Shown here: one piece after another, positions 1-64,000 of the stretch | How positions within the stretch are numbered: position 1 is the stretch's first letter | How the letters are laid out: each line of letters begins with the position of its first letter | From: Heptranchias perlo | Taxonomy: Eukaryota | DNA: 64,000 nucleotides | Direction of reading: 5' to 3' | Assembly: GCF_035084215.1 (NCBI RefSeq) | Contig: NW_027139264.1 | Coordinates: forward strand, 372,001-436,000 | Translations under genes and position numbers: made by a program | The notes under the pieces: model-generated | Database searches by the model: none | The model's input: the letters and a program-made list of their open reading frames with translations, nothing else | What the model was told of the DNA's origin: nothing

Positions 1-735
1 TGCCTCTGCATCCTTCCCTGTGCCTCTGGGTCATTCCCCGTGCCTCTGCGTCCTTCCCTGTGCCTCTGGGTCATTCCCCGTGCCTCTGGGTCATTCCCCT
101 TGCCTCTGGGTCCTTCCCTGTGCCTCTGGGTCATTCCCCGTGCCTCTGGATCATTCCCCGTTCCTCTGCATCCTTCCTCATGTCTCTGCATCCTTCCCTG
201 TGCCTCTGGGTCATTCCCTGTGCCTCTGGATCATTCCCTGTGCCTCTGGGTCATTCCCCGTGCCTCTGGGTCCTTCCCCGTGCCTCTGGGTCCTTCCCTG
301 TGCCTCTGGATCATTCCTCGTACCTCTGCATCCTTCCCTGTGCCTCTGGATCCTTCCCCGTGCCTCTGGGTCCTTCCCCGTGCCTCTGGGTCATTCCCCG
401 TGCCTCTGCATCATTCCCCGTGTCTCAGGGTCCTTCCCCGTGCCTCTGGATCATTCCCCGTTCCTCTGCATCCTTCCCTGTGCCTCTGGGTCCTTCCCTG
501 TGTCTCAGGGTCATTCCCTGTGCCTCTGCATCCTTCCCCGTGCCTCTGGGTCATTGCTGTGCCTCAGGGTCCTTTCTTGTGTCTCTGCGTCCTTCCCCAC
601 TTCTCTGGATCCTCCCATGTGACTCTAGGTCATTCCCTGTGACTCGAGGTCATTCCCTGTGCCTCAAGGTCATTCCCTGTGCCTCAAGGTCATTCCCTGT
701 GCCGCAGGGTCCTTCCCCATGTCTCTGCATCCTTC
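1..735. repeat. 20-bp minisatellite (TGCCTCTGGGTCATTCCCYG)n
   Basis: 20-bp periodicity visible from base 1, degenerating towards ~735. Confidence 0.95.
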
Positions 736-739
736 GGGG

Positions 740-1210
740 GAGCGCTGCACTGTCAAAGGGGCAGTACTGAGGGAGTGCGGTACTGTCGGAGGGTCAGTAC
801 TGAGGGAGAGCTGCACTGTCGGAGGGTCAGTACTGAGGGAGAGCTGCACTGTCGGAGGGTCAGTACTGAGGGAGAGCTGCACTGTGGGAGGTGCCATCTT
901 TCAGATGAGATGTTAAGTCAAGGCCCCAACTGCCATCTCAGGTGGAGGTGAAACATCCCATGACATTATTTCGAGGATGAGCAGGAGAGTTATCCCCAGT
1001 GTCCTGGCCAATATTTATCCCTCAATAAACATGAATATAAAAAAAGTGATCTGATCATTATCACATTGCTGGTCGTGGGATCTTGCTGTGCGCAAATTGG
1101 CTGCCGGGTTTTCCACATCACAACAGTGACTACACTTCAAAATAGTTTAATTGGCTGTAAAGTGCTTTGAGACATCCTGAGCTCATGAAAGGTGTTATAT
1201 AAATACACCT
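740..1210 (+). mobile_element. 5'-truncated DeuSINE (SacSINE1-like) with ~4 tandem copies of an internal 33-bp segment
   Basis: GGTGCCATCTTTCAGATGAGATGTTAA...GGCCAATATTTATCCCTC...GTGACTACACTTCAA...TATATAAAT body and tail, same as the full copy at 59262-59706. Confidence 0.85.
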
Positions 1211-1419
1211 CTTCCTTTTCTCTTTCAATAGCACATGCCCACCTTTCACGGTGTTACACTGAGCAAAATCCCCTTCAATTTACCCAATAGCACAATTGGT
1301 AAATGACCTGCCCAATGTGGAACAAAGACGGACAGACCAGAGGGTCCCAGATTTAACCCCTGGCCTCTGCTGAGTGGGAGGATTTCAATTGGAGAGACTG
1401 CCCTTTCCCCATAGCCCTG

Positions 1420-2905
1420 ACTCAATTCCAAACTAATCCCACTGCCCCACTCTCTCCCCATAGCCGTGTATCAATCCCAAACTAATCCCACTGCCCCACT
1501 CTCTCCCCATAGCCCTGTATCAATCCCAAACTAATCCCACTGCCCCACTCTCTCCCCATAGCCGTGTATCAATCCCAAACTAATCCCACTGCCCCACTCT
1601 CTCCCCATAGCCCTGTATCAATCCCAAACTAATCCCACTGCCCCACTCTCTCCCCATAGCCGTGTAACAATCCCAAACTAATCCCACTGCCCCGCGCCCT
1701 CCCCATAGCCCTGTATCAATCCCAAACTAATCCCACTGCCCCACTCTCTCCCCATCGCCCTGTATCAATCCCAAACTAATCCCACTGCCCCACTCTCTCC
1801 CCATAGCCCTGTATCAATCCCAAACTAATCCCACTGCCCCACTCTCTCCCCATCGCCCTTTATCAATCCCAAACTAATCCCACTGTCCCGCTCTCTCCAC
1901 ACAGCCCTGTATCAATCCCAAACTAATCCCACTGCCTCACTCTCTCCCCATAGCCCTGTATCAATCCCAAACTAATCCCACTGCCCTACTCTCTCCCCAT
2001 AGCCCTGCATCAATCCCAAACTAATCCCACTGCCCTACTCTCTCCCCATAGCCCTGCATTAATCCCAAACTAATCCCACTGCCTCACTCTCTCCCCATCG
2101 CCCTGTATCAATGCAAAACTAATCCCACTGCCCCACTCTCTCACCATAGCCCTGTGTCAATCCCAAACTAATCCCACTGTCCCACTCTCTCCCCATAGCC
2201 CTGTATCATTCCCAAACTAATCCCACTGCCCCACACTCTCCCCATTGCCCTGTATCAATCCAAAACTAATCCCACTGTCCCACTCTCTCCCCATAGCCCT
2301 TTATCAATCCCAAACTAATCCCACTGTCCCGCTCTCTCCACATAGCCCTGTATCAATCCCAAACTAATCCCACTGCCTCACTCTCTCCCCATAGCCCTGT
2401 ATCAATCCCAAACTAATCCCACTGCCCCAATCTCACCATAGCCCTGTATCATTCCCAAACTAATCCCACTGCCCCACTCTCTCCCCATCGCCCTGTATCA
2501 ATCCAAAACTAATCCCACTGTCCCACTCTCTCCCCATAGCCCTGTATCAATCCCAAACTAATCCCACTGTCCCACTCTCTCCCCATAGCCCCGTATCAAT
2601 CCCAAACTAATCCACTGTCCCGCTCTCTCCCCATAGAGCCTGTATCAATCCCAAACTAATGCCACTGTCCCACTCTCTCCCCTTAGCCCTGTATCAATCC
2701 CAATCTAATCCCACTGTCCCACTCTCTCCCCATAGCCCTGTATCAATCCCAAACTAATCCCACTGCCCCACTCTCTCCCCATAGCCCTGTATCAATCCCA
2801 AACTAATCCCACTGCCCCACTCTCTCCCCATAGCCCTGTATCAATCCCAAACTAATCCCACTGCCCCACTCTCTCCCCACAGTCCTGTATCAATCCCAAA
2901 CTAAC
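1420..2905. repeat. 49-bp minisatellite (ATCAATCCCAAACTAATCCCACTGCCCCACTCTCTCCCCATAGCCCTGT)n, ~30 copies
   Basis: Period 49 (1441 vs 1490). Same family as 50330-51896. Confidence 0.95.
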
Positions 2906-3120
2906 CTCACTGCCCTGTATCTCCCTGAGCTTCGAATGTTTAGCCACCCTTCCCTTAAAACATACAATGGTCTCTGTCTCAACCACTCCCTGTGGCCAAA
3001 CATTGCAATGTGCAACCATCATCTGTGTAAAGAAATGGCCAATAGTTTCCCCTCCTTGGCATTGCACTGTTATTTTACAGTGTGTAATTCTGCAGCCTCT
3101 ATCCCTGATATCAGATGGTT
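2905..3120 (-). mobile_element. CR1 LINE ORF2 C-terminal fragment
   Basis: ORF 2852..3157 reads HFFTQMMVAHCNVWPQGVVETETIVCFKG, matching the CR1 C-terminus seen at ~53480-53570. Confidence 0.75.
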
Positions 3121-3494
3121 CGTGTGTTGATTTAATCTGCTGACTACAGAATTGCACTTTAAACTCTGTAACTAGTCAGGAACTGCCCTGTTTCTGAGAT
3201 TAATGAATGGTAACTAGTTGTATTCTGCTTATTATTTGTAATGGAGCCAGTTAGGCATGTTTCAATCCATTTTAAATTGTTCATTACCCTATCAGACATG
3301 TACTGTACCAGTGTGCAGCTTAATGAAGCACCTAATGAAATCATTAGGAAATAATTATTGATCAACATCATTTTAAAATTCAATAGAGAGGGCGACAGAA
3401 GGAGGCACGAATGTCGGGATTGGGACTGGAGCAGCAGCCGTCTCACTCACTCTTCTTGGCATCATCGTCGGAATTGGCTTCTGGAGCAAGAGGC

Positions 3495-3745
3495 AAAACA
3501 GGAGAGACCAGCAGAGCCCATCAGAGACCAGCAAAGCCCATCAGAGACCAGTAGAAACTGGCAGAGTCCTGCCGTGATGAGCAGAGACCGGCAGAGTCCT
3601 GCAGTGACCGGCAGAGACCAGTAAGACCAGCAGAGTTCTGCAGTGACCAGCAGAGAATATCAGAGACCAGAAGGGACTGGCAGAGACCAGCAGAAAGCGA
3701 CAGAGTCCAGCAGAGACAGACAATGTCAGAGACGAGCAGAGAACA
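3495..3745. repeat. degenerate CAGAGACCAGCAG-type tandem repeat
   Basis: Recurring CAGAGACC/CAGAGTCC motifs. Confidence 0.7.
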
Positions 3746-3909
3746 GCAGGTTCCTCACCTGCTGACCAACAAGATCCATTTTCAGTAGTTAATTCCACGA
3801 ACGATATATTTTCTTCCATTCTCCTCCCATATTCTCCTGAAGTTGCAAACTCTTAAATGGTGTACGTGCCAGGACCACCCAGAATATCACCCGTGCTCCA
3901 TCTTCAGAT

Positions 3910-4502
3910 GTTTGATGGGACAGTGTAGAGGGAGCTTTACTCTGTATCTAATCCATGCTGCACCTGCCCTGGGAGTGTTTGATGGGACAGTGTAGAGGGA
4001 GATTTACTCTGCATCTAACCCGTGCTGTACCTGCCCTGGGAGTGTTTGATGGGACAGTGTAGAGGAAGCTTTACTCTGTATCTAACCCATGCTGTATCTG
4101 CCCTGGGAGTGTTTGATGGGACAGTGTAGAGGGAGCTTTACTCTGTATCTAACCCGTGCTGTACCTGCCCTGGGAGTGTTTGATGGGACAGTGTAGAGGG
4201 AGCTTTACTCTGTATCTAACCTATGCTGTACCTGCCCTGGGAGTGTTTGATGGGACAGTGTAGAGGGAGATTTACTCTGTATCTAACCCATGCTGTACCT
4301 GCCCTGGGAGTGTTTGATGGGACAGTGTAGAGGGAGCTTTACTCTGTATCTAACCCGTGCTGTACCTGCCCTGGGAGTGTTTGATGGGACAGTGTAGAGG
4401 GAGCTTTACCCTGTATCTAACCCATGCTGTACCTGCCCTGGGAGTGTTTGATGGGACAGTGTAGAGGGAGATTCACTCTATCTAGCCCATGGTGTACCTG
4501 GC
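3910..4502. repeat. 67-bp minisatellite (GTTTGATGGGACAGTGTAGAGGGAGCTTTACTCTGTATCTAACCCGTGCTGTACCTGCCCTGGGAGT)n, ~9 copies
   Basis: Period 67 (3910 vs 3977). Confidence 0.95.
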
Positions 4503-4726
4503 CATACCCATGTTTATACCAGCTGTGGTTTGTCCTATACAGCAAAAGTTCCCACAACCCACACCCACACACCAGAGGCAAGTATTCTGCTAGATGTCAA
4601 CCCAGAATTCAGGGTGAGTCTCCACTCGCTGGGACTGGGGCTCAAACCCTGCCCTTTCTGACTCAGGGGCAAGAATTCTACAGTTAAGCCAAAGGTTCGC
4701 TCCCACCGAGAGGGGACAATTGGATT

Positions 4727-6010
4727 GAAAGAAAGTACTTGCATTTATATAGCGCCTTTCACGACCATAGGTCGTCCCAAACCTTTACAGCCAATGAAGT
4801 ACTTTTGAAGTGTTGTCACTGTTGTCATGTAGTAAACATGGCAGCCGATTTACACTCAGCAAGATCCCACAAACAGCAACGTGATAATGAGCAGATCATC
4901 TGTTTTTCAGTGATGTTGGTTGAGGGATAAATATTGGCCAGGACACCAGGGAGAACTCCCCTGCTCTTCTTCGAAATAGTGCTATGGGATCTTTTACGTC
5001 TGCCAGAGAGGTTAGACAGGGCCTCGGTTTAACATCTCATCCGAAAGATGGCACCCCGTCAGTGCAGCACTCCCTCAGTACTGTCCCTCAGATAGTACAG
5101 CACTCCCTCAGTACTGACCCTCTGACAGTGCAGCACTCCCTCAGTACTGCCCCTCCGACAGTGCAGCGCTCCCTCAGTACTGACCCTCCGACAGTGCAGC
5201 GCTCCCTCAGTACTGACCGTCCGACAGTGCAGCACTCTCTCAGTACTGACCGTCCGACAGTGCAGCACTCTCTCAGTACTGCCCTCCGACTGTGCAGCAC
5301 TCCCTCAGTACTGCCCTCCGACTGTGCAGCACTCTCTCAGTACTGCCCCTCCGACTGTGCAGCACTCTCTCAGTACTGCCCCTCCGACAATGCAGCGCTC
5401 CCTCAGTCCTGACCGTCCGACAGTGCAGCACTCTCTCAGTACTGCCCCTCTGACTGTGCAGCACTCCCTCAGTACTGTCCCTCCGACAGCGCAGCGCTCC
5501 CTCAGTACTGCCTCTCTGACAGCGCAGTGCTCCCTCAGTACTGCCCTCCGACTGTGCAGCACTCCCTCAGTACTGCCCCTCCGACAGTGCAGCACTCCCT
5601 CAGTACTGTCCCTCCGACAGCGCAGCGCTCCCTCAGTACTGCCTCTCTGACAGCGCAGTGCTCCCTCAGTACTGCCCTCCGACTGTGCAGCACTCCCTCA
5701 GTACTGCCCCTCCGACAGTGCAGCACTCCCTCAGTACTGCCCCTCCGACAGCGCATCACTCCCTCAGTACTGCCCCTCCGACAGCGCAGCGCTCCCTCAG
5801 TACTGCCCCTCTGACAGTGCAGCACTCCCTCAGTACTGCCCCTCCGACTGTGCAGCACTCCCTCAGTACTGTCCCTCCGACAGTGCAGAGCTCCCTCACT
5901 ACTGCACTCGGTGTGTCAGGCTAGATTTTGTGCTCAAGTCTCTGAAGTGGGACTTGATCCCATGACCTTGTGACTGAGAGAGGAGAGTGCTACCCACTGA
6001 GCCATAGCTG
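4727..6010 (-). mobile_element. full-length DeuSINE (SacSINE1-like) with ~850-bp internal 33-bp tandem expansion
   Basis: tRNA-like head on the minus strand at ~6010-5940 (TGGCTCAGTGG A-box, GGATCAAGTCCC B-box). Deu-type body and ...GCGCTATATAAATGCAAGT tail at 4730-5060. Array at 5060-5905. Confidence 0.9.
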
Positions 6011-6932
6011 ACACCGTTGGGTGGTGGTCGAGTCCCCACCACTTATAATAGACGGGTTTGTGCGAGGGGGATTCACCTGCTATTCGCGGTGGACGATGTG
6101 ACCTGATGGCCGAGCCCCTGGAGGTGGTGGGAAGCATGGCGAGGGTTTGTGCTGTATCCTCACACTGATCAGGGTCAGGCCTCTTGAAACCTGTTGGTAT
6201 TTTCGAGATATATTTTGTAAACTCACTTCACTCAAGTTTAGATTTAAACACTGGCGACAGCATCAATTGTTGGTTTGTGATTGGCCGTTGCCATGCTGTG
6301 AGTGTGACCCTTTACTCTACTCTCGCCATTGCAGCCGGGGTGGGTTTCCTGGTGAAGTTTCGAAAGTAGCCGATTGATGTAAGATTCATTACTCGTGATG
6401 AGAGTTTACTCTGCGTATCTACTGCTCCGAGTGGGGACACGGGGAGCGTTCTGCTAAAGAGGTTCTGGAGTTCGGGCTGAAACACGCAGCGGTCCTGGCC
6501 AGTTTCACCTCCGGCCCACTCCACCACCACAGCAGGTCAATATTTGTGAGAAGTAATCGCAGGAGTTATAGCGGCCATGGAGGGGGGCGGGATGGGGGGG
6601 TGACAGATGGCAGCGGGGGCTGCCTGGAAGGACATAATGACAGGTGATCGCCCTTTACAGATGTGCGAACAGCTGTTTGAACTGCCCGAAATGGTCGGCC
6701 TACTTAATACGGTTTAAGTGGGCAACATATAATTGATGCTTATGGTGATGGGAGATGGTTACAGAGGCCGAGTGTGAAAAGACTTAACGATAACCCCATA
6801 CTGGATATCACCTCGTGTACAGTTAACTTTCTGGAAGTGCGAGCTGATAACGGGCACGGAGAGGGCAACGGGGAATCTGGGACCTCAGTGACCGTCGAGA
6901 CCAAAAGTCCATCACCTTAACCATTGAGATTT

Positions 6933-7060
6933 AAGAACATAACATAAGAACATAAGAAATAGGAGCAGGAGTAGGCCAATTGGCCCCTCGAGCCTGCTCC
7001 GCCATTCAATAAGATCATGGCTGATCTGATCCTAACCTCAAATCTAAATTCATGTCCAAT
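6933..7060 (-). mobile_element. CR1 LINE 3' terminus
   Basis: (AAGAACAT)n tail followed by GGAGCAGGAGTAGGCC...CCCCTCGAGCCTGCTCCGCCATTCAAT. Homologous to the plus-strand end at ~63740-63810. Confidence 0.8.
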
Positions 7061-7597
7061 TTGGATTGAGAAAGAATCAGAGGAACGACAGAGAAGGAGG
7101 GTGAATTAGTGTCAAATCAGGTACTGAAAGAGAAATAAAGTGGGAAGAAAAGATTGGATTAAAAAGAGACAGAAAGGAAAAGTAAGGTAAAAAAAGTAAA
7201 ATTTTAAATTTTAAAAATCTCGAAGAAGAATTTACTACCTGCCGGGTGAGATTCACTTGTTTAAATCGTCCCCTTTCTGGGCTGGAGAGATTGATTAGCA
7301 TTAACAATTATCACATTGTTAAGAGGGTATTTACGATGTTAAGTTCCAGCCCTGACTTTGAGGCGAGTTTAACGGGCGATTAATGTGCAAATCCAGCAAG
7401 TTCTTAAAAATAACGGAGGTTGAGGTCGTGAGAAGCAAATGGTGGAACGGCGTAAATCGACCAGCAAATTCCGGAGATTTGCATCTCACGGTGTGTCTCT
7501 TAATCCCCTGACCTTGCTGGCCGATTTGTGCATTAATAACGACGTGTGTCGTGAGCCCCCCGTTACCTCTCCAGGAGAATTCGGCCCCGTTAACTCA

Positions 7598-8136
7598 TTA
7601 CAGTTTCAAATGACGCCGTTTAAAAGACGTTCCGTGTTTCTCCTACTTTTGTTCAACCAAGGATTAAAGAAAGGGAACAGTTTGTCTTTGAACGTGTGAG
7701 TGAAAAAGTGCAGAGATGGAACATGTCATCAGCATTGTAAAAGGACACCTGTCCTCCCTCATAGACCCTGATCTTCCTGGGCTTGGTTGTTAGTTTGAGG
7801 ACAGTGGAGGGTGAGGTCAGAGCCCCTTAGATGTGCTCGTACCTCTGACAGATGGTCCACTACCCAATCGAGGGTCAGCGTGATCTGCCCCTTCCTGTTG
7901 GCCGTCTCCTGGGCCAGTCCCAAGTCCCAGTCGGTCTTGTTGGCCGCCTCCATCTCCCAGTAGTGATTCCCTGAGGTGAATCCCTGGCTGCTCAGAACGC
8001 AGGTGCACTGCTCATACCCCTGGCAGACGTTGTTTAGGTTATTGGCTCAGATCATTGGCGTCCACCATGGTCAGGTCCTCAGGTACTACAAGCCTGGACT
8101 GCCCGGTTCTGGGATCGAGAGTGATCAGAGCCAGCA
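7598..8136 (-). pseudogene. B30.2 (PRY/SPRY) terminal exon, disrupted
   Basis: AG acceptor at 8138-8137. Reads LITLDPRT..LVVPEDLT / CTCVLSSQGFTSGNHYWEMEAANKTDWDLGLAQETANRKG / [20 protein letters not shown] / [14 protein letters not shown]...RHLKL*. Several frameshifts, two in-frame stops and loss of 'LDY'. Paralogous to 36799-37343. Confidence 0.92.
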
Positions 8137-8930
8137 CTTTTAATAATAGACAGGGAGAACGTTATAAACATTCGACAATTATAACTGGAACATGAAAATA
8201 CTGAAATCCAAGGTGATATATCGAGAAGGTGTTATCGGCTTTGCATACAGTACACAATTCCTTCTGGGGACACGTTCCCCCCTCATATCTTGCCGATAAC
8301 ACCCCTCTTTACGAAACAGTATATCCTCTGACTCGCCCCCTCCACAATCCCGCAGGGGAATCGTTCACCTTTATCAACATTTCCCCTTCTCTCGACACAG
8401 GGGTATTGATACCTTGCTCTGATCTGATTCCAATAGAGCCCGAGTACCTTCAGTATCTTTCCCACACGGCCGACCTTCATATATCAGCCTGCACGGGGAC
8501 TGCTGGCAAGCTATTATTCGACTGTGGAAGGCATCACAGCTCAGCCTGACCCGGGCCCCACCGGATTCCCACACGGGCGAGGGATCAGGACCAGGAACCA
8601 TAGCTCAGAGTCTGACTCACCCCCAGCCCAGGGAGAGCCGAGAATGATTGGTGCTCAGGTCAGCTAACTTGGCCCAGGCGAGAAATGCCACAGGAGATAG
8701 AGGATCCATAAAGAAAATCACATCAATTGGGGAATATTTTCCTCTGTGTGTAAAGTTACAGAAAGATTCTTCTATTACTAAACTGGGGAGGTTTAGAAGA
8801 AAATCTGTCTTTCACCTGAGTTCAAATACAACCCAGATGAAAGGTCGATAAAGGTTTCATGTGAGGAGAGTTTAGGGCCGTCTCAAGCAATTCTTGTTAT
8901 TTGTGGGTCCATAGGGGATAGGAATTAATT

Positions 8931-9495
8931 GGGGAGTGGGCCTCAGTCAGGTCAGAGTGGGGAGTGGGATTCAGTCGGGTCAGAGTGGGGAGTGGGATTC
9001 AGTCGGGTCTGAGTGGGGAGTGGGATTCAGTCGGGTCTGAGTGGGGAGTGGGCCTCAGTCGGGTTAGAGTGGGGAGTGGGCCTCAGTCGGGTTAGAGTGG
9101 GGAGTGGGATTCAGTCGGGTCAGAGTGGGGAGTGGGGCTCAGTCGGGTCAGAGTGGGGAGTGGGGCTCTGTCGGGTCAGAGTGGGGAGTGGGACTCAGTC
9201 GGGTCAGAGTGGGGAGTGGGACTCAGTCGGGTCAGAGTGGGGAGTGGGATTCAGTCGGGTCAGAGTGGGGAGTGGGGCTCTGTCGGGTCAGAGTGGGGAG
9301 TGGGGCTCTGTCGGGTCAGAGTGGGGAGTGGGGCTCTGTCGGGTCAGAGTGGGGAGTGGGGCTCAGTCGGGTCAGAGTGGGGAGTGGGATTCAGTCGGGT
9401 CAGAGTGGGGAGTGGGGCTCAGTCGGGTCAGAGTGGGGAGTGGGGCTCAGTCGGGTCAGAGTGGGGAGTGGGACTCAGTCGGGTCAGAGTGGGAG
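8931..9495. repeat. 28-bp G-rich minisatellite (GGGGAGTGGGRYTCAGTCGGGTCAGAGT)n, ~20 copies
   Basis: Period 28 (8931 vs 8959). Confidence 0.95.
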
Positions 9496-9909
9496 ACTTG
9501 TTTTTATGTTCACTGTAATGACCTCACGTATTAGATACACATTGAATGAATGATTTCACTTCATCCTTAAAGGAGATCATGTCCGGCTTTATAATAAAAA
9601 TACAAATGAGTCTCCGTGTGCAGAGTTTATCGAAGTTTGATCCTTGTGCATGTCTCTCCAGTTGGTTGCGGCATTGAAGGGGGGTGGGGGCGGTGGTATT
9701 TTCGGAGTCCCTGCTCCAGCGATGGGACCTCACCCCCAGAGGGCAGTTTATCAGTAAATAGTCGGCCCACTGCCCGTGATTTTCCATTCATTAATGGCAA
9801 TGGACCAAGAATTGTGGACACCTCCAATGATCCACACACTGTGTGCAAGGCTCTGCCAGTGGCCCAGGGCCCCGATAATCTCAGCTCAACAGGTCTACGT
9901 TCCTTCAGA

Positions 9910-10040
9910 GCGTTGGGTAGCTCAGCTGGTCGAGAGCTGGACGAAGGGGTTAAGGGTCCCAGGTTTGAATCCCAACAACGTCCACTCAGCCTTTCAACTG
10001 CCTGAGGTTCATGAAGTGAATACCATATTGCAGGGCGTAG
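9910..10040 (+). mobile_element. decayed tRNA-derived SINE
   Basis: TAGCTCAGCTGG A-box and GGTTTGAATCCC B-box, followed by a non-tRNA body (GTCCACTCAGCCTTTCAA...). Confidence 0.55.
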
Positions 10041-10256
10041 GGAGAAATCCAGAGACTGCTCGCAGTCCTTCCCATTGCTAATGGGGCTGCCCCAGACGGC
10101 CCTGACTCCTCAGTAATAGGTATGGGGATGACCAGCTGATTAAAACAGACCAAGGATGGAACCTGCAATCTTCCTCTGGGGCTCAACCACCTATTTCATA
10201 AACTCACTGTGTCATCAGAACAGCTGCAGACAACAGAGATAACATCAAACCTCACA

Positions 10257-13200
10257 TGGTAAATCTATCGGTGTTCACCGAGAGAGGGGATTAGGGTAAA
10301 TCTATCGGTGTTCACCGAGAGAGGGGATCAGGGTAAATCTATCGGTGTTCACCGAGAGAGGGGATTAGGGTAAATCTATCGGTGTTCACCGAGAGAGGGG
10401 ATTAGGGTAAATCTATCAGTGTTTACCGAGAGAGGGGATTAGGGTAAATCTATCGGTGTTTACCGAGAGAGGGGATTAGGGTAAATCTATCGGTGTTCAC
10501 CGAGAGAGGGGATTAGGGTAAATCTATCGGTGTTCACGGAGAGAGGGGATTGGGGTAAATCTATCGGTGTTTACCGAGAGAGGGGATTAGGGTAAATCTT
10601 TCGGTGTTCACCGAGAGAGGGGATTGGGGTAAATCTATCGGTGTTCACCGAGAGAGGGGATCAGGGTAAATCTATCGGTGTTTACTGAGAGAGGGGATTA
10701 GGGTAAATCTATCGGTGTTTACCGAGAGAGGGGATTAGGGTAACTCTATCGGTGTTCACCGAGAGAGGGGATTAGGGTAAATCTATCGGTGTTCACCGAG
10801 AGAGGGGATTAGGGTAAATCTATCGGTGTTCACCGAGAGAGGGGATTAGGGTAAATCTATCGGTGTTCACCGAGAGAGGGGATTAGGGTCAATCTATCGG
10901 TGTTCACCGAGAGAGGGGATTAGGGTAAATCTATTGGTGTTTACCAGGAGAGAGGGGATTAGTGTAAATCTATCGGTGTTCACCGAGAGAGGGGATTAGG
11001 GTAAATCTATCGGTGTTCACCGAGAGAGGGGATTAGGGTAAATCTATCGGTGTTCACCGAGAGAGGGGATTAGGGTAAATCTATCGGTGTTCAGCGAGAG
11101 AGGGGATTAGGGTAAATCTATCGGTGTTTAACAGGAGAGAGGGGATTAGGGTAAATCTATCGGTGTTCAGCGAGAGAGGGGATTAGGGTAAATCTATTGG
11201 TGTTTACCGAGAGAGTGGATTAGGGTAAATCTATCGGTGTTTACCAGGAGAGGGGATTAGGGTAAATCTATCGGTGTTCATCGAGAGAGGGGATTAGGGT
11301 AAATCTATCGGTGTTCAGCGAGAGAGGGGATTAGGGTAAATCTATTGGCGTTTACCGAGAGAGGGGATTAGGGTAAATCTAATGGTGTTCACCGAGAGAG
11401 TGGATTAGGGTAAATCTATCGGTGTTTACCAGGAGAGGGGATTAGGGTAAATCTATCGGTGTTCACCAGGAGAGAGGGGATTGGGGTAAATCTATCGGTG
11501 TTCACCAGGAGAGAGGGTATTAGGGTAAATCAATCGGTGTTTACTGAGAGAGGGGATTAGGGTAAATCTATCGGTGTTCACCGAGAGAGGGGATTAGGGT
11601 AAATCTATCGGTGTTCACCGAGAGAGGGGATTAGGGTAAATCTATCGGTGTTTACCGAGAGAGGGGATTAGGGTAAATCTATCGGTGTTCACCAGGAGAG
11701 AGGGGATTAGGGTAAATCTATCGGTATTTACCGAGAGAGGGGATTAGTGTAAATCTATCGGTGTTTACCGAGAGAGGGGATTAGAATCTATCGGTGTTTA
11801 CCGAGAGAGGGGATTAGGGTAAATCTATCGGTGTTTACCGAGAGAGGGGATTAGGGTAAATCTATCGGTGTTTACCAGGAGAGAGGGGATTAGGGTAAAT
11901 CTATCGGTGTTTACCGAGAGAGGGGATTGGGGTAAATCTATCGGTGTTTACCGAGAGAGGGGATTAGAATCTATCGGTGTTTACCGAGAGAGGGGATTAG
12001 GGTAAATCTATCGGTGTTTACCGAGCGAGGGGATTAGAATCTATCGGTGTTTACCGAGAGAGGGGATTAGGGTAAATCTATCGGTGTTTACCGAGAGAGG
12101 GGATTAGGGTAAATTATCGGTGTTTACCAGGAGAGAGGGGATTAGGGTAAATCTATTGGTGTTTACCGAGAGAGGGGATTGGGGTTAATCTATCGGTGTT
12201 TACCAGGAGAGAGGGGATGAGGGTAAATCTATCGGTGTTTACCGAGAGAGGGGATTAGGGTAAATCTATCGGTGTTTACCGAGAGAGGGGATTAGGGTAA
12301 ATCTATCAGTGTTCACCGAGAGAGGGGGTTAGGGTAAATCTATCGGTGTTTACCGAGAGAGAGGATTAGGGTAAATCTATCGGTGTTTACTGAGAGAGGG
12401 GATGAGGGTAAATCTATCGGTGTTCACCGAGAGAGGGGATTAGGGTAAATCTATCGGTGTTTACCGAGAGAGGGGATTGGGGTAAATCTATCGGTGTTCA
12501 CCGAGAGAGGGGATTGGGGTAAATCTATCGGTGTTTACCGAGAGAGGGGATTAGGGTAAATCTATCGGTGTTTACCGAGAGAGGGGATTGGGGTAAATCT
12601 ATCGGTGTTTACCGAGAGAGGGGATTAGGGTAAATCTATCGGTGTTTACCGAGAGAGGGGATTAGGGTAAATCTATCGGTGTTTACCAGGAGAGGGGATT
12701 AGGGTAAATCTATCGGTGTTTACCGAGAGAGGGGATTAGGGTAAATCTATCGGTGTTTACCAGGAGAGGGGATTAGGGTAAATCTATCGGTGTTTACCGA
12801 GAGAGGGGATTAGGATAAATCTATCGGTGTTTACCAGGAGAGAGGGGATTAGGGTAAATCTATCGGTGTTCACCGAGAGAGGGGATTCGGGTAAATCTGT
12901 CGGTGTTTACCGAGAGAGGGGATTACGGTAAATCTATCGGTGTTCACCGAGAGAGGGGATTAGGGTAAATCTATCGGTGTTCACCAGGAGAGAGGGGATT
13001 AGGGTAAATCTATCGGTGTTTACCGAGAGAGGGGATTGGGGTAAATCTATCGGTGTTTACCGAGAGAGGGGATTGGGGTAAATCTATCGGTGTTTACCAG
13101 GAGAGAGGGGATTAGGGTAAATCTATCGGTGTTTACCGAGAGAGGGGATTCGGTTAAATCTATCGGTGTTTACCGAGAGAGGGGATTAGGGTAAATCTAT

Positions 13201-16200
13201 CGGTGTTTACCAGGAGAGAGGGGATTGGGGTAAATCTATCGGTGTTTACCAGGAGAGAGGGGATTTGGGTCAATCTATCGGTGTTTACCGAGAGAGGGGA
13301 TTAGGGTAAATCTATCAATGTTTACCGAGAGAGGGGAATGGGGTAAATCTATCAGTGTTTAACGAGAGAGGGGATTGGGGTAAATCTACCGGTGTTCACC
13401 GAGAGAGGGGATTAGGGTAAATCTATCAGTGTTTACCAAGAGAGGGGATTAGGGTAAAACTATCAGTGTTTACCGAGAGAGGGGATTAGGGTAAATCTAT
13501 CGGTGTTCACCGAGAGAGGGGATTGGGGTAAATCTATCGGTGTTCACTGAGAGAGGGGATTAGGGTAAATCTATCGGTGTTCACTGAGAGAGGGGATTAG
13601 GTTAAATCTATCGGTGTTTACCGAGAGAGGGGATTAGGGTAAATCTATCGGTGTTCACCGAGAGAGGGGATTAGGGTAACTCTATCGGTGTTCACCGAGA
13701 GAGGGGATTAGGGTAAATCTATCGGTGTTCACCGAGAGAGGGGATTAGGGTAAATCTATCAGTGTTCACCGAGAGAGGGGATTAGGGTAAATCTATCGGT
13801 GTTCACCGAGAGAGGGGATTAGGGTCAATCTATCGGTGTTCACCGAGAGAGGGGATTAGGGTCAATCTATCGGTGTTCACCGAGAGAGGGGATTAGGGTA
13901 AATCTATCGGTGTTTACTGAGAGAGGGGATTAGGGTAAATCTATCGGTGTTCAGCGAGAGAGGGGATTAGGGTAAATCCTTTGGTGTTTACCGAGAGAGG
14001 GGATTAGGGTAAATCTAATGGTGTTCACCGAGAGAGTGGATTAGGGTAAATCTATCGGTGTTTACCAGGAAAGGGGATTAGGGTAAATCTATCGGTGTTC
14101 ACCAGGAGAGAGGGGATTGGGGTAAATCTATCGGTGTTCACCAGGAGAGAGGGGATTAGGGTAAATCAATCGGTGTTTACTGAGAGAGGGGATTAGGGTA
14201 AATCTATCGGTGTTCACCGAGAGAGGGGATTAGGGTAAATCTATCGGTGTTCACCGAGAGAGGGGATTAGGGTAAATCTATCGGTGTTCACCAGGAGAGA
14301 GGGGATTAGTGTAAATCTATCGGTGTTTACCGAGAGAGGGGATTAGGGTAAATCTATCGGTGTTTACCGAGAGAGGGGATTAGGGTAAATCTATCGGTGT
14401 TTACCAGGAGAGAGGGGATTAGGGTAAATCTATCGGTGTTTACCGAGAGAGGGGATTGGGGTAAATCTATCGGTGTTTACCGAGAGAGGGGATTAGAATC
14501 TATCGGTGTTTACCGAGAGAGGGGATTAGGGTAAATCTATTGGTGTTTACCGAGAGAGGGGATTAGGGTAAATCTATCGGTGTTTACCAGGAGAGAGGGG
14601 ATTAGGGTAAATCTATCGGTGTTTACCGAGAGAGGGGATTGGGGTAAATCTATCGGTGTTTACCAGGAGAGAGGGGATTAGCGTAAATCTATCGGTGTTT
14701 ACCGAGAGAGGGGATTAGGGTAAATCTATCGGTGTTTACCGAGAGAGGGGATTAGGGTAAATCTATCAGTGTTCACCGAGAGAGGGGATTAGGGTAAATC
14801 TATCGGTGTTTACCGAGAGAGGGGATTAGGGTAAATCTATCGGTATTTACTGAGAGAGGGGATTAGGGTAAATCTATCGGTGTTCACCGAGAGAGGGGAT
14901 TAGGGTCAATCTATCGGTGTTTACCGAGAGAGGGGATTGGGGTAAATCTATCGGTGTTCACCGAGAGAGGAGATTAGGGTAAATCTATCGGTGTTTACCG
15001 AGAGAGGGGATTAGGGTAAATCTATCGGTGTTTACCAGGAGAGGGGATTAGGGTAAATCTATCGATGTTTACCGAGAGAGGGGATTAGGGTAAATCTATC
15101 GGTGTTTACCCGGAGAGGGGATTAGGGTAAATCTATCGATCTTTACCGAGAGAGGGGATTAGGGTCAATCTATCGGTGTTTACCGAGAGAGGGGATTGGG
15201 GTAAATCTATCGGTGTTCACCGAGAGAGGAGATTAGGGTAAATCTATCGGTGTTTACCGAGAGAGGGGATTAGGGTAAATCTATCGGTGTTTACCAGGAG
15301 AGGGGATTAGGGTAAATCTATCGATGTTTACTGAGAGAGGGGATTAGGGTAAATCTATCAGTGTTTACCGAGAGAGGGGATTAGGGTAAATCTATCGGTG
15401 TTTACCGAGAGAGGGGATTAGGGTAAATCTATCGGTGTTTACCCGGAGAGGGGATTAGGGTAAATCTATCGATCTTTACCGAGAGAGGGGATTAGGGTAA
15501 ATCTATCGGTGTTTACCAGGAGAGGGGATTAGGGTAAATCTATCGGTGTTTACCGAGAGAGGGGATTAGGGTAAATCTATCGGTGTTCACCGAGAGAGGG
15601 GATTAGGGTAAATCTGTCGGTGTTTACCGAGAGAGGGGATTACGGTAAATCTATCGGTGTTTACCGAGAGAGGGGATTAGGGTAAATCTATCGGTGTTCA
15701 CCGAGAGAGGGGATTAGGGTAAATCTATCGGTGTTCACCAGGAGAGAGGGGATTAGGGTAAATCTATCGGTGTTTACCAGGAGAGAGGGGATTAGGGTAA
15801 ATCTATCAGTGTTTACCGAGAGAGGGGATTGGGGTAAATCTATCGGTGTTTACCGATAGAGGGGATTAGGGTCAATCTATCGGTGTTTAACAGGAGAGAG
15901 GGGATTAGGGTAAATCTATCGGTGTTTACCGAGAGAGGGGATTAGGGTCAATCTATCGGTGTTTACCGAGAGAGGGGATTAGGGTAAATCTATCAATGTT
16001 TACCGAGAGAGGGGATTGGGGTAAATCTATCGGTGTTTAACAGGAGAGAGGGGATTAGGGTAAATCTATCGGTGTTTACCGAGAGAGGGGATTAGGGTCA
16101 ATCTATCGGTGTTTACCGAGCGAGGGGATTAGGGTAAATCTATCAATGTTTACCGAGAGACGGGATTGGGGTAAATCTATCGGTGTTTACCGAGGGAGGG

Positions 16201-19200
16201 GATTGGGGTAAATCTACCGGTGCTTACCGAGAGAGGGGATTGGGGTAAATCTATCGGTGTTTACCGAGAGAGGGGATTCGGGTAAATCTATCGGTGTTTA
16301 CCGAGAGAGGGGATTCGGGTAAATCTATCGGTGTTTACCAGGAGATAGGGGATTGGGGTAAATCTATCGGTGTTTACCAGGAGAGAGGGGATTTTGGTCA
16401 ATCTATCGGTGTTTACCGAGAGAGGGGATTAGGGTAAATCTATCAATGTTTACCGAGAGAGGGGAATGGGGTAAATCTATCAGTGTTTACCAAGAGAGGG
16501 GATTGGGGTAAATCTACCGGTGTTCACCGAGAGAGGAGATTAGGGTAAATCTATCAGTGTTTACCGAGAGAGGGGATTAGGGTAAAACTATCAGTGTTTA
16601 CCGAGAGAGGGGATTAGGGTAAATCTATCAGTGTTTACCGAGAGAGGGGATTAGGGTAAAACTATCAGTGTTTACCGAGAGAGGGGATTAGGGTAAATCT
16701 ATCAGTGTTTACCGAGAGAGGGGATTGGGGTAAATCTATCGGTGTTTACCGAGAGAGGGGATTCTGGTAAATCTATCGGTGTTTACCGAGAGAGGGGATT
16801 AGGGTAAATCTATCGGTGTTTACCAGGAGAGAAGGGATTAGGGTAAATCTATCGGTGTTTACCGAGAGAGGGGATTAGGGTAAATCTATCAGTGTTCACC
16901 GAGAGAGGGGATTAGGGTAAATCTATCGGTGTTTACCGAGAGAGGGGATTAGGGTAAATCTATCGGTGTTTACTGAGAGAGGGGATTAGGGTAAATCTAT
17001 CGGTGTTCACCGAGAGAGGGGATTAGGGTAAATCTATCGGTGTTTACCGAGAGAGGGGATTGGGGTAAATCTATCGGTGTTCACCGAGAGAGGGGATTGG
17101 GGTAAATCTATCGGTGTTTACCGAGAGAGGGGATCAGGGTAAATCTATCGGTGTTTACCGAGAGAGGGGATTAGGGTAAATCTATCGGTGTTTACCGAGA
17201 GAGGGGATTAGGGTAAATCTATCGGTGTTTACCGAGAGAGGGGATTAGGGTAAATCTATCGGTGTTTACCTGGAGAGGGGATTAGGGTAAATCTATCGAT
17301 GTTTACCGAGAGAGGGGATTAGGGTAAATCTATCGGTGTTCACCGAGAGAGGGGATTAGGGTAAATCTATCGGAGTTCACCAGGAGAGAGGGGATTAGGG
17401 TAAATCTATCGGTGTTTACCGAGAGAGGGGATTGGGGTAAATCTATCGGTGTTTACCGAGAGAGGGGATTGGGGTAAATCTATCGTTGTTTACCAGGAGA
17501 GAGGGGATTAGGGTAAATCTATCGGTGTTTACCGAGAGAGGGGATTCGGTTAAATCTATCGGTGTTCACCGAGAGAGGGGATTAGGGTAAATCTATCAGT
17601 GTTCACCAGGAGAGAGGGGATTAGGGTAAATCTATCGGTGTTTACCGAGAGAGGGGATTAGGGTAAATCTATTGGTGTTCACCGAGAGAGGGGATGAAGG
17701 TAAATCTATCGGTGTTCACCAGGAGAGAGGGGATTAGGGTAAATCTATCGGTGTTTACCGAGAGAGGGGTTTGGGGTAAATCTATCGGTGTTTACCGAGA
17801 GAGGGGATTGGGGTAAATCTATCGGTGTTTACCAGGAGAGAGGGGATTTGGGTCAATCTATCGGTGTTTACCGAGAGAGGGGATTAGGGTAAATCTATCA
17901 ATGTTTACCGAGAGAGGGGAATGGGGTAAATCTATCAGTGTTTACCGAGAGAGGGGATTGGGGTAAATCTACCGGTGTTCACCGAGAGAGGGGATTAGGG
18001 TAAATCTATCAGTGTTTACCGAGAGAGGGGATTAGGGTAAAACTATCAGTGTTTACCGAGAGAGGGGATTAGGGTAAATCTATCGCTGTTCACCGAGAGA
18101 GGGGATTAGGGTAACTCTATCGGTGTTCACCGAGAGAGGGGATTAGGGTAAATCTATCGGTGTTCACCGAGAGAGGGGATTAGGGTCAATCTATCGGTGT
18201 TCACCGAGAGAGGGGATTAGGGTAAATCTATCGGTGTTCACCGAGAGAGGGGATTAGGGTCAATCTATCGGTGTTCACCGAGAGAGGGGATTAGGGTAAA
18301 TCTATCGGTGTTCACCGAGAGAGGGGATTAGGGTAAATCTATTGGTGTTCACCGAGAGAGGGGATTGGGGTAAATCTATCGGTGTTCAGCGAGAGAGGGG
18401 ATTAGGGTAAATCTATTGGTGTTTACCGAGAGAGGGGATTAGGGTAAATCTAATGGTGTTCACCGAGAGAGTGGATTAGGGTAAATCTATCGGTGTTTAC
18501 CAGGAGAGGGGATTAGGGTAAATCTATCGGTGTTCACCAGGAGAGAGGGGATTGGGGTAAATCTATCGGTGTTCACCAGGAGAGAGGGGATTAGGGTAAA
18601 TCAATCGGTGTTTACTGAGAGAGGTGATTAGGGTAAATCTATCGGTGTTCACCGAGAGAGGGGATTAGGGTAAATCTATCGGTGTTCACCGAGAGAGGGG
18701 ATTAGGGTAAATCTATCGGTGTTCACCAGGAGAGAGGGGATTAGTGTAAATCTATCGGTGTTTACCGAGAGAGGGGATTAGAATCTATCGGTGTTTACCG
18801 AGAGAGGGGATTAGGGTAAATCTATCGGTGTTCACCGAGAGAGGGGATTCGGGTAAATCTGTCGGTGTTTACCGAGAGAGGGGATTACGGTAAATCTATC
18901 GGTGTTTACCGAGAGAGGGGATTAGGGTAAATCTATCGGTGTTCACCGAGAGAGGGGATTAGGGTAAATCTATCGGTGTTCACCAGGAGAGAGGGGATTA
19001 GGGTAAATCTATCGGTGTTTACCAGGAGAGAGGGGATTAGGGTAAATCTATCAGTGTTTACCGAGAGAGGGGATTGGGGTAAATCTATCGGTGTTTACCG
19101 ATAGAGGGGATTAGGGTCAATCTATCGGTGTTTAACAGGAGAGAGGGGATTAGGGTAAATCTATCGGTGTTTACCGAGAGAGGGGATTAGGGTCAATCTA

Positions 19201-22200
19201 TCGGTGTTTACCGAGAGAGGGGATTGGGGTAAATCTATCAATGTTTACCGAGAGAGGGGATTGGGGTAAATCTATCGGTGTTTAACAGGAGAGAGGGGAT
19301 TAGGGTAAATCTATCGGTGTTTACCGAGAGAGGGGATTAGGGTAAATCTAACGGTGTTCTCCGAGAGAGGGGATTAGGGTAACTCTATCGGTGTTCACCG
19401 AGAGAGGGGATTAGGGTAAATCTATCGGTGTTCACCGAGAGAGGGGATTAGGGTAAATCTATCGGTGTTCACCGAGAGAGGGGATTAGGGTAAATCTATC
19501 GGTGTTCACCGAGAGAGGGGATTAGGGTAAATCTATCGCTGTTCACCGAGAGAGGGGATTAGGGTAAATCTATCGGTGTTCACCGAGAGAGGGGATTAGG
19601 TTCAATCTATCGGTGTTCACCGAGAGAGGGGATTAGGGTAAATCTATCGGTGTTTACTGAGAGAGGGGATTAGGGTAAATCTATCGGTGTTCAGCGAGAG
19701 AGGGGATTAGGGTAAATCTATTGGTGTTTACCGAGAGAGGGGATTAGGGTAAATCTAATGGTGTTCACCGAGAGAGTGGATTAGGGTAAATCTATCGGTG
19801 TTTACCAGGAGAGGGGATTAGGGTAAATCTATCGGTGTTCACCAGGAGAGAGGGGATTGGGGTAAATCTATCGGTGTTCACCAGGAGAGAGGGGATTAGG
19901 GTAAATCAATCGGTGTTTACTGAGAGAGGGGATTAGGGTAAATCTATCGGTGTTCACCGAGAGAGGGGATTAGGGTAAATCTATCGGTGTTCACCGAGAG
20001 AGGGGATTAGGGTAAAACTATCGGTGTTCACCAGGAGAGAGGGGATTAGGGTAAATCTATCGGTGTTTACCGAGAGAGGGGATTAGGGTAAATCTATCGG
20101 TGTTTACCGAGAGAGGGGATCAGTGTAAATCTATCGGTGTTTACCGAGAGAGGGGATTAGAATCTATCGGTGTTTACCGAGAGAGGGGATTAGGGTAAAT
20201 CTATCGGTGTTCACCGAGAGAGGGGATTAGGGTAAAACTATCGGTGTTCACCGAGAGAGGGGATTAGGGTAAAACTATCGGTGTTCACCAGGAGAGAGGG
20301 GATTAGGGTAAATCTATCGGTGTTTACCGAGAGAGGGGATTAGGGTAAATCTATCGGTGTTTACCGAGAGAGGGGATCAGTGTAAATCTATCGGTGTTTA
20401 CCGAGAGAGGGGATTAGAATCTATCGGTGTTTACCGAGAGAGGGGATTAGTGTAAATCTATCGGTGTTTACCGAGAGAGGGGATTAGAATCTATCGGTGT
20501 TTACCGAGAGAGGGGATTAGGGTAAATCTATCGGTGTTTACCAGGAGAGAGGGGATTAGGGTAAATCTATCGGTGTTTACCGAGAGAGGGGATTGGGGTA
20601 AATCTATCGCTGTTTACCGAGAGAGGGGATTGGGGTAAATCTATCGGTGTTTACCGAGAGAGGGGATTAGGGTAAATCTATCGGTGTTTACCGAGAGAGG
20701 GGATTAGGGTAAATCTATCGGTGTTTACCGAGAGAGGGGATTAGAATCTATCGGTGTTTACCGAGAGAGGGGATTAGGGTAAATCTATTGGTGTTTACCG
20801 AGAGAGGGGATTAGGGTAAATCTATCGGTGTTTACCAGGAGAGAGGGGATTAGGGTAAATCTATCGGTGTTTACCGAGAGAGAGGATTGGGGTAAATCTA
20901 TCGGTGTTTACCAGGAGAGAGGGGATTAGGGTAAATCTATCGGTGTTTACCGAGAGAGGGGATTAGGGTAAATCTATCGGTGTTTACCGAGAGAGGGGAT
21001 TAGGGTAAATCTATCAGTGTTCACCGAGAGAGGGGATTAGGGTAAATCTATCGGTGTTTACCGAGAGAGGGGATTAGGGTAAATCTATCGGTGTTTACTG
21101 AGAGAGGGGATTAGGGTAAATCTATCGGTGTTCACCGAGAGAGGGGATTAGGGTAAATCTATCGGTGTTTACCGAGAGAGGGGATTGGGGTAAATCTATC
21201 GGTGTTCACCGAGAGAGGGGATTAGGGTAAATCTATCGGTGTTTACCGAGAGAGGGGATTAGGGTCAATCTATCGGTGTTTACCAGGAGAGGGGATTAGG
21301 GTAAATCTATCGATGTTTACCGAGAGAGGGGATTAGGGTAAATCTATCAGTGTTTACCGAGAGAGGGGATTAGGGTAAATCTATCGGTGTTTACCGAGAG
21401 AGGGGATTAGGGTAAATCTATCGGTGTTTACCAGGAGAGGGGATTAGGGTAAATCTATCGATGTTTACCGAGAGAGGGGATTAGGGTAAATCTATCGGTG
21501 TTTACCAGGAGAGGGGATTAGGGTAAATCTATCGGTGTTTAACGAGAGAGGGGATTAGGGTAAATCTATCGGTGTTCACCGAGAGAGGGGATTAGGGTAA
21601 ATCTGTCGGTGTTTACCGAGAGAGGGGATTACGGTAAATCTATCGGTGTTTACCGAGAGAGGGGATTAGGGTAAATCTATCGGTGTTCACCGAGAGAGGG
21701 GATTAGGGTAAATCTATCGGTGTTCACCAGGAGAGAGGGGATTAGGGTAAATCTATCGGTGTTTACCGATAGAGGGGATTAGGGTCAATCTATCGGTGTT
21801 TAACAGGAGAGAGGGGATTAGGGTAAATCTATCGGTGTTTACCGAGAGAGGGGATTAGGGTCAATCTATCGGTGTTTACCGAGAGAGGGGATTAGGGTAA
21901 ATCCATCAATGTTTACCGAGAGAGGGGATTGGGGTAAATCTATCGGTGTTTAACAGGAGAGAGGGGATTAGGGTAAATCTATCGGTGTTTACCGAGAGAG
22001 GGGATTAGGGTCAATCTATCGGTGTTTACCGAGAGAGGGGATTAGGGTAAATCTATCAATGTTTACCGAGAGAGGGGATTGGGGTAAATCTACCGGTGCT
22101 TACCGAGAGAGGGGATTAGGGTAAATCTATCGGTGTTTACCGAGAGAGGCGAATCGGGTAAATCTATCGGTGTTTACCGAGAGAGGGGATTAGGGTAAAT

Positions 22201-22760
22201 CTATCGGTGTTTACCAGGAGAGAGGGGATTGGGGTAAATCTATCGGTGTTTACCAGGAGAGAGGGGATTTTGGTCAATCTATCGGTGTTTACCGAGAGAG
22301 GGGATTAGGGTAAATCTATCAATGTTTACTGAGAGAGGGGAATGGGGTAAATCTATCAGTGTTTACCGAGAGAGGGGATTGGGGTAAATCTACCGGTGTT
22401 CACCGAGAGAGGGGATTAGGGTAAATCTATCAGTGTTTACCGAGAGAGGGGATTAGGGTAAAACTATCAGAGTTTACCGAGAGAGGGGATTAGGGTAAAT
22501 CTATCAGTGTTTACCGAGAGAGGGGATTAGGGTAAAACTATCAGTGTTTACCGAGAGAGGGGATTAGGGTAAATCTATCAGTGTTTACCGAGAGAGGGGA
22601 TTCTGGTAAATCTATCGGTGTTTACCGAGAGAGGGGATTAGGGTAAATCTATCGGTGTTTACCAGGAGAGAAGGGATTAGGGTAAATCTATCGGTGTTTA
22701 CCGAGAGAGGGGATAAGGGCAAATCTATCGGTGTTTACCGAGAGAGGGGATTAGGGCAAA
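10257..22760. repeat. 37-bp satellite A (GTAAATCTATCGGTGTTYACCGAGAGAGGGGATTAGG)n, ~335 copies
   Basis: 12.5-kb continuous array with recurring variant blocks. Confidence 0.98.
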
Positions 22761-22960
22761 TCTATCAGTGTTCACCAGTGGAGAGGTTTATGGTAAATCT
22801 ACCAGTGTTCACCACGGGAGAGGTTTATGGTAAATCTACTGGTGTTTACCAGGGGAGATGTTTTTAGTAAATCTACCAGTGTTTACCAGGGGAGAGGTTT
22901 ATGGTAAATCTACCAGTGTTGACCGGGGGAGAGGTTTATGGTATATCTATAGGTGCTAAC
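22761..22960. repeat. transition zone of divergent 37-bp units between satellites A and B
   Basis: Units such as GTAAATCTACCAGTGTTCACCACGGGAGAGGTTTATG, in register with both arrays. Confidence 0.8.
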
Positions 22961-25900
22961 TAGGAGAGTGTATTGCGGTATATCTATTGGTGTTTACCGG
23001 GAGGGTGTATTGCGGCATATCTCTTGGTGCGTACCAGGAGAGTGTATTGCGGTATGTCTATTGGTGTTTACCGGGAGAGTGTATTGCGGTATATCTATCG
23101 GTGTTTACCGGGAGAGTGCATTGCGGTATATCTGTTGGTGTTTACCGGGAGAGTGTATTGCGGTATATCTATTGGTGTTTCCCGGGAGAGTGCATTGCGG
23201 TATATCTGTTGGTGTTTACCGGGAGAGTGTATTGCGGTATATCTATCGGTGTTTACCGGGAGAGTGTATTGCGGTATATCTATTGGTGTTTACCGGGAGA
23301 GTGTATTGCGGTATATCTATTGGTGTTTACCGGGAGAGCAAATTGCTGTAAATCTATTGGTGTTTACCGGGAGAGTGTATTGCGGTATATCTATCGGTAT
23401 TTACCGGGAGAGTGCATTGCGGTATATCTGTTGGTGTTTACCGGGAGAGTGCATTGCGGTATATCTGTTGGTGTTTACCGGGAGAGTGTATTGCGGTATA
23501 TCTATCGGTGTTTACCGGGAGAGTGTATTGCGGTATATCTGTTGGTGTTTACCGGGAGAGTGTATTGCGGTATATCTATTGGTGTTTACCGGGAGAGTGT
23601 ATTGCGATATATCTGTTGGTGTTTACCGGGAGAGTGTATTGCGACATATCTATCAGTGTTTACCGGGAGAGTGTATTGCGGTTTATCTATCGGTGTTTAC
23701 CGGGAGAGTGTATTGCGGTATATCTATTGGTGTTTACCGGGAGAGTGTATTGCGGTATATCTATTGGTGCTTACCGGGAGAGTGTATTGCGATATATCTA
23801 TCGGTGTTTACCGGGAGAGTGTATTGCGGTATATCTATTGGTGTTTACCGGGAGAGTGTATTGCGGTATATCTATTGGTGTTTACCGGGAGAGTGTATTG
23901 CGATATATCTATCGGTGTTTACCGGGAGAGTGTATTGCGGTATATCTGTTGGTGTTTACCGGGAGAGTGTATTGCGGTATATCTATTGGTGTTTACCGGG
24001 AGAGTGTATTGCGATATATCTATTGGTGTTTACCGGGAGAGTGTATTGCGATATATCTATCGGTGTTTATCGGGAGAGTGTATTGCGGTATATCTATCGG
24101 TGTTTACCGGGAGAGTGTATTGCGGTATATCTATTGGTGTTTACCGGGAGAGTGTATTGCGATATATCTATTGGTGTTTACCGGGAGAGTGTATTGCGAT
24201 ATATCTATCGGTGTTTACCGGGAGAGTGTATTGCGGTATATCTATCGGTGTTTACCGGGAGAGTGTATTGCGGTATATTTATCGGTGTTTACCGGGAGAG
24301 TGTATTGCGGTATATTTATCGGTGTTTACCGGGAGAGTGTATTGCGGTATATCTATTGGTGTTTACCGGGAGAGTGTATTGCGGTATATCTATTGGTGTT
24401 TACCAGGAGGGTGTATTGCGGTATATCTATCGGTGTTTACCGGGAGAGTGTATTGCGGTATATTTATCGGTGTTTACCGGGAGAGTGTATTGCGGTATAT
24501 CTATCGGTGTTTACCGGGAGAGTGTATTGCGGTATATCTATCGGTGTTTACCGGGAGAGTGTATTGCGGTATATCTATCGGTGTTTACCGGGAGAGTGTA
24601 TTGCGGTATATCTATCGGTGTTTACCGGGAGAGTGTATTGCGGTATATTTATCGGTGTTTACCGGGAGAGTGTATTGCGGTATATCTATTGGTGTTTACC
24701 GGGAGAGTGTATTGCGGTATATCTATTGGTGTTTACCAGGAGGGTGTATTGCGGTATATCTATTGGTGTTTACTGGGAGAGTGTATTGCGGTATATCTAT
24801 CGGTGTTTACCGGGAGAGTGTATTGCGGTATATCGACCGGTGTTTACCGGGAGAGTGTATTGCGGTATATCTATCGGTGTTTACCGGGAGAGTGTATTGC
24901 GGTATATCTATCGGTGTTTACCGGGAGAGTGTATTGCGGTATATCTATCTGTGTTTACCGGGAGAGTGTATTGCGGTATATCTATCGGTGTTTACCGGGA
25001 GACTGTATTGCGGTATATCTATCGGTGTTTACCGGGAGAGTGTATTGGGGTATATCTATCTGTGTTTACCGGGAGAGTGTATTGCGGTATATCTATCGGT
25101 GTTTACCGGGAGAGTGTATTGCGGTATATCTATTGGTGCTTACCGGGAGAGTGTATTGCGATATATCTATCGGTGTTTACCGGGAGAGTGTATTGCGGTA
25201 TATCTGTTGGTGTTTACCGGGAGAGTGTATTGCGGTATATCTATTGGTGTTTACCGGGAGAGTGTATTGCGATATATCTATTGGTGTTTACCGGGAGAGT
25301 GTATTGCGATATATCTATCGGTGTTTACCGGGAGAGTGTATTGCGGTATATCTATCGGTGTTTACCGGGAGAGTGCATTGCGGTATATCTGTTGGTGTTT
25401 ACCGGGAGAGTGTATTGCGGTATATCTATTGGTGTTTCCCGGGAGAGTGCATTGCGGTATATCTGTTGGTGTTTACCGGGAGAGTGTATTGCGGTATATC
25501 TATCGGTGTTTACCGGGAGAGTGTATTGCGGTATATCTGTTGGTGTTTACCGGGAGAGTGTATTGCGGTATATCTATTGGTGTTTACCGGGAGAGTGCAT
25601 TGCGGTATATCTGTTGGTGTTTACCGGGAGAGTGTATTGCGGTATATCTATCGGTGTTTACCGGGAGAGTGTATTGCGGTATATCTATCGGTGTTTACCG
25701 GGAGAGTGTATTGCGGTATATCTGTTGGTGTTTACCGGGAGAGTGTATTGCGGTATATCTATCTGTGCTTACCGGGAGAGTGTATTGCGGTATATCTATC
25801 GGTGTTTACCGGGAGAGTGTATTGCGGTATATCCATCTGTGTTTACCGGGAGAGTGTATTGCGATATATCTATTGGTGTTTACCGGGAGAGTGTATTGCG

Positions 25901-27659
25901 GTATATCTATTGGTGCTTACCGGGAGAGTGTATTGCGATATATCTATCGGTGTTTACCGGGAGAGTGTATTGCGGTATATCTGTTGGTGTTTACCGGGAG
26001 AGTGTATTGCGGTATATCTATTGGTGTTTACCGGGAGAGTGTATTGCGATATATCTATTGGTGTTTACCGGGAGAGTGTATTGCGATATATCTATCGGTG
26101 TTTACCGGGAGAGTGTATTGCGGTATATCTATCGGTGTTTACCGGGAGAGTGTATTGCGGTATATCTATTGGTGTTTACCGGGAGAGTGTATTGCGATAT
26201 ATCTATTGGTGTTTACCGGGAGAGTGTATTGCGATATATCTATCGGTGTTTACCGGGAGAGTGTATTGCGGTATATCTATCGGTGTTTACCGGGAGAGTG
26301 TATTGCGGTATATTTATCGGTGTTTACCGGGAGAGTGTATTGCGGTATATTTATCGGTGTTTACCGGGAGAGTGTATTGCGGTATATCTATTGGTGTTTA
26401 CCGGGAGAGTGTATTGCGGTATATCTATTGGTGTTTACCAGGAGGGTGTATTGCGGTATATCTATCGGTGTTTACCGGGAGAGTGTATTGCGGTATATTT
26501 ATCGGTGTTTACCGGGAGAGTGTATTGCGGTATATCTATCGGTGTTTACCGGGAGAGTGTATTGCGGTATATCTATCGGTGTTTACCGGGAGAGTGTATT
26601 GCGGTATATCTATCGGTGTTTACCGGGAGAGTGTATTGCGGTATATCTATCGGTGTTTACCGGGAGAGTGTATTGCGGTATATTTATCGGTGTTTACCGG
26701 GAGAGTGTATTGCGGTATATCTATTGGTGTTTACCGGGAGAGTGTATTGCGGTATATCTATTGGTGTTTACCGGGAGGGTGTATTGCGGTATATCTATCG
26801 GTGTTTACTGGGAGAGTGTATTGCGGTATATCTATCGGTGTTTACCGGGAGAGTGTATTGCGGTATATCGATCGGTGTTTACCGGGAGAGTGTATTGCGG
26901 TATATCTATCGGTGTTTACCGGGAGAGTGTATTGCGGTCTATCTATCGGTGTTTACCGGGAGAATGTATTGCGGTATATCTATCTGTGTTTACCGGGAGA
27001 GTGTATTGCGGTATATCTATCGGTGTTTACCGGGAGAGTGTATTGCGGTATATCTATCTGTGTTTACCGGGAGAGTGTATTGCGGTATATCTATCGGTGT
27101 TTACCGGGAGACTGTATTGCGGTATATCTATCGGTGTTTACCGGGAGAGTGTATTGGGGTATATCTATCTGTGTTTAGCGGGAGAGTGTATTGCGGTATA
27201 TCTATCGGTGTTTACCGGGAGAGTGTATTGCGGTATATCTATTGGTGTTTACCGGGAGAGTGCATTGCGGTATATCTATCGGTGTTTACCGGGAGAGTGC
27301 ATTGCGGTATATCTATCGGTGTTTACCGGGAGAGTGTATTGCGGTATATCTATCGGTGTTTACCGGGAGAGTGTATTGCGGTATATCTATCGGTGTTTAC
27401 CGGGAGAGTGTATTGCGGTATATCTATTGGTGTTTACCGGGAGAGTGTATTGCGGTATATCTATCGGTGTTTACCGGGAGAGTGTATTGCGGTATATCTA
27501 TCGGTGTTTACCGGGAGAGTGTATTGCGGTATATCTATCGGTGTTTACCGGGAGAGTGTATTGCGGTATATCTATCGGTGTTTACCGGGAGAGTGTATTG
27601 CGGTATATCTATTGGTGTTTACCGGGAGAGTGTATTGCGGTATATCTATTGGTGTTTAC
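22961..27659. repeat. 37-bp satellite B (GTATATCTATCGGTGTTTACCGGGAGAGTGTATTGCG)n, ~127 copies
   Basis: 4.7-kb array that differs from the A consensus at 6 of 37 positions and ends at the splice donor at 27659-27658. Confidence 0.98.
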
Positions 27660-27779
27660 CTGGAGAGAGCATTTGTCGCATTTCTTGCCAGACTGTGTAT
27701 TGCAGGGGTTCCCTGAACACTCCCAAGTCCAGATCACTGCTCACCACACAGTCTGTCATTTCCTCTCTTTTCCTGGAAC
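27660..27779 (-). pseudogene. TRIM-type pre-PRY exon of the downstream B30.2 pseudogene
   Basis: TTCCTCAG| acceptor and CCAG|GTAAAC donor. Encodes ..DCVVSSDLDLGVFREPLQYTVWQEMRQMLSP, homologous to FRGPLLYAVWKEMKQIISP at 39205-39341. Confidence 0.88.
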
Positions 27780-27891
27780 CTGAGGAAATGGTTCATTAAC
27801 AGGTTTGTTTGAAATATTAAGCCGTGGGGGGTTGTAAAAATAAATAAACAGTGTGAGAATGTGGAAGACAAGGTTTAAAATTCACCCTCAC

Positions 27892-27913
27892 CTCCGCTTC
27901 AGTCCTTTAACTC
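27892..27913 (-). pseudogene. 22-nt micro-exon (counterpart of the 23-nt TRIM exon, 1 nt short)
   Basis: GCAG|GAGTTAAAGGACTGAAGCGGAG|GTGAGG. Compare GAACTGAAAAGATTGAGAGAAAG at 39434-39456. Confidence 0.75.
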
Positions 27914-28002
27914 CTGCGTACAATTAGAAACACAACACATAACGATTAGTAAACACGTTTACTGCACATAATCTGCCTTTTGCATTGAAGCGAAAATCAC
28001 AC

Positions 28003-28239
28003 CTCCCCCGAAGGCCATGGATAAAGACATCGCCATGCTGACCTGGTGGGCTCGGCTTTCTGCTCACTCAGCTCTTCACTCCCAAGGCAACAATCGGGCT
28101 CAGTGCCCTGGACTGTAGAGAAGCTGTTTACAGGAGGAGGATCAGCTGTGATATCTTCTACAGTCGAATAGCCGACTGATTCTCTCATACAAAAACTGGC
28201 CACCTGCATCAAAGTACTGGAGGGCTGCCCACAGCTGAA
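28003..28239 (-). pseudogene. putative 237-nt S/P/E-rich linker exon
   Basis: GCTAAC branch-like motif, TTGCAG| acceptor and GAG|GTGTGA donor. Open frame FSCGQPSS...PSGE (ORF 27997..28245). Unique non-repeat sequence ~90 nt upstream of the micro-exon. Confidence 0.5.
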
Positions 28240-28389
28240 CTGCAATATGAGTTAGCACATTATCAAAGGGAGGGAGAAGATGAAGCTAATTATACAAACA
28301 GACATGTTTGTTTTATTGTAGAAACTCAGGGGTTGAAATTGGTCTGGGGCAGGATCGTAAATTGACAGGATCGTAAAGCAGGCAGGATT

Positions 28390-30070
28390 ATTTAAAAAAA
28401 TTCATTCATGGGATGTGGGCGTCGCTGGCGAGGCCGGCATTTATTGCCCATCCCTAATTGCCCTTGAGAAGGTGGTGGTGAGCCGCCTTCTTGAACCGCT
28501 GCAGTCCGTGTGGTGACGGTTCTCCCACAGTGCTGTTAGGAAGGGAGTTCCAGGATTTTGACCCAGCGACGATGAAGGAACGGCGATATATTTCCAAGTC
28601 GGGATGGTGTGTGACTTGGAGGGGAACATGCAGGTGGTGTTGTTCCCATGCGCCTGCTGCTCTTGTCCTTCGAGGTGGTAGAGGTTGCGGGTTTGGGAGG
28701 TGCTGTCGAAGAAGCCTTGGAGAGTTGCTGCAGTGCATCCTGTGGATGGTACACACTGCAGCCACAGTGCGCTGGTGGTGAAGGGAGTGAATGTTTAGGG
28801 TGGTGGATGGGGTACAAATTAAGCGGGCTGCTTTGTCCTGGATGGTGTTGAGCTTCTTGAGTGTTGTTGGAGCTGCACTCATCCAGGCAAGTGGAGAGTA
28901 TTCCATCACACTCCTGACTTGTGCTTTGTAGATGGTGGAAAGGCTTTGGGGAGTCAGGAGATGAGTCAGTCACCGCAGAATACCCAGCCTCTGACCTGGT
29001 CTTGCAGCCACAGTATTTATATGGCTGATCCAGTTAAGTTTCTGGTCAATGGTGACCCCCAGGATGTTGATGGTGGGGGATTCGGCGATGGTAATGCCGT
29101 TGAATGTCAAGTGGAGGTGGTTAGATTCTCTCTTGTTGGAGATGGTCATTGCCTGGCACTTGTCTGGCACAAATGTTAGTTGCCACTTATGAGCTCAAGG
29201 CTGGATGTTGTCCAGGTCTTGCTGCATGTGGGCTCGGACTGCTTCATTATCTGACGGGTTGCGAATGGAACTGAACACTGTGCAATCATCAGTGAACATC
29301 CCCATTTCTGACCTTATGATGGAGGGAAGGTCATTGATGAAGCAGCTGAAGATGGTTGGGCCGAGGACACTGCCCTGAGGGACTCCTGCAGCAATGTCCT
29401 GGGGCTGAGATGATTGTCCTCCAACAACCACTACCATCTTCCTTTGTGCTAGGTATGATACCAGCCACTGGAGAGTTTTCCCCCTGATTCCCATTGACTT
29501 CAATTTTACTTGGGCTCCTTGGTGCCACACTCGGTCAAATGCTGCCTTGATGTCAAGGTCAGTCACTCTCACCTCACCTCTGGAATTCAGCTCTTTTGTC
29601 CATGTTTGGACGAAGGCTGTAATGAGGTCTGGAGCTGAGTGGTCCTGGCGGAACCCAAACTGATCATCGGTGAGCAGGTTATTGATGAATACGTGCTGCT
29701 TGATAGCACTGTCGATGACACCTTCCATCACTTTGCTGATGATTGAGAGTAGACTGATGGGGCGGTAATTGGCCGGATTGGATTTGTTCTGCTTTTTGTG
29801 GACAGGACATACCTGGGCAATTTTCCACATTGTCGGGTAGATGCCAGTGTTGTAGCTGTACTGGAACAGTTTGGCTCGAGGCACGGCTAGTTCTGGAGCA
29901 CAAGAGTTCAGCACTACAGCTGGGATGTTGTCGGGGCCAATAGCCTTTGCTGTATCCAGTGCACTCAGCCGTTTCTTGATATCACGTGGAGTGAATCGAA
30001 TTGGCTGAAGACTGGCTTCTGTGATGGTGGGGATATCAGGAGGAGGCCGAGATGGATCATCCACTCAGCA
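28390..30070 (-). mobile_element. 5'-truncated CR1/L2-group LINE, RT domain plus 3' end
   Basis: ORF 29195..30064 has NYRPISLLS, DIKAAFDRVWH, GVPQGSVLGP and FTDD. 3' end ...CCCACATCCCATGAATGAATTTT. Confidence 0.92.
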
Positions 30071-30071
30071 C

Positions 30072-30541
30072 GCCTGACTCGCACCAAGTCCCGTTCTCCC
30101 ATCACCCCCTGTGCTCACTGACCTACATTGGCTCCAGTCCACCAATGCCTTGATTTTAAAATTCTCATCCTTGTTTTCAAATCCTTCCATGACCTCGCCC
30201 CTCCATATCTCTGTAACCTCCTCCAGCCCTACAACCCTCTGAAATCTCTGTACTCCTCTGATTTTGGCCTTTTGTCCATCCCTGATTTCCTTTGCTCCAC
30301 CATTGCTGGCCGTGCCTTCAGCTACCTCGGCCCTAAGCTCTGGAATTCCCTTCCTAAAGCCCTTTGCCTCTCCACCTTTCTCTCCTCCTTTAAGACACTC
30401 GTTAAAACCGACCTCTGACCAAGCTTTTGGTCACCTATCCTAATATCTCTTTACGTGTCTCTGTGTCCAATTTTGTTTGATAATCGCTCGTGTGAAGCAC
30501 CTTGTGACGTTAAAGGCATTATATCAATGCAAGTTGTTGTT
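30072..30541 (+). mobile_element. L2 LINE 3' end
   Basis: FKILILVFKS..LAPPYL..GRAFSYLGPKLWNSLP; tail AATGCAAGTTGTTGTT. Confidence 0.88.
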
Positions 30542-30661
30542 ATAATTGGATTTAATTTCAATACTGTAATTAAAGTGATTTCCCCTAGTTAGACTTAATT
30601 AGATTATAATGAGGCTCCGTCCTGATTTCAATGCGAGGTTTTCCTCCCTCCACATTGTGAA

Positions 30662-30826
30662 GAGGACCCAATGATCCAGTTCTAGACAGGGACCCAACGA
30701 TCCAGTTCCAGACAGGTACCCCGTGATCCGGTTCGAGACAGGGACCCAACGATCCGGTTCTAGACAGGGTCCCAGTGATCTGGTTCGAGACAGGGACCCA
30801 CTGATTCGGTTCCAACCAGGGACGCC
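30662..30826. repeat. short ~26-bp tandem repeat (GACAGGGACCCAACGATCCRGTTCYA)n
   Basis: About six degenerate copies. Confidence 0.75.
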
Positions 30827-30949
30827 AGAAATGTTGGAAATATGTTATTATTAATGCTACCAAAGGGTTGTTAATCCTTCTTAATAATAATTTCCACCAT
30901 GATTCGGGCCCGAGTGTGACCGAAGATGCAAGCTTCGACACAAAAACAA

Positions 30950-31690
30950 TGTTCTAATACAGTTATATCAAATAAACAAGGACGGTACAACCTGTCCCTT
31001 GGAAGTTTCAAGCTGATCAGGCCTGGTATCGTAGGGTGTGTTGGCCTTCGTTGCCCCAGAAGCTGCTTCTAACTGTGGTGGGCCAGTGTCCCAGTTTATA
31101 CATCTTTCCGAAGCATAGTTGCTTCAGGTAGCTTAACGACGTTATCCCATGATGTCATCTGTCTCGAACGTCTCTTCCCCCCCACCCCAGGGTGCCCATT
31201 GTTCCAGACATCTTTCAGATATCCATCCCATGGTGTTAACTGTTGTCCATTCTATCTTATGGGGGTGGGCCATCCCCTTATCTTTCTGTGTATTTAATCT
31301 GTGCCCAGGTCCTGGGTCTTTGATTGTGCCTTGGAATGTTTTGTTATCTGTTCCTGACAATTTGGTCTTCAATGCGTCAGTTCACAGTTTTCTTGACTTT
31401 GCAATATTCCCAATCACTTTGCCTGATGTCAGGCATATCATTTCCTGTGGAGTGTTGGCTCCCTTTGTATTCTCACAGAGGCAAGGTCTGCCCACAGCCT
31501 CGCTTTTCAGACAAGCGCCTAAAGCTTTGCAGGATGGGATACGTGACTATGATTTGGTCTAGAAAGCGTCTTTCTTGCAGCCTCCTCCTGTGCTGTGACA
31601 CTATAAACAGTGGTGATGGGATGTTTTCCTTTAGCTTCTAGCAGCTTTAGTGTTCAAATTATTTGCAGAAATCTACAGGATGATTTCAGA
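30950..31690 (-). mobile_element. possible decayed LTR-retrotransposon gag fragment
   Basis: Degenerate zinc-knuckle-like segments on the minus strand (TGCTTCGGAAAGATGTATAAACTGGGACACTGG, ~31085-31120, and a second near 31190-31220). Confidence 0.35.
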
Positions 31691-31843
31691 AGCTTTGAGG
31701 GAGAAAGTAATCGAGGGATATCCTGATAGGGTAGAGGAAGTGAGGAGGGAGGAGGCTCGTGTGGAGCATAAACACCAGCCTGGACCCGACCACATAATAA
31801 AATAATACACCAATTGAATTTTAAAACCTATATATTATCTTAC

Positions 31844-31890
31844 CTTTGTTGTGCTGATTGTTAGAAAAGGTAAATGCTATTTATTTACAC
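31844..31890 (-). pseudogene. putative 47-nt exon of the PYD-like/B30.2 pseudogene
   Basis: Strong (CT)n-CACAG| acceptor and AAG|GTAAGA donor. Stops in all three frames. Confidence 0.5.
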
Positions 31891-32474
31891 CTGTGAGAGA
31901 GAGAGAGGAAGACAGGTGAGTCTTTCCTCATTCTAATTAGATTTATTGAATTTTAAAAGCAAACAAAGTCTGTTTGAGGGAAACAGCGAGGAAGGGAGGG
32001 AAGGGGAGAAGGGAAACAGGAAGAGTGGGGGGGGGGGGGGCCTGGGCTCTCTCTCCAACTGGTTTTGGGGGAGCAAATAAGGACGGAGGGGAGTGGGTGG
32101 AGGGTTCAGGGTGAGGTGAGTGTCAGTGAAGGGAGGGGGCACAGGAGGCAGAGGTTGAGTGGATAGTTCAAAGGGGAAGAGGTGGGGTTAGTTATGGGAG
32201 TGGGGGTGGTTGGAAGGGGAGGGGATTGTGGGAAGATAAAGGGTGAAGGATGTGATGGTGGAGGGACACAAGTGATTAGGGTGGAGATGGGAAGGGAACA
32301 GCTGAGGGCCATATTTTCCCTGTCGGCCCCACCTCAAATGCAATGGGCAGATGTTGCTGGCTCTTTCAGTCATCGCACTACGCCACCAACCACCTCCCAT
32401 CCAAAAGGAAAGGGAAGAAAGATAGAAGGAGAATCAGGAGAGAGAAGCAAAAAGAGGGGTTAATTTCGGTTTTA

Positions 32475-32760
32475 AAATTTTCAACCTTGTGTTCAAATCC
32501 CTCCATGGCCTCACCCCTCCCTATCACCTCCTCCAGCCCGACAACCCACCGAGAACTCTACACTCCTCCAATTGTGGCCTCTTGCGCATCCCCGATTTTA
32601 ATCGCTCCACCATTGGCGCCCATGCCTTCAACTGCCTAGGCCCTAAGCTCTGGAATTCCCTCCCTAAACCTCTCCACCGCTCTACCTCTCTCTCCTCCTT
32701 CAAGGAGCTCCTTAAAACCGACCTCTTTGAGGTATTGGTCACCTGTGCTGTTATCTCCTT
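32475..32760 (+). mobile_element. L2 LINE 3' fragment
   Basis: FKSLHGLTPPY..LLQP..GAHAFNCLGPKLWNSLP..SFKELLKT. Confidence 0.85.
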
Positions 32761-32764
32761 ATGT

Positions 32765-33745
32765 GGGATGACGGGTGAACGGGCAGCAGAGTTCTGGATG
32801 AGCTCAAGTATATTGAGGGTGGAAGGTGGGAGGTCCTCCAGGAGAGCATTGGAATAGTCAAGTCTGGAGGTAACAAAGGCATGAATGAGGGTTTCAGCAG
32901 CAGATGGGCTGAGGCAGGGACGGAGACGGGCGATGTTACGGAGCTAAAAGTAGGCGGTCTTGGTGATGGAGCGGATATGTGGTGAGAAGCTCATCTCAGG
33001 GTCAAATAGGACGCCAAGGTTGCGAACGGTCTGGTTCAGCCTCAGACAGTGGCCAGGGAGAGGGATGGAGTCGGGGGTCCAGGGAACGGAGTTTGTGGCG
33101 GAGACCGAAGACAATGACTTCTGTTTTCCCAATATTTAATTTGAGGACATTTCTGCTCATCCAATACTGGATGTCAGACAAGCAGCGTGACAAATCAGAG
33201 GCAGTGGAGGAGTTGAGAGGTGATGGGGAGGTCGAGCTGGGTGTCCTCAGTGTACATGTGGAATCTGATGATGTGTTTTCGGATGATGTCGCTGAGGCGC
33301 AGCATGTAGATGAGAGATGGGCGGGGTCCCAGGATAGATCCTTGGGGGACTCCAGAAGTAATGATGAGGAAGTGGGAAAGGAAACCATTGCAAGTTGAAT
33401 AGATAAGAATGGAACCAGATGAGGGCAATCCCATCCAACTGGACAACGAAGGAGAGGCATTGGAGGAGGATGGTGTGGTCAACCATGTCAAAGGATGCAG
33501 CAGTTTAAGAAGGATGAGGAGGGATAGTTTACCACGGTCACAGTCACATAGGATGTCATTTGTGACTCTGATAAGGGCCATTTCAGTACTGTGTCAGGGA
33601 CGGAAACCTGATTGGAGGGATTCAAACATGGAGTTGCGGGAAATGTGGGCTTGGATTTGGGAGACGACAACACGTTCAAGGACTTTGGAGAGGAAAGGGA
33701 GGTTGGAGATGGGGCGGTAATTTGCAAGGACAGAAGGTTCAAGGG
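32765..33745 (-). mobile_element. L2 LINE RT fragment (frameshifted)
   Basis: ALIRVTNDIL, GVPQGSILGP, FHMYTEDTQL, WMSRNVLKLNIGKTE, VRNLGVLFD. Confidence 0.9.
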
Positions 33746-34250
33746 TGGGTCAAGGAAGCCTTACTTCCTGTTGTCACATTTTTGTCACACTTTTGTGTCA
33801 ATGTTTTCCATGATATGGAACCTGCCTATGTAAACAGTCACGCTGTAATTTCACCCTCCCACCAGTGGGGGTGCTATAGTATCTCAGCCTGCAATACAAA
33901 GAAACTCCGAACTCCAAATAACTCGACTTCTCTGCTTCCCAAGTCCCCCTTGTTTTCCTCTTTAACTCCAAGTAATAATATCAAATCAAAGTCATTTATA
34001 AAAATAACAACCGAGTCTCTGATTTTAAAGAGGCTCTGAATTACAACTGCTCACCCAGATCTCATTATCCTCCACCCTCTAACCCTGCTTCACCTGAAGA
34101 TTACGTTTGGCCGTGACTCACCGTGTACAATACCACAGGATATCTGCCAGTGTATTATTAAATCACTCTACCTGTCATGTCCTCCCATTGAAACCTCTAA
34201 TGTAAACAGTTCCTACGGACTTCTGCCCTGCTAAATGTGTCCATACTCAC

Positions 34251-34442
34251 CCTGTGAAGTCTGTAGGTGACTCTGTAACACTGTGTCATGTTATCAGTGT
34301 GACCAATGTCTCTGCTCCAGTTCGAAGTCGTTTCAGGTCGGAGGTCGGATTTCCTGGAGGATTCTCCCGATTGGTTGACGTAACTTGAGCGTAAGATCAG
34401 TGGAAATTGTACAGAAGTTACGGCAGACGTTCAGGAGCAGCC
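34251..34442 (-). pseudogene. putative exon encoding the C-terminal half of a PYD-like death fold (disrupted)
   Basis: TTCCTCAG| acceptor and AGG|GTGAGT donor. Reads AAPERLP*LLYNFH*SYAQVT / (frameshift) GRILQEIR / SDLKRLR, resembling PYD helices 4-6. Confidence 0.5.
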
Positions 34443-34600
34443 CTGAGGAAATTCCCAGTGAGAGTCTCTGACTGGGGGTCAGGTCATTGAGTCCGGGGTG
34501 GGGGAGGGGGGTGAAATTGGCCTTGGGGGCAGTAGTGAACAATCGAGCAATAGTGAATCAGCTGCAGATATACATCCTGTCCAATTATCTTCACCATTGA

Positions 34601-35388
34601 CTGAGAGATGTGTCAGTCAGTTCCCTGTAACTCTATCCTGAGAGATGTGTCAGTCAGTTCCCTGTAACTCTATCCTGAGAGATGTGTCAGTCAGTTCCCT
34701 GTAACTCTATCCTGAGAGATGTGTCAGTCAGTTCCCTGTAACCCTATCCTGAGAGATGTGTCAGTCAGTTCCCTGTAACTCTATCCTGAGAGATGTGTCA
34801 GTCAGTTCCCTGTAACTCTATCCTGAGAGATGTGTCAGTCAGTTCCCTGTAACCCTATCCTGAGAGATGTGTCAGTCAGTTCCCTGTCACCCTATCCTGA
34901 GAGATGTGTCAGTCAGTTCCCTGTAACTCTATCCTGAGAGATGTGTCAGTCAGTTCCCTGTAACTCTATCCTGAGAGATGTGTCAGTCAGTTCCCTGTAA
35001 CTCTATCCTGAGAGATGTGTCAGTCAGTTCCCTGTAACTCTATCCTGAGAGATGTGTCAGTCAGTTCCCTGTAACTCTATCCTGAGAGATGTGTCAGTCA
35101 GTTCCCTGTAACCCTATTCTGAGAGATGTGTCAGTCAGTTCCCTGTAACTCTATCCTGAGAGATGTGTCAGTCAGTTCCCTGTAACTCTATCCTGAGAGA
35201 TGTGTCAGTCAGTTCCCTGTAAGCCTATCCTGAGAGATGTGTCAGTCAGTTCCCTGTAACTCTATCCTGAGAGATGTGTCAGTCAGTTCCCTGTAACTCT
35301 ATCCTGAGAGATGTGTCTGTTCCCTGTAACTCTATCCTGAGAGATGTGTCAGTCAGTTCCCTGTAACTCTATCCTGAGAGATGTGTCT
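34601..35388. repeat. 37-bp minisatellite (CTGAGAGATGTGTCAGTCAGTTCCCTGTAACTCTATC)n, ~21 highly homogeneous copies
   Basis: Period 37 (34601 vs 34638). Unrelated in sequence to satellites A and B. Confidence 0.95.
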
Positions 35389-35425
35389 GTTTCCTGTGGG
35401 GTCTGTCGCCTTGGTTGCTGCCCAC

Positions 35426-35599
35426 CTGGGAGAAGGTTCTCCGCAGATAAGAACCATGAGGAAGGCAAATGGAAACCTTCTCAGCTTCTCTTGCCTGGTG
35501 AGCAGTTCAAGAGCCTCCTGTGTGAGACTTGAGTTCGGAGCTGCCCTCGGGGCAGAACACCACAGACCGAAAGGGAATCATCCCGATTAATCCCCACTT
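35426..35599 (-). pseudogene. putative exon encoding the N-terminal half of a PYD-like death fold (disrupted)
   Basis: Long polypyrimidine tract with TTCAG| acceptor, ATG at 35581. Reads ..SELKSH / (frameshift) QEALELLTRQEKLRRFPFAFLMVLICGEPSPR, resembling PYD helices 1-2. Candidate donor CAG|GTGGGC. Confidence 0.52.
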
Positions 35600-36123
35600 C
35601 TGAATATTGATGACAGAAAAAAGTGCAGAAGAGGTAAAGGGAAAATAACAGTGCATCAAAAGCACTGCAGGGGGCAAAACTCCTTTGAGGAACCAATCCC
35701 TCGAAGGATGGCAATGCCCAGTTTACATGGTCGAGCAGCCACTGGGAAATCTCCGAACGTGGCACTTTCCCATCCCTTGAGAAATATTCAGGACTTTCGA
35801 GACTCTCACCCGTTTCTCAGGAGGACAAAGTGGCATCGAATGGAAGTCATGGTTAAAGATGTCGCTCAGCCAGAATCCGGTGGGGACCGGGTGTGAAAAG
35901 GATTGGCTCCCTGCCCGATTTGACCTGCGCTCGTTCACCCCACACGATGGGTCCCAGCCCATCGACCGGGAGCTCAGCTCTGTAATTTACTGGGAATGGA
36001 AACACATCAATGATGCCAGGCTGCCTGTGTCCAAATACAGTACATCAGGACCTTGACCGACCAGTTCAGCCCCTGCTCCTGTGATGGGTTCACTCTGCAC
36101 CTTTTCTGTTCCTTTTAAAACTC

Positions 36124-36129
36124 TTTATT
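36124..36129 (-). terminator. candidate AATAAA polyadenylation signal of the TRIM gene
   Basis: TTTATT on + strand, ~670 nt downstream of the TRIM stop codon. Confidence 0.35.
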
Positions 36130-36279
36130 TGTTGTGAAAGTCTTTGTGTGATTACAGTACAGCTTCCACATATTGTGATACATTACTCCCAATATACAAT
36201 GAGAGTCTAACAGCCTCTCTGGAATTCCAGTCTCTTATCCGTGGGAAAGCCTGCGGTAGAAAGCCACATCAGAGGACAA

Positions 36280-36763
36280 CTGGGGACAGAGCCCGGCAAT
36301 CGGGAAAGATCAGGGGTTGAAGGAAGGGAAAGTTGGACTGGCAATCGGGAGGGAGAGACGGAGAGATCGCGGGTTGAAAGGGGGTGGGATCAGGAGGGAG
36401 GAATTGGGGGGGAAGGGATTGGGGGGAAGGGAGCGGGAGAGAGGGATTGGGGGGAAGGGATCGGGAGGGAGAGACGGAGAGATCGCAGGTTGAAAGGGGG
36501 TGGGATCGGGAGGGAGGGATTGGGGGAAGGGATCGGGAGGGAGGAGGGATCGTGGGTTTGAAGTGGGGGAGGGGGTCGTACCGGTAATAATGAGATGTCT
36601 CACCTCTCGAGAGCGGGACACAGGCTCACCACGCAACCCGCCGCTGTAAAAATGGCGGCCGGCGTGTATGCAGCGGGTTCGGGTCGCGTTTTGCAATCTT
36701 ACATTTTTAACCCCCCCCACCCCGGCCCTCTCCCGCCCATCGTGGGGGTTTAATATTGCCCCC
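36280..36763. mobile_element. MITE-like element with purine-rich GATCGGG repeats
   Basis: Ends ...TAATATTGCCCCCA. Internal structure resembles 57471-58455. Confidence 0.45.
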
Positions 36764-36798
36764 ATTCTCTCTGTACTCTGACTCATCAGTTTAGGAAG

Positions 36799-37343
36799 CT
36801 ACAGTTTGAAATGACGCAGTTTGAGGGGAGCAGTATTTTTACCCTCATCGTGCGATCCAGGATAGAAATAAGGAAAGAGTTTCTCAGTGAATGTGTGAGT
36901 GAAAGTGTAGAGATTGGACATATCATCAGCATTGTAAAATGACACCTGTCCTCCCTCATAGTCCAGGTAAACTCCGATGGTCCTGAGTTTCACACTCAGG
37001 GTCAGTGGGACAAATGGGCTTTCAAGAGCTTCATATTCATTCCCATTACTCAGGAACACGGCCCAGTATCCACGTTTAGGCCCCAGTGATATCGTTCCCC
37101 TCCTGTTAACTGACTCTCTGGCCACACCCACGGCCCACTGAGTCTTGTCCCCGACCTCCACCTCCCAGTAATGTTTCCCTGATGTGAATCCCTGTGATCC
37201 CAGGACACAAGGACCTGAATCGAATCTCTCCGGGTTATCGGGAAGCTGTAATTCTCTGTCACCGAGTCTCACACTGGTCCAGTCCTCAGACAGGATGAGC
37301 GAACGATGAGCTGTGTTTGGGTCCAGGGTCAGTGAGGCTGGGA
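36799..37343 (-). CDS. TRIM exon 6: intact B30.2 (PRY/SPRY) domain
   Basis: TTTCCCCAG| acceptor. Reads (V)[80 protein letters not shown]. Confidence 0.93.
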
Positions 37344-37473
37344 CTGGGGAAATAAAAATGACATCATGTTAAATATTTTAGACAGAGGAAGGTGGACGGA
37401 CACAGGTTAATATCTGATATCTGGAAAACTGGGCTCGGCCCCCAGTCTATAATTTCTGTATCAGTAAATAGTG

Positions 37474-37742
37474 CAGACTGGGTACAGTGTGCAGTTCGAT
37501 ATATTCCTGGACTCCAGTGTGTTCAGTGAACAGATATTACAGACTGGGTACAGTGTACAGTTCGATATATTCCCAGACTCCAGTGTGTTCAGTGAACAGA
37601 TATTACAGACTGGGTACAGTGTACAGTTCGATATATTCCTGGACTCCAGTGTGTTCAGTGAACAGATATTACAGACTGGGTACAGTGTACAGTTCGATAT
37701 ATTCCTGGACTCCAGTGTGTACAGTGAACAGATATTACAGAC
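37474..37742. repeat. 66-bp tandem repeat, ~4 copies (intronic)
   Basis: 22-aa periodicity in ORF 37471..38664. Confidence 0.9.
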
Positions 37743-37765
37743 CAGGCAGAGGAAAACAGTCAGCC

Positions 37766-38977
37766 AGGGGTCTCAGTCTGATCACTGTCCAGTGGACCCT
37801 GGGTCAGAGGGGTCTCAGTCTGATCACTGTCCAGTGAACCCTGGGTCAGGGGGGTCTCAGTCTGATCACTGTCCAGTGGACCCTGGGTCAGAGGGGTCTC
37901 AGTCTGATCACTGTCCAGTGAACCCTGGGTCAGAGGGGTCTCAGTCTGATCACTGTCCAGTGGACCCTGGGTCAGGGGGGTCTCAGTCTGATCACTGTCC
38001 AGTGAACCCTGGGTCAGAGGGGTCTCAATCTGATCACTGTCCAGTGAACCCTGGGTCAGGGGGGTCTCAATCTGATCACTGTCCAGTGAACCCTGGGTCA
38101 GAGGGGTCTCAGTCTGATCACTGTCCAGTGGACCCTGGGTCCGAGGGGTCTCAGTCTGATCACTGTCCAGTGAACCCTGGGTCAGAGGGGTCTCAGTCTG
38201 ACCACTGTCCAGTGAACCCTGGGTCAGAGGGGTCTCAGTCTGATCACTGTCCAGTGAACCCTGGGTCAGAGGGGTCTCAGTCTGACCACTGTCCAGTGAA
38301 CCCTGGGTCAGGGGGGTCTCAGTCTGATCACTGTCCAGTGAACCCTGGGTCAGAGGGGTCTCAGTCTGATCACTGTCCAGTGAACCCTGGGTCAGAGGGG
38401 TCTCAGTCTGATCACTGTCCAGTGAACCCTGTGTCAGAGGGGTCTCAGTCTGATCATTGTCCAGTGAACCCTGGGTCAGAGGGGTCTCAGTCTGATCACT
38501 GTCCAGTGAACCCTGGGTCAGGGGGGTCTCAGTCTGATCACTGTCCAGTGAACCCTGGGTCAGGGGGGTCTCAGTCTGATCACTGTCCAGTGAACCCTGG
38601 GTCAGGGGGGTCTCAGTCTGATCACTGTCCAGTGAACCCTGGGTCAGGGGGGGTCTCAGTCTGATCACTGTCCAGTGAACCCTGGGTCAGAGGGGTCTCA
38701 GTCTGATCACTGTCCAGTGAACCCTGGGTCAGGGGGGTCTCAGTCTGATCACTGTCCAGTGAACCCTGGGTCAGAGGGGTCTCAGTCTGATCACTGTCCA
38801 GTGAACCCTGGGTCAGGGGGGTCTCAGTCTGATCACTGTCCAGTGAACCCTGGGTCAGGGGGGTCTCAGTCTGATCACTGTCCAGTGAACCCTGGGTCAG
38901 AGGGGTCTCAGTCTGATCACTGTCCAGTGAACCCTGGGTCAGGGGGGTCTCAGTCTGATCACTGTCCAGTGAACCCT
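37766..38977. repeat. 42-bp minisatellite (GGGTCTCAGTCTGATCACTGTCCAGTGAACCCTGGGTCAGRG)n, ~29 copies (intronic)
   Basis: Direct periodicity; 14-aa period in the ORFs. Confidence 0.95.
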
Positions 38978-39204
38978 ACTGGAAAGTGCGAGTGTCTGGA
39001 TTCAAATGAGAAAATGTTCTGATTCTGTCTCTACTTGAATCGCTCAATCTGAGGTCACACAAAAAGAACGGCCCCTTGAGTGAGGTACCAGAGACTGCTG
39101 CCCCAGTGATCGGTACACAACAACAGTCAGTACATTCAGGAGAGGGAGAAGAGAGCAGGAAACTCTACAGAAAGTTCACCCAAACCTGTGGAGTCGTTTC
39201 ATAC

Positions 39205-39341
39205 CTGGAGAGATGATCTGTTTCATTTCCTTCCACACTGCGTAGAGTAAAGGGCCTCGAAACACGGCGTATTTCAGACTTGATCTCTCTTTATCTTCCC
39301 CTCTCTCTGCACCTTCTCCTCCCTCCCCTTTGTCCAGGTAC
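39205..39341 (-). CDS. TRIM exon 5 (137 nt, linker/pre-PRY)
   Basis: AACAG|G...CCAG|GTATGA. Encodes YLDKGEGGEGAERGEDKERSSLKYAVFRGPLLYAVWKEMKQIISP; phases fit both neighbours. Confidence 0.88.
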
Positions 39342-39433
39342 CTGTTTGAATGGGATTGATTCACTCACTCACTGCTGGATACAATCTGTGATCACAGTGT
39401 AAGACCGAGTCTGGGTTTGGATTGGGTACTCAC

Positions 39434-39456
39434 CTTTCTCTCAATCTTTTCAGTTC
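39434..39456 (-). CDS. TRIM exon 4 (23 nt)
   Basis: CTGCAG|GAACTGAAAAGATTGAGAGAAAG|GTGAGT, the characteristic 23-nt TRIM micro-exon (ELKRLRE). Confidence 0.88.
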
Positions 39457-39554
39457 CTGCAGGACAGAGAATCAGAAACATTTTAATAAATATACCGTAC
39501 TCTTTAGATTGTACATTTTAATAAATATACCGTATTATTTGGATCGTACGTTTT

Positions 39555-42165
39555 AATCATAGAATCGTTACAGCACAGAAGGAAGCCATTCGGCCCATCG
39601 AGCCCGTGCCGGCTCTTTGTAAGAACAATCCAGTTTGTCCCATTCACCCCACTCTTTCCCCGTGGCCCTGCAACTTTTTTCCCCTTCAAATATTTATCCA
39701 ATTCCTTTTCGAAAGCCACGATTGAATCTGCTTCCACCACCCTTTCAGGCAGCGCATTCCAAATCATGACTATTCGCTGTGTAAAAACATTTTTCCTCAT
39801 GTCGCCTTTAGTTCTTTTGCCAATCACTAAATCTGTGTCCTCTGGTTCTTGGCCCTTCCACCAATGGGAACAGTTTCTCTTTATTTACTTTATCAAAATC
39901 CTTCATGATTTTGAACACTTCTATCAAATCTCCTCTCAACCTTCTCTGCTCTCAGGAGAACAATCCCAACTTCTCCAGTCTATCCAGGTAACTGAAGTCC
40001 CTCTCCCCTGGAACCATTGTAGTAAATCTTTTCTGTTCCCTCTCTAAGACCTCACATCCTTCCGAAAGTGCGGTTCCCAGAATTGGACACAATACTCCAG
40101 TTGTGGCTGAAGCAGTGTTTTGTAAAGGTTCAACATGACTTCCTCACTTTTGTACTCTCTGCCTCTATTTATAAAGCCCAGGATCCTGCATGCTTTTTTA
40201 ACCGCTTTCTCAACCTGTCCTGCCACCTTCAAAGATTTGGGCACATATAACTCCAGGTCTCTCTGTTCCTGCACCCCCTTTAGAATTGTACCATTTAGTT
40301 CATATTGCCTCTCCTCGTTCTTCCTGCCAAAATGTATCACTTCACACTTCTCTGTGTTAAATTTCATCTGACATGTGTCCGCCCATTCCACCAGCCTGTC
40401 AATGTTCTCTTGAAGTCTATCACTATCCTCCTCACTGTTTATTACACTTCCAAGTTTTATGTCATCTGCAAATTTTGAAATTGTGCCCTGTACACCCAAG
40501 TCTAAGTATATATCAAAAAAAGCAATGGTCCTTGTACTGACCCCTGGGGAACACCACTGCACACCTTCGTCCAGTCCGAAAAATAACCGTTCACCACTAC
40601 TCTCTGTTTCCCGTCACTTTACAATTTCCGATCCATGCTGTCACTGCCCCTTTTATTCCATGGGCTTCAATTTTGCTGACAAGTCTATTATGTGGCACTT
40701 TATCAAACGCCTTTTGAAAGTCCATATATACACCAACCTTCTCTGTTACCTCATTAAAAAACTCAATCAAGTTAGTTAAACACGATTTGCCTTTAACAAA
40801 TCCGTACTGGCTTTCCTTTATTAATCCACACTTGTCCAAGTAACTATTAATTTTGTCCCAGATTATCGTTTCTAAAAGCTTCCCCACCACCAAGGTTAAA
40901 CTGACTGGCCTGTAGTTGTCGGGTTTATCCTTACACCCTTTTTTGAACAAGGGTGTAACATTTGCAATTCTCCAGTCCTCTGGCACCACCCCCGTATCTC
41001 CGGATGTTTGGAAGATTTTGGCCAGTACCTCCGCAATTTCCACCCTTACTTCCCTCAGCAACCCAGGATGCATCCCATCCGGACCGGGTAACTCATCGAC
41101 TTTAAGTACTTTCTCATGTGTCCTCCATCAATTTATAGCCCATCCAGTATCTCAACTACTTCCTCTTTTACTGTGACTTTGGCAGCATCTTCTTCCTTGG
41201 TAAAGAAAGATGCAAATATTCATTTAGTACCTCAGCCATGCCCTCTGCCTCCATGTGTCCCTAATTGGCCCCACCCCTCCTTTTTCTACCCATTTCCCAA
41301 TATATGCTACAGGAAATTTTTGGATTCCCTTTTACATTGGCCGTCAGTCTATTCTCATACTCTCTCTTTGCCCCTCTTATTTCCTTTTCACTTCTCCTCT
41401 GTACTTTCTATATTCAGCCTGGTTCTCACTTGTATTATCAACCTGATATCTGTCAGACACCCTTTTTCTGCTTCATCTTACTCTCTATCTCTTTCGTCAT
41501 CCAGGGAGCTCTGACTTTAGTTGCCCTAACTTTCCCTCTCGTGGGAATGTACCTCTACTGTACCCGAACCATCTCCTCTTTAAAGGCCACCCATTGTTCG
41601 ATTACAGTTTTGCCTGACAATCTTTGATTCCAATTTACCCAGACCAGATCCGTTCTCAACCCACTGAAATTGGCCCTCCTCCAATTAAGTATTTTTACTC
41701 CAGTTTGCTCCTTGTCCTTTTCCATAACTAATCTAAACCTTATGATATTGTGATCACTGTTCCCTAAATGTTCCCCCACTGACACTTGCTCCACTTGACC
41801 CACCTCATTCTCCAGAACCAGATCCAGCAATGCCTCCTTCCTCGTTGGGCCGGAAACATACTGAGCAAGAAATTCCTCCCCCTCTTTGCCCTTTACACTA
41901 TTACAATCCCAGTCTATATTGGGATAGTTGAAGTCCCCTATTATCACTACTCTACAGTTCTTGAACCTCTCTGTAATTTCCCTGCAAATTTGCTCCTCTA
42001 TACCCATCCTACTATTTGGTGGCCTATCGAATACACGCAGTAGTGCACTGGCACCTCTATTGTTTCTTAACTCTATCTAACCAAATAGAGTCTGTCCTTG
42101 GCCCCACAGGGACATCCTCTCTCTCCAGCACTGCAATATTCCCCTTCATCAACACTGCCACCAAC
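39555..42165 (-). mobile_element. CR1 LINE (part of endonuclease, RT and 3' end), degenerate
   Basis: IGDFNYPNIDW, LLDLVL, LGNSDHN, WRIANVTPLFKKG, NYRPVSLT, DFQKAFDKVPH, KFADD, LEYCVQFW. Confidence 0.93.
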
Positions 42166-42629
42166 ACCACTATTTTCTTTCCTTCCCGATGTATAATCAG
42201 TGGTTTTAGTGAAATGTGATGTGATCTGGGGAGTTTTCACTGACGGGCTCCAGTGATGTGACACCGTGTCCGTTACCCCCTGGAATACACTGGACAGGGT
42301 CTCCTCTGCTGCTGAAGACTTTGAAGGTTCACTGAGCCTTTCCTTTTATTTATGGTCTATATTTTCCCAGTAACTCAGAGCTTGTCTCTGGTCTGTGCAG
42401 CCCTGAGCTGGGGACAGTGGTGTTACACCTAACCTCAGTATCCCTTCGATAGGGAGACAACAGCCTATGTACCAGCTCCTGGACACTTCCAGGCAGCTCT
42501 GGGGAAACATGCAGCTGTGGAGACATCAGACCAGAACAGGAATAGGCTCATTGTGATGCCCACACAGTCAAATAGCCTCCTGTTGCTCACTGTTTGTGCA
42601 ATAGATGTGCAGCAGCCACAGAAATATAC

Positions 42630-42785
42630 CCCAGCCTATCGCTGTTCCCAGGGCTAGTACCCATGAGACTGTACCCCAACATGTCTCTGTTCCCAGGGCT
42701 AGTACCCATGGGACTGTACCCCAACATGTCTCTGTTCCCAGGGCTAGTACCCATGGGACTGGACCCCAACATGTCTCTGTTCTCA
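42630..42785. repeat. 45-bp tandem repeat, ~3.5 copies
   Basis: 15-aa periodicity (GTETCWGTVPWVLAL). Confidence 0.85.
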
Positions 42786-43489
42786 GGACAGAAGCGAAAT
42801 GGAGCAAACTATAGGGCCTAAACTCTCAAAACCTGAATGAAGAATCCTCAGTAACCTGTGGGAGATATTCAGATGGTGAGTTCATCGGATATTTACAGGT
42901 GAGGGAAGCCATTTGGCCCATCAATTCCTCCATCTCGAACGACTAAAGGTGCCCCCCTACATTGCATCATCTAATTGGTTCCTGTCCTAACGCTGCCCAT
43001 TTGCTCATTACTGTTGTGTGAGAGGAACTTCCTGATATCAGTCCCGAAATTACATTTACACGTTTGACCCTGTGTCCCCTTGGCCGACTCCAACAATTAA
43101 AGTATGATTTTGATTTACCATTTCCATACTGTTTACTATCCCTTATACCGCGATAGAATCACCTCTCGGACACCTCGGGGATTATTTAGACTTTAGGCGA
43201 TAATATAGCACGGACGATATTGGCTCGGTCTCTCGTTAAACACCTCTCCCCATTTTTATTTCTATTGACTTCAAATCTGGAGAGATGTTTAATAGGTGAC
43301 TGAGCTGATATCGGTCCTTTTACACTGTCGCCCAGTGTCAAAATTACACCACTCCTTTCCAGAGTGAAGTGTTCAAGTCTCTCCAGTCTGTCCCAATAAC
43401 TGAGACCCTTGATACCAGGCCTCACTGCTCTCCTCTGCCCTGCCTTACTTCTCGGTGACCAGAACTAGGCACAGTATTGTATCGAATTG

Positions 43490-44770
43490 CATAGAATCTA
43501 CAGCACAGAAACAGGCCATTCGGCCCAACTGCTCCATGCCAGTGTTTATGCTCCACACGAGCCTCATCCCACCCCTCTTCATCTAACCCCATCAACATAT
43601 CCTTCTGCTCCTTTCTCCCTCATGTGTTTATCCAGCTTCGCCTTGATTGTATCGATGCGACTCACCTCAACCACTCCATGTGGTCGCGAGTTCCACATTC
43701 TAACCACTCTCTGGGTAGATAAGTTTCTCCTGAAATAGTGACTATATTACACTTATGGCCCGTAGTTTTGGACACCCCTACAAGTGGATACATATTCTCT
43801 ATGTCTCCCCTATTAAACAATTTCATAATTTTTAAGACCTCTATCAGGTCATCCCTCAGCCTTCTCTTTTCGCCGAATCCCCCACCATCAACATCCTGGG
43901 GGTCACCATTGACCAGAAACTTAACTGGACCAGCCACATAAATACTGTGGCTACAAGAGCAGGTCAGAGGCTGGGTATTCTGCGGCGAGTGACTCACTTC
44001 CTGACTCACCAAAGCCTTTCCACCATCTACAAGCCACAAGTCAGGAGTGTGATGGAATGCTCTCCACTTGCCTGGATGAGTGCAGCTCCAACAACACTCA
44101 AGAAGCTCACCACCATCCAGGACAAAGCAGCCCGCTTGATTGGCACCCCATCCACCACCCTAAACATTCACTCCCTTCACCACCGGCGCACTGTGGCTGC
44201 AGTGTGTACCATCCACAGGATGCACTGCAGCAACTCGCCAAGGCTTCTTCGACAGCACCTCCCAAACCCGTGACCTCTACCACCTAGAAGGACAAGGGCA
44301 GCAGGCACATGGGAACAACACCACCTGCACGTTCCCCTCCAAGTCACACACCATCCCGACATGGAAATATATCGCCGTTCCTTCATCGTTGCTGGGTCAA
44401 AATCCTGGAACTCCCTTCCTAACAGCACTGTGGGAGAACCTTCACCACACGGACTGCAGCGGTTCAAGAAGGCGGCTCACCACCACCTTCTCAAGGGCAA
44501 TTAGGGATGGGCAATAAATGCCGGCCTCACCAGCAACACCCACATCCCATGAACAAATAAAAAAAATGAGCCCCAGCCTGTTCAATGTTTCCTGATAGTT
44601 ATAACCTCTCAGTTCTGTTATCGTCCTTGTGATTCTTTTTTGTACCTTCTCCAGTGCCTCTATATCTTGTTTATGGAGACCACAACTGTTCACAGCAGTC
44701 CAATTGTGATCTAACCAAGGTTTGATACAGGTTTAAAATAACCTCTCTGCTTTTGAATTCTATCCCTCCA
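43490..44770 (-). mobile_element. CR1 LINE 3' part, interrupted by a nested LINE at ~43872-44566
   Basis: EKRRLRDDLIEVLKIMK on one side of the insert and EKVQKRITRTITELRG..LNRLGL on the other. Confidence 0.8.
43872..44566 (+). mobile_element. 3' end of the same LINE family as 28390-30070
   Basis: AGQRLGILRR..VRSVME.SPLAWMSAAPTTLKKL..IQDKAARLI; tail CCCACATCCCATGAACAAATAAAAAA. Confidence 0.9.
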
Positions 44771-45338
44771 TTCAAAGTGGGGTCTGATCAGAGTAACTGC
44801 ACAGTGTGATCACAACTTTCTCTGACCTGCATGGACGAGTCAGTCCATTGACTGCAAATGAAAATTGGGTGCAATGTAAAACAGGCTGTCGATTCGTTAT
44901 CGCCTGTTTTGCACGACCGTCTTTGGGGAATTTATACCCTTCTGTGTCTCGACCCGCTGCCAACGACCTTCTGCTCTACGACTTGTCTCGGCTGAATCTG
45001 CTTTCCTCCCTCCACCTATCGACTTTGAATGATTTCCGATTGCTGCCTCAATGTTCCCCACAAGTCTCTTTACCCCTCCTTGGTCTCGATGCAGCCCATT
45101 TCTTCTGTAACAGTCCTTTTTTGGACATTGTCATCTGGTTCCAGTTATACAGGAAGATACTGTTATACCTGACAGGTTCAGACAGTCTCCTCCACAGTCA
45201 GAGCTCAAACTGGACTGATACCTGTTTGTCCTCAGTTATACTGCACGTTGTGCAATGTTGTGATGTTGTTTGAGCCCTATTATAATGTGCTGTTTGCACT
45301 TACACCAACAGGTTGGGGATTGGTTTATAAAGGATCAC

Positions 45339-45572
45339 CTTGAGAAAAGAGATACTGTCTTGCTGCTCGATGTCTGCACAAAGGTTCAATATGTTCTCCT
45401 CAAGTGATCTCAGTTCCTCCTCAATTCTTTTCAAGTTCTTCTCCATTGGGCGTAGATCTTCCTCCTTTTGCCTCCTCAGCTCTTCCATTAAATGTTTCTC
45501 TTTGTCTTCAAGATATTGATGAATTTTGGCAAATTGTGCAGCGATGTCTTGCTCCAGGGATCCTGTGAGCTC
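45339..45572 (-). CDS. TRIM exon 3 (234 nt, coiled coil)
   Basis: CTTAG|GAG...AAG|GTGATC. Encodes ELTGSLEQDIAAQFAKIHQYLEDKEKHLMEELRRQKEEDLRPMEKNLKRIEEELRSLEE..DSISFLK. Confidence 0.9.
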
Positions 45573-45652
45573 CTAAGATGGTGAGAGAGATCATTTAAGC
45601 TGCAGGTTGTTAAAGGGCCGCAGTGTTTAAAGGTGACGTAAGTAGGACTTAC

Positions 45653-45748
45653 ATTCAGTTCTGAAATCTTCTCCTCCTGCCGCCGTTTTAATTCACTTTT
45701 ACTTTTCTTTTCATCCTCCATGGAATCCAAGGACAATTTCAGCTGGTC
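45653..45748 (-). CDS. TRIM exon 2 (96 nt, coiled coil); expected acceptor reads CG rather than AG
   Basis: Encodes DQLKLSLDSMEDEKKSKSELKRRQEEKISELN, then |GTAAGT. Upstream is TTTTTCG|GACCAG, with an in-frame AG 6 nt inside. Confidence 0.85.
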
Positions 45749-45939
45749 CGAAAAATGGAATCAGATCTCATCATAATCCATTTCAATGTCAGCCATTGTA
45801 TTCCAAAACAGTGGGGTCGGACGTTCAGGGAATATTACATGTGTTACTAGTGTGTACCCCTTTCTTTACAAGAGGCAGAGTGAAAAGTACCCAATCAAAC
45901 CAGGCACAGCTTCAAACCAACAACTGGTTTATGTTATAT

Positions 45940-46305
45940 TAAATATATGAAAGGGTTTGATAGGGTAGACGGAGAGAAAATGTTTCCACTTGTGGGGGAG
46001 ACCAGAACTAGGGGCCATAAATATAAGATAGTCAGTAATTAATCTGATAAGGAATTCAGAACAAGCTTCTTTACCCAGAGAGTAGTTAGAATGTGGAACT
46101 CACTACCACAAGGAGTAGTTGAGGCGAATAGTACAGATACGTTTAAGGGGAAGCGAGATAATCACATGAGGGTGAAAGGGACACAAGGATGTGCTGATAA
46201 AGTTAGAAGAGGGGTGGGAAGATGCTTGTGTGGAGCATAAATGCCGGCATGGACCTGTTGGACTGAATGCCCTGTTTCTCTGCTCTACATTGTATGTAAT
46301 TCCAT
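45940..46305 (+). mobile_element. CR1 LINE 3' end
   Basis: MKGFDRVDGEKMFPLVGETRTRGH..FFTQRVVRMWNSLPQGVVEA. Confidence 0.85.
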
Positions 46306-47069
46306 GCAAGTCGATATGGCTTTCACACTGAGAACAATCAGATCCCTCACTCCCCAGTTATTAAATACAATAAAGATACACACTCTTCAAACCTTCTCTA
46401 GCTAAGCTTTTCAAATGAGCTGGTCCAGACTTTGAATTTGTGGACAACGTCTCACTGCTGATGTGAGAACACAGCTCAGTCCCCCTGTCTGGGAGAGAGA
46501 GAGAGAGAGAGAGACTTATTTGTCACCTGCCGTAAGTCTATGAGATGGAGAATTCCGCCCACTGAACTGTCAATCAATGTTATGACCCCTGCCGTGGAAC
46601 ACCTACCCACTGATGAGGCAACAGCAGAGCGTTTATGTGTCGGTTTCAGCTAAGCCCCCTGCTGGGACAATGGAATGGGAGGATACCTGGATCCTCAGGT
46701 ATTGCACAGACTGATCTTCACACAATGGCTCGTCATGTTTGACATTGTACACATTGACCTTCCTATTGTTCATTCACATTTTAAGTCACCGTGGTTGAGA
46801 ACAGTTCAAGGCAACTGGCTCATTGTAAACAAAATCATTGTGTGTGCAACCTTGGGAGTTCGTCCCTTAAAAACTGAATCTAACATTGCAGAAATATTAT
46901 ATGTTAAAAAATCAGCTCAAACAACACTGGTACAAACAAAGTTCCTACAATGACATTTGTATTTTCAACAGATCAACCAGACCAAAAGTAACCTGAACAG
47001 TAATTCTCCAACATCCAACCCCCTGTCTTAGTTCACCGAGGGAGTTTTACCCTCTCGAGACCCAGTAGA

Positions 47070-47911
47070 GACACTGTACCCCATCCAACTCCCCACCCTC
47101 TCACACAGACACTGTACCCCATCCAACTCCCCACCCTCTCACACAGACACTGTACCCCATCCAACTCCCCACCCTCTCACACAGACACTGTACCCCATCC
47201 AACTCCCCACCCTTTCACACAGACACTGTACCCCATCCAACTCCCCACCCTCTCACACAGACACTGTACCCCATCCAACTCCCCACCCTCTCACACAGAC
47301 ACTGTACCCCATCCAACTCCCCGTCCTTTCACACAGACACTGTACCCCATCCAACTCCCCACCCTCTCACACAGACACTGTACCCCATCCAACTCCCCAC
47401 CCTCTCACACAGACACTGTACCCCATCCAACTCCCCACCCTCTCACACAGACACTGTACCCCATCCAACTCCCCACCCTCTCACACAGACACTGTACCCC
47501 ATCCAACTCCCCACCCTCTCACACAGACACTGTACCCCATCCAACTCCCCACCCTCTCACACAGACACTGTACCCCATCCAACTCCCCACCCTCTCACAC
47601 AGACACTGTACCCCATCCAACTCCCCACCCTCTCACACAGACACTGTACCCCATCCAACTCCCCACCCTCTCACACAGACACTGTACCCCATCCAACTCC
47701 CCACCCTTTCACACAGACACTGTACCCCATCCAACTCCCCACCCTCTCACACAGACACTGTACCCCATCCAACTCCCCACCCTCTCACACAGACACTGTC
47801 CCCCATCCAACTCCCCGTCCTTTCACACAGACACTGTACCCCATCCAACTCCCCACCCTCTCACACAGACACTGTACCCCATCCAACTCCCCACCCTCTC
47901 ACACAGACACT
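47070..47911. repeat. 38-bp minisatellite (GACACTGTACCCCATCCAACTCCCCACCCTCTCACACA)n, ~22 copies (TRIM intron 1)
   Basis: Period 38 (47071 vs 47109). Confidence 0.95.
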
Positions 47912-48032
47912 CTCTCCCCCCGTGGCCCTGCCAAATCTTTCTGACACTCTCCCTATCAGTTCATGCTGGCACTTAACCAATATTACTCTTATTGCGTTTC
48001 GTGGAGACGGGTCGCTCACTTAAACCCCTCAC

Positions 48033-48488
48033 CTTGTACTTTTGAACTGCCCTCTGGACCGGCAGGAACCTGTGGTCTGAATGTGCGGGAGAATCTACAC
48101 AACTGGCACAGATCAGGATCTCATCCTCCTCACAGAACAGCTTCAGTTTCTCATTATGTTCCTCACAGTGAGACCGACCTTTCTCTGGGTTCAGGATCAG
48201 CTCTGGGTTCAGGTTCAGGTTCAGGTCTGGGTCTGGGTTGAGGTCCAGCTGCCGAGCTTTCTCGGAGAGATTGGCCAACACCCTGTTCCTGCAGTAGTTT
48301 CTCCGGGGGAAAACCACCCGACATTCCGGGCAGGACACGGTCTCCCCCTGCTTGTCCCAACACTTGTCGATACAGGATTTACAGAAGTTGTGATCACAGT
48401 CCAGCCGCACCGGCTACACAAACAGAGAGAGGCAGACGGAGCAGGTTAAATCCTCACTCAGGGTTACGATCTGTTTGCTGACGGCCAT
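48033..48488 (-). pseudogene. TRIM exon 1: RING plus B-box2, with premature TAG at codon 25
   Basis: [84 protein letters not shown]. C3HC4 RING and B-box ligands present; TAG at 48416-48414. Confidence 0.93.
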
Positions 48489-48522
48489 CTCAGTTCCTGC
48501 TCCTTATTCTGTCGCTCACTTT

Positions 48523-48541
48523 ACTTTCAGTTTCATTTCCC
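48523..48541 (-). promoter_or_regulatory. ISRE/IRF-E-like element GGGAAATGAAACTGAAAGT
   Basis: Three tandem GAAA cores 35-53 nt upstream of the TRIM ATG; contains GAAANNGAAA. Confidence 0.65.
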
Positions 48542-48884
48542 TCAGTTTATTGTGAAACTCACTTCACAATCTGTCCTCTGAAAGGGACACTGTCAGCAAA
48601 CAAAATTGTCTGGCAAATCTTTATTTCTTTGAATGTCAAACGTGCAAAACACAATGGCCCCAAAATTCCTGAGTCTGAGGGGGGAGGGCTGGAATTTGGA
48701 CTGGGACCCTGTTCCTGCGAGGTCTCTTGTGCTGCACCCCTTCCATGGTGATATCACAAAGACTGGCAGGATCACATCTCCACCCCATCCCCTGCCAAAA
48801 ATCCCACCAGTTCCACCAGTACTGCAGGCCAGGAGAAAGTCCACCTGCAGGAAGCGGGCGAACATTTTAAAATCACCCCCATAT

Positions 48885-49320
48885 TCTTTTTTTTTATTCA
48901 TTCATGGGATGTGGGCGTCGCTGCTGAGGCCGGCATTTATTGCCCATCCCTAATTGCCCTTGAGAAGGTGGTGGTGAGCCGCCTTCTTGAACCGCTGCAG
49001 TCCGTGTGGTGAAGGTTCTCCCACAGTGCTGTTAGGAAGGGAGTTCCAGGATTTTGACCCAGCGACGATGAAGGAACGGCGATATATTTCCAAGTCGGGA
49101 TGGTGTGTGACTTGGAGGGGAACGTGCAGGTGGTGTTGTTCCCATGCGCCTGCTGCCCTTGTCCTTCTAGGTGGTAGAGGTCGCGGGTTTGGGAGGAGCT
49201 GTCGAAGACGCCTTGGCGAGTTGCTGCAGAGCATCCTGTGGATGGTGCACACTGCAGCCATGGTGGTGGAGGAAGTTTAAGGTCGTGGATGCCGATCAAG
49301 TGGACTGCTTTGTCCTGGAC
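48885..49320 (-). mobile_element. 3' end of the LINE family seen at 28390 and 43872
   Basis: Near-identical 3' sequence (AAVCTIHRM..SKSWNSLPNSTVG..FKKAAHHHLLKGN). Confidence 0.9.
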
Positions 49321-49584
49321 TAGGATGGAGTTGTGAGCCTAATACTGGTCTCTGAAAGGCAATCAGTGGCAGAGACATTAGGAAAGGGCCAGAGGTGAAT
49401 CGCCAGCAATTTTTAACATTAAAATCTTCAGCCGAAATGGGCAGCACCCCTCCCCTCCCCAGGGTGGAGAAGTGAGATGCTCCTCCTGCTTTCTGGCCCT
49501 CTAAGGGCAGACAACAGCGAGCAATGTGTGACCTTATAATGGTGACCCGCTTCCCAGGATTTGGGATCAGGCAAATAGAGGGTG

Positions 49585-50185
49585 GAATGTTCCCAGTGTT
49601 GAACTGGAGGAAATTGCAGCTCATCTGGGACTGGATTTTGGACAAGCAGACTGATAGCAGAAAGATGACGGATGGGTCGAGGGAGGTGGTGGTGAGGCAG
49701 AGCTGGGTGCCGTCAGCTTACATGTGGAACCTGACTCCATGGCTGCAGATAATGTCGTCAAGACAGGCAGCATCTAGATGAGGACGACGAGGCAGCCAAG
49801 GACAGATCCTTGGGGGACTCCAGAGGTAACGGCGAGGGTGAGAAGAGGAACCATTGCAGGAGATTTTCTGGCTATGACTGTACGCGGAGGAGTGGAACCA
49901 GGTGAGGGCAGTCCTGCTGAGATGGACAATGGAGGAGAGGTATTGGAGAAGGAGGTGTGGTCAACCATGTCAAAGGCCACAGAGAGGTCAAGGAGGGACA
50001 ATGTCGACAGTCACAGTTACAGAGGATGTCACTTGTGGACGTTTAGGGATGTTTTGGATCTGTAGAAGGGGTGGAAACCTGATTGGAGAGGTTCAAACTT
50101 GGAGTTGTGGGAAAGATGGGCACGGATTCAGGAGGAGACAGCACGTTCAAGGAATTTGAAGAGGAAAAGGAAATTGGAAATGGGT
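49585..50185 (-). mobile_element. old L2 LINE RT fragment
   Basis: LLDLSVAFDMVDH, GVPQGSVLG. Confidence 0.8.
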
Positions 50186-50329
50186 CTCATGGAATGAAAG
50201 GTGCTGCAGCTGATATTGGACGTGGTTAAGAAGCGAAGAGAGACCTGTGGAATTTCAGGGTAAAACCTCCCCACCCCAGTATTGTTCTGTCAGATTCCCC
50301 AGGGATTTGAGGCAAGGAATCTCCTTTGA

Positions 50330-51896
50330 CAAACTAATCCCACTGCCCCGCCCTCTCTCCATAGCCCTGTATCAATCCCACTAATCCCACTGCCCCACTC
50401 TCTCCGCATAGCCCTGCATCAATCCCAAACTAATCCCACTGTCCCACTCTCTCCCCATAGCCCTGTATCAATCCGAAACTAATCCCACCGCCCCATTCTC
50501 TCCCCATAGCCCTGTATCAATCCCAAACTAATCCCACTGTCCCACTCTCTCCCCATATCCCTGTATCAATCCCAAACTAATCCCACTGCCCCATTCTCTC
50601 CCCACATCCCCGTATCAATCCCAAACTAATCCCACTGCCCAACTCTCTCCCCATATCCCCGTATCAATCCCAAACTAATCCCACTGACCCACTCTCTCCC
50701 CGTAGCCCTGTATCAATCCCAAACGAATTCCACTGCACCACTCTCTCCCCACAGCCCTGCATCAATCCCAAACTAATCCCAGTGACCCCCTCTCCCCCCG
50801 AGCCCTGTATCAATCCCAAACTAATCCCACTGCCCCACTCTATCCCCATAGCCCTGTATCAATAGTAAACTAATCCCACTGTCCCGCTCTCTCCCCATAG
50901 CCCTGCATCAATCCTAAACTAATCCCACTGCCTCACTCTCTCCCCATAGCCCTGTATCAATCCCAAACTAATCCCACTGACCCACTCTCTCCCCATAGCC
51001 CTATATCAATCCCAAACTAATCCCACTGCCCCACTCTCTCCACATAGCCCTGTATCAATCCCAAACTAATCCCACTGACCCACTCTCTCCACATAGCCCT
51101 GTATCAATCCCCAACTAATCCCACTGACCCATTCTCTCCCCATAGCCCTGTATCAATCCCCAACTAATCCCACTGACCCATTCTCTCCCCATAGCCCTGT
51201 ATCAATCCCAAACTAATCCCACTGACCCACTCTCTCCACATAGCCCTGTATCAATCCCCAACTAATCCCACTGACCCATTATCTCCCAATAGCCCTGTAT
51301 CAATCCCCAACTAATCCCACTGACCCATTCTCTCCCCATAGCCCTGTATCAATCCCAAACTAATCCCACTGCCCCACTCTCTCCCCATAGCCCTGTATCA
51401 ATCCCAAACTAATCCCACTGACCCACTCTCTCCACATAGCCCTGTATCAATCCCAAACTAATCCCACTGACCCATTCTCTCCCCATAGCCCTGTATCAAT
51501 CCCAAACTAATCCCACTGAGCCACTCTCTCCCCATAGCCCTGTATCAATCCCAAACTAATCCCACTGACCCACTCTCTCCACATAGCCCTGTATCAATCC
51601 CAAACTAATCCCACTGACCCATTCTCTCTCCATAGCCCTGTGTCAATCCCCAACTAATCCCACTGACCCATTCTCTCCCCAGAGCCCTGTATCAATCCCA
51701 AACTAATCCCACTGACCCATTCTCTCCCCATAGCCCTGTATCAATCCCAAACTAATCCCACTGCCCCACTCTCTCCCCATAGCCCTGTATCAATCCCAAA
51801 CTAATCCCACTGACCCATTCTCTCTCCATAGCCCTGTATCAATCCCAAACTAATCCCACTGACCCACTCTCTCCATAGCCCTGTATCAATCCCAAA
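50330..51896. repeat. 49-bp minisatellite, same family as 1420-2905, ~32 copies
   Basis: Same unit and orientation; ends abruptly at a CR1 insertion. Confidence 0.95.

Positions 51897-64000: not shown

What the first reader, a model, noticed from the sequence alone, without database searches (positions are those of the whole stretch)
10257..27670. A 17-kb satellite whose unit is the exon's own splice-donor junction
Seen: on the sense (minus) strand the pre-PRY exon ends ...CTCTCTCCAG|GTAAACACCAATAGATATACC, and the array starts right there. Units read ...CTCTCCCG GTAAACACCGATAGAT... (B) or ...CTCTCTCG GTAAACACC/GTGAACACCGATAGAT... (A), i.e. exon end plus donor. The B unit's GCAATACAC also occurs inside the exon (CTGCAATACACAG, ~27693-27705). 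Inference: the satellite arose in place by tandem amplification of the junction, placing ~460 donor-like motifs in one intron and inflating it to 19.5 kb (1.9 kb in the paralogue). This could have contributed to, or followed, loss of the gene.
Basis: partly seen in the sequence, partly recalled or inferred. Interest (0 to 1): 0.72.

Follow-up and report, generated by a model that had tools for sequence, protein, structure and literature searches.

The report
Splice-donor satellite in dead shark gene
A 37-base piece matching an exon's end plus its splice signal is repeated 469 times inside a broken shark immune-type (TRIM) gene; it likely arose on the spot and kept changing length after the gene died, a very large but ordinary case of a repeat type already known from human genes.

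Summary
Observation confirmed. A 17,402-bp array of 469 units (37 bp; blocks B127, C5, A337) starts at the conserved phase-1 donor of a TRIM pre-PRY exon. Each unit is the first 21 intron bases plus a worn copy of the last 16 exon bases (11/16). It is not dispersed: all 1,881 and 827 exact hits of two unit patterns in the 3.25-Gb genome lie in 12 arrays, each behind a copy of the same exon in a recent segmental duplication. In two copies a unit has slipped into the exon end in register. In-place origin is well supported. A role in killing the gene is not: all 12 copies share the same frameshifts (two upstream of the donor) and lack detectable 5' exons, yet their arrays run from 3.9 to 26 kb, so length change went on after death. 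Whether the seed predates death is open. Only 1 of 467 internal sites equals the real donor, and any use would meet a stop at +12. The same arrangement is published for human F7, CBS, 6-16, LMNB2 and PDGF (PMC1557585), and this scan noted it before on other DNA, including this genome. New member of a known kind; low interest.

The parts
27892..27913 (-). 22-nt remnant of the short TRIM linker exon (23 nt expected from the orthologues' ELKGL.KR); one base short, TGA in frame in this copy
   Evidence: AG/GT flanks and length; orthologue sequence; no indel difference among the 12 copies in this exon
27660..27779 (-). pre-PRY exon, 120 nt (122 expected); begins in the orthologue frame (FQEKRGND), shifts frame, ends ...PLQYTVWQEMRQMLSP with a phase-1 donor
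   Evidence: the donor position is shared by all 38 other pre-PRY junctions examined, 37 of them GT
27695..27703 (-). GCAATACAC, the exon 9-mer also present in the B-unit tail, 28 nt out of register
   Evidence: (5 of 2,000 shuffles)
27639..27675 (-). seed segment: last 16 exon bases plus first 21 intron bases, containing the authentic donor CAG|GTAAAC and an in-frame TAG at intron +12 to +14
22961..27659 (-). B block, 127 units, exon-proximal; shows a 55-unit internal duplication signal
   Evidence: 40% exact unit identity at lag 55
22776..22960 (-). C block, 5 transitional units (up to 112 in other copies, where B-C blocks recur as higher-order repeats)
10258..22775 (-). A block, 337 unit heads including 39- and 33-nt variants; ends exactly at intron phase +21
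8137..10257 (-). rest of the intron, with a separate 28-bp minisatellite (8930-9493) and an AAG acceptor
7603..8136 (-). PRY-SPRY exon remnant: three frame changes (about 8045, 7875, 7700), one stop, a 3-residue deletion
   Evidence: Pfam PRY E 1e-4 and SPRY E 0.01 and 0.12 in three frames, all below the curated cut-offs; 71-77% identity over about 56 residues to shark A33-like proteins
28400..30071 (-). LINE fragment with reverse transcriptase, lying where the missing 5' exons would be expected
   Evidence: Pfam RVT_1 E 6e-31; present upstream of all 9 other copies checked over 10 kb
36802..48488 (-). neighbouring TRIM paralogue (RING, B-box, coiled coil, PRY-SPRY), co-duplicated; no junction-spanning array; TAG in its first exon in this copy

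Best explanation
The array is a locus-specific minisatellite whose unit matches the last 16 exon bases plus the first 21 intron bases, likely born by one local tandem duplication across the donor and then grown by in-register slippage and unequal exchange, with no function. Shown: unit geometry, confinement to 12 copies of one locus, one in-register exchange between a unit and the exon end, shared gene lesions, and array lengths of 3.9-26 kb. Inferred: (1) a 37-bp duplication of positions -16 to +21 was the seed; (2) it diverged into types A, B and C (A and B consensus differ at 6 of 37), B possibly through a second, out-of-register exchange with the exon; (3) if the gene was still alive then, the first-donor rule known from human F7 would have made the copies mostly harmless; (4) the gene died by frameshifts and loss of its 5' exons; (5) the dead locus was then multiplied by segmental duplication, and each array changed length freely.
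For: Start at the donor and end at phase +21 in 12 of 12 copies, as an exact duplication predicts. Tail identity to its own exon end 11/16 for A and B; best of 30 distinct paralogous ends 10/16; 1 (B) and 2 (A) of 3,854 random G|GT sites reach 11, and 8 of 3,854 for the best of three types. Similarity stops at about -14 to -16. Genome-wide exact counts 916+965 and 452+375 are matched exactly by the counts inside the 12 arrays; backwards controls 0. The exon end and donor position are ancestral, shared by 38 other junctions, none with a junction-spanning array. In copies C1097a and C1105a the exon ends in unit-type CCCG|GTAAGC and the original CCAG|GTAAACACCAA sits one unit downstream. Orthologues have Ile where the exon has Met (QILSP in three proteins, KALSP in one), and A and B read ATC and ATA there in register (one base, weak). 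No indel separates the 12 copies at the shared lesions; flanks differ by 0.6-2.6% on average, at most 4.0%. GT positions vary 2.6% and 1.4%, within the range of other conserved head positions.
Against: No array-free orthologous intron was seen, so the 21 intronic bases are not independently shown to be the old intron start. The tail match is only 11/16, type C ties with the best paralogue (10/16), and the neighbouring paralogue's end comes close. The out-of-register 9-mer gives B a 15/16 match under another route. The order of seed versus gene death is untested. Some of the 12 copies may be alleles (pairs at 0.2-0.4%).
Confidence: 0.82

Rival explanations
1. Same in-place origin but by another route: a 65-bp duplication (-44 to +21) with a 28-bp internal loss, or a template switch, made B first; A and C derive from B.
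For: The B tail equals exon -44..-36 joined to -7..-1 at 15 of 16 positions; 5 of 2,000 shuffles reach the 9-mer. B is exon-proximal in 12 of 12 copies.
Against: A matches the exon end in register as well as B does (11/16) and shares no such 9-mer; the 39-nt A variant keeps 9 of the exon's last 10 bases. Three unit types were tested, which weakens the shuffle result about threefold.
Confidence: 0.08
2. The array came first and helped kill the gene: leakage to downstream donors, or retention, gave messages with a stop at +12, lacking PRY-SPRY.
For: Any downstream donor truncates the protein (QMLSP-GKHQ*). B-type CCG|GTAA donors are used by 6 of 38 paralogous junctions. Unit types are more diverged from each other (6 of 37) than the copies' flanks, so the array is older than the duplications. 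Human 6-16 and CBS use two pseudo-sites besides the real one (PMC1557585, Introduction).
Against: The authentic donor is intact in 10 of 12 copies and matches the U1 consensus at 7 of 9 positions, which only 6 of 467 internal sites reach. F7 experiments show that the most upstream site wins (PMC1557585). Two frameshifts lie upstream of the donor and the 5' exons are missing, each enough to kill the gene.
Confidence: 0.06
3. An unrelated dispersed minisatellite landed at the donor through short homology.
For: The region is rich in tandem repeats: 22% of the window outside this array.
Against: Zero exact hits of either pattern outside the 12 arrays in 3.25 Gb; complementary start and end phases; in-register tail match.
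Confidence: 0.03

Closest known systems
Human F7 intron 7 37-bp VNTR (Borensztajn et al. 2006, PMC1557585; abstract, Synopsis, Introduction and Discussion read)
   Same: Minisatellite whose first unit spans an exon/intron boundary and repeats the donor into the intron; 37-bp unit.
   Different: F7: 5-9 units, 4 exon + 33 intron bases, pseudo-sites identical to the donor, live gene, splicing measured. Here: 106-701 units per copy, 16 + 21 bases, three diverged unit types, pseudo-sites weakened at -3/-2, dead gene in 12 assembled copies, splicing not measured.
Human 6-16 (IFI6) intron 2, CBS intron 13, LMNB2 and PDGF intron 4 minisatellites (seen only as passages in the Introduction and reference list of PMC1557585; the originals were not held)
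   Same: Donor reiterated by a junction-spanning minisatellite.
   Different: 10-25 units in working genes; two pseudo-sites are used in 6-16 and CBS, none in LMNB2 and PDGF.
Human ABCA7 intron 18 25-bp VNTR (PMC13747324, passages read; PMC10078293, passages read)
   Same: Large, length-variable array right beside a donor (over 200 copies in some alleles), where intronic donors lead to premature stops.
   Different: Described as adjacent to the donor; affects a live gene and disease risk. No such effect can act on a gene already broken.
Shark 'zinc-binding protein A33-like' TRIM proteins P0003-P0006 (Scyliorhinus, Chiloscyllium, Stegostoma, Hemiscyllium)
   Same: Closest relatives of the host gene: 71-77% identity over about 56 residues for P0003, P0005, P0006, against at most 60% for other genes in this genome.
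   Different: P0003, P0005 and P0006 are full length (476-481 aa); here only three broken 3' exons remain.

Membership tests
Junction-spanning splice-donor minisatellite (F7/CBS/6-16 type) | First unit spans a real exon/intron boundary | tested here: met
   Donor position conserved in 38 paralogous junctions and matches the exon end of the orthologous proteins; tail 11/16 in register
Junction-spanning splice-donor minisatellite (F7/CBS/6-16 type) | Donor motif reiterated in tandem in the intron | tested here: met
   GT kept in 446 of 467 sites in the window and 4,384 of 4,564 units over 12 arrays
Junction-spanning splice-donor minisatellite (F7/CBS/6-16 type) | [quoted passage not shown] | tested here: not met
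   1 of 467 equals the authentic 9-mer; 7 of 4,570 units end in AG
Junction-spanning splice-donor minisatellite (F7/CBS/6-16 type) | Locus-specific and variable in length | tested here: met
   All exact hits inside 12 paralogous arrays; 3,926-26,050 bp. Variation is between copies; between individuals not tested
Junction-spanning splice-donor minisatellite (F7/CBS/6-16 type) | First donor used, downstream ones silent or rarely used | tested here: inconclusive
   No spliced joint in the contigs laid; RNA status of the runs is only a guess
Dispersed satellite family | Arrays at unrelated loci | tested here: not met
   0 of 1,881 and 0 of 827 exact hits outside the 12 arrays; diverged relatives would be missed by exact patterns
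TRIM / B30.2 gene (A33-like) | RING, B-box and coiled-coil exons | tested here: not met
   None for this gene in the window or in 10 kb upstream of 9 copies; best coiled-coil match genome-wide 43%, and hits on these contigs belong to the neighbouring paralogue
TRIM / B30.2 gene (A33-like) | Linker, pre-PRY and PRY-SPRY exons in order and phase | tested here: met
   Present but broken
TRIM / B30.2 gene (A33-like) | Open reading frame | tested here: not met
   Five frame changes and a stop, shared by the 12 copies as far as aligned

The most novel reading that the evidence does not exclude
A splice junction amplified itself into a satellite while the gene was alive, leaked truncated PRY-SPRY-less TRIM messages that sped the gene's loss in this shark lineage, and then matured into a 170-kb multi-locus satellite with higher-order repeats: the full life of a satellite, from splice site to higher-order array, readable in 12 snapshots.
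Probability: 0.06. Interest if true: 0.5.

Novelty: new member of a known kind. Interest (0 to 1): 0.2.

Why it matters
As biology it is ordinary: a known repeat type inside a dead gene. Its modest value is as a natural experiment in satellite evolution. The likely seed (the exon junction) is still attached, and 12 young copies show length change of 6.6-fold, block polarity, birth of higher-order repeats and an in-register exchange with the exon end. It would matter more if a related shark showed a long array in a still-working orthologue.

Tried and rejected
RNA: no RNA holder listed on record. Four runs guessed to be RNA come from one sample; three were laid. No joint across either intron; contigs of X5 (7945-8324) and X6 (7400-8427) read through the PRY-SPRY acceptor unspliced, and the short exons were barely covered. 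These may be DNA, so they count neither way. Origin from an intronic stretch like the neighbouring paralogue's intron start: 76, 359 and 358 of 500 shuffles score as well; rejected. A coiled-coil exon at 28010-28260: no alignment to the orthologues, and 28138-28184 matches many other contigs; rejected. The single outside hit of the upstream flank (C37) falls on that short repeat; its region was fetched and used only as background sequence. The array as duplication breakpoint or exchange hot spot: all 12 copies keep both flanks, and distance correlations across the array (0.02-0.21) are about as low as on one side (0.15-0.39); no signal. Selective loss of GT in the units: not seen. MaxEntScan was not available; matches to a recalled U1 consensus 9-mer were counted instead. 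No relatives' genomes are held for this window. Four look-ups for older papers found nothing held. Searches for shark-specific reports (listings only) showed none on this locus.
Full report
1. Observation. Tandem Repeats Finder gives one array at 10258-27669, period 37, 468.8 copies. On the minus strand the exon ends at 27660 and the first unit starts at 27659 with GT. Splitting gives 469 unit heads: 127 B units next to the exon, 5 C units, then 337 A heads; the array is 17,402 bp. The intron is 19,523 bp; the neighbouring paralogue's is 1,861 bp, most of it two other minisatellites.

2. The junction is real and older than the repeat. The exon translates to ...PLQYTVWQEMRQMLSP. A search with it gave 53 matches: 12 near-identical copies and 41 others. 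I examined 38 of the 41; the 3 left out were the window's own paralogue, one further copy of it, and one weak hit on C544. All 38 end at the same phase-1 position, 37 with GT, and none has an array across the donor. The closest proteins are shark 'zinc-binding protein A33-like' TRIMs, whose sequences run ...QILSP-V or KALSP-V into the PRY domain.

3. The unit is the junction. The unit divides into 21 intron bases and a 16-base tail. The array begins at the donor and ends at phase +21 in 12 of 12 copies, which is the geometry of a duplication of -16 to +21. A and B tails match the exon end at 11 of 16 positions, C at 10. The 30 distinct paralogous ends reach at most 10; 1 (B), 2 (A) and 8 (best of three types) of 3,854 random G|GT sites reach 11. 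Upstream of about -16 the match drops to background. In two copies (C1097a, C1105a) the exon now ends with the unit's CCCG|GTAAGC and the original CCAG|GTAAACACCAA lies one unit further in: the exon end has exchanged in register with the array. The exon 9-mer shared with B is 28 nt out of register; 5 of 2,000 shuffles reach it, so B may come from a second exchange with the exon, or B may be the seed type (rival 1).

4. It is not dispersed. The exon-side flank has 12 matches at 97-100% and the far flank 12 at 98-100%, on 7 small contigs. I fetched the 11 other arrays. An A-type 21-mer occurs 916 + 965 times in the genome and 916 + 965 times inside the 12 arrays. A B-type pattern gives 452 + 375 in both. 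Exact patterns would miss diverged relatives elsewhere. Together the arrays hold 4,582 units in 176,682 bp, insertions included. Four copies carry recurring B-C blocks, two of them many times over, that is higher-order repeats. Some pairs differ by only 0.2-0.4% and may be alleles.

5. The gene is dead in every copy. The linker exon is 22 nt and the pre-PRY exon 120 nt, one and two bases short of what the orthologues imply; the pre-PRY exon starts in the orthologue frame and shifts. The PRY-SPRY exon has three frame changes, a stop and a 3-residue deletion. The alignment shows no copy restoring these indels (C1101 and C1486b align only in part, but over these lesions). No RING, B-box or coiled-coil exon of this gene was found in the window, in 10 kb upstream of 9 copies, or by a genome search with the orthologue's coiled coil; a LINE fragment lies upstream. 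No intact gene in this genome exceeds 60% to the remnant, against 71-77% for other sharks' proteins, so this looks like a lineage-specific loss (inference). Flanks of the copies differ by 0.6-2.6% on average, while arrays run from 3,926 to 26,050 bp. Length change therefore continued after the gene died. The unit types differ more (A and B at 6 of 37), so the array predates the duplications; its order relative to the lesions cannot be read from one genome. A run labelled as another organism (X9) has one 67-nt B-unit contig and one 303-nt contig over 7639-7941 with 3 substitutions and no gaps (depth 3.1), a weak hint that array and lesions are shared with a close relative.

6. The decoys. 446 of 467 internal sites keep GT, but only 1 equals the authentic 9-mer, and 6 reach its 7 of 9 matches to the U1 consensus (recalled motif). 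B-type CCG|GTAA donors serve 6 of 38 paralogues; A-type TCG|GT serves none. GT is neither lost nor kept more than other head positions. Any downstream donor would meet TAG at +12. RNA evidence was not obtained.

7. What is known. PMC1557585 (abstract, Synopsis, Introduction, Discussion read) describes the human F7 37-bp VNTR whose first unit spans the exon 7 boundary, lists 6-16, CBS, LMNB2 and PDGF as further cases, and shows that the most upstream donor is selected. ABCA7 is a large donor-adjacent case with splicing effects (passages of PMC13747324 and PMC10078293). Six literature searches showed no report of this locus. Earlier notes of this scan record the same arrangement in 10 findings by words (8 shown) and three more in this genome, one of about 700 units; they are unchecked and are not evidence here. 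Nothing was on record near this window.

8. Verdict. A real, locus-born splice-donor minisatellite, among the larger ones, in a TRIM pseudogene multiplied by segmental duplication. It shares the defining layout of the F7-type class but not F7's identical pseudo-sites. New member of a known kind; interest 0.2.

Noticed in passing
G000:C1097 (75k, 219k, 400k), C1105 (92k, 247k, 393k), C1486 (80k, 105k), C1406, C1424, C1772, C1101: The locus lies in a recent tandem segmental duplication, spaced about 145-180 kb on two contigs and 25 kb on one, usually with the neighbouring TRIM paralogue; copies are mosaics of each other along their length.
   Followed up: partly
window 48488-47976 (minus): The 'intact' paralogue has an in-frame TAG in its RING exon in this copy (LFV*PV); other copies were not checked.
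   Followed up: no
L080:9725 to L081:5896 (G000:C1101, inside the array): A 6.2-kb element with terminal direct repeats identical over the 300 nt compared and a 4-bp target duplication sits inside this array copy; only one open frame over 120 aa. A young LTR-type insertion, observed only.
   Followed up: partly
L070 and L079 (G000:C1105 about 248k; C1424 about 63k): The same 121-bp foreign insert interrupts the array in two copies, marking them as close relatives; it looks like a LINE 3' end (recalled, untested).
   Followed up: no
window 1406-2915 and 50330-51896: The same 49-bp minisatellite occurs twice in the window, 49 kb apart, unlike the locus-restricted 37-mer.
   Followed up: no
window 27967-28420: Contigs of runs guessed to be RNA cover this stretch just downstream of the LINE end but hardly the short exons; possibly LINE read-through, possibly DNA.
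   Followed up: no
G000:C42, about 1.9-15.9 Mb: A large cluster of PRY-SPRY genes holds most of the 116 matches of the SPRY search; one member (L124) has lost its donor GT and shows stops.
   Followed up: no
L097-L102, L106-L109 (copies of the neighbouring paralogue): Their pre-PRY exon carries a 30-bp two-copy coding repeat, and their last intron a 42-bp array of 8-30 copies starting about 225 nt after the donor.
   Followed up: no
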